This document shows positions 1 through 64,000 of a stretch of 64,000 nucleotides of DNA, one piece after another. Under the pieces are notes generated by a model. That model was given only the letters and a program-made list of their open reading frames with translations, made no database searches and was not told where the DNA came from. The position numbers were made by a program, and so were the translations under genes. How positions within the stretch are numbered: the stretch's first letter is position 1; every line of letters starts with the position of its first letter. The DNA comes from Nanobdellota archaeon (GTDB lineage: Archaea; Nanobdellota; Nanobdellia; Pacearchaeales; GW2011-AR1): NCBI GenBank assembly GCA_018830525.1, contig JAHJSH010000029.1, positions 105,697 to 169,696 of the forward strand. The letters run 5' to 3'.

Positions 1-156
1 TATCCGGTGGATATTCATATTGAACACACTCCGGAACAAAAAGAAACTATTCAAAGACAATTAGATTTTCATGGGAAAGACATTAATGGATTAACTATGT
101 TGCTCTCCCGATTTCCAATAAAAAGGTTTTATCGAACAGCAAATGTAGTGACATAG
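1..156 (+). CDS. 3' end of an unidentified gene (C-terminal fragment, stop at 154-156)
   Basis: Open frame 1 from the window edge to a TAG stop; no recognisable motif. Confidence 0.3.
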   Translation, partial: YPVDIHIEHTPEQKETIQRQLDFHGKDINGLTMLLSRFPIKRFYRTANVVT

Positions 157-236
157 AGTTACCATAACAATTAAATTTAAAAGAGGGTCCTTCTTTGCGA
201 TAGTAATAAAATGAAACTTCTTAATAAATAAATAAT

Positions 237-1004
237 ATGAAAAGGAATTTTTTGCAAAAGGCAATTCATAATTTTTGGTTTGGGATTTTGATAATCAGAC
301 ATTATAAGACTTGGTTACTCGGATTTTTAGATTATTTTAAGTTTCTTAAAAATAAACTAATAATTCATCAATTAAGAAATGGGGCTAAATATTCAGTTAG
401 AACTAACTCCAGCGATTTTGGAATAATAAATGAAATTTATATTGTAAAAGAGTATCATAGATTATTAAATTATATTAATCCAGATTCTACTATTATTGAT
501 ATTGGTGCACAGATCGGGGTATTTTCTGTTTTTGCTGCAAAGATTGCAAATAAAGGAAAAGTTTTTTCATTTGAACCTTTTGAGAAAAATAATTTGCTAC
601 TCCAAAAAAATGTTAAATTAAATGATTTAAAAAATGTGGTCATCTCCAAAAATGCTATTGCGAGAAAATCTGGATCTCGACAGCTTACTATCTCTAAAGA
701 AAATAGTGGAGGACATTCTTTGTTTCAAGAGGGGGATGAAAAGGTAAAAATTGAAACTGTAACCCTTAAGGAAGTTTTTGACAAAAATAATATCGCTAGT
801 TGTGATTTTTTGAAAATTGATTGTGAGGGTGCAGAATATGAGATTTTATATAATACTCCTAGAGAATATTTAGATAAAATAAAATCTATAACTTTAGAAT
901 ATCATAAAAATGGCGACCCCAAAGAATTAAAGGGGTTTTTAGAAAAGGCTAATTTTGAAGTAGAAATAGATAAGGTTGCAGAATTAATTTATGCATGGAA
1001 ATAA
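237..1004 (+). CDS. FkbM-family SAM-dependent methyltransferase
   Basis: Motifs IIDIGAQIGVFSVFAA and VFSFEPFEKNNLLLQKN are typical of the FkbM methyltransferase domain. It sits in a glycan cluster. Confidence 0.65.
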   Translation: MKRNFLQKAIHNFWFGILIIRHYKTWLLGFLDYFKFLKNKLIIHQLRNGAKYSVRTNSSDFGIINEIYIVKEYHRLLNYINPDSTIIDIGAQIGVFSVFAAKIANKGKVFSFEPFEKNNLLLQKNVKLNDLKNVVISKNAIARKSGSRQLTISKENSGGHSLFQEGDEKVKIETVTLKEVFDKNNIASCDFLKIDCEGAEYEILYNTPREYLDKIKSITLEYHKNGDPKELKGFLEKANFEVEIDKVAELIYAWK

Positions 1005-1011
1005 GTAAACT

Positions 1012-2010
1012 TTATTTAAATTCGGAAATATAAACTACCCTATTTTCTTTATCAGACATTCTTGCTGCTTCCATAACTTTTGCTTGGAGTAATAAATCTT
1101 TTTCAAAATCATTTTTCTTTTCATGGGAAATTACTCGACAAAATTCTTCAATCATTAATTTTGTTTGGTCAATTGGTCCAGTCACTATTTCTTCAGTGGT
1201 GGTGTCGTCGATACTTCTAGAAATTGTTGTTTTCATATGCGAAGGAACGGCATAAGCTCGATTGACCTTTAGATAAGATTTTGTTCCCCAGACACTATAG
1301 TCTACACGGTAATAAGCATTGAAAGAGGCTGAACAAAAAGCAACTTTCCCATTAGGATAATTGAGAGTAACGTCTGCTTTTATGTCAACACCCCCCAATT
1401 CTAAATCTTTTTTAAAATTGCAATAAACACTTTCAGGTTCTTCATTAAAAATCATCCTACTTGCACCAATAGGATAACAACCCATCTCATTTAAAGCACC
1501 TCCACCCAATTTTTTGTTTAGTCTTATACTATCCTTTTCAAAAAATGGGGAACCGTGTAAGCCTTGGAAAGTTATCAATTCTCCTAAAACATCTTTTTCT
1601 ATTAATTCTATAACCTTTTTATGCTGGGGATGGTACTTGAACATGAGTGCTTCCATAAGTCTAACCTTATTTTCCTTGCAAACTTCGACCATTTTTTTAG
1701 TAGACTCAAAAGAAGTTGTTAATGTTTTCTCACATAAAACATGTTTTCCGGCTTTGGCCGCTTTAATTGTCCATTCTTCATGTAGTCCTATGGGCAGAGA
1801 GATATAAACTGCTTCGACGTCTTTGTTATTTAAAACATTTTCGTAGGTCCCATAAGAATCGCACCCCACCTCCTTACTATATTTTTTTGCTTTTTCTAGA
1901 GAACGACTACCAACCATTGTTAATTCAGCAATTTCAGAAGAGTTTAATGCAGGAATCATTGTTTTTTTTGCAATTCTCCCACAACCAATTATTCCAAATT
2001 TTAACTTCAT
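1012..2010 (-). CDS. Gfo/Idh/MocA-family NAD(P)-dependent sugar oxidoreductase
   Basis: N-terminal Rossmann motif KFGIIGCGRIAKK and overall family architecture. Confidence 0.8.
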   Translation of the reverse strand: MKLKFGIIGCGRIAKKTMIPALNSSEIAELTMVGSRSLEKAKKYSKEVGCDSYGTYENVLNNKDVEAVYISLPIGLHEEWTIKAAKAGKHVLCEKTLTTSFESTKKMVEVCKENKVRLMEALMFKYHPQHKKVIELIEKDVLGELITFQGLHGSPFFEKDSIRLNKKLGGGALNEMGCYPIGASRMIFNEEPESVYCNFKKDLELGGVDIKADVTLNYPNGKVAFCSASFNAYYRVDYSVWGTKSYLKVNRAYAVPSHMKTTISRSIDDTTTEEIVTGPIDQTKLMIEEFCRVISHEKKNDFEKDLLLQAKVMEAARMSDKENRVVYISEFK

Positions 2011-2016
2011 TTTACT

Positions 2017-2442
2017 TCATTTTAAAGGTTTATAATTTGGGTCCCCATGATCTCCAGTCCCCATACCTAAATTTTCGTGGACTATTGGAGGATTACAATC
2101 ATCCCACTTTTTAGTCAACATGGCTACGGCTTCACAATCAGTTATAGCATAGAATACATGTGGCGTGTTTTTTGGAGTATACACACAATCTCCCCGACTA
2201 AGATAAATAAATTCTTCCTTAGAATCAGGAGAATCTTTAGTTACTATTACTCCGCTTCCCGAAACAATTAATAAATACTCGTCAAATTCCGGATGGAAAT
2301 GGTTTCCCCTTATTTTAGCCGCTTTTATGTATAGGTGGTTAAATTCTACAATCGGATCTTTAGGAATAAATGTAAAAATTCCCCCCCTCCCATCTTTGAT
2401 GGTATTCAGATTGCAATCCGGGTTTAATTTTTCGATTTTCAT
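2017..2442 (-). CDS. Cupin-fold sugar 3,4-ketoisomerase (FdtA/WxcM-like)
   Basis: 141 aa, motif RGNHFHPEFDEYLLIVSGSG resembles FdtA. It is adjacent to a sugar oxidoreductase. Confidence 0.5.
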   Translation of the reverse strand: MKIEKLNPDCNLNTIKDGRGGIFTFIPKDPIVEFNHLYIKAAKIRGNHFHPEFDEYLLIVSGSGVIVTKDSPDSKEEFIYLSRGDCVYTPKNTPHVFYAITDCEAVAMLTKKWDDCNPPIVHENLGMGTGDHGDPNYKPLK

Positions 2443-2568
2443 TTTATTAATATATTATTTAGTATTTAAAACCCTATTTAAAGTTATTGTAGTTTTTTGG
2501 GTGATTCCTTCTTCGCTATTTCTGCACAAAGCCTTTAGGACAATTAAACTTAAAAACTAGTATTTCTT

Positions 2569-3597
2569 TTGCCCCTTATGAAAAAGGCATTAATCACAGG
2601 GATTACGGGTCAGGATGGATCTTATTTGGCAGAATTTCTTTTAGAAAAAGGATATGAAGTTTATGGGATGTACAGACGGAGCAGTGAGGATATTAGTGAA
2701 AGGCTCTTTGCGGGGATTATTGGAAAAATTCATCTTGTTGAGGCTGATTTGACAGATTCTTGTTCTCTTTTTAATATAATCAAGGAGATTAATCCTGATG
2801 AAATCTACAATCTTGGTGCTCAATCTTTTGTGTGGACGTCTTTTGATCAACCAGAAGTGACCACAGATGTTAATGCTCTTGGACCCTTAAGAATCTTATG
2901 GGCAATTAAACAAATTAATCCAAAGATAAAATTTTATCAGGCGTCATCAAGTGAACAGTTTGGAAATTCTAGAGAAAGTTCTCAAAAAGAAACGACTCGG
3001 TTTTCTCCGCGATCCCCCTATGGAATTTCAAAATTATATGCATTTGAAATTACAAAAAATTATAGGGAAAGTTATGGTATTTTCGCATGTAATGGAATAT
3101 TGTTTAATCATGAATCCCCTAGGAGGGGTAAACAATTTGTTACAAGAAAAGTTACTGAGGCAGTGGCACGAATTCATTTAGGATTAAGTGATAAACTTGA
3201 GCTTGGCAATTGGTATGCTAAAAGGGATTGGGGGCACGCTAGAGATTATGTTGAGGCAATGTGGTTAATGTTGCAACAAGACAAGCCTGATGATTATGTT
3301 ATAGCTACAGGAATTAATTATTCGGTGAAAGAACTTATAGAAGAAGCTTTCAGAGGGGTTGGGAGAGAGGTAGAATGGGAGGGAGAAGGATTAAACGAGG
3401 TTGGAAAAATTGATGGAAAAGTTGTTGTTAAAGTTAATCCGGAGTTCTATAGGCCTGCAGAGCTTGATGAGCTTCTAGGGGATTCTTCTAAAGCAAGAAA
3501 AGAATTGGGATGGTCTCCTAAGATTTCTTTTAAAGGATTAATTAAGGAAATGGTCGAATCAGATTTAAAGATATTGAAAAAAGAATATAATCTCTAA
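2569..3597 (+). CDS. gmd: GDP-mannose 4,6-dehydratase
   Basis: [27 protein letters not shown] start, YGISK catalytic region and the length are typical of Gmd. Confidence 0.9.
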
Positions 3598-3671
3598 CAG
3601 TAAATCTTAAGTTGTTTACAAGAGATATAGCCCCATTAGGGCGTATTTAAAATAAACACTTTAATAAAAAA

Positions 3672-4190
3672 TTACGCATCCTCAATTAATGGAATCGCTT
3701 TATCCATAAAATCTTTTACGTAAGGATGTAACTTCTTTCTGATTAATTTATATCTCTTGGGAGTAATTATAGTTGGTTTTTCATGAAGATTATCGACACT
3801 CAACGAACCTCTCCCTTTTGCAAAATATACTAAATTTAGAGTATCTGTTCCCTTACCATGCCCGAAGGGGTCTGTTTTAAAAAGCGTTCTCGCATATCCC
3901 CATTCAGTCAAATGACTTAATTTTAAACCCGCTTCCCCCCATACTTTTTCCCTCAAGGAATCTTTAACCTCCATACCTCTTTTTATTCTGCCACCCAGTG
4001 GCCACCACATATCTTTAGCAGGAAAGTTAAGTCTTTTAACAAGTAAAATTCCCCCCCTATATTGTATAAAAACATCATGACACAAAATAATTAATTTTTC
4101 ATGGGCTTTTTTATAGTCTGATAAATCCATTAACCGGGCTTTCAAGGCAGGAGTATTTACCTTCCCGTATTCGATAGCGTATTCTTTCAT
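3672..4190 (-). CDS. Nudix hydrolase (possibly GDP-sugar hydrolase)
   Basis: Nudix box GGRIKRGMEVKDSLREKVWGEAG. It neighbours gmd, as gmm/wcaH does in bacteria. Confidence 0.55.
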   Translation of the reverse strand: MKEYAIEYGKVNTPALKARLMDLSDYKKAHEKLIILCHDVFIQYRGGILLVKRLNFPAKDMWWPLGGRIKRGMEVKDSLREKVWGEAGLKLSHLTEWGYARTLFKTDPFGHGKGTDTLNLVYFAKGRGSLSVDNLHEKPTIITPKRYKLIRKKLHPYVKDFMDKAIPLIEDA

Positions 4191-4345
4191 GAGTAGAAAA
4201 AGAAAACTTCTCTTATAATCTTTTCCGTTTCTAACTACTTTCGAGTCATGATAAAATTCTCCATCTGAGGTCTAGATATATCTTAAGAGGGTAAAATTTC
4301 CAATTGACTAGTTAACCTTAAATACCATTAGAAATTTTCTAGACT

Positions 4346-5530
4346 ATGAATAAGATAAAGGTTGTTCTCCCTTTTATGACTACAATGAATTTTCACAAAA
4401 ATTATGAGGGGGGTGATAAGTATATTTATTACTTTTCTAAGGAGTTGGCTAAACAGGGTATCGATGTTACAATTGTTACTACCCAATTAGAAAATAGAGA
4501 AATAAAGGAAAAATTTGAAAATGGGGTAAGATATGTCTTTTTGCCTCCGAGAGTTATTGGTAAAAGATTGTTTAAGCTTAATTCCCCCTATAGGCTTTTA
4601 TTCTCCTATAACTTGAAAAAATATCTTGAAAAAACAGATTTTGATATTCTCCATAGTTTTGGGCCTCTGGCCTATTTTTATTTGCATAAATCTAGAAAGA
4701 AAAGGAAACCAGTTATAAGTCAGCCGTGGGGATTTGCGCCATTTTATCTCCCAGAATCTCTGAGCCAAAAAGGAATTAAAAAAGTTTTTTTAAAATATTT
4801 TATTCAGCATCCTTGGCTTTATTGTTCAAAAAAAGCAGATTTAATTGCTATAGAAGGAGATTTTGAATTACCATTAATAAGGGATTTGGGATTAGATAAA
4901 AATAAAACTTTCTCACTCCCTATAGGAATAGATTTAGAAGTTACTAAGAAATTTAAGAAAAATTATAGGGATATACGAAAGAAATTTAATTTTTCAAAAA
5001 AAGACTTAGTTCTTTTAGCAGTTAATCAAGTTTCTCCAGATAAGGGAGTTGACCTACTTATTAACTCATTTGCCTTATTGAAAAAGAAAATAAAGCATTC
5101 GAAGTTAATCGTGGTAGGGTCTGGTTCTCTTGAGGGGATGATGCAAAATTTAATTAAAAAACATAAGTTAGAAAATGATGTAGTCCATCTTAAGGGCATT
5201 CCGGAAAAAGAGCTTTATGATTGTTATTTTTCCAGTGATATCTTTGTTTGTGCCCAAACACAACAAAATGTATCTGTGAGTGTTCAAGAAGCTATGGCTT
5301 GTGGTTTACCTATTGTTAGTTTTGATCAGGTAGTCTTAGTCAAAAATGATAAAAACGGTATTGCAGTTAAAAATAAAAATTCGGATGGGCTCAAGGAAGG
5401 AATATTAAAGATTTATAGGGGGGATATGAGAAAATTGGGTGCAGGATCTTTAGATTTAATCAAAAATTATACTTGGGAAACAATTGCTAAAACAGCAATA
5501 ACAAAATATAAAGAATTATTGAAACAATAA
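4346..5530 (+). CDS. Glycosyltransferase family 4
   Basis: C-terminal Glycos_transf_1 motif VQEAMACGLPIV and a GT-B layout. Confidence 0.8.
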   Translation: MNKIKVVLPFMTTMNFHKNYEGGDKYIYYFSKELAKQGIDVTIVTTQLENREIKEKFENGVRYVFLPPRVIGKRLFKLNSPYRLLFSYNLKKYLEKTDFDILHSFGPLAYFYLHKSRKKRKPVISQPWGFAPFYLPESLSQKGIKKVFLKYFIQHPWLYCSKKADLIAIEGDFELPLIRDLGLDKNKTFSLPIGIDLEVTKKFKKNYRDIRKKFNFSKKDLVLLAVNQVSPDKGVDLLINSFALLKKKIKHSKLIVVGSGSLEGMMQNLIKKHKLENDVVHLKGIPEKELYDCYFSSDIFVCAQTQQNVSVSVQEAMACGLPIVSFDQVVLVKNDKNGIAVKNKNSDGLKEGILKIYRGDMRKLGAGSLDLIKNYTWETIAKTAITKYKELLKQ

Positions 5531-6199
5531 TCACTTCTTTGAAACAACAATATAATGCTCAGCCCAACTAGGCATATAGTCTGCCCATTTTTCAAATAAA
5601 GTACCAAGTATTTTTTCACGTCCGCTTGAATAAATAATAAAATTTCCGCCAAATTTTGTCTTCGATAAATCAAATTTTGATTTTTTATATAATCTTTGAA
5701 GCCAAGGGAAGGTATAAACTTTATAGTGATGGTCTTCGATAGCATATCTTGGATTAAATCCAAATAACATTAAAATTCTATTTTTTAGGGAAGTTAGATT
5801 CGGAGTAGTAATAATTAATATTCCTCCTTTTTTTAAAACCCTATAACACTCATCTAGAAAATCAGCATCTTCGAATAAGTGTTCGATAGTTTCTCCAGAA
5901 ACAACCACATCGAAAGAGTTGTCTTCAAGAGGTAATCGCTTATTAGCATCATGTACGCTTGCATCAACCCCCTTATCAATGGCCTTTTTTACAGCTTTTT
6001 TTGAAATCTCGAGTCCTTTAACTTGCCATCCTTTATTTTTTAAGCTTGCTAAAAATTCCCCAGAAGAACAACCAATTTCTAATATTTTTCCCTTAGGGAG
6101 TTTATTTAAAATAGAATTCATTTTTTTATAACGGATATCATCTAATAGAACGATGTTATCATCAAATGTTCTTCTTTGTCTTATAACATTTTTTTCCAT
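5531..6199 (-). CDS. Class I SAM-dependent methyltransferase
   Basis: Motif I LEIGCSSGEF; Methyltransf_11-like. Confidence 0.75.
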   Translation of the reverse strand: MEKNVIRQRRTFDDNIVLLDDIRYKKMNSILNKLPKGKILEIGCSSGEFLASLKNKGWQVKGLEISKKAVKKAIDKGVDASVHDANKRLPLEDNSFDVVVSGETIEHLFEDADFLDECYRVLKKGGILIITTPNLTSLKNRILMLFGFNPRYAIEDHHYKVYTFPWLQRLYKKSKFDLSKTKFGGNFIIYSSGREKILGTLFEKWADYMPSWAEHYIVVSKK

Positions 6200-6223
6200 T
6201 ATTTAAACAGAGGACTATGCTTT

Positions 6224-7057
6224 TTAAAGATTTTTATGATTCTTTTTAAGATCATGGACTTGCAAACCTAACATAAAATAGTAAATCATATTAAAAAAAG
6301 CAAACTTTAATGCCACTTTTCCTTCCTTCCAAGCCCCTTCGCTCAAATAAATTTTAAAAAATGCCAATATTGCAAAAGGTATTGCTGAAAGTAGGGGGAA
6401 ATTTTTTCTAATTTTAATTGTCAGGGGGAAGTCATCTCGATCATATTGAAATTGATCAAAATCTTTAAAATTTCCTAAAGTGTACTTTGCCTGATAGGGC
6501 CCATAAAAGTCTAATCCTTTCTTTTTGAAGTTCTTCCATATAGGAATATTTCCTCCCGAGGTTTTATGTTCCAATTTATAATCTGTATTAATAATTTTCC
6601 CATTTATTTTTGGGTCATCCCAGTGAGGGAATCCTAAAAATGAAATTTTGGCGATTTTATACAATGCCATTTTTGTGGGCCATTTTTTTGTGACTTCTTT
6701 TTTTCCATCCCAAAAAAGCCATAAAAAGGAATATGCATCAGCTTTTGGATTTTTAATTAATTCACGGATATTTTCCCTAAGTTCTTTTGACAAAACTTCA
6801 TCGGCATCGATTTTTAAGACCCACTCATACTTTACTTTTTCAAATAGGAATTTAAGATGCATTGCAGCCATCTTTTTCCTAGGGCCAATAAAGACATTTT
6901 TTGTATACTCCTTGCAAATTTTTATAGTTTTATCGTCGCAAGACCCATCATGAATTATCAAAATTTCATCTACAACCTCTTTGATGCTTTCTAAGCATCT
7001 TCTTATAATTGGTTCTTCATTATGGACTACCAGAATTGCAGAAATTCCTTTTTTCAT
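6224..7057 (-). CDS. Glycosyltransferase family 2
   Basis: N-terminal ISAILVVHNEE ... DGSCDD ... DADE, as in GT2. Confidence 0.8.
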   Translation of the reverse strand: MKKGISAILVVHNEEPIIRRCLESIKEVVDEILIIHDGSCDDKTIKICKEYTKNVFIGPRKKMAAMHLKFLFEKVKYEWVLKIDADEVLSKELRENIRELIKNPKADAYSFLWLFWDGKKEVTKKWPTKMALYKIAKISFLGFPHWDDPKINGKIINTDYKLEHKTSGGNIPIWKNFKKKGLDFYGPYQAKYTLGNFKDFDQFQYDRDDFPLTIKIRKNFPLLSAIPFAILAFFKIYLSEGAWKEGKVALKFAFFNMIYYFMLGLQVHDLKKNHKNL

Positions 7058-7095
7058 AGTCTGACAAAAGGTAAAACATTTATAAAGATTCCTAA

Positions 7096-8589
7096 ATGAA
7101 ATTTATAATGGGGAAAAATGCTTTTGAAAATGATTTGGAGTTAACTAGGAGATTTGGAAAGGAAAAAGTGGGGGGGGGAAATTTTGAAAGTTATCTTTCT
7201 GGGGAAGAAGAATATTTTAAAATTTTAGATCATATGATTGCGGTAATGATTCCTTGGAAAAAAAATTATCATCCTAATCAAATTAGAGAGCATTTAATTT
7301 TTAATTATCGAAGGTTTAAGAGTTATTTGAGGAAACTGGAGAAACAACCTGCATTAAAAAAAGGGACTGTTTTTTTCCTCCCAATTAGCGAAACAAATAC
7401 TATGTTTTTTGAACCAATAATAAAAAAATTAATAACAAAGACAGGGGTAAAAGTTTTGAGGTTTGATTATTCCTTAAATGGTATAAAAAAAGAATTAATA
7501 AAAAGAAAACTTCCCTATGTGAATTTTGAAAAGTATTTAGATAAAACTTCTTTAAGGGGGGCAAGAGAAATAAGGAAAAGGTATCGTAAGGCTTTTGAAA
7601 TCGCTAAAATAATTTTAAAAAGGAATAAGGAATATGAAGAATTAAAACCAGTGATTAAATATTATTTTGGTGTAAGAAATAGATTTTATGAAATTTTGGA
7701 GTTTATAGCCGGTTTGAAGAATTTTATTAGAATAGAAAAACCTTCAATGATTGTTGTACCTGATGAGACCATGGATATTGTTCGGGCAACTTCTTATATC
7801 TGTAAAAAAATGAAGATTCCTTGTATTTCTATGCAATCAGGAAATATGATTAATGAATCCCCTGAATCAGGTGAAACTTTTGCAATTAAAAAAACGGTTT
7901 TTGGTCCTTTTGCAAGGAAGAAAACTATTGAAAGGGGAATGTCTTCTAAAAAAATTGTTGTTACGGGTTCTCCGTTATACGATGTTATTTTTAAGAAAAA
8001 AATGTCTAAGAAAAAAATAAATGATAAGAAAAAAAAGTTAGGATTAATAGGTAAAACGGTAGTCCTTTTTGCATCTACAACAAATTTAGATATCGCAAAA
8101 AAACGATTAAATATTTTATTTAAAATAGCCAACAAGAATCCTAATTTAAAAGTTATTGTTAAACAACATCCAGGAGAATATCAAGATAAAAGATATGAAA
8201 AGTTTTATAGGGCTCTTGCAAAAAAATATAAGATAAATATTATAGTGAGTAAGGAAGACATGTGGAAGATGTTGAGTCTTTCAGATATTTATATTACAGA
8301 TATTTCTACAACTATCTTAGAGGCCCTTATCCTAAGGAAAGCGATTATTTTAACAAATTTTGAAAAATTTTACGATTATGAACCTTATCCTGAAAAGAAA
8401 GGTGTTATTTGGCATGCCTATAATTTCAAGGATGTTGATATGGCAATTAAACATATCTTACATAGAAAGCCGGGGGAAGAAGAAGAGGCTTTTAGAAAAA
8501 AATTGATTGAAGATAATCTCTATAAGGTTGACGGAAAATCTACAGAGAGGGTTTGTAAACTTATAGAAAAGTTAAAATTAAAGAATTAG
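7096..8589 (+). CDS. GT-B-fold glycosyl/glycerophosphotransferase-like protein (TagF-like?)
   Basis: Weak resemblance to CDP-glycerol glycerophosphotransferases (VVLFASTTN, KQHPGE); context is a glycan cluster. Confidence 0.4.
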   Translation: MKFIMGKNAFENDLELTRRFGKEKVGGGNFESYLSGEEEYFKILDHMIAVMIPWKKNYHPNQIREHLIFNYRRFKSYLRKLEKQPALKKGTVFFLPISETNTMFFEPIIKKLITKTGVKVLRFDYSLNGIKKELIKRKLPYVNFEKYLDKTSLRGAREIRKRYRKAFEIAKIILKRNKEYEELKPVIKYYFGVRNRFYEILEFIAGLKNFIRIEKPSMIVVPDETMDIVRATSYICKKMKIPCISMQSGNMINESPESGETFAIKKTVFGPFARKKTIERGMSSKKIVVTGSPLYDVIFKKKMSKKKINDKKKKLGLIGKTVVLFASTTNLDIAKKRLNILFKIANKNPNLKVIVKQHPGEYQDKRYEKFYRALAKKYKINIIVSKEDMWKMLSLSDIYITDISTTILEALILRKAIILTNFEKFYDYEPYPEKKGVIWHAYNFKDVDMAIKHILHRKPGEEEEAFRKKLIEDNLYKVDGKSTERVCKLIEKLKLKN

Positions 8590-10373
8590 TGTTGCTTTAC
8601 AATGGACTCAATGGTTTTTCGTGTTTCTCCAGGAGTTTGTGGAAATTTTTCTAATACCTTTGATAAATTAAATTGATCAAATCTCTCTTTCCAGTAATCA
8701 TCTAGATTCTCATTAGTTTTCTGAATATATCTTTCAGCTTCTAAGGTATTCCCGGACAATTGGTAAGCAAGAGAGAGAAAAAATGGGAAGTCCGCATTTA
8801 AGGGATAACTTTTTTGAAGAACAGACATCCAGCTTGCGAGTTTTTTAGGATTTCCTCCTGGTTGAAGATGTTTGTTTTTGATAAAATTTTTTTCCATATT
8901 TAGAGTAAACCAAATTTGCTTTAATTGTTCTCCTGAAGGAATTTGTTCAGGACTTATGTTAAAGATATCATAACCTTCTAGAACTTTCTCCTTAGATTTT
9001 ATAGCCATCTGGCGATCCGCTTTTGAAGGAATGAAGTTTTTACTAGAGTCCTCTTCCCTTTTCTCGGTCCCAAGGGGGATATAGGTAGAGTACGAGCACC
9101 AATCTGAATTCAATTCCTTCGAGAAGTCAAAAGTATTCATTATTTGTCCGAAGGTTTCTTTAGGGAATCCGAATATATAATTGAAGGAGATAAATAATTC
9201 AGGAAATTTTTCTGCTCGTTTTGCAAATTTTCTGAAAGAATCCAAAGTCCCGGGTTTTCTTATCTGTTTTAGAATTTCGGGATTTCCAGATTCTACTCCA
9301 ATCTTAAATCCCACACAACCAGATTCTCTCATTTTTCCAAGGATATTTTCTTTCAGATCATAAGCGATTAGTCCATTTTGTGCAGACCAAGACAAGTCTC
9401 GTTTAGATAATCCATTTAGTAAATCTTCTAATCTTTCCTTATCTTTAGTTAAATCATCATCTAAAAATTCAATATGTCTTATTCCCCGACTGTAGAGATA
9501 GTCTATTTCTTCTAAGACTTCCTTAACTTCCCGTCCCCTAACGCCTTTTCCAATATAATCTCTAACCGTGCAGAAGCTACAGTTTCCCCTACATCCTCGA
9601 TTGAAAACAATTGGTGCAGAAAGAACATCTTCCCCTGCCATTCTTGAAAATGGTCCGAAGGTCCCAATACTAGAATAGTCTTCTATGGGCATTTTTTTAT
9701 GTTGATTTATTAAATTTCCTTTAAGAATTACTACATCTCTTGGACCTTCCGTCCTCTCAATTTCTTCTCCCGATTTGAATTGGATTCCAGAAACTTCCCT
9801 TGAGTTTCCAGTTTGATAGAGTTGGTTGAATATATAATTTAACTTATTTTCCCCCTCCCTTTCACAAACAAAGTCACATAATCTCTCGTTTAATAGATTT
9901 TGAGCCTCATATGTCGCATTTTGACCTCCCACGATGATAATTGGATCTATATCGCTGGACCTTATTGCTTTTAATACTTCTAAGAAATTTGAATGAGCCA
10001 TAGTAAAGGTGTTTGCTACCCCTACAACTGAGGGTTGATAGGATTCTAGCAGCCCCTCCATGATGTCTAGCCATTGAGAAATGTCATAACCGGGGTTTTC
10101 ATGAACTTTTTTCAGAAGTTCATAATTCATATCAAGGATTCTTGTTTCAATGCCATTGCCTTCAATTGTATCTGCAAGACATTGTAGTCCTGTTGGAAGA
10201 TATGCTTGATAACCTCTACTTAATGCAATCTTACTGTTGAATAATACTTGTCCATTTCTTGAAGGGTCTGGAACTAGATTAGTCTGGGGAACCTTAATAA
10301 GGAGTGTCTTTCCATTTAAGTCGTGTTTTTCTCTGAGGCCCTTACAGTATTTGGAGATATTGCTTTCTGTCAT
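8586..10373 (-). CDS. B12-binding radical SAM protein
   Basis: N-terminal B12-binding region (IIIVGGQNATYE) and a radical SAM cysteine motif CRGNCSFC. Confidence 0.8.
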   Translation of the reverse strand: MTESNISKYCKGLREKHDLNGKTLLIKVPQTNLVPDPSRNGQVLFNSKIALSRGYQAYLPTGLQCLADTIEGNGIETRILDMNYELLKKVHENPGYDISQWLDIMEGLLESYQPSVVGVANTFTMAHSNFLEVLKAIRSSDIDPIIIVGGQNATYEAQNLLNERLCDFVCEREGENKLNYIFNQLYQTGNSREVSGIQFKSGEEIERTEGPRDVVILKGNLINQHKKMPIEDYSSIGTFGPFSRMAGEDVLSAPIVFNRGCRGNCSFCTVRDYIGKGVRGREVKEVLEEIDYLYSRGIRHIEFLDDDLTKDKERLEDLLNGLSKRDLSWSAQNGLIAYDLKENILGKMRESGCVGFKIGVESGNPEILKQIRKPGTLDSFRKFAKRAEKFPELFISFNYIFGFPKETFGQIMNTFDFSKELNSDWCSYSTYIPLGTEKREEDSSKNFIPSKADRQMAIKSKEKVLEGYDIFNISPEQIPSGEQLKQIWFTLNMEKNFIKNKHLQPGGNPKKLASWMSVLQKSYPLNADFPFFLSLAYQLSGNTLEAERYIQKTNENLDDYWKERFDQFNLSKVLEKFPQTPGETRKTIESIVKQH

Positions 10374-10456
10374 AATTTATGTCTTTTTTGCCCACTTATA
10401 AGTTTTATCGTTGTAAATTTAGAAAGGTATAAAAGTCATCGAGGCAAAGAATTTTT

Positions 10457-10972
10457 ATGGAAAGGGCAATTTTTCTTGATAGGGATGGGATTATTAACAA
10501 AAATGCGGCAGAGCAGGAGTATATCACTTCATGGAGAGAATTTGAATTTTTGCCTAATGTTTTAGAATGTTTGGCTAGAGCTGCTAGAATGAATTATAAA
10601 ATCTTTGTAATCACCAATCAAAGGGGAATTGCCCGAGGGAAAATGTCTGAAGAAGACGTTGAGGAAATTCATTCTAATATGATAAATCAAATTAATGATG
10701 CTGGTGGCAGAATAGACAAGATTTATGTTTGTCCGCATGGATATGGGGTGTGTGATTGTCGAAAACCCCTCCCCGGAATGCTCGATATGGCTAAACAAGA
10801 GTTTAATATTTCTCTGGAGGCTAGCTGGGTAATCGGAGATGCTATATCCGACATCGAGATGGGTAAATCTCGAAAATATAAAACGATATGTGTTGGGAAG
10901 GGTGCAGGTATTGCGGATTATAATGTTAAGTCTTTAAGAGAGGCTATTGAAATTATTATTTCTGATTCTTAA
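10457..10972 (+). CDS. gmhB: D-glycero-D-manno-heptose 1,7-bisphosphate phosphatase (HAD-IIIA)
   Basis: AIFLDRDGIIN HAD motif I, typical size, and it neighbours gmhA, hddA and hddC homologs. Confidence 0.75.
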   Translation: MERAIFLDRDGIINKNAAEQEYITSWREFEFLPNVLECLARAARMNYKIFVITNQRGIARGKMSEEDVEEIHSNMINQINDAGGRIDKIYVCPHGYGVCDCRKPLPGMLDMAKQEFNISLEASWVIGDAISDIEMGKSRKYKTICVGKGAGIADYNVKSLREAIEIIISDS

Positions 10973-11651
10973 AAAACTCTTCTGCTTCTGCAAGGTTCTC
11001 TAGATTTCCTATGTCAAAAAGATATCCTTTGTGTTCTATGCAGAAAACTTTTCCCTCTTCGGCTAAATTAGGTAAAATATCTTTTCCAAAATCACTAAAC
11101 CCTTGGGGGATCTTTTTTAAAATAGAAGGTTCTAAAATATAAACCCCTGAATTAATTAATCCCCTAGGAATTTCTCTTTCTGGTTTCTCTATAAAACTAA
11201 TTACCTTGTTATTTTTTGCAATCACAACCCCCTTCCCCTTTTGGCTTCTTAATTTGTCTAAAATAATGGTTGCTTCAGCATTATTTTTTTTATGAATTAA
11301 CAATGCTTCTTTTAGATTAATGTTAGAAATAGCATCTCCATAAATAACTATAAATGTCTCGGTCAATTCATTTTTAAAATTATTAAGGGCTCCAGAGGTT
11401 CCTAAAATTTTTGGCTCATAAGAGTATTTGATCTGTACGCCAAACATTGAACCATCTCCAAAATATTCTTTTATTCTTTCTGGCAAATAGTGTGTATTAA
11501 TTAAAAATTCATTTATCCCTTGTTCTTTTAGATTTTCAATATTGTATTGAAGACAAGGTTTATTGTTCACAGGAACTAGAACTTTCGGAAGGTTATTGGT
11601 GAGAGGTCTTAGACGCTCTCCGAATCCTGCTGAAAGTAATACTGCCTTCAT
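10956..11651 (-). CDS. hddC: Sugar-phosphate nucleotidyltransferase (heptose 1-phosphate guanylyltransferase-like)
   Basis: MKAVLLSAGFGERLRPLT nucleotidyltransferase signature. Confidence 0.75.
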   Translation of the reverse strand: MKAVLLSAGFGERLRPLTNNLPKVLVPVNNKPCLQYNIENLKEQGINEFLINTHYLPERIKEYFGDGSMFGVQIKYSYEPKILGTSGALNNFKNELTETFIVIYGDAISNINLKEALLIHKKNNAEATIILDKLRSQKGKGVVIAKNNKVISFIEKPEREIPRGLINSGVYILEPSILKKIPQGFSDFGKDILPNLAEEGKVFCIEHKGYLFDIGNLENLAEAEEFFKNQK

Positions 11652-11701
11652 GAAATTATTGCACCAATTAACTTTAAAAAGATTGTCTATAGGTTAATAT
11701 T

Positions 11702-12679
11702 ATGATAATTAGCAAGACTCCACTAAGAATAAGTTTTTTTGGGGGGGGAACAGATATCCCTGCGTTTTCGGATAAGGAATTCGGATGTGTTTTGAGTACT
11801 TCAATTGACAAATATATTTATTTGGTGATGCATAAGGCTTTTGGGGAGAATAATGTACTTGCCTATTCTAAAAGGGAGGACGTAAAAGACGTGGAGGACA
11901 TAAAACATACTAGAATTAGGGAAATTATGAAAAAAACGGGAGTTACCAGCCAGATAGAGATTCATTCTCTTGCGGAAGTTCCTGCTGGAACTGGTTTGGG
12001 GTCTAGTAGCTCATTTAGTGTGGGACTTCTTAATCTATTATATAACTCTAAGGGAGAGTATGTTTCAAAAGATGTGTTGGCTAGAGAGGCGTGTGAAATA
12101 GAAATTGGTGTGCTGAAAGAGCCAATTGGAAAACAGGACCAATATGCTGCAGCAATGGGGGGAGTGAATTTCATCAAGTTTAACCCGGATGGTTCTGTTG
12201 AAGTTGAACCCATAAGAGCTAGAGAAGATACTTTGAAAAAGATTAATGACCGGCTGGTTATATTTTATCTTGATAAGACGAGGGATGCTTCAGAAATTTT
12301 GCATGAACAAGGTTCTAATCTCCAGGGAGATAATGAGAAGAGGGGAATATTAGGAGAGATGAAAAAAATTACTATCCAAATGAAAGATGATTTGAATAAT
12401 GATAATATTGAAAATTTTGGGAAAATGTTGCATCAAAGTTGGATTCTTAAAAAGAAGTTGGCTAGTAGGATTTCTGATTCAGAAATTGATAGTATCTATG
12501 AAAGAGGATTAAAGGCCGGAGCTACAGGGGGGAAAGTTCTTGGTGCCGGGGGCGGGGGATTTATTTTATTTTATTGTGAACCTGATAAGCAAGATTTATT
12601 AAAAGAAGAACTGAAAGAGCTAAGAAAATTTGATGTTCAATTTGAAAAAGAGGGGACCAAGATAATATACTCTCAGTAG
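11702..12679 (+). CDS. hddA: GHMP kinase, D-glycero-D-manno-heptose 7-phosphate kinase-like
   Basis: PLRISFFGGGTD N-terminus and GHMP motif PAGTGLGSSSSFSVGLL. Confidence 0.7.
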   Translation: MIISKTPLRISFFGGGTDIPAFSDKEFGCVLSTSIDKYIYLVMHKAFGENNVLAYSKREDVKDVEDIKHTRIREIMKKTGVTSQIEIHSLAEVPAGTGLGSSSSFSVGLLNLLYNSKGEYVSKDVLAREACEIEIGVLKEPIGKQDQYAAAMGGVNFIKFNPDGSVEVEPIRAREDTLKKINDRLVIFYLDKTRDASEILHEQGSNLQGDNEKRGILGEMKKITIQMKDDLNNDNIENFGKMLHQSWILKKKLASRISDSEIDSIYERGLKAGATGGKVLGAGGGGFILFYCEPDKQDLLKEELKELRKFDVQFEKEGTKIIYSQ

Positions 12680-12715
12680 GGAAATTTATTTAAACTGTTT
12701 ATATCCTTAAATATT

Positions 12716-13297
12716 ATGGAAAATGATTTAATAAAAAAGTATTTTGAGGAAGTAAAAAATTCTTTTGAGGGGATGGATATTGAAAGGATTAAAATTCTTG
12801 CAGATAAAATAAAAGAAGTAAAGGCTAGGGAGGATACGGTTTTTATTATTGGAAATGGGGGTAGTGCTTCAACTGCATCCCATATGGCATGTGACTTAAT
12901 GAAAAATAGTATAGAGGATTATAATTCTTCAGAAGATAGATTGAGGGCAATTTCATTAACTGATAATCTTGCGACAATTTCTGCTTATGGCAATGATCTT
13001 TCTTATGATGAAATTTTTTCTCAGCAATTAAAGAGTCTTATGAATGATAAGGACTTATTGATAGTAATCAGTGGATCGGGAAATTCAAAAAATATTGTGA
13101 AGGCTGTTGAAATATCTAAGCAAATAGGGGCTTATGTTTTTGGCTTACTTGGATCTAATGGAGGAATTGTTGCCCCCCTATGCGATGATTCTATTATTGT
13201 TCCCTCTAAAAATTATGGTGTCATTGAAGATTTACATATGATGATTGGGCATCTACTGGCTGCTGAATTGAAAGGTGAAAACAATTTGATTTCTTAG
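12716..13297 (+). CDS. gmhA: Phosphoheptose isomerase (SIS domain)
   Basis: IIGNGGSASTASHMACDL SIS motif; size of about 190 aa. Confidence 0.8.
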   Translation: MENDLIKKYFEEVKNSFEGMDIERIKILADKIKEVKAREDTVFIIGNGGSASTASHMACDLMKNSIEDYNSSEDRLRAISLTDNLATISAYGNDLSYDEIFSQQLKSLMNDKDLLIVISGSGNSKNIVKAVEISKQIGAYVFGLLGSNGGIVAPLCDDSIIVPSKNYGVIEDLHMMIGHLLAAELKGENNLIS

Positions 13298-13311
13298 AAA
13301 ATTTTAAATTC

Positions 13312-14826
13312 TTATTTATCTATGAGATTTCTAAGTTCTTCCAAGTCTATTCCTTTTATTAGAAAAATTATAAGAAGATAAAGTATTCCTGCACTCAAAA
13401 TCATAAATACTCCCATTAGAATATTTAAAGAAAATAACTTTGTAAATAAGAAAAGATATCCTAACATAATTAGGCTTGCGATTAATGGTTTTATTACAGA
13501 GGATATGTTTGGAGAGATACCTAGTCTTCTCTTTGAAAGTACTACTAAAGTAACTAAACCTCCAAAACGGGTGATAAAAGTTGCAAGCGCAGCACCTACG
13601 AGCCCGAGGGCTAAATCTATTTTTATCAAATAGGTTATGAAGATTATGTTTAATATTATGTTTGCGATAGAAGTGGTTATATTTATGTACGCGGGAACAT
13701 GGGGCTTTTCCTTTGCGTCAAAGAGGAGTTTATAGAATCCGGAGAAAATACTTTCTAAGATAAGGAGACTCAGTAATGTAGAGGTAATTGCTAAGGCGAA
13801 CTCGTACTGGGGAGGAACATAACTTACCCCGTAAAGTATTTTTAACATTGGAAGGATTACGAAAGCTAATCCTATTGATACGGGGAAAGTTACTAAAGCA
13901 ATATAATGAAAAGATTTTTTGAAAGCATTTTTGAGCCTATTTCCTTCGAGTTGTATAAAAATTGGAAAAAATACTGCACTAATCCCAATTATCCCCATTA
14001 CTCCGCTGACCACAGTCATAATTGCTGCGTAGAATCCAATAAATTCTGCTTCAAGGTAAAACCCTAAAACTATTTTATCTATGTTGGTGAATATAAGAAT
14101 CCCTAGTGCACTTAGAGCAATGATACTTGAAAATTTAAGCATACGTCTTCTTTCAACAGGTTCTGTTTTTCCACTAACCAGGAAAGGATATTTCTTAACT
14201 AGAACTCCTGCTGCAAAGATTATTGCTACAACAGCGGATAATACCATAAAAAGGAAAATTGATTGAACATTGGAGGGGAGTTTTAGAAGGAAAAAGAAGA
14301 ACATAATTAATCCTATTCGCGATAATTGAAAAATTAATTCAGACATCGCAGAATATTTTAGTTTTTGAACGGATAAAAAAATCGGGTTGATAATACCATA
14401 AAGCGAGTTAACAAGGAGATAAAAGCTCCCGATTTTTAGTGGAATTATTAAATCGGGTTTTTTAAATAATGTAGCAATAATGCCTGCGCTAAGAAACAAG
14501 CCTGCGGAGAAGATAATCGCTATTGCGAACTTTAGTTTAAGTAAAAACCAAAATCTTGATCTTGCCTGTTTTTTCTTTTTATGTCCAATACTTTCGGCGA
14601 GAAATAAAATTATTGATCCCCCGAATCCCATATCTGAAATGGTTATTAAAATAATTATAATTGTTAGGGCAAGAGAGTAGATACCGAACATTTTTGGAAA
14701 AAGAATTCGTGCAACAATAATTGTAAATATTAATGAACCAATCTTAGAAACCATCCCAGAAAATCCCTGAAATAAAATATTTTCTATAATTTTTGTGGCG
14801 GTCTTTTTATTTTTTGGTTTATTCAT
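13312..14826 (-). CDS. Polysaccharide flippase (Wzx/PST family)
   Basis: 504 aa with about 12-14 predicted TM helices, located in a glycan cluster. Confidence 0.75.
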   Translation of the reverse strand: MNKPKNKKTATKIIENILFQGFSGMVSKIGSLIFTIIVARILFPKMFGIYSLALTIIIILITISDMGFGGSIILFLAESIGHKKKKQARSRFWFLLKLKFAIAIIFSAGLFLSAGIIATLFKKPDLIIPLKIGSFYLLVNSLYGIINPIFLSVQKLKYSAMSELIFQLSRIGLIMFFFFLLKLPSNVQSIFLFMVLSAVVAIIFAAGVLVKKYPFLVSGKTEPVERRRMLKFSSIIALSALGILIFTNIDKIVLGFYLEAEFIGFYAAIMTVVSGVMGIIGISAVFFPIFIQLEGNRLKNAFKKSFHYIALVTFPVSIGLAFVILPMLKILYGVSYVPPQYEFALAITSTLLSLLILESIFSGFYKLLFDAKEKPHVPAYINITTSIANIILNIIFITYLIKIDLALGLVGAALATFITRFGGLVTLVVLSKRRLGISPNISSVIKPLIASLIMLGYLFLFTKLFSLNILMGVFMILSAGILYLLIIFLIKGIDLEELRNLIDK

Positions 14827-15284
14827 AACTCTCTTAACCCTTTCTTGTTTTTATTCCTTTTCATAACATAAACCGGAAAAATTTTGTTATATAATGGTTC
14901 TCCTCTTAAATAAAGGTCTATTAAATCTGCCACCATATGGACTCCGACCCCGATTAAAACCCAAAGGAAAAATTGATAGAGAAAAGAAAGTGCTACAAGA
15001 ATCATCCAAAATAATAATCCATGACAAATAAAAACTCCTCTTTTGAATTTTTCTCTTTCTTTTAAAGGTAATTTAAACCAAGCGGGAATTGATGTTAGAT
15101 ACCACTTTATTCCGTGAAGGGGATTCCAGTCTTTCATCTCCAAAGCATACCAAAAATAATGGTCTCCGTCAATCATCCAAGAAGATAGAAAGATTATCAA
15201 ACCTGCGAATATCGAGAAATCAAAAAAGTAAACAAGGATATAGGAGACTACAAATCCAAATAGGAAATGCCATTTGAATTCCAC
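14823..15284 (-). CDS. Membrane protein (YdjM/DUF457-like metal-dependent hydrolase?)
   Basis: Hydrophobic with conserved His/Asp residues; overlaps the previous gene by 4 nt. Confidence 0.3.
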   Translation of the reverse strand: MEFKWHFLFGFVVSYILVYFFDFSIFAGLIIFLSSWMIDGDHYFWYALEMKDWNPLHGIKWYLTSIPAWFKLPLKEREKFKRGVFICHGLLFWMILVALSFLYQFFLWVLIGVGVHMVADLIDLYLRGEPLYNKIFPVYVMKRNKNKKGLREL

Positions 15285-15333
15285 TTTAGTCTATCTCACG
15301 ATTAGAAATTGTTAATTTTTTATTTGTCAACAT

Positions 15334-16908
15334 CTAATCGTTCGCCTCCAACTGTCGTGCAATGTCTGCGAAAGCTGGTCGCGAGATTAAAACACCGGTT
15401 GTAATACCAATAATCGTTGTTATCGCGAAACCTGTTAGAAGTCCTCCTGAAGCCGCCCCGATGCCCATGAATCCAAGTACTCCTGTTAATGGAAGAAGTG
15501 CAACAGTTGTTGTTGCGAAGGCAGTAGCGATGATAAACAATGCCTTTTTGATTCTTTGTGCAATAGATTCTCTTTTATCTCGCGATTCATCTAAGATAAT
15601 TAACTGTGAATCTATACCTGTACCTATTGCGGCTATGATCCCGGCGATGGAAGGCAAATCTAGATTCCATCCAATTAGTGCAGCAACACCTAAGATAATT
15701 AGAACTTCTGAAAGAGAAACAGTAACTAACGCAAAAGAAACTTTAATCTTTCGGTATCTTATGAAAACCAAAAGGGAAACTGCGATAATCGCGAACAATC
15801 CTGCAATTAAAATTTGTTTAGTGAAAGTTTCCCCTAACGTCGGAGATATTTTGTCGATTTTTACTATTTCTAACTTGAATGGCAGAGATCCTGTTATTAG
15901 GATGGTCTGAAGTTTTTTCATTTCTGCTTCTGCGTCGTCAAGTGCTTCTTTTCTTGAAGGCCCGCTACCTGAACCAGAAATTAAAATCTGTGTTGCGATA
16001 TTTCCTTTTAGGTCTGCGCCGATGTTTAGGGAAGAGGTTAAAATTCCGTCAATATAGAAATCTAACTGTTTGCTTAGATAAGATCCATTGATAGATAAAT
16101 TGTCGGTGATGTCTGCGTGTCTTTGTGCTGCATCTCCGCTTAACGAGATTACAAATTGGAAGTTACAATATTCTCCGGAGCCATCACTTGAAGGATTACA
16201 TTCAGAGATATATGCATCTCTTCCAGTTCTTCCAACATGAGTAATGTCCTTCTCCCCCCCAATAAAGACTGTGTCGTTTCCGATCTTTGCTTCGAATTTT
16301 CCTTGCTCTTCGATTAATTTTTCTAAATCCTTCGGAGAAGATCCGGCTATTTCTATTCTCATGAGATTATCTCCTCGGGAATCTACTATCTTGAAGAATT
16401 TTACATCGGATAATCCGTAGACGTTTAGTCTCTGTTCGGAAACTGCAATAAGATCATTTAGCTGAGCGCTTGTCAATGGAACATCTGCTTTTACAAATGC
16501 TCTTGCCCCCCCTCGAAGATCAAGGCCTGTTTTTATCCTCGTCGAAGGAATTTCTTCTACAGAAATATCTTTAATTATTTCTCGTGTAAAAAGGTTGATG
16601 ATCTCAATGTCTTTTGTTTTTATAGTCAGTTTCTGTGTTTCATTTTCTTCTAAGTATGCCATCGGTTCCATGGCATTTGAGTAATCTTCTAAGGAATTAA
16701 TTATTTGTCCATTTATTTCCTGGATGACCATCCCGGTACGGAGCCCATTGTTGAATATTGACGAATTTGTTTCTACTGCGGAAACCGTAACCCCCTTCTC
16801 GAAAATCATTGGGGGAATTGAAAATATCGAGATGAGAGATAGTGCCACTGCAGCGAAAAGTATCCACATTCTAAAAGTTATTTTCATTGTTTTGTCTCCT
16901 CCTCGCAA
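15334..16908 (-). CDS. secD: Protein-export membrane protein SecD
   Basis: Large periplasmic domain plus C-terminal 6-TM SecD region; adjacent to secF. Confidence 0.85.
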   Translation of the reverse strand: MRGGDKTMKITFRMWILFAAVALSLISIFSIPPMIFEKGVTVSAVETNSSIFNNGLRTGMVIQEINGQIINSLEDYSNAMEPMAYLEENETQKLTIKTKDIEIINLFTREIIKDISVEEIPSTRIKTGLDLRGGARAFVKADVPLTSAQLNDLIAVSEQRLNVYGLSDVKFFKIVDSRGDNLMRIEIAGSSPKDLEKLIEEQGKFEAKIGNDTVFIGGEKDITHVGRTGRDAYISECNPSSDGSGEYCNFQFVISLSGDAAQRHADITDNLSINGSYLSKQLDFYIDGILTSSLNIGADLKGNIATQILISGSGSGPSRKEALDDAEAEMKKLQTILITGSLPFKLEIVKIDKISPTLGETFTKQILIAGLFAIIAVSLLVFIRYRKIKVSFALVTVSLSEVLIILGVAALIGWNLDLPSIAGIIAAIGTGIDSQLIILDESRDKRESIAQRIKKALFIIATAFATTTVALLPLTGVLGFMGIGAASGGLLTGFAITTIIGITTGVLISRPAFADIARQLEAND

Positions 16909-16944
16909 TTTGCATTCGTGTATTTTATTTTTTTGTTTTCCATT

Positions 16945-17970
16945 TTATTTTGTCGAAAGCGAATCGCTCGCATACCACTTAATTATTGATGCGTTGGTGA
17001 CCCATGTGTTGAAAAGATCAAAGCCTAGACCTATTAGTAATATGACAAATATTTGGTTTAGAACTGAGCCAAATGGATAGACGACGATTAGTGCTGCGGT
17101 GATTGCGATGATAGAAGTTAAGGTCATTGTTGTTCCAGTCTTGAAAGCTCCGAATAATTCTTGGTTTATTCCCCCGTGTTTTCTGTTAAGGATTCTAGAA
17201 GTTAGAAGGATATCTGTGTCTACCGAATAACCGATAAGCATAAGGAACGCGACGATTCCAGCGGTTGAAAGTTTGATTCCGAGAAGATTGACGACTGCAA
17301 GAGTCATCACGATGTCGGCGAAAGCAGAAAGCATAACTGCAAATGAGGGGACTGAGTTTTTGATATAGATTCTGATTAAAATGGCTGCGAATGCTAAAAA
17401 GATAATTCCTGCGAGGACCGGGTTGATTGTTAAGAAAAAGTTACCCATAAAGAATCCTAATAATACATTAAAGATTATTGTCCATGTTTTTACTTTCTTA
17501 CCTTTTGCAAAGATGAGGAAAACGACTGCCGCCATCCAGAAGAAAGCTAAAAGGACTGCGATAATAAGTTGTTTGTAAAAGTCTGCTGAGAGTGCTGCGC
17601 TTGTAGATTCTTCTGAAGAATTTTCTGATGTGAGTTCTTCTCCTAAAAATTCTTCTAATGCGACTTTAAGTGCTTCTGTTTGTTCTTCTCCAATTGTAAT
17701 TACAAGCTGTAATTGGTTTCCGGCATTATTGGAAATTGTTTGAACATTAAAATCGGTTAAGGTCTTTGATAACGCGGATTCTACGTCTACGGAGGAAATG
17801 TCTGTGAAAATTGAGATTGTGGTTCCGCCAGTCAATGAAACGTCTTTGTTAATGATGTCTCCAGTCTGTATATAGAATATCCCTATATATATTAGGGATA
17901 AAGCCAGGAGAACTGCTGGAATGATTAGAAGTTTCTTGTAATTCTCGTTGTACCACGGTTCGAAATTCAT
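16945..17970 (-). CDS. secF: Protein-export membrane protein SecF
   Basis: SecF-like TM topology and conserved C-terminal region. Confidence 0.85.
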   Translation of the reverse strand: MNFEPWYNENYKKLLIIPAVLLALSLIYIGIFYIQTGDIINKDVSLTGGTTISIFTDISSVDVESALSKTLTDFNVQTISNNAGNQLQLVITIGEEQTEALKVALEEFLGEELTSENSSEESTSAALSADFYKQLIIAVLLAFFWMAAVVFLIFAKGKKVKTWTIIFNVLLGFFMGNFFLTINPVLAGIIFLAFAAILIRIYIKNSVPSFAVMLSAFADIVMTLAVVNLLGIKLSTAGIVAFLMLIGYSVDTDILLTSRILNRKHGGINQELFGAFKTGTTMTLTSIIAITAALIVVYPFGSVLNQIFVILLIGLGFDLFNTWVTNASIIKWYASDSLSTK

Positions 17971-18061
17971 ATTATAGTTAGAGAAATTGGTATTTTAAAG
18001 TTAATTGTTATTAGATAGAGGGTTTACAAACTTTAATAAAGGTTGTTAACCTTATTTTTTT

Positions 18062-18394
18062 ATGCCTTATAAAGATCCTGAAAAGAAAAGAGAATGTAGG
18101 AGGAAATGGTATGCAAAGAATAAATCTTCTGAAAAGGCTCATGTTCAAAGGAGGAAGGGGAAGATTAAATTATGGTTTAAAAAATATAAGGCTTTCCTTA
18201 AATGTTCTAAGTGTGAGGAAAACCACCCAGCAACTATAGATTTCCATCATAAAATTGGCAAGAAAGAAAATAATATCTCAAAAATGGTGGCAGATGGATA
18301 TTCTATAGACCGAATAAAAATAGAATTAGAAAAATGTAATGTGCTTTGTGCAAATTGTCATAGAAAAGAACATTTCAAAAACAATAAACTTTAA
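18062..18394 (+). CDS. HNH endonuclease
   Basis: CSKCEE...HH...N...CANCH spacing, as in HNH nucleases; it abuts the tRNA locus. Confidence 0.55.
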   Translation: MPYKDPEKKRECRRKWYAKNKSSEKAHVQRRKGKIKLWFKKYKAFLKCSKCEENHPATIDFHHKIGKKENNISKMVADGYSIDRIKIELEKCNVLCANCHRKEHFKNNKL

Positions 18395-18477
18395 AACCTT
18401 AAATTAGGTGATTAAATCATGCGTGGGTAGTTTAGTTACGCGATTTTTAATCGCTTCAAAAACAACCTTCCCATAAT

Positions 18478-18564
18478 GCGTGGGTAGTTTAGTGGTAGAA
18501 TATTTGGCTTCCAAAATTTTACTGAAGAAACCAAATGACCGGGGTTCGAGTCCCCGCTCGCGCA
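18478..18564 (+). tRNA. tRNA-Gly(UCC) with a 16-nt intron in the anticodon loop
   Basis: The sequence folds into a cloverleaf by hand. The T-arm is CGGGG-UUCGAGU-CCCCG and the anticodon stem is UUUGG/CCAAA. The loop reads CUUCCA followed by a 16-nt insertion, and the intron GAAG pairs with the exon CUUC in the way a bulge-helix-bulge (BHB) splice motif does. Confidence 0.7.
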
Positions 18565-18821
18565 TTTTCCCTTTCCTTGCGGGATCTCTAAAGAATTTTC
18601 GTACAATTAGTCTTCAGGTCTTCGTGAGATAATAAATTGTCAAAGACCTAAAAACTCCCACAGTATTCCCTATTTTCTCTAGATGATTAAACTTAAAAAT
18701 GGGTTTCTAGTGATTAATTTGTGAGGGAATGCCTCCGCTACTCGCGATTTGCATTTGCTTAAGATATAGAATTTGGTTCGCAAAAGCGAATCACTCGGTC
18801 AAACTGTTTGACCAAAAGTAC

Positions 18822-18904
18822 GAGGGAATGCCGGAGCGGTCAAACGGGCCAGACTCAAGATCTGGTAGCTTATGCTTACGGGGGTTCGAATCCTCCTTCC
18901 CTCA
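18822..18904 (+). tRNA. tRNA-Leu(CAA)
   Basis: Anticodon arm CCAGA-CUCAAGA-UCUGG, a long variable arm, a T-arm with UUCGAAU loop and an acceptor GAGGGAA/UUCCCUC. Confidence 0.8.
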
Positions 18905-19050
18905 TAATGAGATTCGAACCCAAGGGTTCGCGCCGATTCTCGGCACAAGGACCTCTTCGAGGATCCTCCTTCCCTCATAATGAGATTCGAACCCAAGGGT
19001 TCGCGCCGATTCTCGGCACAAGGACCTCTTCGAGGATCCTCCTTCCCTCA
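18905..19050 (+). repeat. Two exact tandem copies of a 73-bp unit, each ending in the last 15 nt of tRNA-Leu(CAA)
   Basis: The 73-nt strings at 18905-18977 and 18978-19050 are identical; the unit ends with ATCCTCCTTCCCTCA. Confidence 0.85.
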
Positions 19051-19057
19051 TTATTCT

Positions 19058-19133
19058 GCCCGAGTAGCTCAGTTTGGATTAGAGCGATGCCCTCCTAAGG
19101 CATAGGTCGCAGGTTCAAGTCCTGTCTCGGGCG
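19058..19133 (+). tRNA. tRNA-Arg(CCU)
   Basis: Canonical 76-nt cloverleaf: GCCCGAG acceptor, GCUC-AGUUUGGAUUA-GAGC D-arm, CUCCUAA anticodon loop and a UUCAAGU T-loop. Confidence 0.85.
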
Positions 19134-19272
19134 TTTATTGAACCTGGCAGGTTCACCCGGTAGGTAGCTCTGGTGAGCTCGTCCATTTGACATCCCTCTG
19201 GTGAGCGAAGTCCTGTTCCGGGCGTTTTTCTTGAATCGTTAAGTTTATAAAATGAAAAATTGACTAGAATAT

Positions 19273-19381
19273 TAGACGGCCATAATAACTTGGTTACACC
19301 TGATCCCGTTCCGAACTCAGAAGTTAAGCTTGTTATGTTCGTGTCTGTACTGTCTTTGATGGGAACACACGGAGCTGTCTA
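19273..19381 (+). rRNA. 5S rRNA
   Basis: CACCUGAUCCCGUUCCGAACUCAGAAGUUAAGC matches the universal 5S loop B-C region, and the terminal helix UAGACGGC/GCUGUCUA closes. Confidence 0.75.
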
Positions 19382-19409
19382 TTTATTTTTTAAGAATTAC
19401 TTTACTCGA

Positions 19410-19607
19410 TTAGAACTTCTTGAACTTGTTGATTAATTCTAGTGTGTCTGTCTGGCCTAGAATTTGCGCTCTGCAACAGTATCGCTTGATACCTAATTCG
19501 TCGAGAGCCTTTTTGTTTGATTTTCCAGCTTCCACTAGCGCTTTGTATTTCGGATACAGGTGTGCGATTGGCTTCCCGCAAGAAAAGCACCTAATAGGTA
19601 TTATAAT
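19410..19607 (-). CDS. rpoN: DNA-directed RNA polymerase subunit N (Rpo10), non-AUG start
   Basis: Minus-strand translation gives IIPIRCFSCGKPIAHLYPKY...LDELGIKRYCCRAQ, the conserved RpoN zinc-bundle sequence. There is no in-frame ATG, GTG or TTG. A GGAG lies 8-10 nt upstream of ATT/ATA codons. Confidence 0.7.
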   Translation of the reverse strand: MIIPIRCFSCGKPIAHLYPKYKALVEAGKSNKKALDELGIKRYCCRAQILGQTDTLELINKFKKF

Positions 19608-19781
19608 TTTGTTCTCCTTGTGATTTTTGATCTTTTATTGTATATCTTGGTGGATACCCTTTTTGTATTATAAGATCAAAATCTTTTAGTATCCTTAGAC
19701 TTAAGTAGATTTTGCTCTTTTTTAAATCTTCCGCAATTTGTTTATGACTAAATTTATATAGGATATTCTTCTTAAGACGGT

Positions 19782-22175
19782 ATGAAAAAGGGTGAACAGA
19801 AAGAGGTTATCAGATTGAGAAATGTTTCTAAGCATTATCCAATGGGAGATTCGATAGTTAAGGCGCTTAACCATGTAGAGTTAAAAGTTTTTCAAGGAGA
19901 ATTTATTGCAATCATGGGGCCTAGTGGTTCGGGGAAATGTCTTGTTGGGGAGACGGAGGTAGTTGGGAAAGATGGAGTTCCCTATAGGATCGAAAATTTT
20001 GATGGGAGGGGTGTATTTTCTTGCGACTTTAATAACGGAAAGATTGTTTCGAGTGACGTTGTTGATTTTCACAATAGAGATGAATCTAAATTAATTGAAA
20101 TAAAAACAACTGGTGGCAGGAAGATTAGTGCGACAGAAGATCATCCTTTTTTTAGTATTAATGAAGGGGGTGTTTGTGAGATTTTCGCGAGTAACTTGGG
20201 TAAGGGGAATTTTATTGCTTGTCCTAGAAAAATAAAAATTAGGGGAAAGTGTCAAAATTTAAATTCGTTTGAAAAATTAAGTAAAGATAAATCACTAATA
20301 ATTTATGATTCGGTAAATTTAGTTAGAAATGTTTTTGAAAATATTGGAGTATCTAAGGCAACGGTTTGTAAAAAATTTGGGATAGCCCCTGGAACTTATG
20401 ACTGTTGGAAAACAAAAAACAATATTCCGCTTAATTTATTTAGTAAGATATTAAATTTGTATGGTAAAAATATTAAAGATTATAATAATTTGTTGTTGAC
20501 TGGTATGTGTTCTCGGAAAAAAGTTTGTATCCCGATGGTGACTAGTCCTAAACTAATGGAATTATATGGTTATTTAACTGGAGATGGTAATCTTGATAGA
20601 GATGGATTAAAGTTTACTAATTTTGATAAAGGGTTGGTGGGTAGATTTATTGGTTTGTCTAGGGATGTTTTTAAAACTGAACCGTGTGTTAGGCATGGAA
20701 GAACTGATATGAACTCGCGAGTTTTGGTTTCTTTTTTTAATAAGGTCTTTGGATTTTCAAAAATTAAAAAATCTAGGAATATTAGATTGCCTGATTTTGT
20801 TTTTAGATGTAGCGAAAAGGAGATTGCCGGATTTATTAGGGGGTTGTTTGACTGTGATTCTCATATTTATTTAAACAGGAAAGAAATTGTACTTACTCTT
20901 GCAAGTGAAAATTTAATTAAACAGGTTTGGAATTTGCTTTTGAGATTTGGTATTGTCGGGCGATATTCTGAAAAAGAGAAATATGCTGCGAATACTAAAT
21001 TGAAGATTCGAAGGAAATATTATTCGTTGTCAATTTCTGGATATGAAAATTTGAAATTGTATAATGAGTTTATTGGGTTTAATTGTTTAAAGAAAAGTAG
21101 GCGACTAAAGGACCATCTGAAAAATAAGGGTAATACTAATGTTGATGTGATTCCTTGTGGCGATTTAATTAGAAAAATACGTAGGGATTCTGGTATTAAT
21201 TTTAATAGAGCTATTCATAAATTTTTGTGGCCCTATGAGACGAAAAAGATTAATCCATCTATTCGCCAATTGGAGAAAATTATTAAGGTGTTTAAAAAGG
21301 GAGGGGTTCGAGAGGAGGAGTTGAAAGAATTAAAGAAGTTGGTAAAGGCTGAGATATTCTGGGATAAGATACTTTCAATAAAAAAAATAAGAAAGAAAGT
21401 TAAGGTTTATGACTTGACGGTTCCGGAAACTAATAATTTTATTGCTAATAATTTTATTGTTCATAATTCAACTGCGATGAATTTAGTAGGGAGTCTTGAT
21501 GTGCCGACACATGGAACAATTTATCTAGATGGTGGGGATATTGCAGAATTGAGTGAATCTGATTTAGCCCAAGTCCGTGGGAAGAAGATAGGATTTATTT
21601 TTCAGTCTTTTAATTTGATTAATAATTTGACGGTGAAAGAAAATGTCATGTTGCCGATGATGTTTCAGGGGACGAGTTTTGAGGAGAGAAGTGATAAGGC
21701 TGAAGATTTGTTGAGGTTGGTTGAGTTGCATGATAGGATGGACCATTATCCAGGGGAGATTTCTGGAGGACAGATGCAGAGGGTTGCGATTGCTCGGAGT
21801 TTAGCGAATGACCCAGAAGTTGTGTTGGCTGATGAGCCAACTGGAAATTTGGATACGAAGACTGGTGCGATTGTTATGGATTTTTTGAAGAAGTTAAATA
21901 AACAAGGGAAGACAGTGATTATGGTTACTCATGATCCAGACCTAGCTAAGGAGTATGCTGATGTTATTTATTGGTTGAAGGATGGGGAATTGGAGAAGGT
22001 TACGAAAAGGTCTGGGAAAAGTTTTATTGATGTTACTAAGAGGAAGAAGAAAGAAGCTTCTGCCGAAGCTTCACACACTCATTTGTCTAATAGAAAGAAA
22101 ATGAGTAAAGAAGTTAAATCCGATGGTCGTCGCGCCACCGGGCATACCCCCCACTCGCGGAGTAAGGGGGTATAA
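19782..22175 (+). CDS. ABC transporter ATP-binding protein (MacB/LolD-like) interrupted by an intein
   Basis: The Walker A reads GPSGSGK, then the intein, then STAMNLVGSLDVPTHG. The Q-loop, signature motif (LSGGQMQRVAIAR), Walker B and H-loop all follow the insert. Confidence 0.85.
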   Translation: MKKGEQKEVIRLRNVSKHYPMGDSIVKALNHVELKVFQGEFIAIMGPSGSGKCLVGETEVVGKDGVPYRIENFDGRGVFSCDFNNGKIVSSDVVDFHNRDESKLIEIKTTGGRKISATEDHPFFSINEGGVCEIFASNLGKGNFIACPRKIKIRGKCQNLNSFEKLSKDKSLIIYDSVNLVRNVFENIGVSKATVCKKFGIAPGTYDCWKTKNNIPLNLFSKILNLYGKNIKDYNNLLLTGMCSRKKVCIPMVTSPKLMELYGYLTGDGNLDRDGLKFTNFDKGLVGRFIGLSRDVFKTEPCVRHGRTDMNSRVLVSFFNKVFGFSKIKKSRNIRLPDFVFRCSEKEIAGFIRGLFDCDSHIYLNRKEIVLTLASENLIKQVWNLLLRFGIVGRYSEKEKYAANTKLKIRRKYYSLSISGYENLKLYNEFIGFNCLKKSRRLKDHLKNKGNTNVDVIPCGDLIRKIRRDSGINFNRAIHKFLWPYETKKINPSIRQLEKIIKVFKKGGVREEELKELKKLVKAEIFWDKILSIKKIRKKVKVYDLTVPETNNFIANNFIVHNSTAMNLVGSLDVPTHGTIYLDGGDIAELSESDLAQVRGKKIGFIFQSFNLINNLTVKENVMLPMMFQGTSFEERSDKAEDLLRLVELHDRMDHYPGEISGGQMQRVAIARSLANDPEVVLADEPTGNLDTKTGAIVMDFLKKLNKQGKTVIMVTHDPDLAKEYADVIYWLKDGELEKVTKRSGKSFIDVTKRKKKEASAEASHTHLSNRKKMSKEVKSDGRRATGHTPHSRSKGV
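19938..21467 (+). mobile_element. Intein with LAGLIDADG homing endonuclease domain inside the ABC ATPase Walker A motif
   Basis: It begins with Cys (CLVGETEV) and ends ...FIVHN before extein Ser. The two LAGLIDADG blocks are LYGYLTGDGNL and IRGLFDCDSHI. Its 510 aa split GK|S of the P-loop. Confidence 0.8.
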
Positions 22176-23392
22176 TGAAGCTTGATTACTTAATCTTAGC
22201 TTTAAAAAATTTGAAGCATCGGGGAATTCGTTCTTGGTTGACTTTGCTTGGAATTTTTATTGGTGTTACTGCAGTTGTTGCGTTGATAGGTTTGGGAACG
22301 GGATTGCAGATGGCGGTTAGTGCTCAGTTTGGAGTTAGTTCGACAGAAATACTTACAGTTCAGGCAGGAGGTCTTAATGCTTTTGGAGCTCCGGGAAGTG
22401 GGGCCGTTAATAAATTGACAACAGAGGACGTAGAGGCCATTGAAAGATTGTCTTCGGTTAAGGTGGCAATTCCGAGGATGATTACTACAGGGAAAATGGA
22501 ATATAATGATATTGTAAGTTTTAGAATGGCTGCCTCAGTCCCGGATGGGATAAAGAGAAAAATTGCTTATGAGGTCTTGGACTCGAAGGCAGAGGTTGGA
22601 AGGATGCTTAAGGATGGAGATACTAATAAGGTAATATTAGGATATAATTTTTGGAAAGATGATGCAGTTTTTGGAGAGAGGATTGTTCCGGGAAAAACTA
22701 TTTTGATCCAGGACGAGAAATTTATTGTGGTTGGTATCTTGGAGAAAACGGGGAGTATCATATTTGATAACGTGGTGATGATGAATGAAGGACCTTTGAG
22801 AGATTTAATGGATTATGGGGATGATGTTGATGTTATCGCAGTCCAGGTCAAGAGTGAAGAAGATATGGACCGGGCAAAGGAAGATATTGAAAAATTGTTG
22901 CGGGAACGAAGGAATGTTGATGTCGGTGAAGAAGATTTTGAGGTTTCTACCCCTGAGGCTATGATGGAAACAGTGGGAAATATTCTTGGTGGCGTCCAGG
23001 CGTTTATAATAATTATCGCTTCTATTTCGATTTTGGTGGGGGCACTAGGGATTGTTAATACTATGACTACATCAGTTTTAGAACGAAGAAAAGAGATTGG
23101 GATTATGAAGGCTATTGGAGCGACGAACTTTCAGATCTTTTTGCAATTCTTTTTTGAGTCAGGACTATTAGGTTTTGTGGGGGGATTGGTGGGGATTATT
23201 TTTGGGACTCTTATTAGTGTTGTAGGTGTTGTAGGAATTAATAGTTTTATTGGGTCGGAACTTGCTCCGACAATTGATCTCGTACTAATCAGCGGGGCAT
23301 TGATTGGTAGTTTCATTGTAGGTGCGGTTGCAGGAATTGTACCCGCAATGAATGCCGCTAAACAAAATCCGGTGGAGGCGTTGAGGGGATAA
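22175..23392 (+). CDS. ABC transporter permease (FtsX/MacB-like)
   Basis: N-terminal TM, large extracytoplasmic domain and a C-terminal FtsX 3-TM bundle. Confidence 0.8.
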   Translation: MKLDYLILALKNLKHRGIRSWLTLLGIFIGVTAVVALIGLGTGLQMAVSAQFGVSSTEILTVQAGGLNAFGAPGSGAVNKLTTEDVEAIERLSSVKVAIPRMITTGKMEYNDIVSFRMAASVPDGIKRKIAYEVLDSKAEVGRMLKDGDTNKVILGYNFWKDDAVFGERIVPGKTILIQDEKFIVVGILEKTGSIIFDNVVMMNEGPLRDLMDYGDDVDVIAVQVKSEEDMDRAKEDIEKLLRERRNVDVGEEDFEVSTPEAMMETVGNILGGVQAFIIIIASISILVGALGIVNTMTTSVLERRKEIGIMKAIGATNFQIFLQFFFESGLLGFVGGLVGIIFGTLISVVGVVGINSFIGSELAPTIDLVLISGALIGSFIVGAVAGIVPAMNAAKQNPVEALRG

Positions 23393-23513
23393 AGATGATA
23401 AATAAAAAGGAGAACATTAGATTACGCAAGGACAACCCGGTAGGTAATCTGGTGATTGAAGTCCTTGCGGACCCCCCAGTAGGTGGTCTGGTGATTAAAA
23501 AATCAGGAGATTT

Positions 23514-24731
23514 TTGCTTATGATAAGTAAAGAGAGTGTAAAGTATTCATTGAATAATCTTAAGAAAAGTAAAGCTAGAAGCATCCTTACAATTTTGTCT
23601 ATCTTTGTGGGGATTATGACTATTTTTATTTTTGTTAGTTTTGGCTGGGGGCTTTATGATTATATTGATGAATTTACTTCTTCGTCTTCAGCAGATAAGT
23701 TGATGATTATGCCAAAGGGGGGTATGGGGGTTCCGGGACTGGATACTACCTTTCCACTTTTGGATGGTGATGTGCAGGTGATTAAGAACACGCCAGGAGT
23801 TTATGAGGCAACGGGAGTGTATATGAGTGTAGGAGAAGTCGTGCAGGATGATGCAAAAAAATATGTGTTTGTGGCAAGTTATGATCCGGATTTGCCGATG
23901 ATAATGGAGCTTTCAGATATTGAAGTAATTGAGGGACGAGCCCTTCGAGCTAGTGATTCTGGGAAAGTCACCTTAGGTTATAATTATTTGGTTAAGAATC
24001 GTATTTTTTCGAAAGTTTATTCTCTGAATAGTAAGATTAATGTGCAGGGGCAAGACCTTAGAATTGTGGGATTCTATGAATCTGTTGGAAATCCTCAAGA
24101 CGATTCTAATATTTATATTGCAAATGATTATATGTCTGAGCTTTATCCAGAGAAGAATCTTTCTTATGGTATGATTATTGCACGGGCAGATAAGGAAAAT
24201 ATTGATGAGACTGTTGAGAGGGTTGAGAAAAAATTGCGAGACTCTAGGGGTCTGGATGCGGGAAAGGAAGACTTCACTGTTGATTCTTATGCTAGCTTGT
24301 TGGATTCTTATATGATTGTCTTGGATATTATAATTGGTTTTATCCTTTTGATTGCGTTTATTTCGATTGTTGTTTCCGCGGTTAATACTGCGAATACAAT
24401 GATTACTTCTGTGCTGGAGAGATTTAAAGAAATCGGGGTTTTGAAATCTATTGGTGCTAGGAATAGTGAAATCTTTAAGATATTTTTATTTGAATCGGGA
24501 TTCCTTGGGTTTGTCGCGGGGGTGATTGGGGTTTTGGCTGGTTTGGGAGCAACAACCTTGGCGGCAGGTATTTTAGATAATCTTGGATACGGGTTCCTTA
24601 GTCCCCATTACTCGTGGACTTTATTTGCAGGACTAATTTTATTTGCGACATTAACCGGGGCGATTTCGGGAATGATCCCAGCATGGAGAGCAAGTAAGAT
24701 TAATGCAGTTGATGCATTACGTTACGAGTAA
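23514..24731 (+). CDS. ABC transporter permease (FtsX/MacB-like), second copy
   Basis: Same architecture as the upstream gene. Confidence 0.8.
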   Translation: MLMISKESVKYSLNNLKKSKARSILTILSIFVGIMTIFIFVSFGWGLYDYIDEFTSSSSADKLMIMPKGGMGVPGLDTTFPLLDGDVQVIKNTPGVYEATGVYMSVGEVVQDDAKKYVFVASYDPDLPMIMELSDIEVIEGRALRASDSGKVTLGYNYLVKNRIFSKVYSLNSKINVQGQDLRIVGFYESVGNPQDDSNIYIANDYMSELYPEKNLSYGMIIARADKENIDETVERVEKKLRDSRGLDAGKEDFTVDSYASLLDSYMIVLDIIIGFILLIAFISIVVSAVNTANTMITSVLERFKEIGVLKSIGARNSEIFKIFLFESGFLGFVAGVIGVLAGLGATTLAAGILDNLGYGFLSPHYSWTLFAGLILFATLTGAISGMIPAWRASKINAVDALRYE

Positions 24732-24752
24732 TAACTAAAATATTTTTTAGAA

Positions 24753-25592
24753 TTAATGTCTCTTTTTCTTTTTGGTGAATTTCCTAATTATCCACCATCC
24801 GATTAAAATAACTGCAACTATGCCAAAGATGTAAGTCCATTTAGAAGTTGTTTTTTGGTCGGCGATTCTTTCAGTGAAATACGTCGAATCGAAGGATATT
24901 GTTTTTATAACTGACCTTCGAACATTGATGGTATCTGAATAAGTCAGTTCTATTGTTAAATCTCCGTCCCTCATAGTTGCTTCGAAGTCTGCCGTAGTGT
25001 ATTCATTTGAATCTAAATCTCCAACGACAATTCGGTTGGCTCCTTTAACAATTATATTTGTTTGTTGAGGGATTGAAATTGTTAATGCTTCTACATCAGA
25101 CTCTTTAATGTTCAAGACCTCTAAGGTCAGTTCACGGGTTTTGAAATCATAGTCCTTAACATAAACTTCAAAGTCTGCTCGAACATCATCTACCTCTACA
25201 TTAAAAGTTTTTAATAAGGGGGCATCGTTTTTATTTTGGACACTTATTTCTATAGGATTTGCCCCATCAAGTGCATCTGCGTCAATCCGAACTTCATAAG
25301 GAATTTGAAAGGTTGATTGAAAGTTTCTTATATAATCTATTCCGCTAAAAGTTATTTTTCCGTCCGTTCCAGGATTGAACTGAATCGGATAACCTTCTAA
25401 AAGCTCAAAGTTTATGGCCCCGCATTCTGAACTTGCTAATCCACTAACTTGGAAAACCAATTTTACATAATCTCCCGGGACTGCAGGGTAAGGGTTTTGA
25501 TTTAATAACGAAACTGTTAAATCGCAAGATTCGGCACTAACTATCGTTACCGCGAAAACTACTAGAAATAATAACACCACGCCTTTTTTCAT
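24753..25592 (-). CDS. Secreted cell-surface protein with C-terminal membrane anchor
   Basis: N-terminal signal peptide and a C-terminal TM followed by KKKKRH. Confidence 0.4.
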   Translation of the reverse strand: MKKGVVLLFLVVFAVTIVSAESCDLTVSLLNQNPYPAVPGDYVKLVFQVSGLASSECGAINFELLEGYPIQFNPGTDGKITFSGIDYIRNFQSTFQIPYEVRIDADALDGANPIEISVQNKNDAPLLKTFNVEVDDVRADFEVYVKDYDFKTRELTLEVLNIKESDVEALTISIPQQTNIIVKGANRIVVGDLDSNEYTTADFEATMRDGDLTIELTYSDTINVRRSVIKTISFDSTYFTERIADQKTTSKWTYIFGIVAVILIGWWIIRKFTKKKKRH

Positions 25593-25689
25593 AATGTTTA
25601 GTAGTGTTGTTTATTTATAAAAGTTTGCAAGTAATCTCATAAAAGTTTAAAAAGAAAAAATGATACGGGAATGTAAGAGGTTGAAAATG

Positions 25690-25729
25690 TCACTCGAAGA
25701 GTCACCAAAATATAAAAGAGGAAAAAATA
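25690..25729 (+). promoter_or_regulatory. Conserved promoter-like element (CTCGAAGAGTCACCA + TATA-like AAATATAAAAG + GAGG)
   Basis: The motif recurs upstream of three other genes (26710, 27059, 28883). Confidence 0.45.
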
Positions 25730-26260
25730 ATGGCGAAGAAATGTATTTATTGTTTTGAACTTGTCGGAGATAATTCCGTCGTTGATATGTGCCAGCGTTG
25801 TATGTATCAGGTTTGGGGGGAGAAAATGGCGAAAGCGATTGTCGAAGGAATGGAAGGCGAGCGGAATAAAGGAAATTTAGATTTGGGGAGAGTTGGAGAA
25901 AACCGGAGAGAAGATATCGTTCCGGTTGTTGAATTTGCACCCAAGGGTGTACACCCCGGGGGTGCGAGAACCTCTTCGAGGCCTCCTACCCAGATGGCAT
26001 CCGCTAGCACGGACAGTGTCGGCAATGATCATATAGAAGTTAGGAAACCTGAATTAGAAATTATTGAGACTGCATTTGAAAGTGTTAGTTCAGAAGAGTT
26101 GATTATTTCCGACGTTCCAAGAATTGAAGAAGTTGCATCTGTTATTGAAGAGTCATATTCTGAGGAAATGGAACTTCCGAGTTCACTTCTGGGAGAAAGT
26201 AATGAAGAAAATTTTGAGGACTCGCAGATTTCTGTAGATGCTGAAAGTTTTATTTCTTAG
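25730..26260 (+). CDS. Hypothetical acidic protein with N-terminal 4-Cys zinc ribbon
   Basis: CIYC...CQRC motif. It is preceded by the same promoter-like element found upstream of rpoF and rpsK. Confidence 0.45.
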
Positions 26261-26451
26261 CGGAAAGGTTTATAAGTGGAATTTTTCTTGATTTGTTAGG
26301 ATAGTTATACTGTCCGAGTTGGTGACAGCGCGTATAGTTCTGTCAGCTTCGATTATAATATAATGGTACCCCAAAGGGCATAACCTTTCAGGTCACGAGA
26401 ACCTGCAAGCAGGCGAGAACCCTTTTCAAATAATTTCTCCAAAACAAGAAA

Positions 26452-26703
26452 ATGGCACGTCAAAGAAAAACTGTTAGAGAAAAAGGAAAGTTAAGACTTA
26501 GTAGATACTTTAAGAAAATTGATGATGGTGCGAAGGTTGCGATTGTGACTGAGCGTGGAGTTCGAGCGTCTTTTCCAAAAAGAATCCATGGAATGAGTGG
26601 AAAGATTCTTGAGAGCCGAGGAAAATTTAAGTTAGTTCAAATTAAAGATGGGAACAAAATGAAAACATTCATAATGCACCCAGTTCATTTGAGGTTATTA
26701 TAA
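26452..26703 (+). CDS. rpl21e: 50S ribosomal protein L21e
   Basis: MARQRKTVREKGK... typical eL21; conserved L21e-rpoF-DUF655 neighbourhood. Confidence 0.8.
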   Translation: MARQRKTVREKGKLRLSRYFKKIDDGAKVAIVTERGVRASFPKRIHGMSGKILESRGKFKLVQIKDGNKMKTFIMHPVHLRLL

Positions 26704-26709
26704 TCACAT

Positions 26710-26749
26710 GGCGCTCGAAGAGGACCATAGATACAAGGAGAAACAATAA
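26710..26749 (+). promoter_or_regulatory. Conserved promoter-like element GGCGCTCGAAGAGGACCAT + TATA-like + GGAG
   Basis: One of four near-identical copies. Confidence 0.45.
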
Positions 26750-27055
26750 ATGGCAATAATTGAAGAAACACCAATCACTATGGCAGAGGTTTTGGATTTA
26801 GCTGGCGATTCGGAGAAGGGCGAAGCGATTAAGAAATATATTAAGAAATTTACTAAGATGCCTGTTGAAAAAGCTAGGGAAATGAAAGAAGAATTGAAAG
26901 CATTAGATTTAATCAAATTGAAGGATTCACATATTGTAAAGATTGTTGACTTTATGCCAACTACCGCTTCGGAATTAAACAAGGTTCTTATTGAGGTTTC
27001 TCTGGATCAAGAGGAAATAACTAAAATATTAGATGTTGTCTCAAAATATAATTAA
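26750..27055 (+). CDS. rpoF: DNA-directed RNA polymerase subunit F (Rpo4/Rpb4-like)
   Basis: Its position between L21e and DUF655, the motifs ITMAEVLDL, AREMKEEL, IVDFMP, and its size. Confidence 0.65.
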   Translation: MAIIEETPITMAEVLDLAGDSEKGEAIKKYIKKFTKMPVEKAREMKEELKALDLIKLKDSHIVKIVDFMPTTASELNKVLIEVSLDQEEITKILDVVSKYN

Positions 27056-27058
27056 TTA

Positions 27059-27099
27059 TGGCTCTCGAAGAGTACCATCTATACATGGAGAAACAATAA
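27059..27099 (+). promoter_or_regulatory. Conserved promoter-like element, copy 3, driving a 17-codon uORF (27100-27153) ahead of the DUF655 gene
   Basis: GGCTCTCGAAGAGTACCAT...GGAGAAACAATAAATGGCAA is identical over 20 nt to the rpoF 5' region. Confidence 0.45.
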
Positions 27100-27156
27100 A
27101 TGGCAAAAGTAAATCGGAGATTTTCAATCTTCATTTTTTTGGGGGTCAGATAAAAA

Positions 27157-27693
27157 ATGGCGAAAGAAGAAAATGCGATTATACTAGATTTCCTACCCTA
27201 TGGGTATGTGATGGAAAAAAAAATGATGCCTATAGCTCAAGCTATCGGCACTAATGGATTTACTCTTTTGCAACTTGTTCCTCGAAGGGGGGAAAAATTT
27301 GAAGTTGGCGAAGTGGCTTATATCGGAGACGGTAAGAGAGATAAGGTTCAATATATCCTTGGGCGATGTCCAAGAGAGAAACTAACTGAAACTGCTAAAA
27401 TTCAGTTAGAAGAATTCATTGCGAAGTCAATTAAAGAAAACAAAGAAAAGTTCTTGAAGTTCTTTAATGAAGCACAAGCTATAAATACCCGACTTCATCA
27501 ATTCGAATTACTCCCAGGACTTGGGAAGAAACATACTAAGGCTCTCCTTGATGCTCGAAATGAAAAACCATTTGAGTCCTTTGAAGATATCAAGGCACGA
27601 GTTCACAACATGCCGTCGCCAGAGAAGGTTGTTGAGAAAAGAATTATGGAAGAGTTGACGGAAATACAGAGACACAATCTGTTTATATCATAA
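27157..27693 (+). CDS. DUF655-family archaeal conserved protein (RNA-binding, rpoF-linked)
   Basis: N-terminus AIILDFLPYGY and its conserved position downstream of rpoF. Confidence 0.6.
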   Translation: MAKEENAIILDFLPYGYVMEKKMMPIAQAIGTNGFTLLQLVPRRGEKFEVGEVAYIGDGKRDKVQYILGRCPREKLTETAKIQLEEFIAKSIKENKEKFLKFFNEAQAINTRLHQFELLPGLGKKHTKALLDARNEKPFESFEDIKARVHNMPSPEKVVEKRIMEELTEIQRHNLFIS

Positions 27694-27694
27694 A

Positions 27695-28201
27695 ATGGCT
27701 GAAGAAAAGAAGAAACCTGTGAAAGAGCAAGAAGAAAAGAAGAAGCATCAAGGAAAAGAAGAACGGGACAATGTTAGTTTGATAAGGGTACTTGGGAAGG
27801 ATATTCGAGGAGATAAACAATTGTTCGCGGGACTTACCCAGATTAAAGGAATTTCTTGGGCGTTTGCTAATGCGACTTGTAAGATTTTGAAACTTGATAA
27901 AACAAAGAAAATTCAAGATGTTTCACCTGAAGAGCTGGCGAAGATTGAGGCGTTTGTTAAGAATCCTCAGATTCCGGGATTTTTGAAAAATAGGCAGAAG
28001 GATTTAGCAGATGGGAAAGATAAACATTTGAGTGGTGCTGATTTGAAATTGCAGGGAGAGTTCGATATTAAGAGACTTAAGAAAATTAAATCTTACAAAG
28101 GTATTCGACATTCTGCGAATCTTCCCGTAAGAGGACAGAGAACTAAATCTAATTTCCGAAGAAACAGGAAGCCTTCTGTAGCTGCGGGAAAGAAGAAATA
28201 G
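27695..28201 (+). CDS. rps13: 30S ribosomal protein S13 (uS13)
   Basis: Conserved uS13 sequence and operon position. Confidence 0.85.
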   Translation: MAEEKKKPVKEQEEKKKHQGKEERDNVSLIRVLGKDIRGDKQLFAGLTQIKGISWAFANATCKILKLDKTKKIQDVSPEELAKIEAFVKNPQIPGFLKNRQKDLADGKDKHLSGADLKLQGEFDIKRLKKIKSYKGIRHSANLPVRGQRTKSNFRRNRKPSVAAGKKK

Positions 28202-28289
28202 AATGGAAAATAAAAATAGGGAGGTATTAAGTTTTTAGATTATGCAATGGTAAAGCCCTTGCGAAATTAAAAACTAAAGTTTTGAATTT

Positions 28290-28880
28290 ATGGGAGATAT
28301 AAAACGTAAAAGAAAATTGTTTAGTCGACCTAAGAAGAGGTTTGACCGAGCTAGAATGGATGAAGAAAATATTTTGGTTAATAGGTATGGATTGAAAAAC
28401 AAGCGAGAAATCTGGAAAGCAAAGACCTCTGTTTCAAAGATGAGACGAAGAGCCAAGGAACTTATTGGAAAGGAAATTGGAGAACAGCAAATTTTCTTTG
28501 ATAAGCTGGGTAAGATGGGTCTTGTAGTTCGAGATGTTTCAGATGTTTTGGCTTTAACTGAAGAAAATTTATTTGAACGAAGATTGCAGACAGTTCTTTT
28601 CAAGAAAAAAATGGCGAATACAGTTAAGGCAGCTCGACAATTAATTGTTCACAAAAATGTTTTGGTTGATGGAAAAGTGGTAAACATCCCATCGTTTATT
28701 GTTACAAAAGATTTGGAGGGCAAACTTTCGTTGAAGGAACGAAAGGTTAAGAAAGTTGAAGAAATTCCTGTGGAAAGCGAAGTGGCTGAGGTTACTGAAG
28801 AGGCACCCGTCGAGGAAGGTGCTGGGGAAAAAGTTGAAGAGGTTGTTGAAGAAGTAAAGGAAGAGGAGGCTAAAGAATAA
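28290..28880 (+). CDS. rps4: 30S ribosomal protein S4 (uS4) with acidic C-terminal tail
   Basis: uS4 N-terminus and S4 domain; gene order S13-S4-S11. Confidence 0.85.
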   Translation: MGDIKRKRKLFSRPKKRFDRARMDEENILVNRYGLKNKREIWKAKTSVSKMRRRAKELIGKEIGEQQIFFDKLGKMGLVVRDVSDVLALTEENLFERRLQTVLFKKKMANTVKAARQLIVHKNVLVDGKVVNIPSFIVTKDLEGKLSLKERKVKKVEEIPVESEVAEVTEEAPVEEGAGEKVEEVVEEVKEEEAKE

Positions 28881-28882
28881 TT

Positions 28883-28919
28883 GGCGCTCGAAGAGTACCA
28901 TTATCTATAAAATAATATT
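28883..28919 (+). promoter_or_regulatory. Conserved promoter-like element GGCGCTCGAAGAGTACCAT + TATCTATAAAATAA
   Basis: Copy 4 of the motif, 20 nt upstream of the rps11 ATG. Confidence 0.45.
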
Positions 28920-29306
28920 ATGGTAAAGAATGAAGAAAACATTGGGATTTTGAATATTTATGCTAGTTTCAATAACACGATTGCAACTGTAACTGACTTG
29001 GCAGGGAACACGATTGGACGAGTTTCTGGTGGACAGATTACAAAACATGATCGAATGAGAGCTAACCCTACAATTGCTATGTTTATTGGGAAGAAGATTC
29101 AGGAATTATGCCGGGATTACCGGATGGATACTCTTTATGTTCGGATGAAAGGACAGACTGGTGGGACTGGTATAGGCCCCGGGGCTCACGCGATTGTTCG
29201 AACATTGACAAAAGAAGGATTCAAGATTTTGAGTATGGCTGAGACGACTGCAATTCCTCGAGGCGGTCCAAAGAAGAAAGGTGGAAGACGGGGGCGAAGA
29301 GTATAA
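28920..29306 (+). CDS. rps11: 30S ribosomal protein S11 (uS11)
   Basis: Conserved uS11 sequence. Confidence 0.85.
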   Translation: MVKNEENIGILNIYASFNNTIATVTDLAGNTIGRVSGGQITKHDRMRANPTIAMFIGKKIQELCRDYRMDTLYVRMKGQTGGTGIGPGAHAIVRTLTKEGFKILSMAETTAIPRGGPKKKGGRRGRRV

Positions 29307-29384
29307 AGTGACTTCAGAAAAGTTTCATTACCCATTCCCAAAGGAAATGGCTAAACTTATAAACTAAAAACAAGATAAAATAAA

Positions 29385-30092
29385 ATGGAAACCATCGAAA
29401 AAACACAAGAAAAAATTTCTGTTGTTAGTGATATCAATGTTAGTTTAGCTAATGCGATTCGAAGAAGTGTTAATGAGATCCCAGTTTTAGCGATTGATGA
29501 AGCAGATGTTTACAAGAATGATTCTGCACTCTATGATGAAATTATTGTCCATAGATTGGGGCTTATTCCATTGAAGAATCAAAAGATGAAGGTGGGGCAA
29601 GATATAGAGATGAAGTTTAAGGTTAAAGGAAAAGGGGAGAGAACAGAAGTTCTTTCTGGTGAGCTCGGAGATCAGGCAGTTTATCAAGATATGCCAATTG
29701 TTATTTTGAGCGAAGGTCAAGAAATTGAAATTGTTGCTCGAGCAAGGGCCGGACTTGGAATTAATCATGCGAAGTTTTCTCCGGGAATTCTTTTTTACAA
29801 ACATTTACCAAAGATTAAAATTTCGGGGGAGAGCGAGAAGCAAAGTGAACTTGCAGAGATTTATCCAGAAGCATTTGAAATGTTTGGTGAAAAATTGAAA
29901 GTTAAGAATGCTGCGGAATTTGATTTGGAAACCGCGGACCTTAAAGATTATCCGGGTATCGAGGTAAGTTATGGTGATGATTTGGTTTTGACTGTAGAGT
30001 CATGGGGCCAGATGGATGCAAAGGATGTTTTTGTAGAGGCGTGTAAGGCTTTGAAAGGAAATCTTTCTGAAGTCTCTAAAGTATTAAAGTAA
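29385..30092 (+). CDS. rpoD: DNA-directed RNA polymerase subunit D (Rpo3)
   Basis: Conserved position after S11 and an alpha/Rpb3-like dimerisation fold. Confidence 0.8.
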   Translation: METIEKTQEKISVVSDINVSLANAIRRSVNEIPVLAIDEADVYKNDSALYDEIIVHRLGLIPLKNQKMKVGQDIEMKFKVKGKGERTEVLSGELGDQAVYQDMPIVILSEGQEIEIVARARAGLGINHAKFSPGILFYKHLPKIKISGESEKQSELAEIYPEAFEMFGEKLKVKNAAEFDLETADLKDYPGIEVSYGDDLVLTVESWGQMDAKDVFVEACKALKGNLSEVSKVLK

Positions 30093-30125
30093 TGTGGGAA
30101 ATGCCTTCGCTTTTTCCGTCACTAC

Positions 30126-30331
30126 GGGGAAATGCCGGAGCTGTTCGCGATTTACATTCGCGGATGATCAGAAACCAAGTTGGCGCGAAAGCGAATCGCT
30201 CAGTCAAACGCCGTTTTCCCGCCCAAATGGGGAAATGCCGGAGCTGTTCGCGATTTACATTCGCGGATGATCAGAAACCAAGTTGGCGCGAAAGCGAATC
30301 GCTCAGTCAAACGCCGTTTTCCCGCCCAAAT
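30126..30331 (+). repeat. Two exact tandem copies of a 103-bp unit, each starting with the first 16 nt of the downstream tRNA-Leu
   Basis: 30126-30228 and 30229-30331 are identical. The unit is GGGGAAATGCCGGAGC + TTCGCGATTTACATTCGCGG hairpin + GCGAAAGCGAATCGCTCAGTCAAAC. A further 10-nt copy sits at 30096-30105. Confidence 0.85.
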
Positions 30332-30414
30332 GGGGAAATGCCGGAGCGGTCAAACGGGATACGTTAAGGTCGTATTGGCTTATGCCTACGGGGGTTCGAA
30401 TCCTCCTTTCCCCA
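30332..30414 (+). tRNA. tRNA-Leu (anticodon loop UUAAGGU; AAG, or UAA if the loop is drawn differently)
   Basis: Acceptor GGGGAAA/UUUCCCC, GGUCAAA D-loop, a long variable arm and a T-arm with UUCGAAU loop. The anticodon assignment is uncertain. Confidence 0.7.
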
Positions 30415-30437
30415 TGGAGAGAAATAGAAATAAGAAA

Positions 30438-30851
30438 ATGGAAACAAAAGTAAACAAAACAAGAATAGGGAAGAGTGAACCTAAGGGTTCTCACCTTCTA
30501 ATTTCGAAAAGCAAAATTGAAAGAAGGATGAAGCACAAAATGGATGCTTCTTTAGTTGAAACTATAATCTTGTTGAAGAAGACGAATCCAGTTGTTGCTA
30601 AGGAACTTGCAAGACCGAAGCGAAGATGGCCTGCAGTTAATTTGAAGGATATTGATATGGTTAAGGGAGATGTTTTAGTTGCTGGAAAAGTTTTGAGTGC
30701 GGGAGAATTGAGCGGGGCGAAAAAGATTGTTGCTTGGGCCGTTTCTGCAAAAGCTTTGGAAAAAATTAAGGAAGCTAAAGGAACTTTTATCACAGTTCAA
30801 GAAGAGATGAAGAAAAATCCTCAATTAAATGGTTATGATATTTTACGATGA
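30438..30851 (+). CDS. rpl18e: 50S ribosomal protein L18e
   Basis: Its position between rpoD and rpl13 and its basic composition. The ATG at 30438 is chosen because upstream in-frame sequence overlaps the tRNA and repeats. Confidence 0.65.
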   Translation: METKVNKTRIGKSEPKGSHLLISKSKIERRMKHKMDASLVETIILLKKTNPVVAKELARPKRRWPAVNLKDIDMVKGDVLVAGKVLSAGELSGAKKIVAWAVSAKALEKIKEAKGTFITVQEEMKKNPQLNGYDILR

Positions 30852-31261
30852 GTAAATTAATTTACGACGGAAAAGGCGCAATTTTTGGTAGATTTGCGAG
30901 TGTCGTTGCTAAAGATTTGTTGAAAGGAAATTCTGTTGATTTGATTAATTGTGAAGAGATAATTATTTCGGGCGATAAGAGGTTATTTGCTAAGAAGATT
31001 TTAGCTAAACGAGCAATGGGTAGTGGAAGTTCAATGAAAGGACCTAAGTATATCCGGGTTGCTGATCGATTGGTTAAGAGAATGATTCGGGGGATGTTGC
31101 CAAGAGATAGAGCAAAGGGGCGGGAAGCGTTTAAGAGATTGAAGTGTTATGAAGGTAACGGTCCTTTGAAGGACGATGATTTGAAAGATATTAAAAGTTT
31201 TGCGCACAAGAAGCCTATGAAGTATTCGACAATTAAAGAAATCGTGGAGATATTGAAATGA
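30848..31261 (+). CDS. rpl13: 50S ribosomal protein L13 (uL13)
   Basis: Conserved uL13 sequence. Confidence 0.85.
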   Translation: MSKLIYDGKGAIFGRFASVVAKDLLKGNSVDLINCEEIIISGDKRLFAKKILAKRAMGSGSSMKGPKYIRVADRLVKRMIRGMLPRDRAKGREAFKRLKCYEGNGPLKDDDLKDIKSFAHKKPMKYSTIKEIVEILK

Positions 31262-31659
31262 ATAAAATAGTCGTTTCAGGAAAGAGGAAAACTGCGGTTG
31301 CTAAGGCGACGATTGAAGATGGTAAAGGAAATTTTACTTTTAATAAAAGACCATTGACAGTATTATCTGATTTACAACAGTTAGAGGTTAGTGAACCTTT
31401 GATTATTGCTAAAGATGTTCTGGGAGAATTGAAATTTGATATTTCTTTGAATGTTACGGGGGGTGGAATTGCTTGTCAGGTTGAGGCGGCCCGGTTGGCG
31501 ATTGCTAAGGCTGTTGTTCAATTTACTAAGAACGAAGATTTGCGGGCGGCGTTCTTGGCGTATGATAGAAATATGTTGATTGCAGATACTCGAAGAAAGG
31601 AAGCTTGTAAGCCAGGGGATTCTAAAGCTCGAGCAATGAGACAGACTTCATTTAGGTAG
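31258..31659 (+). CDS. rps9: 30S ribosomal protein S9 (uS9)
   Basis: Conserved uS9 with C-terminal ...RQTSFR-like tail. Confidence 0.85.
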   Translation: MNKIVVSGKRKTAVAKATIEDGKGNFTFNKRPLTVLSDLQQLEVSEPLIIAKDVLGELKFDISLNVTGGGIACQVEAARLAIAKAVVQFTKNEDLRAAFLAYDRNMLIADTRRKEACKPGDSKARAMRQTSFR

Positions 31660-31668
31660 AGATACTTT

Positions 31669-32025
31669 TTGGGAAATTGTGGTGGTGTTAATAATATGGC
31701 AGATGAGCGAGGAATTAGCGAAAGTGAATTAGAAAAAGAGATGAATGATGTTCTTAAAAGTTTTTTGAATAATGAAGATAAAAAAGGAATCTATAATGAT
31801 GGCAATCTTGAAGATTTAGAAAGATTTCTTCAATTAGAAATCCGGAGAGGAGCTGACCTTTATGCATATGAAAGGTTTATAGATTTAGGAAAAAAATATT
31901 TCCCTGAAGAAAATTGGTCTAAACAAGAGACCTTATTGAGTCAATTGAGGGAGGCTTATGGAAGTATAGATTCTATCGGAACTAAGTTTGCTAACATCAT
32001 CAAAAAAGCCAGAGAGATACAATAA
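31669..32025 (+). CDS. Hypothetical protein
   Basis: An ORF sitting where rpoN is normally found; no motif recognised. Confidence 0.3.
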   Translation: MGNCGGVNNMADERGISESELEKEMNDVLKSFLNNEDKKGIYNDGNLEDLERFLQLEIRRGADLYAYERFIDLGKKYFPEENWSKQETLLSQLREAYGSIDSIGTKFANIIKKAREIQ

Positions 32026-32027
32026 AA

Positions 32028-32561
32028 TTATTTCTTTCGAGGTCTCAAATAATCTTTTAACTTTCTTTGAACTGCGTAAAATATTTCTGGGCTGATGATT
32101 GCAGGGTGGTCGCCTTTGTGGATTCGACCGTCGAATTTTATTTCTCCAAGGTAAGTTCTATTTGTTAAAACTTTTTTTAATCCGTTGACAGAGAGTGAGA
32201 AATTTTTTGAGAGGGAATTAAGCGAGTAGTTTCTAGCGAGGAATGTTTTGAAGAGGGAGTGGACTCGAACGGCGTCTTTATTTGGAGTTAGGTTTCCGTT
32301 TACGACGTCATATCCTAGGGGGGGTCTTGTTTGGAGTCTTCCGATTGTTGCCATTTTTTGCATTCCAGATTTTTGTTTATCTCCAGAATGCTGGCCATAT
32401 TTCCTAAAGCTATCCAAAATCTTCCAATCAATTTGTTCGGCAACATAATCTTGGAAGTCATGGACTTTTTCTGGGGCGAATTTCGCGCAGATAGAACATA
32501 ACGGACTTCCAAAAAGGATCACTTCTTTTTTCTCTTGGTAGCCACATTTTTTGCATGCCAT
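32028..32561 (-). pseudogene. Serine-recombinase remnant: 'recombinase' domain fused to an N-terminal zinc ribbon, catalytic resolvase domain missing
   Basis: NRTYLGE...GDHPAIISPEIFYAVQ matches the large-serine-recombinase recombinase domain. There is no catalytic Ser domain. Confidence 0.45.
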
Positions 32562-32590
32562 ACTTTTGAGAAGGGGAGAGAATTTATAAA

Positions 32591-33046
32591 ATGTCTTGTA
32601 GTATATCGCTTATGGAAAGAAAGGGGAGTGCGCTTTTGATTATTGCGATTATCTTAGGGAGCCTAGCAGTTGTAGTAGTTGGAACAGGAGTTTATTTTTA
32701 TGAGGTTCATGTTTTTAAGGAAGTGCGGTTATGCCTCGGAGATCCTACAGATACAAATTTTTCTTGTTCGATGATTCAGGATTGTTTGGATAAGGTTGAA
32801 GAGTTACAGACGGAATATAATATAAGTGAACTTCCAAAGTTTGCTAGAGAGAAATTGGAAATGCTTTCAGATGAAGCAGTTTATTGTGAAGGAACTTGTA
32901 AGGTTAAAGAGGTTCGTGGGATAAATTTCCAGACTTATGAGCTTGAAGATTTGGAATCTTGTGATGCGGACGAGACAGAGGTCTTGATTGAGATTAAGGG
33001 AAAAGAGGGACTTCAGATTTGGGACTATATGAAAGGGATGGAATAA
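32591..33046 (+). CDS. Hypothetical secreted/membrane Cys-containing protein
   Basis: N-terminal TM/signal; no known motif. Confidence 0.35.
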   Translation: MSCSISLMERKGSALLIIAIILGSLAVVVVGTGVYFYEVHVFKEVRLCLGDPTDTNFSCSMIQDCLDKVEELQTEYNISELPKFAREKLEMLSDEAVYCEGTCKVKEVRGINFQTYELEDLESCDADETEVLIEIKGKEGLQIWDYMKGME

Positions 33047-33091
33047 TATACTTTGAATCACAATAAAAGTTAAAAGGAATTCTAGATAGTT

Positions 33092-33643
33092 TTGTTTATG
33101 GGGTTAACTCTTTATGTTGGTGCTGATGAAGCAGGACATGGTAGCCGAAAAAGTGATGAAATTATTGTCGCTGCATTTTCCCTCTATCATGGGGATGGGG
33201 GGAAGATTCACATCCCTGTTGGAAGAAATTCCAATTCGGCGAAGAACTATCTTGCTACGCAGGGGAAGGGATGGTTATTTACTCTGAATGGAAAATTTGC
33301 TCGAGAGAGTTTGACATTAGAAGTTCCGGGACTTATTGATTACTGGGTAAGGAAAAATGATTTGGCAAAAGATGATTTGAGAATCGCTTCGGCATTTGAT
33401 GGGGAGTTAAATTTAGGGAGACAAGAACAATTTAAGGAAGAAATGAGGAGAAGATATAATTTTTCTGAGGATATAGATATAAGGCATCATGCGAAGACCC
33501 AGCACATTGGGAAAAGGAAGGAAAAATCTTATGACTCTAAACTCGTCTGGGCCGCAGATTCTATAGCAAGTAATCTTTTTATGGAATCTCGTAAAAAAAT
33601 TAATCTTCGAGGCCATCAGCAATACGTTCCTGTGGAGAATTAG
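33092..33643 (+). CDS. Divergent RNase HII-like protein
   Basis: GADEAGHG...IVAAF and WAADSIASNLF resemble the RNase HII motifs GIDEAGRGP...VIAA and ADSKYP-VSAASI, but the protein is short. Confidence 0.4.
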   Translation: MFMGLTLYVGADEAGHGSRKSDEIIVAAFSLYHGDGGKIHIPVGRNSNSAKNYLATQGKGWLFTLNGKFARESLTLEVPGLIDYWVRKNDLAKDDLRIASAFDGELNLGRQEQFKEEMRRRYNFSEDIDIRHHAKTQHIGKRKEKSYDSKLVWAADSIASNLFMESRKKINLRGHQQYVPVEN

Positions 33644-34461
33644 TTTAGTGTATCTATGGGTGATTTTATTTTTTTGAGTTCTTCGGTTGATACGTGAGTA
33701 TAGATTTGTGTTGTTGAAAGGTCGGCGTGTCCTAAGAGTTCTTGAATTTTCCTGATGTCGACATTATCCTCCAGTAAATGAGTAGCGAAGGAGTGTCGGA
33801 GGGTGTGGCAATGGGCTTCATTTAGGCCGGCTCGTTTTGCTGCGAATGAAACAATCTTTTGGAGATTTCTTGTGGAAAGTTTTCCACTCTTTCCGGTAAA
33901 TAAAAATTCTTTGCCTTCCTGCTTCTTCGCTTGGGATTGAAGTTCTTCTAATAAAAATTCTGGGATGTTGAATATTCTGTCTTTGTTTCCTTTCGCTTGA
34001 CGGATGTGCCCTATTTTTTCTGGGAAATTAAAATCTACAATTTTTAAGTTGACCAGTTCAGAGACTCGGAACCCGCAAGCATACATTAACTTAACCATAA
34101 GTTTTGATTTTTCAGTTTTAATTACATCGAATAATTTTTTAACTTCGTCTTTTGAAAGAGTTATTGGAAGTCTCTGTTCTTTTTTTGGTCGTTTGATTTG
34201 GGCGGTTATATCTTTTTGAAGAATTGAGGAGTAAGCATACTTAATCGCGGCGAGAAAAAGAATTATAGAGGTCGCTGCCTTATCGGTTAAGTTATTTGCC
34301 ATAAACTGTTTTATGTCGTCGCTGTTTATTTCTTCAGGCAATTTATTTGCGGATTCTAAGAGTTTTTGGTTTGCATCCAGATAATTTCGGAGAGTATATT
34401 CAGAATTTTTTGAGATTTTTAATTCTGTTTCAAGTTTTTTTAGAAATTCTTCAGCATTCAT
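33640..34461 (-). CDS. Tyrosine recombinase (XerA/XerC-like integrase)
   Basis: HTLRHSFATHLLE...LLGHADLSTTQIYTHV catalytic box with the Tyr. Confidence 0.85.
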   Translation of the reverse strand: MNAEEFLKKLETELKISKNSEYTLRNYLDANQKLLESANKLPEEINSDDIKQFMANNLTDKAATSIILFLAAIKYAYSSILQKDITAQIKRPKKEQRLPITLSKDEVKKLFDVIKTEKSKLMVKLMYACGFRVSELVNLKIVDFNFPEKIGHIRQAKGNKDRIFNIPEFLLEELQSQAKKQEGKEFLFTGKSGKLSTRNLQKIVSFAAKRAGLNEAHCHTLRHSFATHLLEDNVDIRKIQELLGHADLSTTQIYTHVSTEELKKIKSPIDTLN

Positions 34462-34536
34462 TTTTCACCTCTAAGATTGTACGAACTTTGGGTTTAAATT
34501 ATTATTGCATAAGTTTTTATATTTTGATTTGGTATA

Positions 34537-34824
34537 ATGAGGGTGGAAGAAAAAGAGATGTTTAAAGCGGTTTGTTCCGACTGTGGGCAGGAATGTGAAA
34601 TTCCGTTTAAGCCGACAGAAGGACGTCCGGTTAAATGCAGAGACTGTTTCAGAAAGGGCCGGCCTCAGCGAGATAATTCTCGGGGCGGAGGAAATTTCAG
34701 ACGAGAGCGGAGAGATTTCGATGTGACTTGCGCCGAATGCGGAAAAGAAACAACAGTCCCTTTCAAACCGACACAAGGCAAGCCAGTTCTTTGCAGAGAT
34801 TGTTTTAAAAAACCACAAAATTGA
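34537..34824 (+). CDS. Tandem zinc-ribbon protein (zf-trcl-like CxxC-x17-CxxC x2) with RGG-rich linker
   Basis: Two repeats of C..CG.E..VPFKPT.G.PV.CRDCF.K. Confidence 0.55.
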   Translation: MRVEEKEMFKAVCSDCGQECEIPFKPTEGRPVKCRDCFRKGRPQRDNSRGGGNFRRERRDFDVTCAECGKETTVPFKPTQGKPVLCRDCFKKPQN

Positions 34825-35312
34825 TTTTCGTTTAACCGAATAACTATTATCTTTATTCATAGTAGGACTTTTTAGATATCTGAAATTATGGTGACAGCGA
34901 TGCTGATTTTATATTTTTTTGGAGTTTTATTCTATGATTTTTGAAGATTTGGGGTTCTCACTTACCTCTGACTGTTTTTTGTTAGATATTTTTATTGGTA
35001 TACTTGAGGTCTCACATTTCTTGGAAGGGGGTTGAATTTTTTATTTTTTCTAACTCTTCCACCGCGGGCGTACCCCTTCTTCGGAAGGGGCAACTTTTTC
35101 TGATCAAAAGTTCGAGTTTGCTAACTCTCACTTTTTCACTTGAAAATATGTGGGAATTAAAAAATTCAAATTTTAGAATTTTAGAAATAGAAAAGTGGCG
35201 ATTAAGCGTTTTAAGGTGCCAAGAATCGATTTTTTTGTTCAAAACGAGTAAGGAATCAGCTCAAATGCTTAAAATTCCTGGAAGGGGGCTTGAAATTTGC
35301 CGGAGAAATATT

Positions 35313-35798
35313 CTAATTTTGGAGTGAAGCTCTTTTATGAAAGTCAATTTTTTCATCAAGTGGCAAGTCAAATCCTTTTTCTTTGAGGATTTTAAAGATT
35401 TCTGGACGGAAGTTGAAATTATTGATCATCCGGTGATGGTTTGGGCAGAGTCCGATTAAGTTTTTTGGCGAGTTGTTCTGTTTGTTCTTGTCGATATGGT
35501 GGAGATCGACGATTTTGTCGAAGCCGCATATGACGCATTCTTTGGTTGTTTTTCGGTAGGTTTGGAGGTCAACGTTGTTCGATTTTCGGGCGTTGTAAGC
35601 CTTGTTTTTGTCTAGATGGAATAGGGAGTTGTAGCAGCCAGCGCAGAGGCCTTTTGCGTGAAGGGCCATTTCCCGTTTGCATCGCTTGCATTTTTGGATC
35701 TTAGGTTTCCAGTTGAGCTTTTTGTAACAGGGATAGCAAAGGCCCTTGGCATGATGTTCTTTTTCTTGAGAGCAGTTGCTGCATTTTTTTATCACCAT
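35313..35798 (-). CDS. HNH endonuclease with duplicated N-terminal zinc ribbons
   Basis: Two CxxC...HAKGLCxxCY modules, then CVICG...HHID...N...CPNHH. Confidence 0.6.
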   Translation of the reverse strand: MVIKKCSNCSQEKEHHAKGLCYPCYKKLNWKPKIQKCKRCKREMALHAKGLCAGCYNSLFHLDKNKAYNARKSNNVDLQTYRKTTKECVICGFDKIVDLHHIDKNKQNNSPKNLIGLCPNHHRMINNFNFRPEIFKILKEKGFDLPLDEKIDFHKRASLQN

Positions 35799-35888
35799 GT
35801 CCTAGAAAAAGCGTTCGCATATTAAAAACTTTGTGCAAACGGGCCATTTTCGTTCGTTTTGGCATGGAAGAACGTCATACAATCTATA

Positions 35889-36269
35889 TTATGCGAACTC
35901 GAGACTTTCTGGAGCCATTTTTCGGCGTGTATCATATCTTAGCGGGGTGGGAGAGTCTTTTTGTTCAGTCATATCGTAAGTAAAGAGCCAATGGCCGCCC
36001 TTGGTCACTGAAAAGGATCTTTCATAAGCCAAAGGATTTTCTCTGAATTTTCTTTCGATTTTCTTTAGTGTGGGAGAGCTTTTGGGCAAGGCATTTAGGG
36101 AAAAGCTTTCTATATCTGCAAATTCCACAAGGCCATCTAAATACTGGCTTAAAGCCAATGTGGCCCCTTCCCTTGTTTCTCCGGCCCCACATTCGTCATA
36201 TTTACTACAACGATTGGTGTATTTGCCCGATTGCTTGTCTTTGTAGAGAAAGGAAATAAATATCTTCAT
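35889..36269 (-). CDS. Hypothetical protein (weak HicB/UPF0150-like resemblance)
   Basis: ECGAGETREGATLAL...YLDGL resembles a HicB antitoxin core. No hicA partner was found. Confidence 0.3.
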   Translation of the reverse strand: MKIFISFLYKDKQSGKYTNRCSKYDECGAGETREGATLALSQYLDGLVEFADIESFSLNALPKSSPTLKKIERKFRENPLAYERSFSVTKGGHWLFTYDMTEQKDSPTPLRYDTRRKMAPESLEFA

Positions 36270-36497
36270 TTTTGATTAAAATTTCTGAAATTTTTAAGGA
36301 TTTATGTTGTCTAGGGCGTACCAAATTTCTGTCTCTGTGCCTGACGATTGTGCACTTTGGTTAACTTAGTGCATAATACACTTTATAAGTTATTTTGGTG
36401 GGAGGATTTTGTTAAAAATTTGACTGAAATTTGAGAAAAAAATAAGGTGCCCAAGGGTTGCTTGGACAGATAAAAAATTGATAAAAATTATTTGTTT

Positions 36498-36701
36498 TTA
36501 CTTCTTGAAAACTGCAAGGATTACGCTGATGATTGCACCGACTACTACGACCCAACCAGCAATTTGAACAATGATTCCACTGGCTATGTCACTTATCCCT
36601 GGGATCGTTAGAACTTTATTAATCATCCCAGACCCAACAGCTAGTGCTACGATCACACCGACGACCCACGCAAAGATTCCTACAATTGTATTATCTGCCA
36701 T
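36498..36701 (-). CDS. Small membrane protein (2 TM)
   Basis: Hydrophobic 67-aa ORF. Confidence 0.3.
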   Translation of the reverse strand: MADNTIVGIFAWVVGVIVALAVGSGMINKVLTIPGISDIASGIIVQIAGWVVVVGAIISVILAVFKK

Positions 36702-36711
36702 GTTTACCTCC

Positions 36712-37002
36712 TTATCTTTTTTTTCTCCGTGCCGTGAAATGGAAAAATACCATTGCCAACACGAATGAAATTATGATTGTAAGGAGGAAAGAATCGGTTA
36801 AAGTTGTTGTATACCCAAAGTATTCTGTGACCGAATTTAGGCTTGAAACTTTGTCTGGATTTAGACTACAAAGAGTCCATTTATATATCGGGGGATAGAG
36901 TGCTGCAGACTTCCGGCAAGGGACAATTGGAATGATTATTGAGGCTACCAAAACTGCCGCAGAAACTAACGCGGAGTATATCAACCTTCTTTTAAATATC
37001 AT
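36712..37002 (-). CDS. Small membrane protein
   Basis: Hydrophobic 96-aa ORF. Confidence 0.3.
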   Translation of the reverse strand: MIFKRRLIYSALVSAAVLVASIIIPIVPCRKSAALYPPIYKWTLCSLNPDKVSSLNSVTEYFGYTTTLTDSFLLTIIISFVLAMVFFHFTARRKKR

Positions 37003-37169
37003 ATTTTTGTTAAGATTTTGAAGTTTATAATTGTTTTGGAAGCAAAAATCTCATAAATTTAGGGGGTTGTTTGGACAGATTCAAACACTTAGGGGTGTTA
37101 AAACATTCTTTTTTGGTGTTTGGACAGCCGTTTAAGTGTTTTTTCACTCCACGAAGATAGTTTAAATAG

Positions 37170-37185
37170 TTTATCGACGATAAAA
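37170..37185. repeat. 16-bp inverted repeat TTTATCGACGATAAAA, left arm (partner at 38329-38344)
   Basis: Exact reverse complement of 38329-38344; the pair flanks a 1.16-kb segment. Confidence 0.8.
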
Positions 37186-37189
37186 GTTA

Positions 37190-37945
37190 GTGTTTATGAA
37201 TTGGACAGCCAAGTTATTTTGGTTGTTTTGGGGGTTATTTCAGTTAGTTTGGTGTTTGGGTGATTGTTTTTTGGTGTTTGTTGTCCAAACACCGCGAAAC
37301 ATTTATAAAGAAAGCTGTTTAGAAGTTAGTAAGATGTTTGGTTTATTTGGTCATAAAAAGAGAATCGAAAAGTTAAGAACTGAAGTCCAGGATTCTTTTA
37401 ATCATGTGAAGAAAGACTTTAATAAAGTTGGTGAATGGATTAAACATCTCGACGATAAACATTCATCTCATGAGGGGGAAATTTCTAGTATCAAAAATCA
37501 ACTTATGACTATCCATGAGGACCTTATGGAGCTAAAAGATTTCGTTTCTTTCTTTGGTCCACAGATTTCTAAGGGGCTGTCCAAACAAACACAAACGAGC
37601 GTGGTAAAACAACCATTGAGGGGGGCTGTCCAAACACTTGTCCAAACGGGTGTCCAAACAGACGTTTTAGAGAATTTAACAGTAATGGAACGGGCAATTG
37701 TGTGGGCATTATTAAACTCTGAGATGAGATTAAGTTATGAAGATCTTGCTGCCCTATTAGGTAAAGATAAGAGTACTATAAGGGGCCAAATTAACGCGAT
37801 TAAACAGAAGAGTGAAGGTTTAATTGAAGAGTCTAGAGAGGTAAATGGTAAGAAAAGGCTCTATATTCCTGATGAAATCCGTACAATGGTGGTCAAAGGC
37901 GTAAAAGTGAAAATAAAGGGATCAAATAAAGGTCAAAAAGAGTGA
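37190..37945 (+). CDS. Coiled-coil + C-terminal winged-helix DNA-binding protein (paralog of 38471-39106)
   Basis: N-terminal hydrophobic segment, coiled coil, VQT low-complexity linker, then a wHTH (LTVMERAIVWALL...STIRGQINAIKQK). Confidence 0.5.
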   Translation: MFMNWTAKLFWLFWGLFQLVWCLGDCFLVFVVQTPRNIYKESCLEVSKMFGLFGHKKRIEKLRTEVQDSFNHVKKDFNKVGEWIKHLDDKHSSHEGEISSIKNQLMTIHEDLMELKDFVSFFGPQISKGLSKQTQTSVVKQPLRGAVQTLVQTGVQTDVLENLTVMERAIVWALLNSEMRLSYEDLAALLGKDKSTIRGQINAIKQKSEGLIEESREVNGKKRLYIPDEIRTMVVKGVKVKIKGSNKGQKE

Positions 37946-38247
37946 AAACGTGAAAAGTGAGAGTTAGGGAGGTAAATTTGGCTTAAAAATTGGTAGTTTT
38001 TTAAGTAAACGAAGTGAAAAAGTGAGGTCTTTTTGGCATATATCCTATTCACTGGAAAAGTGAGATGCGGAGGATATCTGGCTTTAAGTGAAAAGGTGAG
38101 GTTTGGAAGATAAATGAGCCAAATTTTGCGAAAAAATGACATGCCCAAATAGGAAAGATTTGGGGTTATGGGGAGAGAGTTAAGAGTTAATTTTTAGTTT
38201 GGATGTTCGCGACATACTTGAAATGTTCAGGGCAAAAGTGAGGAATT
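37942..38247 (+). repeat. Iteron array: six direct copies of (GTG)AAAAGTGAG
   Basis: Copies at 37942, 37950, 38014, 38055, 38088 and 38234. An inverted copy CTCACTTTTTCAC lies at 35126-35138. Confidence 0.75.
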
Positions 38248-38328
38248 AACTAATCGTTTAACCGAATAACTATAGTTTTAACTGGATTCATGGCAAAAAG
38301 TTTGCTTATAAATCTAGTAGAAATAATA

Positions 38329-38344
38329 TTTTATCGTCGATAAA
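38329..38344. repeat. 16-bp inverted repeat, right arm
   Basis: TTTTATCGTCGATAAA is the reverse complement of 37170-37185. Confidence 0.8.
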
Positions 38345-38470
38345 TTAATAGTTTTTGGAGTAGGAGAGTTTGTGTATAAAATGGCCAAAAGTTGGTTATT
38401 TTAGTCTTATAATTCCCTTAACTTGAAAATTGTGTCTAAAGTAACGTTTAAAGTAAACGTTTCATGAATC

Positions 38471-39106
<636 letters not shown>

Positions 39107-39225
39107 TACTTTTTTAGAACTTTCTAGTTTATAATGTTAGTTGTTTTAAGAACTATAGTTCTGTTTTTAGTGTTTTTGAAAAAATCCTTTCATAATAGAA
39201 TTACTTTTGAGAATTTATTAAAATT

Positions 39226-39495
39226 TTATTGATGCTTTTTATAAATTTCGTATGCTTTGTTGGAGATTCTCCACCTTAATCTTCGTGAATATTGAAACCC
39301 TTGAGAATTTTTATCAATTTTTTTCACTAATTCTTTTTTTTCTAAATCTTTTAGCAAATCTTTCATGAATTCTTCGTCTCTTGCGAGCTCTTTTGCGATG
39401 TCAGAAGTGAAAACTTGTTTTGGGAATACAGAATATAAGTAGGAAAGTATTTGTTCGGCGATCTTCTCTTTTTTTTGGTCTGAAATTTTGGGCAT
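39226..39495 (-). CDS. Small winged-helix-like DNA-binding protein
   Basis: 89 aa, basic and helix-rich. Upstream sits TTTATAAAACCGAATAACT, a partial inverted copy of the 34828 and 38254 repeat. Confidence 0.4.
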   Translation of the reverse strand: MPKISDQKKEKIAEQILSYLYSVFPKQVFTSDIAKELARDEEFMKDLLKDLEKKELVKKIDKNSQGFQYSRRLRWRISNKAYEIYKKHQ

Positions 39496-39573
39496 ATTGC
39501 AATAAAGTTATTCGGTTTTATAATCTTTTGGTTTAATCGTAAGATTTATATTCTGATTTTCTATTGATAGGGA

Positions 39574-41133
39574 ATGAAATTGGGGTGGAAATTATTAATA
39601 GCCGTAGTTTTGCTCTTGTCATTGGGCTCTTTGTATTTAATAGAGGACAAATTTATGGGAAATGTTGTTTGGGAGCCGATTACTATGGTGGATAATTGTA
39701 GTGATACGGATATTCGGGCGCTTTGGAATGAGGTGTTCCCAACGATAAGCCCTATAGGTATAACTATTTTTAATAAAACTGGGACTAATTGTAAAGAGTT
39801 TGTCGCGTTGGAGCAAGTAGGGGTTGGACCGGTTTATTTTTTATATGGAAATAATACTTACACTTCTGAAATGAATATGACTTGGGTTAATGCGACTTAT
39901 GGTAATTTAACCTCTGTTGCGGCTGCGGCTGCGGCAGGACATACTGACTTCGCAGGAATATACTCTTTCCTACTTGGTCTTGATGAGGAAGATTTTATCG
40001 ATTGGGATGTGACAGATAACACAACGGCGATGACGAAGTTTCAGAATGTGATTGGTGCAACAGCACCTTATTTTATTGACGTTCCTACAAACACTGATTG
40101 GTTTGGTTTTTTGGACCTTGAGTTGGACATGCATGTTCCGGGTACTTCGACGTCATTGCTTTATGAAGGATATGTTTCAAAGAATTATTCTAGGGTGTCT
40201 ATGGGTTACTTTAATAGCTCTAGTTATACAGCTTTTGATGTTAACGCCCCAACACTCCTCGAGAATATCTCAGATTATAATTTCGAGCAGAATAGTTCTT
40301 GGAATACGGCGTTTGCTATCGCTGATCACTTTGTTATGGATCCTGATGTTTATGTGGGATTTAGTTATACTGGGGGGGGGACTAATGCTGGAGGGGTCTT
40401 GGTTAACTGGACGATTGAGAATGGACAGGTAAAGTTCAATCCAGCAACAGGTTTTAATGGTTCTCTCGAGTTTATGCTTTCGGCAATGGGAGATGGGGGG
40501 ACAACAGATTCCAATTTCTTTTGGGTTAATATCGTCCCCGATATTAATTATCCTCCGGTTTTTACAGGGATTATAGATGATATTCTTCTTAATCGAACTA
40601 CAAATTTGAGTATTTTCCTTGGTCAGTATTTTGAAGACCCCGATGAGACAACATTAATTTATAACGTTTCTAATGAGAATAACATGGGAATAGTTTTTGC
40701 GGGGGGAGAAATGTATATTTGGTTAAAATCTAATTTTACGGGTTTTGAGAATTTTAAGATTACGGCGAGCGACGGGGTTTACCAAATATCAAGTAATAAA
40801 ATCACTGTTTTTTTAGATAATAGTAGTGGTTCTAGTAGTGGAGAAGATCCTTTGGGGGATTTTGTGGATGATTCTACTTTGGTTGTCCCTAGAGGTCTTT
40901 CGGCCCCGGGGACGACAGAAAACAACTCAGGGGATGGTTCGGAGGGGGGAGGAAAAATAGGATTTTGGATTTTTATTATTGTTGGGGTTGTGTTGGTTTT
41001 GTCGGCTGTGGGAGTGGTAATTTATTTTAAATTCTTTGATCAAGGGCCTGTTCAAGGGCCTGTTCAGAAAAATACGGCAGTTAGTGATTATTTGAATAAG
41101 ATTAATTCTCAGAATTTTGAACAACAATACTAA
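39574..41133 (+). CDS. Large secreted surface (glyco)protein with C-terminal TM anchor
   Basis: N-terminal signal peptide, more than 20 NxS/T sequons and a C-terminal hydrophobic helix. It could be an S-layer or adhesin, or a virion envelope protein. Confidence 0.5.
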   Translation: MKLGWKLLIAVVLLLSLGSLYLIEDKFMGNVVWEPITMVDNCSDTDIRALWNEVFPTISPIGITIFNKTGTNCKEFVALEQVGVGPVYFLYGNNTYTSEMNMTWVNATYGNLTSVAAAAAAGHTDFAGIYSFLLGLDEEDFIDWDVTDNTTAMTKFQNVIGATAPYFIDVPTNTDWFGFLDLELDMHVPGTSTSLLYEGYVSKNYSRVSMGYFNSSSYTAFDVNAPTLLENISDYNFEQNSSWNTAFAIADHFVMDPDVYVGFSYTGGGTNAGGVLVNWTIENGQVKFNPATGFNGSLEFMLSAMGDGGTTDSNFFWVNIVPDINYPPVFTGIIDDILLNRTTNLSIFLGQYFEDPDETTLIYNVSNENNMGIVFAGGEMYIWLKSNFTGFENFKITASDGVYQISSNKITVFLDNSSGSSSGEDPLGDFVDDSTLVVPRGLSAPGTTENNSGDGSEGGGKIGFWIFIIVGVVLVLSAVGVVIYFKFFDQGPVQGPVQKNTAVSDYLNKINSQNFEQQY

Positions 41134-41141
41134 CACTCATA

Positions 41142-41188
41142 CCCGAATCGAACGGGGATGCCCCGAAGGGCCGCGGGTTCGAGCCGCC
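41142..41188 (-). repeat. Partial copy (anticodon arm to T-arm, 47 nt) of the adjacent tRNA-Ser; att-site-like
   Basis: 45 of 47 nt are identical to tRNA-Ser positions about 27-72, and the copy diverges at the acceptor. Confidence 0.8.
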
Positions 41189-41216
41189 ACTCTCAAAATT
41201 TGCGTTTCGTTAAAGA

Positions 41217-41297
41217 CGCCTGTACCCCGAATCGAACGGGGATGCCCCGAAGGGCCGCGGGTTCGAGCCGCGTGCGATACCATTACGCGATACAGGC
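41217..41297 (-). tRNA. tRNA-Ser(CGA)
   Basis: Minus strand: GCCUGUA acceptor, CGCGG-CUCGAAC-CCGCG anticodon arm, long variable arm GCCCUUCGGGGCAU, T-arm CCCCG-UUCGAUU-CGGGG and discriminator G. Confidence 0.8.
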
Positions 41298-41395
41298 ACA
41301 TGCTTAAAGCGAATTTTTTGGCAATACCAATTATGCGATACGAGCAACTTATTTAGTTATATTAATAGAAAAGAGATCTTATTAAAATTATGGAA

Positions 41396-41794
41396 TTATT
41401 TCTTTAAGCTTAATAAGGGGAGTTGGATATGGAGAGGTAACCCAAGTTCGTCTTCAAGAGCGAAGGCCTTAATCGACGATTTTCTGATGATTAGATTTGT
41501 AATCGCTACCTGTTCTTCTGTGTCGAATTTTTTATCCTTCCAAGATTTTTGGATTTCTTTGATGGTTTTAGAGTCTGCCGAAACAAACAGAGTTCCTTCA
41601 ATAGAGATGTTTCCTAATTCTTTGTAATCGACCACTAATTCATAATCTATTTTTAGGGAATCTTTCGAATCTTTAAATTTGTCGATGTTGACAAGTTTGA
41701 CGTTTGTGCTAATTTCTAATTGGCCCGAAAATTCTGGTTTTCTCTCTCCAGAGAGTTTAGAAAATCTTGCACCGAGTAATTTTATTTCTGCCAT
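41396..41794 (-). CDS. Hypothetical protein
   Basis: 132-aa ORF with no motif. Confidence 0.35.
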   Translation of the reverse strand: MAEIKLLGARFSKLSGERKPEFSGQLEISTNVKLVNIDKFKDSKDSLKIDYELVVDYKELGNISIEGTLFVSADSKTIKEIQKSWKDKKFDTEEQVAITNLIIRKSSIKAFALEDELGLPLHIQLPLLSLKK

Positions 41795-41896
41795 GTTTAA
41801 TTTTGATAATTTGAGTTTATAAAACTTCCTGTAAACTTTATAAACAAATGTTTATTGCTTTACCTGATTGGTGTCTCTGGTGGGCTATAAATCTTT

Positions 41897-42151
41897 TTAT
41901 AATAAATCTTCTTCGGAAACTACTATAAAGTCGCCGACTGCGATTACTGCATTGTATGGAATTAATGCTTCCCTATCTTTTGTTCTTTCTAAAGATAAAT
42001 TCGAGGTATAAGGTGTTAGATCTCTGAGGACAATATGGATTAATTCCCCAGTTCTTGCCTCGAAAGTAATGTCTTTTACAACCCCTAGTTTTTTCCCTTC
42101 TTTTGTTACAATTTGTTTCCCGAGAAGAGCTTTGAAAGGTTTTTTATCCAT
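41897..42151 (-). CDS. PRC-barrel domain protein
   Basis: 84 aa; GKQIVTKEGKKLGVVKDITFE...IPYNAVIAVGDFIVV is PRC-barrel-like. Confidence 0.5.
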   Translation of the reverse strand: MDKKPFKALLGKQIVTKEGKKLGVVKDITFEARTGELIHIVLRDLTPYTSNLSLERTKDREALIPYNAVIAVGDFIVVSEEDLL

Positions 42152-42299
42152 GGGTTGATTAGATGTAAATTGTTTATAAATCTTTCTTTTGGATTTTTAT
42201 TGAATAATAGTAGTGAAGTAATTAGATTTTTAGAGAGATTTTTAAATATTGGGGTGGGAATTATAAGGATTGTGCGAACTTTATTATTTTTTATCTCCT

Positions 42300-42740
42300 G
42301 ACCCTATGGTTGCGTATGGAAAGATTTATAAAAGTTTTTAGGGATTTTTGAATTTTATTTTATAATTTTTATTTATAAATATTTATATTATATATTATAT
42401 ATATTATATTATATACTATTAGTATATCTATATTTCAATTTAGTATATTTTAGTATAACTGTATTTCAATTTAGTATATTTTAGTATAACCTTTTTTAGA
42501 AAAGTGGGGGTGGTGATAAAAATATTTAATATTATTTTTTATTTCCTTTGGAGGGGAAATAAGGGGGTCAGAGGATATTGCTCTTAAATTGATCTATCGA
42601 GGGGGGGTTTTTGTTTTTTTGTGATGATTTTTGTTTTTTTGGATGTTATTACTTCTAGATGAAATGGTGGTGGTGAGGGTATGATTTCCAGTATATGAAA
42701 GTTTAAATAGTTCAAAGTTTGGGGTTATTTATGGGTGTAA
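42300..42740. other. Putative chromosomal replication origin (oriC) upstream of orc1/cdc6
   Basis: A very AT-rich (ATATT)n tract, a 29-bp tandem direct repeat x2 (42431-42459, 42462-42490), a palindromic ORB-like ATTTCCTTTGGAGGGGAAAT + G-string (42541-42570), and AGTGGKGGTGGTGA x2. Gene order oriC-cdc6-polD follows, as in Euryarchaeota. Confidence 0.55.
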
Positions 42741-42743
42741 AAA

Positions 42744-43958
42744 ATGGGTGTTGAATTAGGAGATATTTTTAATTCGGCGGTAAATAATAGTTTATTTAAG
42801 AATAAGGGGGTTTTACAGGCCCGTTATACTCCAGAGTCAATTCCTCATAGGGATGTTCAGATTAAATCTATCGCAGGAATTTTGGCTTCAACATTGAGGG
42901 GAGAGCGCCCGAGTAATCTTTTTGTCTATGGGAAAACCGGAACGGGAAAGACACTTTCGGTTTTGTATGTTCGAGATGAGTTGATAAAAAAGGCGGAGGA
43001 ACTAAATGTTGATGTTCGGTTTGAATATCTTAATTGCAAATTGAAGAAGGTTGCGGACACAGAATATAGGATTTTGGCTGCATTGATTGGTCAGTTGGGT
43101 GGGTCGGTTCCTTCCACGGGTCTTCCGACGGACCAGGTTTGGTCTAAGTTTATCGAGTTGGTGGATAGCAAGAAACAATTGATTGTTTTTATTTTGGATG
43201 AGGTTGATCAAGCGGTGAAGAAGATGAGTGATAATTTTCTTTATTCCTTGACGAGGCTTAATGCTGAATTGAGCCAGGCGCAGATTTCTATTATTGGGAT
43301 TTCTAATGATGTAACTTTTTTAGAGAATATAGATCCTCGTGTTCGTTCGAGTCTTGGTGAGGAGGAGTTTGTTTTTCCACCTTATAATGCTCCTCAATTG
43401 ATTGATATTCTTAAGGGGCGTTGTGAGGGGGCTTTTAAAGTGAGCGTTATTGAAGAGGGGGTTGTTGAAAAGTGCGCGGCTTATGCGGCCCGGGAACATG
43501 GTGACGCGCGTCGTGCTTTAGATTTATTGAGGATTGCAGGAGAATTAAGTGAGCGTGAGGGTGAAGAGCATGTGGGGGAAAAATATATTGATTTAGCGAA
43601 TAGAAAGATGGAGAGGGACAAGATTTTGGATATTGTGGAGGCTGAGCCGAAGCAGTTTCAATTGGTCTTGTATTCTATCCTGCGTTTGACCCGGCAGGCA
43701 AAAGAAGGAGGGCTTGAGAGGTTTTATACGGGGGATGTCTATAATTATTATCGTTCGGTTTGCGAACAAACGAAGACGGACGCTCTAACACAGAGGAGGA
43801 TTTCAGATATTATCGCAGAGATTGATATGTTGGGGTTGATTAATGCGAAGGTCATTTCTAAAGGACGACATGGTCGTACTAGAGAGATTAAACTTTCGGT
43901 TCCTTCGAATTTGTTTGATAAGGTCGAAGATATTTTGAATGAGAGTTTGGGTTTGTAG
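42744..43958 (+). CDS. cdc6: Orc1/Cdc6 replication initiator
   Basis: Walker A GKTGTGKT, AAA+ body and a C-terminal winged helix. Confidence 0.9.
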   Translation: MGVELGDIFNSAVNNSLFKNKGVLQARYTPESIPHRDVQIKSIAGILASTLRGERPSNLFVYGKTGTGKTLSVLYVRDELIKKAEELNVDVRFEYLNCKLKKVADTEYRILAALIGQLGGSVPSTGLPTDQVWSKFIELVDSKKQLIVFILDEVDQAVKKMSDNFLYSLTRLNAELSQAQISIIGISNDVTFLENIDPRVRSSLGEEEFVFPPYNAPQLIDILKGRCEGAFKVSVIEEGVVEKCAAYAAREHGDARRALDLLRIAGELSEREGEEHVGEKYIDLANRKMERDKILDIVEAEPKQFQLVLYSILRLTRQAKEGGLERFYTGDVYNYYRSVCEQTKTDALTQRRISDIIAEIDMLGLINAKVISKGRHGRTREIKLSVPSNLFDKVEDILNESLGL

Positions 43959-44190
43959 CGTTGTTGCTTTGAAGTGAGACTAAGATTATATAAAGAGCTG
44001 CGATTTACTTGAAATATAAGGGCCCGAAAAATGGCCCGTACTGAGGACAATTCCCATCGGAATGTAGTTTCCTCGTTTTTAAAATGGCAAAAGCAAATCA
44101 AGGATTTCCGATCGCCATTTTTGGAAAACTTAAAAATGGCAAGTGAAATATTGAAACTTTGTATGAGTAAAGTGACATCAGAGGTGTCTC

Positions 44191-45855
44191 ATGTTTTCAT
44201 CCAACCGGAGGTTTTTCATGGCGGATAATATTTTGCGCGACTGTATGAAAAAAGGATTTCTTTTAGACAAGGAGATGTTGGGGTTACTTTCTGATTTGAC
44301 AGAGGAGGGTGTGGCAAATGTTATTGGGGTCCTTGGTAATTTGGGGATTGAGGAGAGGGTGATTAATAAGAGATTGTTTGAAAAACATTTTGATAAATTT
44401 AGGGGCCTGTTGATTGCTGAGCAAGGTCAGGACGAAATTCATAATTTTTTCGAAGGGTTGGGTTATAAGAAGGAGGAGGAGATTATAGGGGGGGCGGTTG
44501 AAGAAGATGAGGGGGTGTGTGGGAAGGTTAAATTGATTTCTGCGCCGGCGTTTCCACAGAAGAAAATTGAAGTGGGAGATTTTGTTAAACATTTTCGCTC
44601 CCGTTATGAGTCAATTAAATCGATGTTGGAAAACAGAGATTTTGAGAATTTGACTTCGATTCGGAAAATTGGGCAAGATAGGGGTAGCTATACTATTATT
44701 GCTGCGGTTTTTGGGAAAAGGATTACGAAGAATAAGAATTTGTTTTTGGAAGTTGAAGATTTAACTGGAAATTCTATTGTTTTGATTAACCAGAATAAGA
44801 AGGAGGTTTTTGAGAAGGCGAAAGATTTGTTGAACGATGATATTGTCGCGTTTAATGTTTCTGGAACTTCGGAGATGTTGTTTGCTAATGATGTGATTTT
44901 TCCAGAAGCAAGTTTGTCCGAGAAGAGATATAGTGATTTTGATGAGTATGTTGCATTCGCGGGGGATTTTCATGCAGGTTCGACTATGTTTTTGGAGAAG
45001 AATCTTTTGAAGTTTATTAAGTGGTTGAATGGGGCAGAGGGAGATGAGAAGCAGAGGGCACTCGCGAAAAAGGTTAAATATCTTTTATTGACAGGAGATA
45101 ATATTGATGGAGTTGGTCATTATCCTGGGCAGGAGAAGTACCTGACTCATCTGACTTCTCGAGGCCAATATGATAAAGTCGAAGAGATTATTAAATTGAT
45201 TCGAAAAGATATTAAGATTATTATGTGCCCCGGGCAGCACGACGCGGTTTGGGTTGGGGAACCTCAACCAATAATCGGCGAGAGGTTTGCCGAAGGATTG
45301 CATCACATTGATAATCTGACTTTAGTTCCTAATCCTGCATTGATTGAAATTGATGGAGGATTTCGGATTTTGATGTATCATGGGGCGAGTATAAATAGAT
45401 TTATTGATGAGATCCCAGATATTCGAACTAAGTTTGGGCATACTTCTCCTACAAGGGTTGTGCGGGAGATGTTGAAGAGAAGGCATCTCGCCCCGATTCA
45501 TGGGGGTATGGATTATATTCCTTGTGAACGTGGAGACCCGATGGTGATTGATAAGATCCCGGACATTATTGCTACGGCGGACCAGCATCGTGCGGAAGTC
45601 TCAACATATAATAATATTTTGATGATTGCAAGTTCATGCTGGCAATCAATGACCCCGTTTGAGGAAAAAGTTGGAAATGTTCCCGATCCTTGTAAGGTTC
45701 CCCTGTTTAATTTGAAAACTAGGGAGATTAAGATGCTTGATTTTTCTGATGAGTTGAAAGAGATTGAATGTGCTCCAGGAGGGCATGACCCTACTGGCTC
45801 TGAAGACGGTGAGGAGTTAGTTTGTAAATTGGAGGGAAAAGATGGTAGCTCATAA
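44191..45855 (+). CDS. polB: DNA polymerase II (PolD) small subunit DP1
   Basis: OB and calcineurin-like phosphoesterase motifs (GDFHAGS, GNHD-like), next to DP2. The true start may be the Met at 44218. Confidence 0.85.
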   Translation: MFSSNRRFFMADNILRDCMKKGFLLDKEMLGLLSDLTEEGVANVIGVLGNLGIEERVINKRLFEKHFDKFRGLLIAEQGQDEIHNFFEGLGYKKEEEIIGGAVEEDEGVCGKVKLISAPAFPQKKIEVGDFVKHFRSRYESIKSMLENRDFENLTSIRKIGQDRGSYTIIAAVFGKRITKNKNLFLEVEDLTGNSIVLINQNKKEVFEKAKDLLNDDIVAFNVSGTSEMLFANDVIFPEASLSEKRYSDFDEYVAFAGDFHAGSTMFLEKNLLKFIKWLNGAEGDEKQRALAKKVKYLLLTGDNIDGVGHYPGQEKYLTHLTSRGQYDKVEEIIKLIRKDIKIIMCPGQHDAVWVGEPQPIIGERFAEGLHHIDNLTLVPNPALIEIDGGFRILMYHGASINRFIDEIPDIRTKFGHTSPTRVVREMLKRRHLAPIHGGMDYIPCERGDPMVIDKIPDIIATADQHRAEVSTYNNILMIASSCWQSMTPFEEKVGNVPDPCKVPLFNLKTREIKMLDFSDELKEIECAPGGHDPTGSEDGEELVCKLEGKDGSS

Positions 45856-48800
45856 AAAAGAAAAGTATGATTGGGATACGGAGAAATATTTTACTGATTT
45901 GAAGACAGGGGTCGATAAAGAATATGTGGTTGCTAATGCTGCTAGGGCGAAGGGAATTGATCCTACAGACCATGTGGAGATTCCTTTAGCGATGACTATG
46001 GCAGAGAAGTCTGTGGGGTTGGTTACGACAATTTATCCTGATATCCCTATTAAGGAGATTAGTGATAGGATGTTAGAGTTGGAGGAAAAGTATGGGCAGT
46101 TGGATACGACGGTTGCGTTTGATATTGCTCGAGAGATTGCCGAGGAAAAGTATTGTAAGTTTAAGGATCAATTGGAAGCGATTGATTGCGGGATTCGTGT
46201 GGGGTTTGCTTATATCACCCTAGGAGTTGTTGCGTCCCCGATTGAAGGTTATACTGGTTTGCAATTAGGTAAGACTCGGGATGGGAAAGATTATTTCATT
46301 GCGAATTTTAGTGGGCCAATTCGTTCTGCCGGTACGACAGCGACTTGTGTTGTTCTGATGCTAATTGATTATCTGCGAGAACATTTCGGGTATGCGAAAT
46401 ACGACCCTGATGATACTGAGGTGAAGAGGTATGTTACTGAGAATATAGATTATCATGAGAGGGTTACGAATTTACAGTATTTCCCGACAGAGGAAGAGAT
46501 GATTTTTTTGGCTAAACATTTGCCGATTCAGATTTCTGGGGATCCTACGGAGAAGAGAGAGGTTTCGAATTATAAGGATTTGCCGAGGGTTTCTTCTAAT
46601 TTTATCCGGGGGGGGATGTGTTTGACTTTTAGTGAGGGTCTTGCGCAAAAGGCGGCGAAGGGAGTGATGCGGTTGAGTAGTCCGAAGAAGCATGGTTTGA
46701 TTTGTACGGGTTTTGATTGGTTGGAGGAATATTTAGTGCTTCACAAAAAGCGGGAGAAAGGGAGTGGAGATGTTATTGCAACATATATCAAAGATTTGGT
46801 TGCCGGGCGTCCGGTTTACGGGCATCCTTCTGCTCCGGGGGGATTTAGATTCAGGTATGGTCGGAGTCGGGCCGCGGGTTTCTCTGCAGTTTCTATTCAT
46901 CCAGCGACTATGGGAATTACAAATGGATTTTTGTCTCAGGGTACTCAGTTGAAAATTGAGAAACCTACTAAAGGGTGCATTATCACTTCCTGTGATCATC
47001 TTGATGGACCGATTGTTAAGTTGTTTGATGGTTCGGTCAAAAAGATTAGTGATTTTGAAGAATCGAAGGAGATTTACAAAGATGTCGAGGAGATTATTTA
47101 TTTGGGAGATATTCTTTTTCCGTTAGGAGATGTTATTGACCGGAATGCGATGTTGCCTAAGCCGGGTTATGTCGAGGAATGGTGGGAATTGGAGCTCAAG
47201 GAAAAGATGGAAGTGACTGGGGAGAGTTTTGAAGGTAATGCTTTTGATATTTCACTTGAAGAGGCTGTGGGGATTAGTGAGAAATATTCTTTGCCGTTAC
47301 ATCCCTCTCATATTTTTTATTGGAATCAAATTTCTAAGGAGGATTTTATAGGGTTAATGGATTGGGTGCAGAAAGGTATTTGGCGAGGGCGATTGGTTTT
47401 GCCTTGGGAAAGTTCTATTCGTGGAAAATTTAAAGAAGCAAAGAGGGCCTTAGAAATTTTAGGGGTGGAGCATCAAGTTGTTTTAGATAATGTTGTTGTA
47501 GCTAAAGATGCTAAATCTTTTCTTGTAAATTTGGGATTGCCGTTTATGAAAGAAGGAGATAATTTGAAGGGAGAGGTTAAGAAAATTATTGAAGGAGAGC
47601 TTGGTAGTGATGTCTTGGAGATTGTGAATAAATTTTCAAAATATAAAATCAAAGATAAGGCCGGAACTTTTATTGGGACTCGAATGGGTCGGCCAGAAAA
47701 GGCGAAGCTTCGGAAATTGACAGGAGGCCCAAGTGTATTGTTCCCGATTTCAGATCAAGGGGGGAGATTAAGGAGTGTGCAGGCTGCGGTCGAGGTAGGA
47801 TATATTAAATCTGACTGGCCGATTTTCAAATGTGGTTGTGGGACTGAAACGATTTATCCCGTCTGCGAAAAATGTGGGGAGAAAACTAAGCAGATGTATT
47901 ATTGTAGAGATTGTCGTGTGGCAAAAGAAGAGAAGTGTAAACAGCACGAAGATAATTGTTATAAGTTTTCTAATCGAAAAATTGATTCTAAACATTATTT
48001 TAAAGTTGCACAGGAATTGCTGGGCTATGAGAATTGGGAGATTCCTCCATTGATTAAAGGTGTTAGGGGAACAAGTAGTGATAGTCATGATTTTGAGAAT
48101 TTGGCGAAGGGAATTCTTCGATCGAAGTATAATCTTTGTGTGAATAAAGATGGGACGATTCGTTATGATGGGACTGAGATTCCGTTGACACATTTTAAGC
48201 CGCATGAGATTCGGACGAGTATTGAGAAGTTGAGAGAGTTGGGTTATGAGAAAGATCTGTATGGAGATGATTTGGTTAATGAAAATCAGATTTTGGAATT
48301 GAGGCCGCATGATGTTGTTTTGTCTTCGTGCTCGGTTACGGCGGATGAAAAGGCTGATGATGTTTTTCTTAATATTGCAAATTTTGTTGATGAAGAGTTA
48401 GAAAAATTATATGGTTTGCCAAAATATTATAATTTGAAATCGAAGGAAGATTTGGTTGGGCAGTTGGTTACTTGTATGGCTCCTCATAATTGTGCGGGGG
48501 TTATCGGGCGGATAATCGGGTTTAGTGAATTACAGGGGTTGGTTGCTTCACCTTATATGCATGCCGCTATGCGTCGAGACTGTTTTGATTATAATACATA
48601 TATCTCTATAAAACAAGGCAATGTTTGGAGAAATATTAAAATTGGCGAATTAATTGAAAAATTAAATCCAGAGAAGATTGTTGATGATTATAGGACTATG
48701 GAAAAAAAAGTTAAGGGATTTAAAACAATTGGATTTAATAAGGGATTAAAGGAGGTTGGAGTTAATAATTTTACAAAACATAAAAGATTACAGATGTTAG

Positions 48801-50740
48801 AGATTAAGACTGCTCTTGGGAAGAAGATTAAAGTTACTAAAAATCATAAATTTTTTATTGATGGAAAAAAGAAAAGGGCTTCTAATTTGAAAGTTGGAGA
48901 TAAATTACCTCTTCCTAAAAAGATTGATATTAAATCTAGAAATTTAGGGGAGATTAATTTATTAGAAAAATTTAAAGGAGAGAATTTAATGATTAGGGGA
49001 ATTAAGATTATTTTAGAAGATTTAGGGATTGGAGAGCGAGATAGAATTTTGAAAAGATTAAATATTTCTAAAAAACAATTTCAAAATTTCAAAATTAGGG
49101 ATAGTTATCCTATTAATTTTGTATTAAAATTGAATAAAAATTTGAGAGAAAAAATCTATAAGGTTGGAAAAATAGCGACTAAAAGAGATAATGTTGAAGT
49201 GCCAATTGTTATCGAGTTAACTAATGAACTTTTGGAAGTAATTGGATTATATCTTGCTGAGGGTTATTCGAGAAGTGTTAGTGGGGGAAAAGGATTGAAT
49301 CAAGTTTATATTTCTTCAAGTGATTCTGAAATTAGAAAATTTATTAAAAATACTATAAAAGATTCTTTTGGATTATATCCATCTGAAAGAAAAAAAGATA
49401 GGGTTACTTTTTCTTCAAGGAGTTTGTATTTATTTTTTACAAAGATTTTGGAGGCGGGGAGTATTGCTAAAGATAAAAGAATTCCTTATTTATTTTTGAA
49501 TTTAACTTTAGAAAAATTAGCTTGTGTTTTAAGGGGGTATTTTGAAGGAGATGGTTCTGCTGAAAAAGAAAGAAAAAAGATTTGTTGTGATAGTATTAGC
49601 GAAGGATTATTAAGTGATTTGGAATTTTGTTTGAATAGGTTTGGTATTTTTACTAAACGATATGAATATGAGAAAGAGCCCGGACCAAAAGTTAAGGAAT
49701 TTTATATCAAAAAGAAAAGAGTAATCCCTAAATTTAAAATTACTAAATTAATTATTGGTTCTGACTTTATTAATAATTTTATGAAGATTGGTTTTTTATC
49801 TAAAAGAAAAAATGATATTTTAAAAAATTATTTTGCTAAAGGGCATTATGGGATGAGGATCGAACAAGATGAAAATTTTGTTTATGATTCTATTGTTTCT
49901 ATTGAGGAATCCGGGGAAGAAGAAAGTTATTGTTTAAATGTAGATACCGAGAACCATCTTGTCGTTGCGAATAATATTATGAGTTTTAATTGCGATGGTG
50001 ATGAAGCAGCAGTAATGTTGCTTATGGACGTTCTGATTAATTTTTCTAGGAAGTTCTTACCGAGTCATCGTGGTGGGACTCAAGATGCTCCATTAGTTTT
50101 GAACGCTCATATTCGTGCAGGAGAAGTTGACGATCAGATTTTGGGTTTCGAGTTGGGAGACCACTATCCTTTAGAAGTTTATCGGTTAGCGGAGGAGGGA
50201 AAACATTCGAGTGAGTGTAAGATTGAGACTGTTAAGGATAGGTTGGCGAATGATGAAAATCCGTTTACTAAGACCGGGTTTACTCATGATTCTACTGATT
50301 TTAATGAAGGTGTTTTGAATGGGGCTTATAAGATTTTGCCGACGATGAAAGAGAAGGTTGCGGGGCAAATGGAATTGGTTGGGAAGATTCGTGCGGTCGA
50401 TACGGAAGATGTTGCTCGGTTAATTATTGAACGGCATTTTATTCGAGATATTCGAGGTAATCTCCGGAAGTTCGCACAGCAGCAGTTTAGATGTGTGAAA
50501 TGTAATGAGAAATTTAGAAGGACTCCGTTGTCTGGGGTTTGCACAAAATGTGGTGGGAAGATTATTTTTACTATTAGTGAAGGTTCAATTAAAAAATATC
50601 TAGAACCTGCGATGGATTTGGCCGTTAATTATAATATTTCTCCTTATACTAAAGAGGGAATGGAACTGACGAAGATGTATATCGAAAGTATTTTTGGGAA
50701 AGAATTGGATAAACAGGTTGACTTGAAAAAATGGTTCTAG
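45842..50740 (+). CDS. polC: DNA polymerase II (PolD) large subunit DP2, intein-containing
   Basis: The catalytic motif HAAMRRD | intein | CDGDEAAVMLLMDVLINFS reconstitutes the conserved HAAKRRNCDGDED. Zn-finger CxxC clusters are present. Confidence 0.9.
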   Translation: MVAHKKEKYDWDTEKYFTDLKTGVDKEYVVANAARAKGIDPTDHVEIPLAMTMAEKSVGLVTTIYPDIPIKEISDRMLELEEKYGQLDTTVAFDIAREIAEEKYCKFKDQLEAIDCGIRVGFAYITLGVVASPIEGYTGLQLGKTRDGKDYFIANFSGPIRSAGTTATCVVLMLIDYLREHFGYAKYDPDDTEVKRYVTENIDYHERVTNLQYFPTEEEMIFLAKHLPIQISGDPTEKREVSNYKDLPRVSSNFIRGGMCLTFSEGLAQKAAKGVMRLSSPKKHGLICTGFDWLEEYLVLHKKREKGSGDVIATYIKDLVAGRPVYGHPSAPGGFRFRYGRSRAAGFSAVSIHPATMGITNGFLSQGTQLKIEKPTKGCIITSCDHLDGPIVKLFDGSVKKISDFEESKEIYKDVEEIIYLGDILFPLGDVIDRNAMLPKPGYVEEWWELELKEKMEVTGESFEGNAFDISLEEAVGISEKYSLPLHPSHIFYWNQISKEDFIGLMDWVQKGIWRGRLVLPWESSIRGKFKEAKRALEILGVEHQVVLDNVVVAKDAKSFLVNLGLPFMKEGDNLKGEVKKIIEGELGSDVLEIVNKFSKYKIKDKAGTFIGTRMGRPEKAKLRKLTGGPSVLFPISDQGGRLRSVQAAVEVGYIKSDWPIFKCGCGTETIYPVCEKCGEKTKQMYYCRDCRVAKEEKCKQHEDNCYKFSNRKIDSKHYFKVAQELLGYENWEIPPLIKGVRGTSSDSHDFENLAKGILRSKYNLCVNKDGTIRYDGTEIPLTHFKPHEIRTSIEKLRELGYEKDLYGDDLVNENQILELRPHDVVLSSCSVTADEKADDVFLNIANFVDEELEKLYGLPKYYNLKSKEDLVGQLVTCMAPHNCAGVIGRIIGFSELQGLVASPYMHAAMRRDCFDYNTYISIKQGNVWRNIKIGELIEKLNPEKIVDDYRTMEKKVKGFKTIGFNKGLKEVGVNNFTKHKRLQMLEIKTALGKKIKVTKNHKFFIDGKKKRASNLKVGDKLPLPKKIDIKSRNLGEINLLEKFKGENLMIRGIKIILEDLGIGERDRILKRLNISKKQFQNFKIRDSYPINFVLKLNKNLREKIYKVGKIATKRDNVEVPIVIELTNELLEVIGLYLAEGYSRSVSGGKGLNQVYISSSDSEIRKFIKNTIKDSFGLYPSERKKDRVTFSSRSLYLFFTKILEAGSIAKDKRIPYLFLNLTLEKLACVLRGYFEGDGSAEKERKKICCDSISEGLLSDLEFCLNRFGIFTKRYEYEKEPGPKVKEFYIKKKRVIPKFKITKLIIGSDFINNFMKIGFLSKRKNDILKNYFAKGHYGMRIEQDENFVYDSIVSIEESGEEESYCLNVDTENHLVVANNIMSFNCDGDEAAVMLLMDVLINFSRKFLPSHRGGTQDAPLVLNAHIRAGEVDDQILGFELGDHYPLEVYRLAEEGKHSSECKIETVKDRLANDENPFTKTGFTHDSTDFNEGVLNGAYKILPTMKEKVAGQMELVGKIRAVDTEDVARLIIERHFIRDIRGNLRKFAQQQFRCVKCNEKFRRTPLSGVCTKCGGKIIFTISEGSIKKYLEPAMDLAVNYNISPYTKEGMELTKMYIESIFGKELDKQVDLKKWF
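48581..49990 (+). mobile_element. Intein with LAGLIDADG homing endonuclease in PolD DP2 catalytic site
   Basis: 470 aa, starts CFDYNTYISI and ends ...NIMSFN before Cys+1. LAGLIDADG blocks are IGLYLAEGYS and LRGYFEGDGS. Confidence 0.8.
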
Positions 50741-50776
50741 GGGAAGATTAATAATTAGAGTTTTATTCTAATAAGG

Positions 50777-51526
50777 ATGGTTGGTGGGGGAGTTAATAGT
50801 TTCCCTGGTAGGGGGGATTATTCTTCAGGTAGGAATTGGATGAAGATTGCCCGGATTATAGGATTTGTCTTTTTTGGGATTTATTCTGTTCTTTTTTTGA
50901 TGGGGATTTTTGGTGCTTCAATTGATGTTGGAAATTGGATATCTATAGTCTTTATTTTCGTGTCACTTCTTTCTTTTTTAGTGTATTATTATGGTTTTGT
51001 TGTATTGGCTAAGAAAGTCGATTCTCATTTGTTGAAGGTTTCTGCGATTATATTGATGGTGGCGATAAGTATATTTCTTGTGTTAATTATTATCGCAATT
51101 ATCTCGAGTTTTAGTCCTCTGAGTACTCTGGCTCCAACGGGTTCAGGAGGATCTGGTTTGGGCGTTCCTGTAGAGGACAATTCTTCTCCGATATTAGGGT
51201 ATGTCTTCTTAGCGTTTTTTGTATTCTTAATTATAACGAGATATCTTTTTGTGATAAGTTTGATTAGAATAAGGAATTCTGCAAGGTTTGCTATGATTGC
51301 GGGAATTATTGGGTTAATTGTTATGATAATTTCTACCTTGGCAATTCTTTGGATAGTTTATATGTATTTCTTTGATAAAATGGGTCTTGCATTGTTTGTA
51401 ATTTCATTATTATTTGATAGAACAAAACAACTTATTTTTCTGTGGTCTATTTATATTATTTATGCTCTTGGTTTGACTGGACTTTTCTTTGAGTCTTTAA
51501 CCTTACTTAAGGCTTCAAGGAAATAA
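50777..51526 (+). CDS. Polytopic membrane protein, unknown function
   Basis: Strongly hydrophobic, about 7 TM. Confidence 0.4.
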   Translation: MVGGGVNSFPGRGDYSSGRNWMKIARIIGFVFFGIYSVLFLMGIFGASIDVGNWISIVFIFVSLLSFLVYYYGFVVLAKKVDSHLLKVSAIILMVAISIFLVLIIIAIISSFSPLSTLAPTGSGGSGLGVPVEDNSSPILGYVFLAFFVFLIITRYLFVISLIRIRNSARFAMIAGIIGLIVMIISTLAILWIVYMYFFDKMGLALFVISLLFDRTKQLIFLWSIYIIYALGLTGLFFESLTLLKASRK

Positions 51527-51578
51527 GATGAGACTTGATTATGCTTTAATTTAAAAAGGCCCTTTTCTTTTTTATTTT

Positions 51579-52883
51579 ATGTCAGGAATTTTTGGGGTGG
51601 TTTCTAAGGATGATTGTATTCAGGATGCTCTGTCTGGGGTTTTTTATTTACAAAATCGTTCAGAAGATTATTGCGGGCTAGCGTGGAAGACTCCTGATGG
51701 GAAGTTAAAAAATTCTACACATAAAGGATTGGTTAGGGAAAATTTTCCTAGGGAGAAAGTTAATGGGATAAATGGGGGGAGTGCTATTGCTTGTGTTTCT
51801 GGAAGTCGAGAGCCCGTTTCAGAATTGTCTCGGAGGGGGGGGATGATTTTATGTGTTGATGGAAATTTATTCAATTACTCTGAGATAAAAAATAACCTTT
51901 TGGAGGGGGGCGCAAGCTTTTCAGGGTATCATAATCCTGGTGAGATTAGCGACGCTGTTTTAATTTCTAAAATAATTGCAAAAGAGTTTATTTTTGAGAA
52001 AGGCATTAAAAATTTGATTGGACAAATGAAGGGGGATTTTGCTCTGGTTGCGCTTACGCCTGAAGGGATATATGCCGCTCGAGGGTGGGGTAGAAAGCCG
52101 TTGATTTTGGGGAAAAAGGATGGGAGTTATGCGGTATCTTCGGAAAGTGTGTCTTTTATCAACACAGGTTTTGAAATTGTCCGAGATGTCAAGCCGGGGG
52201 AAGTGGTGCTTCTAAACTCTGGAGGAATAAATTTTGTCGCCCAGTTTGATTTACAGAATATTAAATATGGGACTTTTGAGTGGATTTATACTGCGCATCC
52301 TTCTTCGCTTATTGATGGAAAAAGTGTTGAACTTGTTAGAAATAAAATTGGGGCCTTGATGGCAGAAAAATATAAAATTGATGCAGATTTAGTTTCTCCG
52401 ATTCCTAATTCTGGACGGTGTCATGCTACAGGATTTGCTAATGCTTCGGGGATTCCTTATTTTGAAGTCTTTAAAAAATTTGATTATAGTGGAAGAAGTT
52501 TTACTCCGAATACTCTTGAAGCACAAAATGGGGTGGCTGATGAAAAATTAATCCCTGTCAAAGAACTAATCAAAGGCAAAAGGATTATTATAGTGGACGA
52601 TTCAATTGTAAAAGGAAATCAAACTCGAAAACAGACACAGAGATTAAAGGCTCTTGGCGCGAAAGAAGTTCATGCGATTATTGCTTGCCCGCCTTTGGTT
52701 TGTGCTTGTAAATATGGGAAGTCGATTAAAAATGATGAAGATTGTATTGCGAAAAGGATGAGTCTTGAAGAAATTAGAACGACTCGGGGGCTTGATGGTT
52801 TACATTTTGCCGATGTTGAAATTCTTGAGAAGGCAATAGGTTTGCCGAGGGAAAAGTTGTGTTTGGACTGTTGGGGGTTGTAA
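51579..52883 (+). CDS. Amidophosphoribosyltransferase-like protein (class II GATase + PRTase) with Ser in place of catalytic Cys1
   Basis: MSGIFGV start (PurF is MCGIFG) and the PRTase motif RIIIVDDSIVKGNQT. Confidence 0.6.
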   Translation: MSGIFGVVSKDDCIQDALSGVFYLQNRSEDYCGLAWKTPDGKLKNSTHKGLVRENFPREKVNGINGGSAIACVSGSREPVSELSRRGGMILCVDGNLFNYSEIKNNLLEGGASFSGYHNPGEISDAVLISKIIAKEFIFEKGIKNLIGQMKGDFALVALTPEGIYAARGWGRKPLILGKKDGSYAVSSESVSFINTGFEIVRDVKPGEVVLLNSGGINFVAQFDLQNIKYGTFEWIYTAHPSSLIDGKSVELVRNKIGALMAEKYKIDADLVSPIPNSGRCHATGFANASGIPYFEVFKKFDYSGRSFTPNTLEAQNGVADEKLIPVKELIKGKRIIIVDDSIVKGNQTRKQTQRLKALGAKEVHAIIACPPLVCACKYGKSIKNDEDCIAKRMSLEEIRTTRGLDGLHFADVEILEKAIGLPREKLCLDCWGL

Positions 52884-53152
52884 CGTCTGCGATTTTGCAA
52901 AGTTGCAATGAAGTAATTCTAAAAGAGCTAAAGATTGCAATTTGGGAGAACAAAAAGAATATTTTGTGAACTGTAAAATCGCCGTTAAGAGAAGTTTTGG
53001 CGAACCGCGGAGCATTAAATAAATTTTAGAAAACACAGATTAAAGATAATAATTATGTGAGCCAAAATTTGGGCGAAACCTTGGAACAAGATTATATCAT
53101 TACTTCAGTGATTATAGGGTACTACTTGGGATGTTATCGTAAATACAGAATT

Positions 53153-53476
53153 TCACTTTAGTTTCACTGCAGTTCCATAAGCTAAAATCTCGGCCGCGCC
53201 TTGCATTACCATTGCGGTTACGAAACGAACATTAAGAATTGCGTCTGCTCCTTGGTCTTTTGCATCATTAATCATTCTATTAAATGCTTCTTCTCGTGAT
53301 TGTGAAATCATCTGGGTGTAAGATTTGATTTCTCCACCAACGAGATTTTTTAATCCTGCTGCGATATCTCTTCCGATATGCCTTGCTCGGATTGTGCTGC
53401 CTTTAACAATTCCTAAAACTTTTGTAATTGTTTTTCCGGGAAGAGTATCTGTTGTTGTTGTAATTATTTCTGCCAT
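53153..53476 (-). CDS. YbjQ/DUF74-family protein
   Basis: 107 aa; VKGSTIRARHIGRDIAAGLKNLVGGE is typical of the YbjQ family. Confidence 0.65.
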   Translation of the reverse strand: MAEIITTTTDTLPGKTITKVLGIVKGSTIRARHIGRDIAAGLKNLVGGEIKSYTQMISQSREEAFNRMINDAKDQGADAILNVRFVTAMVMQGAAEILAYGTAVKLK

Positions 53477-53477
53477 A

Positions 53478-53666
53478 TTATTTTTTAGTCTTCTTTGTAT
53501 TTATATCCTTTCTTTGTTCTAATTTATCTTCTTCTTTATAGAATAGAATTAATGCTATTCCTATAATTGTTGGGACTAATGCCGGAATCCATTCTCCAGT
53601 TTTCCAATAGATTGCAATTCCAATAATTATTCCGGCGATCCCTACAAAGATAATTTCTCTCCCCAT
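53478..53666 (-). CDS. Small membrane protein
   Basis: 62 aa, 2 TM. Confidence 0.3.
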   Translation of the reverse strand: MGREIIFVGIAGIIIGIAIYWKTGEWIPALVPTIIGIALILFYKEEDKLEQRKDINTKKTKK

Positions 53667-53698
53667 GATTCTCTCAGAGGGTTTTGCTTAATAAATCT

Positions 53699-54886
53699 TT
53701 AGAACGGGAGATAATAAAGGATTGTTGGGATTAGAATCGCTCCCATGAGGAAACTTCTTCGGGTTTGGAATTCTATGCAGGTAAGTCCGAGTGTTGTTGC
53801 GGTAATGAAGACTAAAAATCCTAAAAATCCTGAGAAGAAAATTGTTATTGCAGTCAAAAAAATCAAAATTGTTATTGATATTTTCGCGTAAGGGATTCTG
53901 TGGATATTCTTCGCGAAGAGTTTTGAAATTTGTAAGGTAAGGGGGATTGCGATTATCGATGTGACGGCTATTGTTATTAGGATTGTAAGGAGGTCTGGAA
54001 AACTTAATTGTGTTATTTGGGAGATTGTGGCTGCCGCACCGGTTCTTGATTTTTGGATTAGGAAGAGGGTCACAAACGACATAGACATTACTAAGGTATT
54101 TATTGATCCTAGGAGAATTAGGAATTGTTCTCTGTTTAATTTTCCCATTATCTCAGAGCCTATAACTGCAGCTTGGCTACTTCCAAGTCCTGGGAAGAAT
54201 GAGCAGAAGGGGGAGATAATCGCGGTGGAGATTGTTGGTTTTATCAGTTCTTTTTTTGTTAGTGTTAATTTTTCTATTTTTTGTGGAGGAATTTTTGTTC
54301 TTGTTCTTATTGAATTGATTATCGTTGATGCTCCGAAGAGACCGGTTAATAGGGGGAGAAGGGGCTGTTGAATGTTTAAGTTAAACGAGGCTAACCCAAG
54401 GAAGCCTGCCAAGATAAATATTATTGTTGCCTTTATTCTCGATTCTTTTTCATGAAGGATTAACAGTACTGCAATCCAAATAAGGAAGAGGCCCAACATT
54501 CTTTCTATGAATGGATAAATTTTTGGGATAAATAAAAGGAATGCGGGCACTAGGATAATCAGGGAGAGAATTGCAATTGTAGAACCTATCGTTGTGAGTT
54601 TTACTGCTTGATGTCCGTGGCCTTTTAATAAGAATTCATGCCCGGGGAGAATCCCCAGTCCGGTATCTTCGTCGGGGGCTCCGAGAAATACTGCGGGGAT
54701 GAAATCCACAAAGGTATGTGTAATCGCCATGGCTACAATAAACACTAAAATTATAGTTATGGGAAAGGGTGTCAGAAATATGAAGGTTAAGAGAATCGCT
54801 GCTATGAGGTTGATATGAACTCCAGGGATTAGGCCGGTGATTGTCCCGGCAAGGATTCCTAGAATAAAGGCCAGTATCAATTCCAT
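53699..54886 (-). CDS. TctA-family (DUF112) membrane transporter
   Basis: Polytopic with GxGPG repeats (LGILPGHE, GSINTLVMSMS), like the tripartite tricarboxylate transporter TctA. Confidence 0.55.
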   Translation of the reverse strand: MELILAFILGILAGTITGLIPGVHINLIAAILLTFIFLTPFPITIILVFIVAMAITHTFVDFIPAVFLGAPDEDTGLGILPGHEFLLKGHGHQAVKLTTIGSTIAILSLIILVPAFLLFIPKIYPFIERMLGLFLIWIAVLLILHEKESRIKATIIFILAGFLGLASFNLNIQQPLLPLLTGLFGASTIINSIRTRTKIPPQKIEKLTLTKKELIKPTISTAIISPFCSFFPGLGSSQAAVIGSEIMGKLNREQFLILLGSINTLVMSMSFVTLFLIQKSRTGAAATISQITQLSFPDLLTILITIAVTSIIAIPLTLQISKLFAKNIHRIPYAKISITILIFLTAITIFFSGFLGFLVFITATTLGLTCIEFQTRRSFLMGAILIPTILYYLPF

Positions 54887-54944
54887 TCTATAATATATTT
54901 TAAAGACTCTATATTCTTTTATATTCTTAAAACGACATTTTTAT

Positions 54945-56096
54945 ATGGGTTATAAATCTGATGAGCCGGAGAAGGGTTCTGCGGGATTTGTTCATATTGT
55001 AATTGTTAATTTTATTAGGCTTGTTTTAATTTTGACTCTCCTTTTTGCTTTTTTTAAGGGGAGAAATCTTATCCTTGTAATGGCTTTCCTTGGTCTCGTC
55101 ATGACTTTTATTCCAACTCTCTCTCGGATTTTTTTTCGGAAGGACTTGCCAGCTAGCTTGGAAATTATAACTTTCCTATTTGTTTTTGGCTTACTTTTGT
55201 TTGGAAGTGTTAGGGGGATGTATGCAGGATTTTGGTGGTGGGATGTCCTATTAACTTTTGGTGCGGCAATTGCGTTGGGTTTTATAGGCTTGACTATTTT
55301 TCATATTTTAGATAAATCTGGTTGTGTAAAATCTAGTCCGGCGATTGTTTTGTTCTTTACTTTTTGTTTTGCATTTTCTCTCGGTGCTTTGTGGGAACTT
55401 TTTGAATTTATGATAGATACACTCTTTGGTTTTGGATTACAATTGGGGCTTGTAGATACTATGAAGGATTTGGCAGTCAACTTTCTCGGTGCTTTGATAG
55501 TTTCACTTTCTGGATTTTTGAGATTGCGTTCCGGAAAAAATGATTTTTTCAGTTTATCTCTTTTTAATTTCCTAAATGATAATTTTAATTTTGCTAATCC
55601 TCGAAAGTCTGAGGCCCTTGCCCCAAATTATATTGAAGGAATTGTTATGGAAAAGGAATCGGAGAGGTTAGAGTTTAAGTCTACTCTTCGGAGAAATTTG
55701 CACACGGGAGATTTTGATAAAAATATGGAACATGCGGTTTTGAAAACAATTGTTGCGTATCTTAATTCTCGCGGAGGCTCTTTATTGGTTGGGGTGGGCG
55801 ATGCTGGAGAGGCTATCGGTGTCGAGGAGGACCAATTTCCCTCAAAAGATAAGCTAGAGTTATATTTCGCATCTATGTTGAAGAATCAGTTGGGCAATGG
55901 CGCTTTGCCTTATATTCGTTATGAGGTTTATCCGTACAAGGGAAAATCTGTTTTGAAAATTGATTGCCTTCCCTCAGACAAAAGAATTTTTTTGAAGTGG
56001 GCGGACCAAGAGGAATTTTATATTAGGCATGGGCCTTCTAGTTTAAGACTTTCGGGTGGAGATTTGATTGATTATGTCCAACATCGATTTGGTTAA
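54945..56096 (+). CDS. Membrane-anchored AlbA_2 (Schlafen-like, divergent AAA-4) putative DNA/RNA-binding protein
   Basis: N-terminal about 5 TM helices; the C-terminal ESERLEFKSTL...LVGVGDAGEAIGVEEDQ matches the AlbA_2 domain. Confidence 0.5.
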   Translation: MGYKSDEPEKGSAGFVHIVIVNFIRLVLILTLLFAFFKGRNLILVMAFLGLVMTFIPTLSRIFFRKDLPASLEIITFLFVFGLLLFGSVRGMYAGFWWWDVLLTFGAAIALGFIGLTIFHILDKSGCVKSSPAIVLFFTFCFAFSLGALWELFEFMIDTLFGFGLQLGLVDTMKDLAVNFLGALIVSLSGFLRLRSGKNDFFSLSLFNFLNDNFNFANPRKSEALAPNYIEGIVMEKESERLEFKSTLRRNLHTGDFDKNMEHAVLKTIVAYLNSRGGSLLVGVGDAGEAIGVEEDQFPSKDKLELYFASMLKNQLGNGALPYIRYEVYPYKGKSVLKIDCLPSDKRIFLKWADQEEFYIRHGPSSLRLSGGDLIDYVQHRFG

Positions 56097-56371
56097 ACTT
56101 TCCTTATTTCATCTACGATGAGTTGTTTTTCTCCCCGGTATGTTTCAATCTTTCCTCGAAAAGAAATTTCATCCCCCGGTTTCAAATCAAGAGGGGAGGG
56201 ATTGAAGAGAATTAATGTTTCATCTTGATTTTCTAATTGAATTGTTATTCTATTTTCTGAATATTTTATTGATTCTATTGTGCCGGTTTGGTTATTTGGG
56301 AGTTGGGTTAAAAACATTAATAATAGGATTCCTAGGAGTGAAAGAATAAGGAATATTTTTTCTAGTTTCAT
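56093..56371 (-). CDS. Membrane-anchored small OB-fold-like protein
   Basis: N-terminal TM followed by a beta-rich 60-aa domain. Confidence 0.3.
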   Translation of the reverse strand: MKLEKIFLILSLLGILLLMFLTQLPNNQTGTIESIKYSENRITIQLENQDETLILFNPSPLDLKPGDEISFRGKIETYRGEKQLIVDEIRKV

Positions 56372-56468
56372 TACCTAAGACACTCCCAGTTTCCTGAGGC
56401 ATCAACTTCCCTTGCACCGATAGGTGTACCTTTTTTATTGGGGCAAGATAGTCCACTACGCTTGGTAT

Positions 56469-57419
56469 TCATTTTGTTTGAAATTCTATTACATCCTTAT
56501 CTTTTAGAACATGTTCGAGTCCGATTACTTGTCCGCCGAATTTTGAAGAAGGGCCCCAGACCCTCGCTCGTTTTATTTTCTTTGATATTCCCTTCAATAT
56601 TTTTTCTGCTGCTTCTTCGAATGTCGAGCCTACTTTCATAATCATGGGCTCTTTACTTGGTTCCTTTTTTGGCTCTTTGGTATAGATACGAATTACTGGA
56701 AATGTTCCGAATATTTTTTCCTTTAGTTTTTCGAGTTCTAATCTCTCTGGATTTTTTATATCTATTATTTGGTAATCATATTTTTTAAATTTTGATTTTA
56801 GATTTGCCTCAATTTTTCTTTTGTTACCCTCACTGATTTGTAAATTTGATTGGTTAGGGCATGCTACGTAATCTTCAATCTTATTTATAATGAGAATTAT
56901 TTTTGCTGGCGCTCGATAAATATATTTTTCTGATTCTTTGATTTGTTCCAAACAGTCTATAATGAGAAGGATTGTGTCTGTTGAATTCAGAAGAGATTTA
57001 TCATGATTCGGAAAGGAAGGAGTGTCTATAATTTGTATTTGTGCCTCTTCAAATTTAAATGTCCCTAATTGGGGTTGGAAGGTGGTGAATGGGTGGGGAG
57101 AAACTTTAGCATTAAGTCCGGTTAGGGTGTTAAATAGGGTAGACTTCCCGGAATTTGGAAATCCGGTTAAAACAACTTGCATGTCTGCCTTTTTTATTCC
57201 TGCTTGTCCCCCCTTTCCAGATTTTTTCCTCTTTGCTAGACCTTCTTTTAATTTTTTATAACGATTTGTCAGATTTTTTCGCATATTCTCTGAAGATTTA
57301 TGTTTTGGGACTTCTTTCATCATTATTTCTAAACAGGCTATTCTCTCTTCATCCGTTGTTGCTTCGTGGTATTCTTGCTCGGCTCTTTGATAAAATGGGG
57401 ATTGGTTTGTCGACGCCAT
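56469..57419 (-). CDS. Developmentally regulated GTP-binding protein (DRG/Obg-class GTPase) homolog
   Basis: G1 GFPNSGKSTLFNTLTG, a DRG-like N-terminal helix-rich region and a C-terminal TGS-like end. Confidence 0.7.
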   Translation of the reverse strand: MASTNQSPFYQRAEQEYHEATTDEERIACLEIMMKEVPKHKSSENMRKNLTNRYKKLKEGLAKRKKSGKGGQAGIKKADMQVVLTGFPNSGKSTLFNTLTGLNAKVSPHPFTTFQPQLGTFKFEEAQIQIIDTPSFPNHDKSLLNSTDTILLIIDCLEQIKESEKYIYRAPAKIILIINKIEDYVACPNQSNLQISEGNKRKIEANLKSKFKKYDYQIIDIKNPERLELEKLKEKIFGTFPVIRIYTKEPKKEPSKEPMIMKVGSTFEEAAEKILKGISKKIKRARVWGPSSKFGGQVIGLEHVLKDKDVIEFQTK

Positions 57420-57443
57420 AAGATTATTAAAGTAGGATAGTAT

Positions 57444-57803
57444 ATGAATTTTATGGAAAAAGGGTTTGTATTGTCGTTAGTGTTTCTTTTGTTAATTGGG
57501 TTTGTTAGTGGTGAGGGTGCTTGGGGGGAATATGCGGATGGAGGTAGCGCGGAAGATGCAGCTGTTCTTGTAAATACCTCTGCAGGAGATACTGGTTCAA
57601 CGGATTCGGGAGATGCTGACCCCGAAGCTAATATAGATTCAGATACTTCCACAGGAGGGGCAACCTCTAATTCTGAAAAATCTACAGTATATACTCAGAA
57701 TTTTTGGCTCGCGTTGGGGGCAGGGGTAGTTGCGTTGCTTTTATTTTTAATTCTCTTATTCTTCCTTTTGAGGCGGCCGACAAATCGGTGGAAGAAGAAA
57801 TAA
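57444..57803 (+). CDS. Small secreted acidic protein with C-terminal TM anchor
   Basis: Signal peptide, an S/T/D-rich region and a C-terminal TM followed by RRPTNRWKKK. Confidence 0.4.
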   Translation: MNFMEKGFVLSLVFLLLIGFVSGEGAWGEYADGGSAEDAAVLVNTSAGDTGSTDSGDADPEANIDSDTSTGGATSNSEKSTVYTQNFWLALGAGVVALLLFLILLFFLLRRPTNRWKKK

Positions 57804-57855
57804 TTCTCAGCTTAGGGTACTCTAAATTGTAGGGTCTTAGGGCAAGGCTCTTAAA

Positions 57856-58563
57856 GTGATTTTTTCTTTGAGATTTATGAAAGTGGGAGTTTTATTCTCT
57901 GGGGGGAAGGATTCGTGTTTAGCTTTGCATAAAGTTTTGCAAGAGGGTCATGAAGTGAAATATCTTTTGAATATTTATCCTAAGAATCAAGATAGTTTTA
58001 TGTTTCATAAACAGGATTTGGGATTGTTAAATGTTCAGGCTAAGCGTCTTGGGATTAAGATAGTTTCAGTAAAAAGTGAAGGTATTGAAGGAAAAGAGTT
58101 GAAAGACTTGAGGAAGTTGATTGGAGAAATTAAAGGAAATGTTGAAGGGATTGTAGTTGGGGGGATTGCTTCATCTTATCAAGGGAAAAGGGTGAAGAAA
58201 ATTTGTGATGATTTGAATTTGAAATTTGTTGCTCCTCTTTGGGATTATGAGCCTGAGAAACTTTGGGAGGAGTTATTTGTTGAGGGCTTTGAAGTTATTA
58301 TGATTAAGATTGCGTGTGAGGGAATTGATGGGAGTTGGCTTGGTCGGGTGATTAATCGTGAGAATTTTGAAGAATTGAAAAAATTAACTAAAAAATATAA
58401 ATTTAGGTTGGATTTTGAGGGTGGCGAGGCTGAGACAACAATTTTAATGATGCCAGAGTATAGTGAGAGAATAGAGATTGATTTTGATGTTGAGAATGAG
58501 GGAGAATATAGACATTTGATGAAGAATATTAAAGTAAAAAAATTAAAATTTACGAATGGATAA
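57856..58563 (+). CDS. PP-loop ATP pyrophosphatase, diphthine-ammonia ligase (Dph6/MJ0570)-like
   Basis: KVGVLFSGGKDSCLAL PP-loop at the N-terminus; about 230 aa. Confidence 0.65.
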   Translation: MIFSLRFMKVGVLFSGGKDSCLALHKVLQEGHEVKYLLNIYPKNQDSFMFHKQDLGLLNVQAKRLGIKIVSVKSEGIEGKELKDLRKLIGEIKGNVEGIVVGGIASSYQGKRVKKICDDLNLKFVAPLWDYEPEKLWEELFVEGFEVIMIKIACEGIDGSWLGRVINRENFEELKKLTKKYKFRLDFEGGEAETTILMMPEYSERIEIDFDVENEGEYRHLMKNIKVKKLKFTNG

Positions 58564-59362
58564 AAAATTAATTGAAGAGATAAAAAAGAAACGAGAATTT
58601 TCTGGTTTGCCGGATTCGATTGTTGAGCGAGCTGCGGAAATGGCAAAAGGTGCCCCAAATGGGCATGACTCTGGTGAGCCCGATGTGAAAAAATCTAGAG
58701 CTTTACTTCGGAAATATTTTGGAGTTTTTTTAACTAATAAAGTTTTGAAAGGAAAAGGTTCTGCTGAGGAAATGTTGAAATCTCATATGTCTTCTAAGAA
58801 AAGGGATTATGAAGAGTTTTATGGGGAGATTTTTAAGGGGATGGGAAATGTGGGCTCGGTAATTGATTTGGGGGCTGGAGCGAATGGATTTTCTTATGAT
58901 TATTTGAAAAAGGAACTTGGTGCAGTGAACTATTTGGCGGTTGAAGCCTCTGGGCAGTTAGTAGATAATATGAATGATTATTTTCAGGAGAATAAATTTT
59001 CTGCTAAGGCTGTTGTCGGGGATTTATTTGATCTGGAGAGGATTAAGGGTCTTTTGGAATCTCAGAAGAAGCCTCGGGTCGTGTTTATGTTTCAGGTTGT
59101 TGATGCCTTGGAGAATTTGGAGAAAGATTTTTTTAAGAAATTTTTTTTGAGGGTATCGAAGGAATGTGAAAAGATTGTTTTGAGCTTGCCTACAGAAAGT
59201 TTGGGCGGTAGAAAGAAGTTTGCAGTTCAGAGAAAATGGATTATTGATTTTTTGTCCTCAAAGGATGACCCTGGTGGCCCGTGCGAGAATTTTATGATTG
59301 AAAAAGATTTTAAGACGAATGGTGAAAGGGTATTAGTTATTGGGAAGAAGCCAAATAATTAA
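58556..59362 (+). CDS. Putative SAM-dependent methyltransferase
   Basis: Motif I VIDLGAGANGF; substrate unknown. Confidence 0.4.
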   Translation: MDKKLIEEIKKKREFSGLPDSIVERAAEMAKGAPNGHDSGEPDVKKSRALLRKYFGVFLTNKVLKGKGSAEEMLKSHMSSKKRDYEEFYGEIFKGMGNVGSVIDLGAGANGFSYDYLKKELGAVNYLAVEASGQLVDNMNDYFQENKFSAKAVVGDLFDLERIKGLLESQKKPRVVFMFQVVDALENLEKDFFKKFFLRVSKECEKIVLSLPTESLGGRKKFAVQRKWIIDFLSSKDDPGGPCENFMIEKDFKTNGERVLVIGKKPNN

Positions 59363-59386
59363 ATAGGGTTGTTATTATTCTAATTT

Positions 59387-60577
59387 ATGAAATTTAAGAA
59401 AAAAGTTTTAGCTAATGGATTGACTGTTTTGCACGAGAAGCGAGACGTTCCAGTTACTACAGTTATGCTCGCAGTGAAGTATGGGGCGGCTTACGAGACT
59501 GCGGAAGAAAAGGGGATTGCGCATTTTATTGAGCATCTTTGTTTTAAGGGGACGGATAAAAGAGATGTTAAACAGATTGCAGATGAAGTTGAAAAAGTCG
59601 GGGGAGATTTGAACGCGTTTACTCATGAAGAGATTACTGCTTATCATGTTAAGTTGCCTTCAGAGCATTTGAATATTGCAATGGATGTTATTTTCGATAT
59701 TTTCTTTAATGCGAATTTTCCTGATGCAGAAGTTGAAAAAGAGGGGAATGTAATTTGTGAAGAAATTAAAATGTATAGGGATAATCCTCGGTCGCATGTT
59801 TTGGATAAGATAAAAAATAATTTGTATGAAAAACCTTTTGGTGAATTTATTGGGGGGACTAAGGAGACTGTGAAAAGTATGACTCGGGAACAATTATTTG
59901 AGAAGCATCGAGCAGTTTATATTCCAAAGAATTCTATTTTATGTGTCGTTGGAAATAATAATCTTGATGAGATTCTTAAGTTGGCTGAAAAGGTTTCAGT
60001 TGATAGGGATGGAAAAATTTCTCCAGTTCCTGAAATAAAATTACAAACTGTGAAGGATGTTGAGAAACGGGGGGATATTCATCAAGCTAATCTTGCCCTG
60101 GGGTTTCATTTTCCGATTGTTGGAGAAAAAGGGAGGTATGCTGCAGAAGTTTTTTCCACGATTCTTGGGCAAGGGATGTCCTCGAAATTATTTAGTGAGG
60201 TGAGAGAGAAACGGGGGCTTGTTTATGGTGTGAAGTCCGAGCTTGATTTAGGCAAGAATTATGGTTATATGATTATTTGGGCTGGGACTGATCCGGAAAA
60301 AGTTAGCCAGGTTATGGATATTAGTTTGAAGGAATATGCTAAGATGGGGAAGATAACAGAAAAAGAATTAAGTGAAGCGAAAGTCCAGGTTATCGGGAAT
60401 AGACGTGTTGAGTCTGAAGGTTCAAATGATACTGCGGTTAATTTGATTTTGGAAGAGGCTGTGGGAAATGCTGAGGACTATTATGAATATGAGAAGAATA
60501 TTAATTCTGTTACTCTTGAGGACATAAAAGAATTGGCAAAGATTTCTGAGTATGCGAGTTTTAGTTTAGAACCTTAA
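59387..60577 (+). CDS. M16-family (insulinase-like) zinc peptidase
   Basis: Inverted zinc motif HFIEHLCFKGT...E; about 400 aa. Confidence 0.8.
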   Translation: MKFKKKVLANGLTVLHEKRDVPVTTVMLAVKYGAAYETAEEKGIAHFIEHLCFKGTDKRDVKQIADEVEKVGGDLNAFTHEEITAYHVKLPSEHLNIAMDVIFDIFFNANFPDAEVEKEGNVICEEIKMYRDNPRSHVLDKIKNNLYEKPFGEFIGGTKETVKSMTREQLFEKHRAVYIPKNSILCVVGNNNLDEILKLAEKVSVDRDGKISPVPEIKLQTVKDVEKRGDIHQANLALGFHFPIVGEKGRYAAEVFSTILGQGMSSKLFSEVREKRGLVYGVKSELDLGKNYGYMIIWAGTDPEKVSQVMDISLKEYAKMGKITEKELSEAKVQVIGNRRVESEGSNDTAVNLILEEAVGNAEDYYEYEKNINSVTLEDIKELAKISEYASFSLEP

Positions 60578-61260
60578 TCTTTTAGTAACCCTAAGAATTT
60601 TTCCATTTTGTTTTCGTCGAGTATTTCCTTGAGGTCTTCTTTTGTTGTATTGAATACTTTTTGGAGTGTTGGGAATTTATCTAAAAGATTTTTTGCGGTG
60701 GCTGGTCCGATTCCCGGGAATCCTTCAAGAATAAACTGTTTTTGTTCTTCAGGCGTTTTGAAAGTTTTAGAGGGTCTTATGGAATCTTGGGACTTTGGTC
60801 TTTCATATCTTTTCGCGACAAGGATAAGGAAGTTGGCGGTGTCTTTTTCGTCTTCGGTGTAGATTATTGGGATTTGGTAATCTATTGCAACCGAGAGGAG
60901 CATTCCTCGAATTGCATTTTCATGAACATTGAATTTGTTGTAGTCATAACAAAACCCTTCAATAATTAGGAAATATTTGGGATATTTTTTTATTTCTCTT
61001 AATTGGTCGAATAATCTTTTGTTTAGCATTGAGCCGACGAAGTCTGAGAAAGTTTTTCTTTCAATAATCGTGTCTTGAATTAAGTAATCTCCTATTTTTA
61101 ATTTTTCAAAATCGATATTTGCTTTCTTTTCCATCAAGTTTGCTGCGATGAGGGATTGTTTTTCTCGGGTGTCTATGATTATTGGGGTTTTTGGGTTCGG
61201 GCAAATAGGTTCTTTTTCCAGTTTCTTTTTTGAGAAGATGTTTTCAATTTGTTTTTTCAT
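60574..61260 (-). CDS. hef: XPF/Hef-type ERCC4 nuclease + HhH2 domain (C-terminal part of Hef)
   Basis: IIIDTREKQS...GDY...IERKTFSDF ERCC4 motifs and a C-terminal helix-hairpin-helix. Confidence 0.75.
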   Translation of the reverse strand: MKKQIENIFSKKKLEKEPICPNPKTPIIIDTREKQSLIAANLMEKKANIDFEKLKIGDYLIQDTIIERKTFSDFVGSMLNKRLFDQLREIKKYPKYFLIIEGFCYDYNKFNVHENAIRGMLLSVAIDYQIPIIYTEDEKDTANFLILVAKRYERPKSQDSIRPSKTFKTPEEQKQFILEGFPGIGPATAKNLLDKFPTLQKVFNTTKEDLKEILDENKMEKFLGLLKD

Positions 61261-62795
61261 AGTAATGTTTGTTGTCTTTCTCCTGACTCAAAATCTTTTT
61301 TTATGTCATCAATTGCCTTATACATTCTTTTTTCTTTGTGATAGGCAGTATAGTGGTAAGCTTGGTCTCGGGTATTTTTTGTGATGAGAATCTTTAGCGA
61401 GCCTTTTGAAAGTCTTGCGGTTCGTCCTCTTCGCTGAATTGATCTTATTGCGCTTGGGATTGGTTCGTAGAAAATTACCTCATTAACTTCGGGAATGTCT
61501 AAACCCTCCTCGGCAATGGATGTTGCGACAAGAATGTTTATTTTTCCTTCTCTGAATTGTTTAATCATCTCTTTTTGCTCTCTTTGTTTCAACCCGGTTG
61601 TTTTTCCCTTGCCGTGGTCTTTCATTGCTTGTCCTACAAAATTTTCCGCTTTTATCCCCGGGAGTTTATTTAACATTTCGGAGATTGTTCTAACTGTTTC
61701 TCTGAATTGTGCGAAGATTATTATTTTTGATTTGGTGTCTTTGTTAAATTGTTCTCTGATTATTTCTTTCAGAACTTCTAATTTAGGGTGTTCTTTGTTG
61801 AGTGTTGTTGCAAGAGTGTAGGCTTTTGCGAAATGGGGGTCTTTGACAAGTTTTTGGACTCCCTTTGATTTTTTCTCGGTGGCTTGTTTGAATAAATCTT
61901 TCAAGTAAATTATGAATGATGAAAGTGTTTGGGTCTCTAAAAGTTCTAACGCATGGGAAATTTTTAGTGCGGTTGCGCATGCAGAAACTGCTAGCATACT
62001 GTTCATACTTCTCCCCCTTCTTAGTGAATTCATAAGGTTTGCTTGAGTTTTGAGGAGCATTGTTTTGCTTGGATATCCAAAGAGGACTTTTCGGTGTTTT
62101 AATTCACCCACTTTTCTGTTATAGATTTCTTCGAGTAGCATTCTGATTTCTTGAAATTCTGGGGGGAAATCTACTTCAATTTTCTCAAATTCTAGCTCTT
62201 GGAGATAGGGTTTTACATCTGCACTTTCAGTTGTTCTGATTTCTACAGCTTCTATTCCTAAGTTCTCACAGACTTTGGTTATTGTTTCTTTATCTGAACC
62301 GGGGGAGGCGGTTAGTGCGAGGACTCTTCTATTGGTTGCTTGTAATTTGTATTTTTGAGCGACCCTATTGTAAGCATAATTCTTGAGGCATCGATGACAT
62401 TCATCTACGACTAGGAGACTTACTTCGTCTAATTGGTATAATCCTTTTTCTAGATCATTTGCAATGCATTGGGGTGTAGAGAAAATAAACTCGGCAGTTT
62501 GCCATATTTTTTTCCTTTGGTCTGCGGGTGTTTTTCCGGTAAAGAGTTGCATGTCTGCCCATCCTTCTGGCAAGGATTTTTTGAAAGATTCAAAATGCTG
62601 TTCAATCAAAGGTCTTGTAGGGGCGAGTATGATAATTTTCTCAAGAGGAAATTTTTTAAATCGGTCTATTGCCATCATTAAGGCTATGAGGGTTTTCCCG
62701 GTTCCGGTTGGAAGAACAACTAAACAATCTTTTTCCTTGCAAGTTTCAAAAATCGTCTGTTGGTAGTCTCGGGGAATTGTATCCATTTCATCCAT
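61257..62795 (-). CDS. hef: Hef-type DEAH helicase (N-terminal part of Hef), overlaps the nuclease ORF by 4 nt
   Basis: Motifs PTGTGKT, VVDECHR, SAT-like LTASP and the QRRGRTAR arginine finger. Confidence 0.8.
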   Translation of the reverse strand: MDEMDTIPRDYQQTIFETCKEKDCLVVLPTGTGKTLIALMMAIDRFKKFPLEKIIILAPTRPLIEQHFESFKKSLPEGWADMQLFTGKTPADQRKKIWQTAEFIFSTPQCIANDLEKGLYQLDEVSLLVVDECHRCLKNYAYNRVAQKYKLQATNRRVLALTASPGSDKETITKVCENLGIEAVEIRTTESADVKPYLQELEFEKIEVDFPPEFQEIRMLLEEIYNRKVGELKHRKVLFGYPSKTMLLKTQANLMNSLRRGRSMNSMLAVSACATALKISHALELLETQTLSSFIIYLKDLFKQATEKKSKGVQKLVKDPHFAKAYTLATTLNKEHPKLEVLKEIIREQFNKDTKSKIIIFAQFRETVRTISEMLNKLPGIKAENFVGQAMKDHGKGKTTGLKQREQKEMIKQFREGKINILVATSIAEEGLDIPEVNEVIFYEPIPSAIRSIQRRGRTARLSKGSLKILITKNTRDQAYHYTAYHKEKRMYKAIDDIKKDFESGERQQTLL

Positions 62796-62845
62796 AGTTT
62801 ATTGAGATAAGGGAGGTTTATAAATTTTGGAGTGGTGGATTCTAT

Positions 62846-63148
62846 ATGGTGGTTGAATTTCCTTGGTGGTTTTATCCAATTCTTGTTTGGACTCTGTTTT
62901 GGAAGGGTGTCGCAATGTGGAAATCTGCGAGGAATAATCAGGCAATTTGGTTTGTTGCTTCTTTGGTGATTAATACCTTTGGGATCTTACCAATTATTTA
63001 TCTTCGGTGGTTCCAACAGGATTGGAATAAAAGGTCGGCGGAAGCCCCCATGTTTTTCTCGCAAGCTCGAAAAAAAAGATTTCTAAAAAGTTGGTTCGGA
63101 AGAGAAGGGTTAAGAAGAAATCTCCTCGATTGTTTAAATAACTGTTAA
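62846..63148 (+). CDS. Small membrane protein
   Basis: 100 aa with two hydrophobic helices. Confidence 0.3.
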   Translation: MVVEFPWWFYPILVWTLFWKGVAMWKSARNNQAIWFVASLVINTFGILPIIYLRWFQQDWNKRSAEAPMFFSQARKKRFLKSWFGREGLRRNLLDCLNNC

Positions 63149-63763
63149 TCCCCAACCAAGGATTATTAGTGTAATCGTTACCAGTGTTATCCAAAGTCCT
63201 CTGCTTGAAAAGAATATCTTTGAACCGTCCAGCCCGGATAATGGGATGAGCGACCAGGCTGCAAAGTAGATGCTGAGTCTCGCGAATAATTCGAATCCGG
63301 CAATATACCCAATTATACCGAGGAGGAGGTTTAAAATTATTCCCCATGCTGCAATCCATGCGATGTGCCATTCAGTTACTTGAGTAAATCTATAGAGTCC
63401 GTGCCTTTTTGCTACTCTTTCTGTTTTTGGTGTGACATCAAACTCTAAAACTGCTAACCACCAAAAGACTCCTCTTGTAAATAGGGATAATAGAAGTGGA
63501 ATCCAGATCATTGGAACGGGTTTTTTGAAGTGGGAATCTTTTCTAAATCCATATTGATACCATGACCAGAACTTTGTTCGGACATTTATTTCTAAAAAGT
63601 ATCCGACGGTTTTTTTGATTAAGATGTTTGCTCCAATGATTATTAAGAAACTTATTCCAGCGGTGTAGGCTATTGAGGTATCTCTAAATCCAATACTCAC
63701 TGCGAGGACTAGTGAGGCGAGAATTATGATAACGATTTCAATTAGGGATTTTTTGATATCCAT
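63134..63763 (-). CDS. Polytopic membrane protein with site-2-protease-like LDG motif but no HExxH
   Basis: LIPLSGLDGSKIF resembles the M50 motif; no zinc-binding HExxH was seen. Confidence 0.3.
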   Translation of the reverse strand: MDIKKSLIEIVIIILASLVLAVSIGFRDTSIAYTAGISFLIIIGANILIKKTVGYFLEINVRTKFWSWYQYGFRKDSHFKKPVPMIWIPLLLSLFTRGVFWWLAVLEFDVTPKTERVAKRHGLYRFTQVTEWHIAWIAAWGIILNLLLGIIGYIAGFELFARLSIYFAAWSLIPLSGLDGSKIFFSSRGLWITLVTITLIILGWGLTVI

Positions 63764-64000
63764 ATATTATTGAAGGAGATATTTTTTATAAATCTATTGG
63801 CCTAGAAAATCTCCCTGTAGGTGATCTGGTGATCTAAGGTTTTCTCTTACTCGCAATTTGCATCTAGAGATATTTATTTTAATCTAGAAGCGAATTGCTC
63901 GGCTTCATGCTTCATTTAATGTAATCGGCTTCGTCGTAGGGGGATTATTAGTATGTCTTGAATCATAGAAATGTATTTAAATGAAATGTTTTTAGTTCAA

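Follow-up and report, generated by a model that had tools for sequence, protein, structure and literature searches.

A palindromic element family tied to tRNA genes in DPANN archaea, and a candidate source of tRNA introns and gene fragments

The fragmentation and splitting of archaeal tRNA genes, and the gain of introns at odd positions within them, have been argued over for about 20 years. To our knowledge, the evidence to date on archaeal tRNA intron gain comes from a handful of loci, namely cases of "transposition" in Thermoproteales and one Caldiarchaeum locus. Casposons, which also occur at tRNA genes, are 8-20 kb in size. Related intron sequences in many tRNA genes of Thermoproteales have been ascribed to "intron transposition" (Fujishima et al. 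2010, as cited in PMC4390854), and for Caldiarchaeum, recombination between an intron-containing attP and an intron-less attB has been explicitly proposed (PMC3293823). Casposons are "large DNA transposons" based on Cas1, which carry their own genes and sit at tRNA 3' ends (PMC5137440). A full-text literature search for precedent returned no description of the element reported here.

The window, that is, the whole stretch of 64,000 nt that we analysed (contig JAHJSH010000029.1 of a Nanobdellota archaeon), carries two exact 103-bp units directly before tRNA-Leu(AAG), each opening with nt 1-16 of the tRNA (30126-30331), as reported in a preliminary description of this DNA. TRF delimits the array at 30126-30347 (period 103, 2.2 copies, 100% identity). 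Each unit consists of GGGGAAATGCCGGAGC (tRNA nt 1-16), TGT, a 57-nt palindromic core (30145-30201 and 30248-30304), A, GTCAAAC, and a 19-nt spacer; we refer to this core and its relatives as E. The tRNA gene itself is placed at 30332-30414 by Rfam and at 30331-30415 by ARAGORN. A 10-nt copy of the tRNA 5' end had also been noted upstream, at 30096, and corresponds to a degenerate GGGAAATGCC at 30097-30106. The stump to which it belongs begins 4 nt after the rpoD stop codon, and is probably either an older, eroded unit or the original gene start. The locus is thus organized as follows:

30096..30125, + strand: degenerate tRNA-Leu 5' stump (GGGAAATGCC TTCGCT ... GTCAC) without palindrome, resembling the GCC-TyCGCT stumps of Leu(CAA) units
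30126..30228, + strand: unit 1 (103 bp), with tRNA nt 1-16 (30126-30141), TGT, E core (30145-30201), A, D-loop fragment GTCAAAC (30203-30209), and spacer (30210-30228); also in assemblies L001 and L002
30229..30331, + strand: unit 2 (103 bp), identical to unit 1; missing from L001 and L002
30332..30414, + strand: intact tRNA-Leu(AAG)

L001 and L002 are other assemblies of the same organism, with identical RpoD, and their single 103-bp unit, against two in the window, means that copy number is either polymorphic or subject to an assembly effect. The stump and its 87-nt insert are reproducible across assemblies. Gene callers are misled at this locus, as a 218-aa ORF is called straight through tRNA-Leu.

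The same layout recurs elsewhere in the window. The preliminary description had pointed to tRNA-Leu(CAA), tRNA-Gly, and tRNA-Ser, as well as to a tRNA-less copy near the window end, and all four recurrences hold. The corresponding features are:

16903..16969, + strand: E copy without recognisable tRNA fragment, where two SecD/SecF-type genes meet
18421..18477, + strand: 57-bp insertion footprint at tRNA-Gly, from the empty-site comparison with L064 and L057, with nt 1-16 (18421-18436) at the ancestral start, TAC, mini-element GCGATTTTTAATCGC (18440-18454), and spacer
18478-18564, + strand: regenerated tRNA-Gly gene
18723..18821, + strand: 5' unit of tRNA-Leu(CAA), with stump (18723-18738, nt 12-14 diverged), TAC, E core (18742-18796), GGTCAAAC-TG-TTTGACC (18797-18813), then spacer; kept in L052, L057, L064, L109, and L128
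18822-18904, + strand: intact tRNA-Leu(CAA)
18890..19051, + strand: 3' units of tRNA-Leu(CAA), an exact 73-bp tandem (x2.2), each with the 15 nt that end the tRNA, then palindrome GAGATTCGAACCC-AA-GGGTTCG, plus a distinct 32-nt hairpin insert
19057-19134, + strand: tRNA-Arg(CCT) gene
19139..19224, + strand: 3' unit of tRNA-Arg(CCT), with palindrome (19139-19155), other-family insert (19156-19207, related to those in L109 and L128), stump AAGTCCTGTTCCGGGCG (19208-19224), and T-run
41134..41345, - strand: nested tRNA-Ser, reproduced in independent assembly L137
63851..63900, + strand: E copy without recognisable tRNA fragment, in a divergent intergenic region

The copy at 16903-16969 is an addition to those in the preliminary description. 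At tRNA-Gly(UCC), a gene (18478-18564) that contains an intron and was missed by the default ARAGORN run, the centre of the mini-element is deleted. The stretch 18797-18813 contains a 7-bp palindrome (GGTCAAA/TTTGACC, centre CTG), and the 73-bp tandem has diverged counterparts in L128 (97% identity), L109, and L052. In the nested locus, an old tRNA-Ser is broken at nt 26/27, its 5' part occupying 41320-41345 and its 3' part 41134-41187. Degenerate E arms (41300-41319 and 41190-41212) and an intact tRNA-Ser(CGA) (41215-41298) lie between the two parts; the acceptor stem of the old gene, GCTCGTA, is that of the intact gene in L088. We considered whether E arms flanking a cargo tRNA might be a general form of the element, and rejected this idea: in nhmmer searches of all loci with separate arm models, no further pair of arms was separated by over 45 nt, so that the window tRNA-Ser is a single case, with weak arms.

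The repeat had been described as a bipartite motif belonging to a tRNA leader. The motif is real, but it has to be reinterpreted, as its two parts are the arms of one imperfect palindrome. In its full form, E reads yTRy-TCGCAATTTGCATTTCGCAAA ... AT-rich centre ... TTTGCTCAAAGCGAATTGCTC-r, and is 48-73 nt long and non-coding. The two-part pattern has five matches in the window (versus none in 100 shuffles) and is found in at least 118 metagenome stretches, whereas 2.9 million viral contigs yielded no match, on which ground a viral origin of E was rejected. Low-GC metagenome contigs and Woese-, Pace-, and Nanoarchaeota MAGs contain at least 100 copies of E; the MAGs with copies or variants include L005 (labelled Woesearchaeota), L003 (Pacearchaeota), and L013 (Nanoarchaeota). 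Among the matches listed, there are 98 distinct low-GC copies, and the arms of the outer helix pair in 93-100% of copies. The arms share conserved non-Watson-Crick features, including two GA/GA or UC/UC 2x2 loops, and tRNA-linked units fold more stably than shuffles (z = -1.8 to -3.6). Rfam returned only tRNAs and 5S rRNA, and no match to E, both at gathering thresholds on the whole window and at permissive E-values on two tRNA regions. A C/D-box or H/ACA small RNA was rejected as well, since no C/D boxes and no pseudouridylation pocket were seen by eye.

E is strongly associated with tRNA genes. Among the matches listed, 47 of 95 copies have an ARAGORN tRNA no more than 100 nt away, versus 6.8% of positions expected, and about 40% have no tRNA detected within 200 nt. 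The neighbouring tRNAs cover about twenty amino-acid specificities, in both orientations, and an E subfamily with the tRNA-Leu-type centre is also found inside a tRNA-Val 3' stump, which speaks for mobility. Such frequencies are biased, as the metagenome loci were picked via the E pattern; at the five window tRNAs, which form an unbiased sample, every stump abuts a hairpin insert. E is thus a palindromic element family widespread in DPANN archaea and tied to tRNA genes, and of the options raised in the preliminary description, that of a tRNA-associated repeat family is the one that stands, now with a definable element.

Typically, E lies within a supernumerary, truncated copy of the adjacent tRNA and is bordered by tRNA sequence at either end. 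The duplications had been thought to affect 5' ends systematically. This is not the case: among the matches listed, a tRNA 3' part is repeated downstream at 41 of 101 loci (reversed control: 3/99), about three times as often as a 5' part is repeated upstream (14/99; reversed control: 1/101), and the window itself has 3' duplications at tRNA-Leu(CAA) (18890-19051), tRNA-Arg (19208-19224), and tRNA-Ser (41134-41187). Direct repeats of at least 12 nt flank 27 of 82 copies among the matches listed, versus 5 of 316 control positions. These polar repeats are 11-72 nt long and run from the insertion point to the gene end or beyond, leaving one intact gene; in most of the 3' cases whose flank alignments we read ourselves, the distal match extends to the tRNA end or beyond it. 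Insertion points range over tRNA nt 16-65, 5' stumps ending at nt 16-26 and 3' stumps starting at nt 49-65, and the intact gene is always adjacent, 41-190 nt away without any ORF between. At the insertion site, 1-4 nt of loop are lost, and a short palindrome beside E is copied from the uninterrupted tRNA arm (e.g., in L117 and L132). Inserts of other sequence families are found at the position of E, and tandem arrays exist elsewhere (117 bp x3.4 in L070; 65 bp x2.3, 97% identity, in L128).

Comparisons with related genomes provide both empty and filled sites. The tRNA-Gly gene of L064 and L057 starts exactly at the 16-nt stump of the window, with a shared upstream flank; the window tRNA-Gly therefore carries a 57-bp insertion, made up of 41 new nt and the 16-nt duplication. 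At the orthologous tRNA-Leu(AAG), no unit is present in the closest relatives (86-90% RpoD identity) or in 6 of 11 more distant ones, the others varying in position. The 5' unit of tRNA-Leu(CAA/UAG) is conserved like the tRNA itself across six contigs with unalignable flanks, which suggests constraint rather than junk, and counts against a mobile element: by hand count, L128 departs from the window at about 3 of the 70 positions in arms and stump, versus 6 of 83 in the tRNA. A TTTTATA box upstream of the stump, outside the E motif and starting at about -30 (hand count in one contig), is common to four of the five relatives' contigs, so that the unit is probably transcribed as a leader; L052 has TTTTATAC instead, and the window lacks a clear box. 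Two tandem 3' units follow tRNA-Leu in four contigs.

In two cases, E behaves as an intron. In L083 (tRNA-His GUG) and L065, it occupies the anticodon loop at 37/38 with a motif of the bulge-helix-bulge (BHB) type (h = 5-6 bp, H = 4 bp, h' = 2-3 bp), and splicing is predicted from sequence to yield 72-nt tRNAs. The window copies sit in stumps of 16-26 nt instead of inside otherwise complete tRNAs, and a strict BHB scan of the three window tRNA regions gave no more hits than shuffles, none of them at E borders. The tandem repeat itself accounts for two BHB hits that have an "intron" of 103 nt. Split, trans-spliced, or permuted tRNAs were also rejected, since the stumps do not sum to a tRNA; complementary halves occur only in the old tRNA-Ser, where they flank the new intact gene.

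We propose that a mobile insertion or intron-like element that targets tRNA genes has left its footprint in the 103-bp unit, and that its insertion involved a gene-regenerating duplication followed by tandem amplification, a reading to which we assign a probability of about 55%. Under this model, E would have entered tRNA-Leu(AAG) in the D-loop, after nt 16, and insertion would come with a direct duplication of the stretch that reaches from the entry site to the closer gene end (here nt 1-16), produced at insertion rather than by later rescue. An intact gene would be regenerated on the inner side of E and the original gene end would stay outside as a stump, a few more tRNA nt (GTCAAAC) and a short, locally templated palindrome being left between E and the regenerated gene. 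In the 3'-side version, the expected order would be intact tRNA, trailer, palindrome, short T-arm piece, E, the remainder of the T-arm up to the 3' end, and once more the same trailer. A working tRNA would survive only if the duplication reaches the gene end, and this filter would account for the clustering of sites in the D-loop and T-arm. The anticodon loop would be an exception, because there the terminal nt of E would complete a BHB motif and E would be removed as an ordinary intron. Finally, the directly repeated segments may allow unequal recombination or slippage, turning one copy into two.

Several observations count against a mobile element. No transposase, integrase, or reverse transcriptase has been linked to E; a Pfam search of nearby ORFs gave no match for an ORF with an HNH motif and a Recombinase domain in a 177-aa ORF, neither of them linkable to E. 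No known transposase chemistry accounts for a duplication of 16-72 nt with a loss of 1-4 nt, and a simple staggered-cut model does not yield a palindrome copied from the uninterrupted arm. Staggered-cut, hairpin-opening, snap-back, and mini-circle recombination models were all considered, and none gives all the junction features (variable duplication, loss of 1-4 nt, and the palindrome) jointly. Inserts from other families take the same position as well, so that a process of the host, and not E as such, may lie behind the architecture.

Two alternatives concern the nature of E. The stumps could be att-site duplications left by plasmids or viruses that integrated in tRNA genes and were later almost wholly deleted, E being a surviving end of such elements or a copy of their attP that holds an intron, along the lines of the Caldiarchaeum model; this is close to the integration scars targeting 5' ends considered in the preliminary description. 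The polarity of the duplications agrees, with 5' parts upstream and 3' parts downstream of a reconstituted gene, as att recombination gives (PMC3293823), and so do the direct tRNA repeats at both borders, the replacement of an old tRNA-Ser by a new copy, and the ORF with a Recombinase domain 1.6 kb from tRNA-Leu(AAG). The anatomy, however, does not: the gap between stump and gene is short, and neither an integrase, nor its remnants, nor cargo lies in any inspected locus; the tRNA copy is interrupted by E instead of forming a contiguous repeat with a duplicated overlap and a single crossover core; break points are scattered along the tRNA; in L110, the duplicated segment takes in up to 60 nt of host trailer, which attP would not carry; and viral contigs lack the pattern. 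We therefore regard att scars as quite improbable. It is unlikely, too, that E and its flanks are maintained by selection as a functional cis-element or small RNA of tRNA loci (e.g., a processing-guide hairpin, protein-binding site, terminator/promoter cassette, or co-transcribed small RNA) rather than by mobility. The slow divergence of the Leu(CAA/UAG) unit, its TTTTATA box, the conserved arm features, the stability of the folds, and the recurrent pairs of 3' units speak for such a function, whereas the absence of units at orthologous tRNA-Leu(AAG) genes in the closest and most other relatives indicates that units are dispensable. Copies of E, moreover, face either way, flank tRNAs on the 5' or the 3' side, take many positions, serve as introns inside genes, and also exist apart from tRNAs; Rfam has no match, and copies are decayed at tRNA-Ser, tRNA-Gly, and 30096.

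Archaeal tRNA promoters comprise a BRE/TATA about 26 nt upstream of the start. A novel promoter or leader architecture, also suggested in the preliminary description, is not supported: E lacks a fixed upstream position and orientation, is more often 3' than 5' of tRNAs, also serves as an intron, and is missing from the orthologous tRNA-Leu(AAG) of the closest relatives, so that E as a promoter was rejected on position, orientation, and phyletic pattern. Another alternative bears on copy number alone, the single unit being reproducible: the second 103-bp and the second 73-bp units might be artefacts of a de Bruijn assembler looping once round a short repeat. Both arrays are 100% identical with 2.2 copies, L001 and L002 have a single 103-bp unit, and in other assemblies there are short contigs that end at these tRNA repeats; on the other hand, similar tandems are found in independent assemblies, with diverged copies in L128 (97%) and 3.4 copies in L070, and L003 carries two different 3' units. 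On balance, we consider an artefact somewhat doubtful.

If the mobile-element reading is extended, E may tentatively be viewed as an archaeal counterpart of eukaryotic introners, i.e., as an active, non-autonomous, tRNA-specific element of DPANN archaea, inserting through an undescribed mechanism that duplicates to the transcript end and adds a templated palindrome; we see this as possible, if rather less than an even bet. Both traits would suggest break repair, or synthesis templated by RNA or an R-loop, more than a transposase of the classical kind. Were it true, E would give rise to new tRNA introns wherever a BHB is able to form, and at other sites to tRNA gene fragments from which split tRNA genes could arise. 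E is a candidate origin of introns and of gene fragments in archaeal tRNAs, and the family offers hundreds of comparable, dated events in uncultured archaea that are abundant, among them filled and empty sites, stumps, genes nested in one another, tandem arrays, and genuine introns; the question of how introns and split genes arise thereby becomes testable by population metagenomics and simple biochemistry. On the practical side, E units break assemblies at tRNA loci, mislead gene callers, and can pass for prophage att sites.

Among known systems, archaeal BHB introns resemble E in being short related sequences inside many tRNA genes, at canonical and non-canonical positions, and the copies at 37/38 in L083 and L065 have a BHB and leave a normal tRNA upon removal. 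However, most E copies, including all those of the window, lie in truncated extra genes with no BHB above chance, and E is a long palindrome with conserved arms, gene-end duplication, and copies outside tRNAs. SSV/pNOB8-type integration and the Caldiarchaeum model (PMC3293823) share with E a reconstituted tRNA beside a direct repeat of its 5' or 3' part, as well as intron gain and gene fragments within a short evolutionary time, but E has no integrase or cargo, its inserts measure 41-87 nt, its break points vary, the duplication includes trailer sequence, and the element lies inside the repeat. Casposons produce a fixed 15-bp duplication at one site, whereas E, of about 60 nt, is associated with duplications of 16-72 nt at many sites.

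Like MITE, REP, BIME, and PATE sequences, E is small, non-coding, and multi-copy, with imperfect inverted-repeat arms at its termini, a variable centre, and a conserved flanking tetranucleotide (yTRy / RYAR). Unlike them, it shows no target duplication of fixed length and strongly targets tRNA genes. Eukaryotic Introner elements (PMC11282704) are likewise a non-autonomous inverted-repeat family whose copies become introns when the host splices them. E differs from these in relying on a protein endonuclease and a BHB rather than on the spliceosome, in having tRNA genes as targets, and in that most of its copies are unspliced.

The tandem repeat that a preliminary description had reported at tRNA-Leu is borne out, as TRF returns a period of 103 bp at 30126-30347 (2.2 copies, 100% identity). 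Each unit opens with tRNA nucleotides 1-16 and TGT, followed by an imperfect palindrome of 57 nt, a single A, the heptamer GTCAAAC, which continues the tRNA sequence in the D-loop, and a 19-nt spacer. The other sites named in that description are also present on inspection. Both halves of its "bipartite motif" exist, but as the two arms of a single imperfect, non-coding palindrome, hereafter E, which is probably an insertion element, and the duplications of tRNA 5' ends that it described are accompanied by duplications of 3' ends, which it had overlooked. A two-part pattern, TCGCRATTTRCA-N20-50-GCGAATYRCTC, has five matches in the window versus none in 100 shuffles. The window carries five tRNA genes and one 5S rRNA, and at all five tRNAs each stump (a truncated extra copy of a tRNA end beside the intact gene) abuts a hairpin insert: E, a centre-deleted mini-E (tRNA-Gly), degenerate E arms (tRNA-Ser) or members of two non-E families, which lie 3' of tRNA-Leu(CAA) and of tRNA-Arg. 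The features are as follows.

16903-16969, further E copy without a tRNA, missing from the preliminary list
18478-18564, tRNA-Gly(UCC), intron-containing
18822-18904, tRNA-Leu(CAA)
18890-19051, exact 73-bp tandem (TRF, 2.2 copies) after tRNA-Leu(CAA), starting with the last 15 nt of this tRNA
19057-19134, tRNA-Arg(CCU)
19139-19224, tRNA-Arg(CCU) trailer: palindrome, third-family insert (CCCGGTAGGTAGCTCTGGTGAGCT...), then 17-nt 3' stump
19208-19224, this 3' copy (17-nt stump), immediately before a T-run terminator
29385-30092, RpoD, within the cluster S13-S4-S11-RpoD-[tRNA-Leu]-L18e-L13-S9
30332-30414, tRNA-Leu(AAG)
41134-41187, copy of the 3' two-thirds of tRNA-Ser, 54 nt
41215-41298, minus strand, tRNA-Ser(CGA)

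In the 73-bp unit, the last 15 nt of tRNA-Leu(CAA) are followed by a T-arm palindrome, then by a GC-rich hairpin insert of 32 nt that is not related to E; its relative in the comparison contig L009 (4863-4952) is in turn repeated (33 nt, 2.7 copies). The third-family insert is also found in contigs L109 and L128. The E copy at 16903-16969 is full and straddles the boundary between two minus-strand genes of SecD/SecF type; as it covers the final codons and stop of ORF 16945-17970, E may supply the C-terminus of this ORF. Across the whole window, the five full E copies and the degenerate tRNA-Ser arms are all on the plus strand, GC skew is positive over nearly all 64 kb (the exceptions being three slightly negative 2-kb intervals out of 32), and a replication-strand bias of E is possible.

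The host is a low-GC DPANN archaeon (GC 31-41%). A protein identical to the window RpoD is listed by NCBI under a Nanoarchaeota MAG, and RpoD relatives at 61-77% identity come from MAGs labelled Pacearchaeota, Woesearchaeota or Nanoarchaeota. Public gene calls contain a 218-aa ORF that begins at the rpoD stop, spans the repeats and tRNA-Leu, and extends into L18e (30092-30851; 3708-4364 in contig L001), the true L18e start probably being the ATG at 30438. A Recombinase domain (PF07508, E = 3.5e-07) is found in a 177-aa ORF on the minus strand (32028-32561), 1.6 kb from tRNA-Leu(AAG); this ORF is kept in L001 and L002, and no connection between it and the repeats was found. The window also holds a (TCTG)10 microsatellite and an AT-rich tandem-repeat block with periods of 15-31 nt (38844-38884 and 42350-42490), and just past its end (L016, 1-3246) lies the gene of a 1965-residue ATPase-like protein with two intein + LAGLIDADG insertions.

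Scanning metagenomes with the two-part pattern gave matches in at least 118 stretches. Leaving out chance matches in high-GC contigs, we retained, among the matches listed, 98 distinct E copies of 48-73 nt with the consensus yTRy-TCGCAATTTGCATTTCGCAAA-(AT-rich centre)-TTTGCTCAAAGCGAATTGCTC-r; in the outer helix, 93-100% of copies pair at mirrored positions. The irregularities are conserved as well: one T·G pair, one A·A pair and two 2x2 TC/TC loops (GA/GA if the other strand is read). E has no match in Rfam, and its pattern was not found in 2.9 million viral contigs.

E is tied to tRNA genes. Among the matches listed from low-GC metagenome loci, 47 of 95 distinct copies lie within 100 nt of a tRNA predicted by ARAGORN, versus 6.8% of positions expected at random for a 60-nt element, and some apparently lone copies adjoin tRNA ends overlooked by ARAGORN (L024, for example). 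About 20 amino-acid specificities are represented, and E occurs 5' and 3' of tRNAs in both orientations. As to the mobility of E, the subfamily with the centre typical of tRNA-Leu 5' units (TTTGCTyAAGATAGAAAATA...TTCGCAAAA) also splits a tRNA-Val 3' stump in L093.

Once each case is oriented to its tRNA, a common architecture emerges. On the 3' side, the intact tRNA is followed by a 7-60 nt trailer, a short palindrome (the reverse complement of the T-arm 5' strand and loop, then 8-12 nt of that strand), E, and the remaining T-arm to the 3' end with the same trailer. The 5' side is its mirror image: nucleotides 1-16 (up to 1-55), E, a few tRNA nucleotides with their reverse complement (GGTCAAAC-TG-TTTGACC), a spacer and the intact gene. 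Insertion points are the D-loop (16/17), 26/27, the anticodon stem and T-arm nucleotides 49-65, and 1-4 loop nucleotides are absent, not duplicated, at the E site. The duplications are strongly polar: among the matches listed, the tRNA 5' part is repeated upstream in 14 of 99 cases and the 3' part downstream in 41 of 101, versus 1/101 and 3/99 in the reversed controls, and direct repeats of at least 12 nt surround E in 27 of 82 cases versus 5 of 316 control positions. The E-bearing copies vary in length, from short stumps up to complete genes lying in tandem with the intact one (L005, L059, L060, L066, and L076). Most outer ends of the 5' duplications inspected fall at, or within 2 nt of, tRNA +1, which hints at a link with transcript ends.

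Empty sites are found in related genomes. Directly 5' of tRNA-Gly, a 110-aa ORF (18062-18394) has a clear HNH nuclease motif (CxxC ... DFHH ... CANCHRKEH) and no Pfam match, and this synteny is kept in L057 and L064. As the intact tRNA-Gly of both starts at the exact position where the window has its 16-nt stump, after the same upstream flank, the window gene carries a 57-bp insertion after nucleotide 16, made of 41 new nt and a repeat of nucleotides 1-16. For tRNA-Leu(AAG), we compared eleven contigs from relatives with 86-90% RpoD identity; in ten, rpoD, the tRNA and L18e follow one another with no unit between them, and the eleventh stops short of the tRNA. Among more distant relatives, this locus carries two unlike 3' units in L003, an E-bearing pseudo-tRNA-Leu downstream in L005, a 3' unit only in L009, 5' and 3' units in L013, and no unit in L006, L007, L008, L011, L014, and L015. 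At this locus, then, gain and loss of the units is rapid, and the units are dispensable.

L001 (a contig of 141 kb) and L002, from two further assemblies with an identical RpoD, each carry exactly one 103-bp unit. The stump with its 87-nt insert is thus reproducible, and the second copy reflects either variation between strains or a loop in the assembly. Genuine tandem amplification appears plausible, since comparable arrays exist in unrelated contigs: L070 (117 bp, 3.4 copies), L128 (65 bp, 2.3 copies at 97% identity) and the L003 pair. In L052, a second, more degenerate 5' unit (GAGG GAATGCCTACGCTACTCATAATTCAC ... GCAAATCATTCGGTCAAAC) lies ~110-200 nt upstream of the tRNA-Leu(UAG) unit, a stacking of old and new units that resembles 30096 plus 30126 in the window.

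Judging from predicted folds, E can be a true intron in two cases. In L083 (tRNA-His GUG) and L065, it sits within the anticodon loop of the sole copy of the tRNA found on the contig, and a strict search recovers a bulge-helix-bulge at 37/38, the canonical position, with h of 5-6 bp, H of 4 bp and h' of 2-3 bp; in its central helix, E's last nucleotides (GCGA/CGAA) form the 3' strand and pair with nucleotides 32-35. Splicing there is predicted to yield tRNAs of 72 nt whose anticodon loops have 7 nt. Both genes may fall short of full function, because two U·U pairs occur in the acceptor stem of L083 and the L065 anticodon (UGC) does not fit its own acceptor stem. No bulge-helix-bulge motif was found around E in the window.

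The tRNA-Ser locus visibly records the splitting and replacement of an older gene. Read on the sense strand, it opens with the 5' part of the old gene (acceptor GCTCGTA, D-stem GCA/TGC) and closes with the 3' part of that gene, which ends in TATGAGT; in between, two degenerate E arms bracket the intact tRNA-Ser(CGA). The two old halves base-pair with one another and match the acceptor stem of the intact L088 orthologue, and the arrangement recurs in an independent assembly, where a single position of the old anticodon loop is substituted. Both arms match E weakly (at 15-16 of 21 positions), and no second case of E arms around a tRNA was found.

The simplest account covering all observations has four parts. 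E would be an insertion element targeting tRNA genes; its insertion would be coupled to duplication of the segment from the insertion point to the gene end; only events regenerating an intact or spliceable gene would survive; and the resulting direct repeats would undergo unequal exchange, producing the 103-bp and 73-bp arrays. The junction details could not be derived from any known transposition or integration chemistry: duplications of variable length (16-72 nt), the 1-4 nt lost and a palindrome templated from an uninterrupted arm all resist such an explanation. Some constraint or function is argued for by the tRNA-Leu(CAA/UAG) 5' unit, which is about as conserved as the tRNA itself in six contigs with unalignable flanks. 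A TTTTATA box upstream of its stump, common to four of the five relatives' contigs, implies that this unit would be transcribed as a leader.

A full-text literature search found no description of E. Among known systems, E comes closest to the intron "transposition" described for tRNAs of Thermoproteales (in work cited in PMC4390854), to the integration and recombination model for a Caldiarchaeum tRNA-Thr locus (PMC3293823), and to casposons, which integrate at the T-loop and 3' end of tRNA-Pro and duplicate 15 bp (PMC5137440). E shares some features with each of the three, but lacks others that define the Thermoproteales introns, the Caldiarchaeum model or the casposons.

What the first reader, a model, noticed from the sequence alone, without database searches (positions are those of the whole stretch)
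36461..37660. Dense array of TGTTTGGACA/TGTCCAAACA iterons that extends into the coding sequence of a wHTH protein
At least ten copies of a 10-bp motif occur within 1.2 kb in both orientations. Three tandem copies (37628-37660) and one more (37578) lie inside ORF 37190-37945, where they encode the (A/L/G)VQT low-complexity linker. This clustering is far beyond chance and looks like an origin or partition iteron set, or an autoregulatory operator array. Protein-coding DNA doubling as binding sites is unusual.
Basis: seen in the sequence. Interest (0 to 1): 0.65.

Follow-up and report, generated by a model that had tools for sequence, protein, structure and literature searches.

The report
Binding-site array inside regulator's own gene
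A small DNA-binding protein conserved in DPANN archaea (Pacearchaeota/Woesearchaeota) has a 10-bp protein-binding-type DNA word repeated around its promoter and inside its own coding sequence, where the word is read in different frames as the protein's floppy linker, so the linker's "conserved" amino acids are really dictated by DNA sites.

Summary
The motif cluster is real. TGTTTGGACA/TGTCCAAACA has 6 exact copies in the 64-kb window, all within 37068-37660 (0.09 expected), plus 2 one-mismatch copies. That makes 8-9 copies, not the ≥10 claimed. The gene really starts at ATG 37334 (203 aa). It encodes a coiled-coil, a disordered linker and a winged helix (wHTH). In 31 related genomes the word sits at the same places: -265, -216 and -51 (just upstream of an invariant BRE/TATA), then +245, +294, +306 and +318. 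It is almost absent elsewhere. Synonymous codons in the linker are forced to spell the word (Val GTC 71% vs 7%; Ser TCC 97% vs 4%). The word is read in two frames here and in all three frames and both orientations in distant relatives. It is a quasi-palindrome, TGT-YY-RR-ACA. A sister clade with a different recognition helix encodes a different word (GTTCATGAAC/GTTCGAAC) in its linker. The best reading is a conserved operator array for the encoded wHTH protein, bracketing a leaderless promoter and acting in autoregulation, possibly by looping or roadblock. It is not the replication origin: a canonical oriC (ORB-like box, 6%-GC unwinding region) lies 5 kb away upstream of orc1/cdc6 and has no copies of the word. 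An origin-proximal centromere-like role cannot be excluded. This is a new variant of known kinds such as λ ori-in-O and lac O2.

The parts
36448..36468 (-). Terminator-like hairpin (TGTCCAAG-CAACC-CTTGGGCA followed by a T-run) downstream of the divergent 67-aa gene. One arm is the 1-mismatch motif copy at 36459-36468. In other species the stem is exactly GTCCAAAC-N3-GTTTGGAC.
   Evidence: A G·U wobble is allowed only in the minus-strand RNA, here and in L004.
36498..37002 (-). Divergent operon of two small membrane proteins (67 aa, 36498-36701; 96 aa, 36712-37002). It is syntenic in 25-28 of 31 loci. Its TATA-like box (about 37026-33) lies about 40 bp from motif copy 37068.
37068..37077 (+). 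Upstream motif copy A1 (TGTTTGGACA), at -265 from the ATG.
   Evidence: A far-upstream copy (zone -330..-180, which also covers the next copy) is present in 26 of 31 loci.
37117..37126 (+). Upstream motif copy A2 (TGTTTGGACAGCC), at -216. It lies 49 bp from A1. Other species show spacings of 50 or 60 bp.
   Evidence: (I18).
37170..37184 (.). Second conserved element B, the palindrome TTTATCGACGATAAA at -161. It is followed by a split A-like word, TGTTTATGAATTGGACAG (37193-37210).
37282..37291 (-). Promoter-proximal motif copy A3 (TGTCCAAACA on the + strand), at -51. It ends about 5 bp upstream of the BRE. In other species the same position holds GTTTGGAC, GTTTAAAC or GTTCAAAC, which shows the quasi-palindrome TGT-YY-RR-ACA.
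   Evidence: 21 of 31 loci.
37295..37309 (+). BRE-like CGAAACA followed by TATA box TTTATAAA (37302-37309). The TATA position, -32..-25 from the ATG, is identical in 28 of the 30 loci checked (one is shifted by 1 bp and one did not match the search pattern), so the mRNA is leaderless.
37334..37945 (+). Gene for the 203-aa protein. It has an N-terminal helical hairpin/coiled coil (residues 4-82), a disordered linker (80-108), a winged helix-turn-helix (117-186) and a basic tail.
37448..37459 (+). Element B copy inside the ORF (CTCGACGATAAA, encoding L-D-D-K of the invariant HLDDKH). Its codons are forced: Leu is CTC in 21 of 22 cases and Asp is GAC in 27 of 27.
   Evidence: (D14).
37578..37587 (-). 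Intragenic motif copy (TGTCCAAACA on the + strand), at +245. It is read in frame 2 as (L)SKQ.
   Evidence: Ser is TCC in 30 of 31 cases.
37627..37660 (-). Three tandem intragenic copies with a 12-bp period (37627, 37639, 37651; +294, +306, +318). They are read in frame 1 as AVQT-LVQT-GVQT.
37682..37891 (+). Coding region of the wHTH DNA-binding domain. The recognition helix is KSTIRGQINAIKQK.

Best explanation
The array is a set of protein-binding sites (operators) with the quasi-palindromic core TGT-YY-RR-ACA. It belongs to a lineage-specific regulator gene of Pacearchaeota/Woesearchaeota-type DPANN archaea.

The most likely binder is the gene's own product. This protein is probably a coiled-coil dimer or oligomer with two wHTH heads on about 30-residue flexible tethers (oligomeric state inferred from the helical-hairpin model, not tested).

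Sites lie in four places: far upstream (-265, -216, shared with a divergent membrane-protein operon), directly upstream of BRE/TATA (-51), and in the linker-coding part of the gene (+245 to +327). The far-upstream copies are in the opposite orientation to the coding copies, so they bracket the leaderless promoter and the 5' half of the gene.

Occupancy of these sites would feed back on transcription. This could work through TFB/TBP contact at -51, and through cooperative bridging or looping between the upstream and intragenic sites, or through an elongation roadblock at the intragenic sites.

Because the sites sit in a structurally indifferent linker, they can be read in any frame. The DNA word therefore dictates the 'conserved' VQT/SKQ/CPN/VWT peptides.

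Shown: the array exists, it is position-conserved, it is under DNA-level selection, the word is quasi-palindromic, the protein has a wHTH fold, and helix type co-varies with the word at clade level. Inferred: who binds, the sign of regulation, and looping.
For: Enrichment and locus specificity:
- 6 exact copies against 0.09 expected.
- In 31 loci the degenerate word GTYYRRAC is confined to -330..-40 and +200..+340. All 31 loci have the coding copies, 26 have far-upstream copies and 21 have the -51 copy. Outside these zones the rate is 0.19/kb.
- TGTYYRRACA has only 3 hits elsewhere in the 64-kb window.

DNA-level selection:
- In the VQT repeats Val is GTC in 68 of 96 cases, against 28 of 393 elsewhere in the same genes (p = 1e-37).
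- Gln is CAA in 96 of 96 cases and Thr is ACA in 81 of 96.
- The base before the word is T in 86 of 96 cases.
- Ser in SKQ is TCC in 30 of 31 cases, against 18 of 417 elsewhere (p = 5e-33).

Frames and orientations: two frames are used in the window. All three frames and both orientations are used in L034, and the perfect palindrome GTCCGGAC occurs in L035.

The -51 site shows F, R and palindromic variants at one fixed position next to an invariant BRE/TATA.

Protein: the linker has pLDDT below 50. The wHTH domain matches MarR, Lrs14/AbfR2 and ArsR folds.

Co-variation: GQ-type recognition helices go with VQT-type linkers (34 to 1). RRH-type helices go with MNV/ERS-type linkers encoding GTTCATGAAC/GTTCGAAC (11 of 11).

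The upstream pair spacing of 50 or 60 bp keeps helical phase.
Against: - There are no binding or expression data.
- A 10-bp palindrome is short for two wHTH heads on one face of the DNA.
- Two other wHTH genes lie next door and could be the binder: paralog 38471-39106 and the HTH_69 gene 39226-39495.
- Some lineages have the intragenic array but no upstream copies (L034). Some members with the same recognition helix lack the linker repeats (P0137). Promoter-centred autoregulation therefore cannot be the whole story.
- The helix/word co-variation rests on two clades only and is phylogenetically non-independent.
- The conserved position 5 kb from oriC would also fit a chromosome-organising role.
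- A second element (TCGACGATAAA at -161, +114 and +998) implies another, unidentified factor.
Confidence: 0.55

Rival explanations
1. Origin-proximal centromere-like or chromosome-organising site. The coiled-coil/wHTH protein nucleates on the cluster at its own gene, 5 kb from oriC. It then tethers, condenses or segregates the origin region, in the way ParB/parS, RacA/ram or Noc do. Autoregulation would be only a side effect.
For: - The array is always in the same syntenic block as xerA, orc1/cdc6 and polD, about 5 kb from the oriC-like region.
- The protein architecture (coiled coil plus DNA-binding head plus basic tail) suits bridging.
- Three independent sub-threshold hits link the HTH to ParB/Noc: Pfam HTH_ParB E=0.0046, TIGR00180 E=0.008, PDB Noc E=0.23.
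- The most universal feature of the family is the intragenic cluster, not the promoter site.
- Clustering sites at the binder's own gene is what parS in spo0J does (own knowledge).
Against: - No ParA/SegA-like ATPase was found among the roughly 60 ORFs of the window.
- The fold is a winged HTH of MarR/Lrs14 type, not ParB.
- The sites are confined to about 600 bp, with one placed precisely against BRE/TATA, which is typical of a regulator.
- In the one subfamily-2 locus with gene calls on both sides (L032), the 3-kb flanks do not show orc1.
Confidence: 0.2
2. The sites are operators, but they are bound by a different protein. Candidates are the adjacent paralogous coiled-coil/wHTH protein, the small HTH_69 protein, or a heteromer of the paralogs. 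The focus gene would then be a regulated target rather than self-regulated.
For: - Three wHTH genes are syntenic in 25-31 loci.
- The paralog's linker is also under DNA-level constraint: invariant GGGGTTCCAACAGAC, Asp is GAC in 39 of 39 cases, Thr is ACA in 107 of 114. It is built of related CA-rich words.
- In subfamily 2 the paralog's linker words change in parallel with those of the focus gene (MQTFMQT).
Against: - The word type tracks the focus protein's own recognition helix.
- The focus word is absent from the promoters of the paralog and of the HTH_69 gene in the window.
Confidence: 0.15
3. Replication origin: iterons for an initiator, as in λ ori inside gene O, or an ORB-type archaeal origin.
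For: - The repeats lie inside and next to a gene for a DNA-binding protein.
- Inverted arrays bracket a central region, as ORBs bracket a DUE.
- λ-type origins do lie in the middle of the initiator gene (PMC7466680).
Against: - There is no AT-rich unwinding element: minimum GC is 25% per 100 bp, against 6% at the orc1-adjacent region.
- A canonical oriC with a conserved ORB-like box and DUE lies directly upstream of orc1/cdc6 in the window and 12 related loci.
- No copy of the word occurs in 10.5 kb of those oriC regions.
- The protein has no ATPase or helicase-loader domain.
- The locus is chromosomal, and no viral homologues were found.
- Cumulative GC skew shows no turning point at 37 kb.
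Confidence: 0.04
4. Invertible promoter switch. The 14-bp inverted repeats GTGTTTGGACAGCC and GGCTGTCCAAACAC (37116-37129 and 37624-37637) would be recombination sites for the nearby tyrosine recombinase. Recombination would flip the promoter and the 5' half of the gene.
For: - The repeats are perfect 14-nt inverted repeats 494 bp apart, flanking the promoter (I18).
- A XerA-like tyrosine recombinase gene lies 3 kb away in conserved synteny. It gives weak hits to tyrosine-type invertases.
Against: - The window and all 30 related loci in which the gene is not cut off by a contig end carry it in one continuous orientation, and no inverted configuration was seen.
- The recombinase scores as the chromosomal XerA (218 bits against a 220-bit cutoff).
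- The number and spacing of the repeats fit binding arrays rather than a pair of core sites.
Confidence: 0.03
5. RNA-level element. The GUCCAAAC words act in the mRNA, through structure or as an RNA-binding-protein site, rather than in DNA.
For: - The palindromic pair at about -880 (36448-36468 in the window) behaves like an RNA terminator hairpin, with G·U wobbles only on the transcribed strand.
- L034 has an adjacent R-F pair that could form an 8-bp hairpin in the mRNA.
Against: - The -265, -216 and -51 copies lie upstream of the TATA box, outside the transcript.
- The -51 copy changes orientation between species.
- In the main family all coding copies have the same polarity and cannot pair with one another.
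Confidence: 0.03

Closest known systems
Lambdoid phage origin inside the initiator gene (oriλ iterons in the middle of gene O)
   Same: The binding sites for a DNA-binding protein are repeated inside that protein's own coding sequence, in the segment between its domains. Changing the number of sites changes the number of amino acids: two extra iterons add 13 residues to O (PMC7466680). The array here likewise varies in copy number, from 1 to 7 or more.
   Different: The present array has no AT-rich unwinding region and no initiator-type protein. It is chromosomal and lies 5 kb from a canonical oriC. Its sites are 10-bp quasi-palindromes rather than 19-bp iterons. They also flank a promoter, and they are read in several frames.
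Auxiliary intragenic operators with repression loops in bacteria (lac O2 inside lacZ, gal OI inside galE). Cited from own knowledge.
   Same: Operators upstream and inside coding DNA bracket a promoter, and an oligomeric regulator is presumed to bridge them. Here the -265/-216 and +245/+294 pairs are inverted and each pair is 49 bp apart.
   Different: In those systems the intragenic operator lies in a target gene, not in the regulator's own ORF. They have single sites rather than tandem arrays that specify a peptide repeat. They are bacterial σ70 promoters, whereas this is an archaeal BRE/TATA leaderless promoter.
ParB/Spo0J-parS, with parS located inside spo0J, and the related Noc. Cited from own knowledge.
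   Same: An origin-proximal palindromic site lies within the gene of the protein that binds it. There are weak sub-threshold HTH similarities to ParB/Noc.
   Different: There is no ParB N-terminal CTPase domain and no ParA partner in the window. The fold is a winged helix. The sites are 10 bp and number about 8 in 600 bp, instead of a 16-bp parS.
Small archaeal wHTH regulators and nucleoid proteins (Lrs14/AbfR, Sta1, MarR-type ST1710)
   Same: The wHTH fold matches (Foldseek hits AbfR2 6cmv, ST1889 and ST1710). There are weak NCBIfam hits to Sta1 and Lrs14. A site just upstream of BRE/TATA is where archaeal activators such as Sta1 and Ptr2 bind (own knowledge). The Lrs14 family combines regulator and nucleoid-protein roles (PMC11841832).
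   Different: All sequence matches are below family cutoffs. The N-terminal coiled coil plus long disordered linker architecture is not that of these families, and neither are the intragenic operator arrays.

Membership tests
Archaeal oriC (ORB/Orc1-Cdc6 origin) | An AT-rich duplex unwinding element between the repeats | tested here: not met
   The minimum GC of any 100-bp window in 36270-38470 is 25%. The orc1-upstream regions have windows of 2-10% GC.
Archaeal oriC (ORB/Orc1-Cdc6 origin) | ORB-type dyad repeats, directly adjacent to orc1/cdc6 | tested here: not met
   orc1/cdc6 is at 42744-43958. The conserved ORB-like box GTGTGACCCTATGGTTTCTTATGGAAAG lies upstream of it in 12 of 13 loci. 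GTYYRRAC has 0 copies in 10.5 kb of these regions.
Iteron origin inside an initiator gene (λ O/oriλ type) | Repeated binding sites inside the gene of a DNA-binding protein | tested here: met
   There are 4 copies in the linker-coding region here, and 1-7 or more in relatives.
Iteron origin inside an initiator gene (λ O/oriλ type) | An adjacent AT-rich region, an initiator-type protein, and an autonomous replicon | tested here: not met
   There is no AT-rich region. No Rep or initiator domain passes a cutoff. The locus is in conserved chromosomal synteny. The viral-contig scan found no relatives.
ParABS-type partition system | A ParB-family protein (ParB N-terminal domain plus HTH) | tested here: not met
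   HTH_ParB scores 17.5 bits against a cutoff of 22.6. TIGR00180 scores 15.9 bits against 58.45. The structure is a winged helix of MarR/Lrs14 type.
ParABS-type partition system | A neighbouring ParA/SegA-type Walker ATPase | tested here: not met
   None was found among the Pfam-scanned ORFs of the 64-kb window. The rest of the genome was not available.
ParABS-type partition system | An origin-proximal cluster of palindromic sites | tested here: met
   The quasi-palindrome TGT-YY-RR-ACA cluster lies about 5 kb from the oriC-like region, in conserved synteny.
Autoregulated wHTH transcription factor with an operator array | A winged helix-turn-helix DNA-binding domain | tested here: met
   In the AF2 model residues 117-186 form H-H-H-β-β with pLDDT 80-91. 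Foldseek matches MarR, MepR, AbfR2 and ArsR at probability 1.0. Pfam HTH_29 is below cutoff.
Autoregulated wHTH transcription factor with an operator array | (Pseudo)palindromic sites at its own core promoter, conserved across species | tested here: met
   The -51 site lies next to an invariant BRE/TATA in 21 of 31 loci and occurs as F, R and palindromic variants.
Autoregulated wHTH transcription factor with an operator array | The protein binds these sites and changes its own transcription | not testable with these tools
   There is only indirect support: recognition-helix type co-varies with the linker-encoded word (34:1 and 11:0).
MarR / Lrs14 / Sta1 families (sequence membership) | A score above the family's curated cutoff | tested here: not met
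   No Pfam or NCBIfam model reaches its cutoff. Sta1 scores 18 bits against a cutoff of 80. The PDB profile search gives no significant hit.
Invertible promoter switch (fimS-like) | Both orientations of the IR-flanked segment occur in populations | tested here: not met
   All 31 loci, and the protein clusters inspected, show a single orientation with an intact ORF. Read-level data were not available.

The most novel reading that the evidence does not exclude
In this DPANN family the regulator's gene is itself the regulator's main chromosomal docking site. An array of its own binding sites is written into the disordered linker in any reading frame, and it is kept about 5 kb from oriC. The protein-gene pair would then work as a self-contained, ParA-independent origin-region organiser or centromere (or a replication-coupled dosage sensor), not merely as an autoregulated transcription factor.
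Probability: 0.15. Interest if true: 0.85.

Novelty: new variant of a known kind. Interest (0 to 1): 0.62.

Why it matters
This is a clear natural case of overlapping codes. The peptide repeats VQT, SKQ, CPN and VWT in a disordered linker are invariant across more than 2,000 homologues. They are explained by selection on a DNA word read in different frames, not by protein function. That is a warning for anyone who interprets conserved low-complexity linkers as protein features. DPANN archaea are mostly uncultivated and have almost no characterised regulators. For them, this finding supplies a predicted site-factor pair (TGT-YY-RR-ACA and a 203-aa coiled-coil wHTH protein). It also supplies a precisely mapped leaderless promoter and a likely oriC, all directly testable in vitro. 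If the array also acts in origin-region organisation, it would point to a new archaeal chromosome-handling system.

Tried and rejected
- Metagenome-wide scan for the palindromic pair GTCCAAAC-N3-GTTTGGAC. The scan gave no information on a regulon.
- Rfam search of 35.8-42.8 kb. Only tRNA-Ser was found, so no known RNA family explains the repeats.
- Viral-contig search for relatives. None were found, which argues against a mobile-replicon origin or partition module.
- Literature searches for the motif, for DPANN wHTH regulators and for Pacearchaeota origins. Nothing relevant turned up.
- NCBIfam, Pfam and PDB sequence searches. Only sub-threshold generic HTH hits were found.
- Search for a wider regulon in the window. 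TGTYYRRACA has 3 hits outside the array against about 1.4 expected for the whole window by chance, two of them inside ORFs.
There is no turning point at 37 kb. The only shift in background skew is at about 13-18 kb and is unexplained.
- Invertible-switch idea: rejected because orientation is uniform in all loci.
- The long GTG-start ORF (37190): rejected because of upstream in-frame stops in orthologues.
- Subfamily-2 loci were checked for upstream copies of their own word. Only degenerate single candidates next to TATA were found (L033 GTTCGGTC, L032 TTCCAAAC). The 'upstream plus intragenic' layout is therefore firmly shown only for the main clade.
Full report
**1. The observation**

TGTTTGGACA has six exact copies in the 64-kb window. 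All lie between 37068 and 37660. Chance expectation is 0.09, and none of 100 dinucleotide shuffles reached six.

With one mismatch, two more copies fall in the region: 36459 and 37639. A 7-mer core, TTGGACA, lies at 37201. That gives 8-9 copies, not 'at least ten'.

At ≤2 mismatches the density is 8.5/kb in 36400-37700 and 1.2/kb elsewhere.

Orientation is ordered. The + strand copies (TGTTTGGACAG) are at 36459, 37068 and 37117. The reverse-complement copies (TGTCCAAACA on the + strand) are at 37282, 37578, 37627, 37639 and 37651.

The last three are tandem with a 12-bp period and encode A-VQT, L-VQT and G-VQT. The copy at 37578 is read in another frame, as L-S-K-Q.

**2. The gene**

The GTG-start ORF at 37190 is too long. 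More than 2,300 homologues from Nanoarchaeota, Pacearchaeota and Woesearchaeota MAGs (70-92% identity among the listed homologues that differ from the window's protein) align from MFGLFGHKK, which is the ATG at 37334.

In 29 of 30 orthologous loci an in-frame stop lies upstream of that ATG.

TTTATAAA sits at -32..-25 in 28 of the 30 loci; one is shifted by 1 bp and one did not match the search pattern. It is preceded by a BRE-like CGAAAC. The mRNA is therefore leaderless, and the 37282 copy is a promoter element (-51). It ends about 5 bp upstream of the BRE.

The AlphaFold2 model shows four parts:
- a helical hairpin or coiled coil, residues 4-82;
- a disordered segment, residues 80-108, with pLDDT below 50;
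- a winged helix-turn-helix, residues 117-186, with pLDDT 80-91;
- a basic tail.

Foldseek matches the C-terminal domain to MarR/MepR, Lrs14-type AbfR2, ST1889 and ArsR/SmtB folds.

No Pfam, NCBIfam or PDB sequence model reaches its cutoff. The weak hits are HTH_29, HTH_ParB, Sta1 and Noc.

All four intragenic motif copies fall in the disordered linker.

**3. Comparative evidence**

Thirty-one related loci were fetched (47-83% protein identity). The 8-mer GTCCAAAC/GTTTGGAC recurs at the same offsets from the ATG:
- about -265 and about -216, in reverse orientation;
- -51;
- +245, +294, +306 and +318, in forward orientation.

With the degenerate word GTYYRRAC:
- all 31 loci have coding copies;
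- 26 have far-upstream copies;
- 21 have the -51 copy;
- the rest of the roughly 8.5-kb loci carries 0.19 hits/kb.

The -51 position holds GTCCAAAC in 10 sequences (the window and 9 loci) and GTTTGGAC in 7 loci. GTTTAAAC or GTTCAAAC occupy it in others, always at the same coordinate. A distant member carries GTCCGGAC. The word is thus a quasi-palindrome, TGT-YY-RR-ACA, as expected for a symmetric protein-binding site.

Where exactly two copies fall in the far-upstream zone, the commonest spacings are 48-51 bp (5 loci) and 60 bp (3 loci), which differ by about one helical turn. The coding pair +245/+294 is 49 bp apart.

The far-upstream and coding copies have opposite polarity and bracket the promoter.

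**4. Selection acts on the DNA**

The table compares codon use within the 32 genes analysed (31 loci plus the window).

| Position | Codon | In the repeat | Elsewhere in the same genes | p |
|---|---|---|---|---|
| Val of VQT | GTC | 68/96 | 28/393 | 1e-37 |
| Gln of VQT | CAA | 96/96 | 167/242 | 4e-13 |
| Thr of VQT | ACA | 81/96 | 97/224 | 5e-12 |
| Base before the word | T | 86/96 | not compared | not tested |
| Ser of SKQ | TCC | 30/31 | 18/417 | 5e-33 |

A column-by-column scan flags only these positions and residues 39-40.

Distant representatives carry the word in all three frames and both orientations:
- VQT = GTC CAA ACn;
- SKQ or SKH = TCC AAA CAn;
- CPN = TGT CCA AAC;
- VWT = GTT TGG ACn.

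L034 has 7 forward copies and 1 reverse copy within 45 codons.

Thirty-nine of 86 full-length representatives of 50%-identity clusters have at least two such tripeptides. The 'invariant' linker residues of alignment A1 are therefore a by-product of a DNA word placed where the protein tolerates any sequence.

**5. Who binds?**

This cannot be shown computationally, but one indirect test was possible. A sister clade has a different recognition helix (…VTIRRHINDI… instead of …STIRGQINAIKQK…). It encodes different words in its linker: GTTCATGAAC, GTTCGAAC and CGTTCAA, with half-site GTTCA instead of GTCCA/GTTTG.

Across the 96 family representatives of at least 150 aa:
- GQ-type helices go with VQT-type linkers, 34 to 1;
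- RRH-type helices go with MNV/ERS-type linkers, 11 to 0.

This is a contrast between two clades, so it is suggestive only.

The adjacent paralog (38471-39106) has the same architecture, and its linker is also DNA-constrained. It has an invariant GGGGTTCCAACAGAC, Asp is GAC in 39 of 39 cases, and it contains (ACAG)n or (ACAAACAG)n runs. It and the HTH_69 gene remain alternative binders.

**6. Not the replication origin**

The window carries orc1/cdc6 (42744-43958), followed by PolD DP1 and an intein-containing DP2.

The 580 bp upstream of orc1 contains a stretch of about 160 bp (42340-42500) whose lowest-GC 100-bp window is 6% GC. It also contains G-rich elements and an ORB-like box, CCTGACCCTATGGTTGCGTATGGAAAG.

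Both the 2-10% GC window and the box (GTGTGACCCTATGGTTTCTTATGGAAAG) are conserved in 12-13 loci. GTYYRRAC occurs zero times in 10.5 kb of these regions.

The array region never drops below 25% GC, and cumulative GC skew shows no turning point there.

No relatives of the protein were found on viral contigs. The neighbourhood is conserved chromosomal synteny: xerA-like recombinase, Zn-ribbon, HNH-like gene, two small membrane proteins, focus gene, paralog, HTH_69 gene, then orc1.

**7. Partition or chromosome organisation**

The array is origin-proximal. The protein's coiled coil, flexible tethers and basic tail would suit bridging. Three sub-threshold hits point to ParB/Noc HTHs.

Against this, no ParA/SegA ATPase is in the window and the fold is not ParB-like. 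One site also abuts BRE/TATA exactly.

I keep this as the main rival, at about 0.2.

**8. Other rivals**

Invertible switch. Perfect 14-nt inverted repeats (37116-37129 and 37624-37637) flank the promoter, and a tyrosine recombinase gene is nearby. However, all 31 loci have one orientation, and the recombinase scores as XerA.

RNA element. The upstream copies lie outside the transcript, and the -51 copy flips orientation between species. This excludes an RNA role for the array as a whole.

The outlying copy at 36459 is different. It is one arm of a terminator-like hairpin on the minus strand (36448-36468) behind the divergent membrane-protein operon. Its G·U wobbles fit only the transcribed strand. 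In four to eight other species the stem is exactly GTCCAAAC-N3-GTTTGGAC. Why a terminator stem uses the operator word is unexplained.

**9. Mechanism proposed**

Shown:
- a position-conserved, DNA-selected, quasi-palindromic site array brackets a leaderless BRE/TATA promoter and extends into the linker-coding DNA of a coiled-coil wHTH protein;
- the far-upstream copies also lie about 40 bp from the TATA-like box of the divergent membrane-protein operon.

Inferred:
- the protein's wHTH heads, on about 30-residue flexible tethers, bind these sites in any orientation and at spacings of 12, 49 or about 500 bp;
- binding at -51 touches the TFB/TBP platform, which is a position typical of archaeal activators (own knowledge);
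- oligomer bridging of the upstream and intragenic sites, or an elongation roadblock, gives feedback control of the gene and co-control of the divergent operon.

Confidence that this is a selected protein-binding array is about 0.85. Confidence that the gene product is the binder and that the role is autoregulatory is about 0.55.

**10. Comparison and novelty**

There are several precedents for sites inside coding DNA:
- oriλ iterons in the middle of gene O, where extra iterons add residues to O (PMC7466680);
- lac O2 and gal OI (own knowledge);
- parS inside spo0J (own knowledge).

What is new here:
- the family, which is uncharacterised, DPANN-specific and passes no curated model;
- the archaeal promoter context;
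- the family-wide use of a disordered linker as a carrier for the protein's presumed own operators, in three frames and two orientations;
- a parallel word change in a sister clade.

I rate it a new variant of a known kind, with interest of about 0.6.

Noticed in passing
window 37941-38245; also 35011-35136 (minus strand); L032 3597-4040: An array of AAGTGAG(AGTT) words starts at or beside the stop codon of the focus gene and repeats every 50-90 bp downstream (37952, 38017, 38055, 38090, 38233). It is conserved in all 31 loci and in a distant subfamily-2 locus (8 copies). The same word lies on the minus strand downstream of the HNH-like gene. No Rfam match was found, and its function is unknown.
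   Followed up: partly
window 37170-37184, 37448-37459, 38330-38344: A second conserved DNA element, TTTATCGaCGATAAA (a palindrome), sits at -161, inside the ORF at +114 and downstream at +998. The intragenic copy encodes L-D-D-K of the invariant HLDDKH. Its codons are forced: Leu is CTC in 21 of 22 cases against 14 of 540 elsewhere, and Asp is GAC in 27 of 27. This implies a second, unidentified DNA-binding factor.
   Followed up: partly
window 38830-38990 (gene 38471-39106, minus strand): The paralogous coiled-coil/wHTH gene has a tetranucleotide run, (ACAG)~9 on its coding strand, which encodes TDRQ×3. In other species the run is (ACAAACAG)n or (ACAA)n. It always follows an invariant GGGGTTCCAACAGAC, and its GAC and ACA codons are forced. 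It looks like a slippage-prone linker under DNA-level constraint.
   Followed up: partly
window 42160-42743: This is the likely chromosomal oriC. It has a stretch of about 160 bp (42340-42500) whose lowest-GC 100-bp window is 6% GC and which contains TATAT-type and 31-nt repeats. It also has G-string elements and an ORB-like box at 42297-42323, conserved in 12 of 13 related loci. It lies directly upstream of orc1/cdc6, polD DP1 and DP2.
   Followed up: partly
window 36343-36375: A hairpin-like non-coding element (consensus GTGCACTAAGGTTAGCTTAGTGAAAAG) lies beyond the membrane-protein operon and is recognisable in most of the 26 related loci displayed.
   Followed up: no
window 38405-38443 and 38469-38507: A 39-nt direct repeat (92% identical) duplicates the 3' end of the paralog gene just downstream of its stop codon.
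   Followed up: no
window 41150-41187 and 41234-41271: A 38-nt perfect direct repeat of an internal part of tRNA-Ser(CGA) (gene 41215-41298, minus strand) lies next to the gene. It could be a tRNA fragment or the scar of an integration event.
   Followed up: no
window 1-64000 (shift near 13-18 kb): The background GC skew of the + strand rises from about +0.06 to about +0.25. Minus-strand genes beyond 13 kb still show positive + strand skew. There is no turning point at the array or at the oriC-like region.
   Followed up: partly
window 19782-22175 and 45842-50740: Inteins with LAGLIDADG domains interrupt an ABC-transporter ATPase and the PolD large subunit DP2.
   Followed up: no
P0180, P0185 (family representatives): In some family members the linker and wHTH are fused to unrelated N-termini: a receiver-like domain in P0180 and a T2SSE-N-like segment in P0185. 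This is either domain shuffling at the repeat-bearing linker or chimeric assembly.
   Followed up: no

Follow-up and report, generated by a model that had tools for sequence, protein, structure and literature searches.

Mirror-image arrays of a short direct repeat beside the replication origin of Pacearchaeota/Woesearchaeota-type archaea and their possible role as protein docking sites

The 64,000-nt stretch of Nanobdellota archaeon DNA analyzed here (the window, numbered from its first nucleotide) includes a gap between two winged-helix protein genes that holds several copies of a short repeat. A sequence-only reading had described an iteron-like family of six direct copies between two divergent paralogous regulators, with an inverted copy 2.8 kb away, and had proposed a toggle or an origin module of a mobile element. 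What are these repeats for: switching genes, starting replication, moving DNA, or something else?

Read from the sequence, the array spans 37941-38243 and follows the consensus (GTG)AAAAG(G)TGAG. The repeats are real and their number is near the six that had been counted, but the exact count is five full copies plus one partial copy. The features of the array and its flanks are as follows:

37334-37945, plus strand: ORF1, 203 aa, candidate binder of the array
37941-37949, plus strand: partial copy, AGTGAAAAC, overlapping the ORF1 stop codon (TGA, 37943-37945)
37950-37961, plus strand: copy 1 (inner), GTGAAAAGTGAG, extending as AGTTAG to 37967 to give GTGAAAAGTGAGAGTTAG at 37950-37967
37982-38005, plus strand: A-run/T-run hairpin between copies 1 and 2, CTTAAAAA-TTGGTAG-TTTTTTAAG
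38014-38027, plus strand: copy 2, GTGAAAAAGTGAGG, 65 nt from copy 1 (the 65-bp spacing class)
38053-38064, plus strand: copy 3, TGGAAAAGTGAG, with inverted arms ATATCCT (38040-38046) and AGGATAT (38071-38077) on either side
38088-38101, plus strand: copy 4, GTGAAAAGGTGAGG, a variant with one extra G
38128-38140: degenerate copy, GCGAAAAAATGAC
38137-38168, plus strand: conserved hairpin (UGAC, CCCAAAT, loop AGGAAAG, ATTTGGG, GUUA)
38231-38243, plus strand: copy 5 (outermost), GGCAAAAGTGAGG, whose GTGAG stops 11 nt short of the palindrome
38254-38273, plus strand: right palindrome-containing box, TCGTTTAACCGAATAACTAT, identical over 20 nt to 34828-34847
38471-39106, minus strand: ORF2, 211 aa, with a short N-terminal coiled coil, a QT-rich linker, and a winged helix

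The extended consensus of copy 1 is GAAAAAGTGAGAGTTAG. The core 9-mer AAAAGTGAG occurs five times on the two strands of the 64 kb vs 1.06 expected, a count not attained in any of 100 shuffles; four of these matches lie inside 290 bp. A loose 12-mer with up to two mismatches is not enriched across the window (9 vs 7.4 expected), so the array signal depends on the core 9-mer and on clustering. The 16-17 nt of the inner copy are kept across loci whether they are in-frame coding, out-of-frame coding, or non-coding (in some homologues copy 1 codes for the C-terminal KSES-stop; in the window it lies past the stop and out of frame), and thus the constraint acts on nucleotides. Coding across the array by a minus-strand ORF (37933-38148, 71 aa) was rejected because the copy spacing steps by about 10 nt, not 3 nt, and the spacers are unrelated between genomes. 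A recoding signal at the ORF1 stop was also rejected, since the position of copy 1 ranges from 60 nt within the gene to 206 nt beyond it.

The array sits in a conserved neighborhood. The gene order xerA, zf, HNH, TM, TM, ORF1, array, ORF2, wH89, PRC, oriC, cdc6, polD is shared by 31 species-level genomes, and the same order from xerA to polD is kept in most of 120 metagenome contigs (more than 100) from Pacearchaeota/Woesearchaeota; the motif, the helical-phase rule, the palindrome, and the two candidate binders are conserved beside a clearly recognizable origin in more than 150 sampled contigs. Every protein-anchored locus that extends past the ORF1 homologue (30/30) has two to five copies 0-300 nt after its stop, and every locus with an HNH homologue (23/23) has one to three inverted copies just beyond the HNH gene. 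Location is close to exclusive, with 131 motif matches in arrays (5.2 per kb) vs 15 elsewhere (0.028 per kb), an enrichment of ~185-fold. Scanning metagenomes with the motif as anchor yielded 122 matches spread over 120 contigs, of which 91 stood immediately behind an ORF1 homologue (42-92% identity) and 9 behind an HNH homologue; the remainder were at contig ends or unresolved. The same kind of scan of viral contigs gave zero matches. Across the 91 metagenome matches and the 30/30 protein-anchored loci, the array starts between 60 nt inside the 3' end of the ORF1 homologue and 206 nt after it, and every copy is in sense orientation relative to the gene it follows.

The inverted copy previously placed at 35126-35138 was borne out by direct reading as 35121-35139 on the minus strand, and it belongs to a second array on the HNH side of the block:

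34828-34847, plus strand: left palindrome box, beginning 4 nt past the stop codon of the zinc-finger gene
34957-34965, minus strand: second left-hand copy, GTAAGTGAG, kept in relatives L032, L034, and L004
35121-35139, minus strand: inner copy of the left array, GTGAAAAAGTGAGAGTTAG, 174 nt downstream of the HNH gene stop codon
35313-35798, minus strand: HNH/zinc-ribbon protein gene

The 15-nt core of this inner copy is 100% complementary to 37953-37967. The two arrays face outward, the right one always following ORF1 and the left one following the HNH gene wherever that is present, and they are mutually inverted in 23/23 protein-anchored loci with an HNH homologue. Where the HNH gene is lost, so is the left array, which does not track ORF1: five of the six HNH-less loci with enough upstream flank have no left array, and the sixth, L031, has two minus-strand copies upstream. 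The GGAAGGGG boxes at 35023, 35083, and 35280, which had been noted near the inverted copy, were rejected as part of the system; they are not significantly enriched (6 in the window vs 2.9 expected), and the first two lie in a stretch without counterpart in the close relatives L032 and L034.

The 20-bp direct repeat formed by the two palindrome boxes (34828-34847 and 38254-38273) is exact and brackets a 3.4-kb block. We rejected it as a pair of att sites from a recent insertion of this block, as the box stands at both positions in most relatives; the block is missing as a unit in none of the loci compared. The box after the array is itself conserved in most relatives, and the best copies of the palindrome have a 9-6-9 layout as in tyrosine-recombinase core sites. 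This layout is compatible with an archaeal dif, but published archaeal dif sites look different (11-6-11, single-copy, in the terminus region; PMC2958812) and the loci compared include no inversion or excision variants, so we retain that identification as a side remark at most.

Spacing within the arrays points to protein binding. In the 31 protein-anchored loci, which were found via the protein and so form a sample unbiased for spacing, the distances from copy 1 to copy 2 are 33, 44-45, 54-55, 63-66, 81-86, and 135. The period that fits best is 10.1 bp (R 0.81; P<5e-5 vs uniform or jittered nulls), and the result holds when each size class is counted once (P=0.005). Among 174 distinct arrays, of which related ones are not independent samples, spectral power is 0.78 at 10-10.25 bp. 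The spacers between copies 1 and 2 are unrelated sequences in different size classes. The last copy is in most cases separated from the palindrome by 11-13 or 21-23 nt, one or two turns, and the distances between later copies show no helical phasing. When A-tract distances are pooled over arrays they show a 10.3-bp oscillation (0.73 vs 0.14 in controls), and coherence per array is modestly above controls; the window by itself has no significant A-tract phasing (P 0.12), and we use such phasing as supporting evidence, not as independent proof. The copy 1-copy 2 distance falls into classes at ~34, 44, 54, 65, 84, and 135 bp, and its quantization at ~10.1-10.2 bp argues for protein binding on a single face of the DNA, with ORF1 and/or ORF2 as the most plausible binders. 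With their strong conservation, direct orientation, and first two copies in helical phase, the repeats deserve the earlier label of iteron-like, and they are predicted to be protein-binding sites.

The candidate binder closest at hand is ORF1. Its true start is the ATG at 37334, where all homologues begin, behind a TATA box (TTTATAAA at 37303-37310). The protein comprises a helix (residues 2-82), a disordered VQT-repeat linker, a MarR-like winged helix (117-187), and a Lys-rich tail; the model, in which the winged helix has pLDDT 86-91, shows a single winged helix plus the long helix, and the best structural matches in a fold search are MarR-family DNA-binding domains, some of them solved with DNA. 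A MxGLFGHKKR segment is conserved at the N-terminus, and homologues fall into 2334 clusters, with identity similar to that of cdc6. In the ORF2 sequence, HTH_11, HTH_36, and HTH_24 matches lie above Pfam cut-offs, and weak HTH_36 and DnaD_N matches were also recorded. Both flanking ORFs exist as the sequence-only reading had them, but they are convergent, with their 3' ends facing each other, and not divergently transcribed. The claims that they are paralogues and share an N-terminal helix or coiled coil plus a C-terminal winged helix both held: profile-profile alignment with hhalign relates them distantly (probability 90.8%, E 1.2e-6, 146 columns), a relation that BLASTP alone does not detect (E 0.18). 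Naming the two proteins by sequence and fold searches gave generic winged-helix matches only, under family cut-offs, and the ParB-type likeness of ORF1 is sub-threshold (Pfam HTH_ParB E 0.0046, under the cut-off; Noc E 0.11). A third winged-helix neighbor is an 89-aa protein (wH89) at 39226-39495. A Pfam scan of 20 neighboring ORFs, covering every ORF of at least 80 aa from 32 to 46 kb apart from the PolD large subunit, found no partition NTPase (ParA/ParM/TubZ/SegA).

Altogether, the explanation that we consider best, and that we put forward tentatively, is that the GAAAAGTGAG repeats serve a sequence-specific protein as binding sites on DNA and form an origin-proximal docking site that is centromere-like or chromosome-organizing. 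The two mirror-image arrays, in convergent-gene gaps, flank a conserved block of the HNH gene, two small membrane proteins, and ORF1. The adjacent ORF1, with its long helix and flexibly tethered MarR-like winged helix, would be the binder, possibly with its paralogue ORF2; ORF1 dimers would contact at least two repeats on one helix face and, together with a palindrome binder, could build a higher-order architectural complex. The role of the array is most likely that of a chromosome-organizing or centromere-like docking site and not that of a promoter operator, replication origin, or mobile-element module. The ORF1-ORF2 gap is dense in motif families restricted to the locus, and at least four local families other than the array repeat compete for the candidate binders, namely ORF1, ORF2, the 89-aa protein, or Orc1/Cdc6.

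It is possible, if rather unlikely, that the arrays work instead at the RNA level, as extended 3'UTRs of ORF1 and the HNH gene or as small RNAs derived from their 3' ends, with GAAAAGUGAG motifs in single-stranded stretches or loops between hairpins that are bound by an RNA-binding protein or steer mRNA fate, whether through titration of the Csr/Rsm kind or as a two-gene 3'UTR regulon. Both arrays are sense to the gene just upstream, and the presence of the left array in 23/23 HNH loci and its loss in 5/6 HNH-less loci is simpler under a 3'UTR element than under ORF1-bound DNA sites. The hairpin between copies 1 and 2, present in most relatives with unrelated sequences, is likely the ORF1 terminator, and the copy 1-2 spacers fold better as plus-strand RNA (72 vs 38, Wilcoxon 1e-4). 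The sole conserved structure in 34 right-hand regions is the hairpin at 38137-38168, with 11 bp, five covarying pairs, and ~15 G.U pairs, on the plus strand only; 39 distinct hairpins contain 110 Watson-Crick, 7 G.U, and 0 A.C pairs. The covariation and the G.U pairs on the plus strand only suggest that the array region is probably transcribed. However, the plus strand is rich in G and has a C-to-T type bias, and this composition alone favors G.U over A.C mismatches. With its consensus ANGUNAG, the loop of the hairpin is similar to the motif, and in some loci it reads AAGUGAG or AGGUGAG. This recalls CsrB/RsmZ sponge RNAs and repeated 3'UTR motifs, where a short purine-rich motif recurs three to six times between hairpins; the orientation of the motif also matches the upstream gene. 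Unlike these RNAs, the locus has DNA helical phasing, T-run terminators between copies, and one conserved hairpin. The T5-T6 runs at 37997-38002 and 38030-38034, which are archaeal termination signals, stand between copies, and neither the 10-bp spacing quantization nor the one- or two-turn offset to a DNA palindrome has an RNA rationale. The left-hand regions have no conserved RNA structure, and Rfam gives nothing in or near the arrays (window at gathering threshold; 34700-38600 at E<=5). We know of no cognate RNA-binding protein for the array motif.

A more specific form of the docking-site reading, which we regard as unlikely, is that Pacearchaeota/Woesearchaeota-type DPANN use the arrays as their chromosomal centromere or origin tether, with ORF1 anchoring the origin to the membrane or division machinery. 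ORF1 would dimerize via its 80-residue helix, its tethered winged helices would occupy the phased repeats that flank the ORF1 gene on either side, and the MxGLFGHKKR segment, which we take to be a possible amphipathic membrane-binding helix as in Noc, would then anchor the origin region to the membrane or division machinery. One PRC-barrel gene lies beside oriC, and the PRC-barrel family has been implicated in archaeal cell division. Partition centromeres directly follow the gene of their binder in F (sopB-sopC), P1 (parB-parS), R1 (parC), and pBtoxis (TubR-tubC), and Bacillus subtilis has parS inside spo0J as well as origin anchoring by RacA at ram sites. The locus is like these in having short direct repeats at or over the 3' end of a DNA-binding protein gene, near an origin and in helical register, and ORF1 resembles RacA in combining a helix-turn-helix type domain with a long helix. 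It is unlike them in having no ParA/ParM/TubZ/SegA-type NTPase gene nearby, in being phased at the first two copies only with irregular distal copies, in the sub-threshold ParB-type likeness of ORF1, and in the second mirror array that follows an unrelated HNH gene.

Transcriptional control is distinctly unlikely. Here the repeats would be operators or roadblocks by which ORF1 and/or ORF2 govern either read-through between the convergent genes or an unannotated small-RNA promoter in the gap, which is a loose version of the earlier toggle idea. The toggle proper does not survive: the genes converge, so the array at their 3' ends lies in neither promoter, and the two promoters checked (37303-37310 and 39107-39225) carry no copies. 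Phased sites are typical of wrapping regulators, copies 1 and 2 flank the ORF1 terminator hairpin, and besides its dense locus-restricted motifs the gap contains further conserved boxes, namely the palindrome, ATCGWCGAT, and a BRE/TATA-like AAAAAGTTTGCTTATAAAT at 38296-38314. However, any promoter in the gap is putative, and the HNH-side array has no paralogous regulator beside it. Wrapping regulators with phased operator arrays are known from the Lrp/FFRP family, such as Ss-LrpB; as in those, the sites here are whole turns apart in A-tract-rich bendable DNA, and the binder is an oligomeric winged-helix/HTH protein (here a candidate). Theirs are (pseudo)palindromic and lie in promoters, whereas the copies here are direct repeats between convergent 3' ends.

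An iteron-type origin is very improbable, either as a second chromosomal origin with ORF1/ORF2 as initiators or as an integrated plasmid or virus origin. Phased direct repeats on one helical face beside winged-helix genes do resemble the Rep-iteron cassettes of plasmids such as pSC101, F, R6K, and RK2, the weak HTH_36 and DnaD_N matches of ORF2 would fit an initiator, and the 3.4-kb block lies within an exact 20-bp direct repeat. However, the array has genome-average GC (36%), GC falls to 27% in the lowest 60-nt window, and A/T-only runs reach 14 nt at most; there is no AT-rich DNA unwinding element in it, in contrast to the 65-nt A/T-only run upstream of cdc6:

42250-42600: canonical oriC, a 65-nt A/T-only core between inverted ORB-like boxes, upstream of orc1/cdc6 (42744-43958)

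With this textbook archaeal oriC in place, 4.3 and 7.3 kb from the two arrays, the array is not the origin, and the origin-module proposal falls. The clade's ORB-like boxes, read from 12 origin regions and lying here at 42290-42330 and 42540-42580, carry a TTCC-N-GGAA dyad and a G-string, and the inverted arrangement of dyad and G-string around the AT-rich core is conserved in 17 loci. The arrays resemble ORB/mini-ORB sites, which Orc1/Cdc6 binds, in being inverted groups of repeats a few kb from cdc6, and some copies read GTGGAAAAGTGAG, sharing GTGGAAA with what we take to be the ORB core. They differ in having neither the dyad nor the G-string of the clade's own boxes, for which reason we rejected the motif as an ORB, and in flanking genes, not an unwinding element. 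A literature search on origins or ORBs of DPANN, Pacearchaeota, or Woesearchaeota found nothing relevant. Unlike plasmid iterons, the locus is chromosomal, syntenic, and vertically inherited with its flanks, and ORF1 has one winged helix plus a long helix, whereas Rep proteins have two winged helices. The mobile-element version is largely refuted already: the neighborhood is syntenic in the 31 genomes and most of the 120 contigs, no relatives of the array or ORF1 were found in viral contigs, phages, or plasmids, and the 20-mer, a box that other genomes conserve as well, is no fresh att site.

Least likely of all, and by our estimate extremely improbable, is that the opposed arrays are polar, Ter-like barriers that trap forks beside oriC, while XerA would act on the palindromes as dif-like sites: the asymmetric site in two mutually inverted clusters, an adjacent xerA, the 9-6-9 palindromes, and a plus-strand GC3 skew that is positive on both sides of oriC without inversion at 42.4 kb would suit it, but the skew is positive also in the 4 kb between array and oriC, which a trap does not predict, no locus shows inversion or excision of the block, the known archaeal dif is unlike these palindromes in number, position, and look, the arrays lie beside oriC and not at a terminus, and no skew inversion, as at a strand-composition switch, occurs anywhere in the 64 kb. 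To our knowledge, no Ter system is known in archaea.

For annotation, the correction is that this locus is not a mobile element; it marks the oriC neighborhood of these genomes. DPANN archaea have tiny genomes and are almost entirely uncultured, and we know of nothing established on how their chromosomes are organized or segregated. The locus offers a testable handle in the form of a 10-17-bp motif, a helical-phase rule, a companion palindrome, and two paralogous candidate binders, and the candidate proteins can be made recombinantly and tried on synthetic DNA without culture. If the arrays act as RNA, they would be a clade-wide 3'UTR or small-RNA element. If ORF1 does tether the origin, this would be ParA-independent origin anchoring and the first cis-acting segregation site proposed for the DPANN superphylum. 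If the arrays are an origin-proximal docking site, as we tentatively favor, they would represent a new type of chromosomal cis-element in archaea.

The 525-bp gap between ORF1 (37334-37945, +, 203 aa) and ORF2 (38471-39106, -, 211 aa) contains a purine-rich motif in five full copies, numbered outward from the ORF1 stop, and an inverted copy lies beyond the HNH gene (35313-35798, -).

Copies of the purine-rich motif in the window (copies 1 to 5 by sequence reading)
35121-35139, -: inverted copy GTGAAAAAGTGAGAGTTAG, longer than the 9-mer core
37941-37949, +: partial copy spanning the ORF1 stop codon
37950-37961, +: copy 1, GTGAAAAGTGAG
38014-38027, +: copy 2, GTGAAAAAGTGAGG
38053-38064, +: copy 3, TGGAAAAGTGAG
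38088-38101, +: copy 4, GTGAAAAGGTGAGG
38231-38243, +: copy 5, GGCAAAAGTGAGG

The repeats, noted in an earlier sequence-only reading, are real: the 64-kb window holds five occurrences of the 9-mer AAAAGTGAG, where 1.06 would be expected, and each of 100 shuffles gave fewer. Of these matches, four lie inside the ORF1-ORF2 gap, and the remaining one (35127-35135) belongs to the inverted copy that had also been noted, 15 nt of which are perfectly complementary to 37953-37967. Six copies had been counted in the gap; five are full and the sixth is only partial.

A protein-anchored scan with one genome per species identified 31 loci in MAGs of Pacearchaeota, Woesearchaeota, and Nanoarchaeota, in which ORF1 identity is 47-83% and gene order is conserved.

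Conserved gene order
Left part: recombinase-domain protein, XerA, CxxC zinc-finger protein, HNH protein, two small membrane proteins
Middle: ORF1 (+), ORF2 (-), 89-aa winged-helix protein
Right part: (variable surface protein), 132-aa protein, PRC-barrel protein, oriC, cdc6, polD

Each of the 30 loci whose sequence continues beyond ORF1 has two to five + strand copies of AAAG(G)TGAG in the ~300 nt that follow the gene, and each of the 23 loci carrying an HNH homologue has one to three - strand copies just beyond the HNH gene. This left array is absent from five of the six HNH-less loci with sufficient upstream flank; the exception, L031, has two - strand copies upstream. The innermost copy on both sides carries the extended consensus GAAAAAGTGAGAGTTAG. 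Rather than being scattered and unlinked to these genes, the motif totals 131 occurrences in arrays (5.2 per kb) vs 15 elsewhere (0.028 per kb). A motif-anchored scan of metagenome contigs (AAAAGTGAGAGTTA-N25-55-AAAAGTGAG) gave 122 matches on 120 contigs, 91 directly after an ORF1 homologue (42-92% identity) and nine after an HNH homologue, the remainder being at contig ends or unresolved. This pattern had no match in viral contigs, and no ORF1 relatives were found in the plasmid, phage, or viral collections searched. The mobile element proposed by the sequence-only reading is thus refuted, as the motif is tied to a conserved gene order. A "Nanoarchaeota archaeon" MAG encodes a hypothetical protein identical to ORF1, and the homologues of ORF1 form 2334 clusters.

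The distance between copies 1 and 2 is quantised across the 31 protein-anchored loci (33, 44-45, 54-55, 63-66, 81-86, or 135 nt), which carry no spacing bias from how they were found. The best period is 10.1 bp (R 0.81; P<5e-5 against uniform or +/-5-nt jitter nulls), with P=0.005 when each size class is counted once, and 174 distinct arrays give a spectral power of 0.78 at 10-10.25 bp. Spacers of different size classes have no sequence relationship, and what stays constant, as read from the spacers, is their total length modulo one helical turn. In most cases, 11-13 or 21-23 nt separate the last copy from the palindrome that follows. A-tract distances in pooled arrays oscillate at 10.3 bp (0.73 vs 0.14 in controls), also with the motif masked, the phasing being modest per array and not significant in this window alone. 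Because it follows a DNA helical rule, the repeated motif is most likely a protein-binding site.

Comparison of relatives shows a common order in the gap from the ORF1 stop: copy 1 with AGTTAG, an A-run/T-run hairpin whose sequence is wholly different from lineage to lineage, copy 2, zero to two more copies, a conserved hairpin, the last copy, a conserved box, small boxes, and the ORF2 3' end. Copy 1 supplies the codons for the C-terminal KSES-stop in some ORF1 homologues, lies past the ORF1 stop in another frame in the window, and elsewhere ranges from 60 nt inside the ORF1 homologue to 206 nt past it. Since it is variably coding or non-coding and shifts frame, the constraint is on nucleotides, not protein. 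The conserved box (TCG-NTTAAN-CGAATAAC), which contains the palindrome mentioned above, is represented in the window by the exact 20-mer TCGTTTAACCGAATAACTAT, whose only two matches in the whole 64 kb (34828-34847 and 38254-38273) are in direct orientation and bracket both arrays; most relatives keep it on both sides. The best box copies form a 9-6-9 dyad (AGTTATTCG GTTTAA CGAATAACT) laid out like the core site of a tyrosine recombinase or the operator of a dimeric winged-helix protein. The xerA gene (33640-34461) adjoins the box. Palindromes TTTATCGACGATAAA and TTTATCGTCGATAAA are found at 37170-37184, upstream of ORF1, and 38331-38345, in the gap; the left-hand regions of other loci likewise carry CGWCGATAAA-like boxes. 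The last 11 codons and stop of ORF2 are duplicated in tandem over 39 nt (92%; 38405-38443 vs 38469-38507), with a small hairpin, AACGTTT-AAAGT-AAACGTT (38444-38462), between the copies; locus L001 has the same duplication.

The true ORF1 start is ATG 37334, common to all homologues, with a TATA box at 37303-37310. BLASTP did not relate ORF1 to ORF2 (E 0.18). Profile-profile comparison of 24 ORF1 and 22 ORF2 homologues aligned them over the N-terminal helix, Q/T-rich linker, and winged helix (probability 90.8%, E 1.2e-6, 146 columns), bearing out the earlier suggestion that the two proteins are paralogous. The AlphaFold model of ORF1 has a pLDDT of 72 overall and 86-91 in the domain.

Regions of ORF1 in the AlphaFold model
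Residues 2-82: single helix
Residues 83-116: disordered linker
Residues 117-187: winged helix
After the winged helix: disordered Lys-rich tail

Foldseek groups the domain with MarR-family DNA-binding winged helices, including DNA complexes; ParB/Noc-type similarity was below threshold only. The (CTGT)n microsatellite-like run in ORF2 (38843-38881) encodes a (QTDR)n linker that the profile comparison aligns to the VQT-repeat linker of ORF1. A further motif family, GTCCAAAC / GTTTGGAC (37066-37306 and 37578-37660), probably the "first iteron family" of the sequence-only reading, has copies at -51, -216, and -266 from the ORF1 start and four more within ORF1, encoding the VQT repeats. Most of 24 genomes use the same rare codon choice, GTC-CAA-AC, in these repeats, suggesting that the coding sequence is constrained here at the DNA level.

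We tentatively interpret the arrays as phased sites on the DNA where the neighbouring winged-helix protein(s) would dock; with the palindrome they would form an architectural complex that flanks the ORF1 block on both sides, near oriC. ORF1 would be dimeric through its helix, and its two winged helices, on long flexible tethers, could span two direct repeats three to six turns apart on one DNA face; judging from the model, such a reach would fit the spacing rule. The closest likenesses are centromere arrays that directly follow the gene for their binding protein (sopB-sopC, parB-parS) or, in the case of parS in spo0J, lie inside it, together with RacA-type origin anchoring. Partition cassettes are defined by a partner NTPase, which is missing from the 20 neighbouring ORFs scanned against Pfam, so we do not file the locus among them.

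It is unlikely, in our view, that the arrays are instead 3'UTR or small-RNA motifs, as several RNA-level features could suggest. Both arrays are sense-oriented to the upstream gene, the left array is lost along with the HNH gene, and the spacers between copies 1 and 2 give better folds as RNA of the + strand. Across 34 right-hand regions, RNAalifold found a single conserved 11-bp hairpin (38137-38168 in the window) with five covarying pairs and ~15 G.U pairs whose opposite-strand counterparts would be A.C mismatches; three variable pairs of its inner 7-bp stem, in 39 distinct versions, comprise 110 Watson-Crick, 7 G.U, and 0 A.C. This G.U excess is weakened because the G-rich + strand alone favours G.U pairs, and T5-T6 runs between copies are a further caveat. 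The left region has no conserved RNA structure, and Rfam gave no match. In our reading, the gap is probably at least partly transcribed, with RNA hairpins that would include an ORF1 terminator and one more. A transcription roadblock, or an operator for read-through or a small-RNA promoter, seems quite improbable; ORF1 (+) and ORF2 (-) are convergent, so the array lies between two 3' ends and not between promoters, contrary to the divergent toggle once envisaged.

A second or mobile origin is very improbable. The array has no unwinding element, and its GC of 36% equals the genome average. A canonical archaeal oriC lies at 42250-42600, upstream of orc1/cdc6 (42744-43958), which is followed by both PolD subunits. 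Its core of 65 A/T-only nt (0% GC over 60 nt) sits between inverted ORB-type boxes (TTTC...GGAAA dyad plus G-string, GACCCTAT opposite GGGGGTCAGAGG), and oriC also has tandem 31-nt repeats (42421-42489); the A/T core and inverted ORB-like boxes with G-strings are kept in 17 related loci. The chromosome origin is therefore at ~42.25-42.6 kb, with the right array 4.3 kb and the left array 7.3 kb away. Of the iteron reading, helically spaced, iteron-like putative binding repeats survive, but not the mobile element or origin. A Ter-like fork trap with XerA sites, which the recombinase-like box layout might recall, is hardly credible.

GC3 skew on the + strand is positive for genes on either strand (13000-64000) and keeps its sign across the predicted oriC (42.4 kb): - strand genes have +0.27 and +0.32 just to its left and +0.05 to +0.51 to its right, which may reflect non-replicative bias or unusual replication. 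The box AGTTCGYACAAT occurs four times (0.39 expected), all on the - strand and confined to the origin-proximal 8 kb: just upstream of the xerA start (34476-34487), upstream of the HNH gene (35888-35899), within ORF2 (38828-38839), and within oriC (42269-42280). It recurs in left-hand regions of several relatives. The segment 35040-35110, shared with locus L029 and without counterpart in close relatives L032 and L034, contains a perfect hairpin (CCCCTTC-TTCG-GAAGGGG) and, with its right-hand edge, the first two of three GGAAGGGG boxes; it may be a small insertion element or a fragment of a structured RNA. An internal 46 nt of tRNA-Ser(CGA) (41215-41298, -) is duplicated exactly (41142-41187 vs 41226-41271, 84 nt apart) directly after the variable 519-aa surface-protein gene, which suggests an att-like scar of past integration at the tRNA. 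An intein that carries a LAGLIDADG homing-endonuclease domain splits an ABC-type ATPase gene (19782-22175).

We found no description of the array element or the ORF1/ORF2 family in the searchable literature. The array element is amenable to testing in vitro and is conserved widely within an archaeal superphylum that is still poorly understood.
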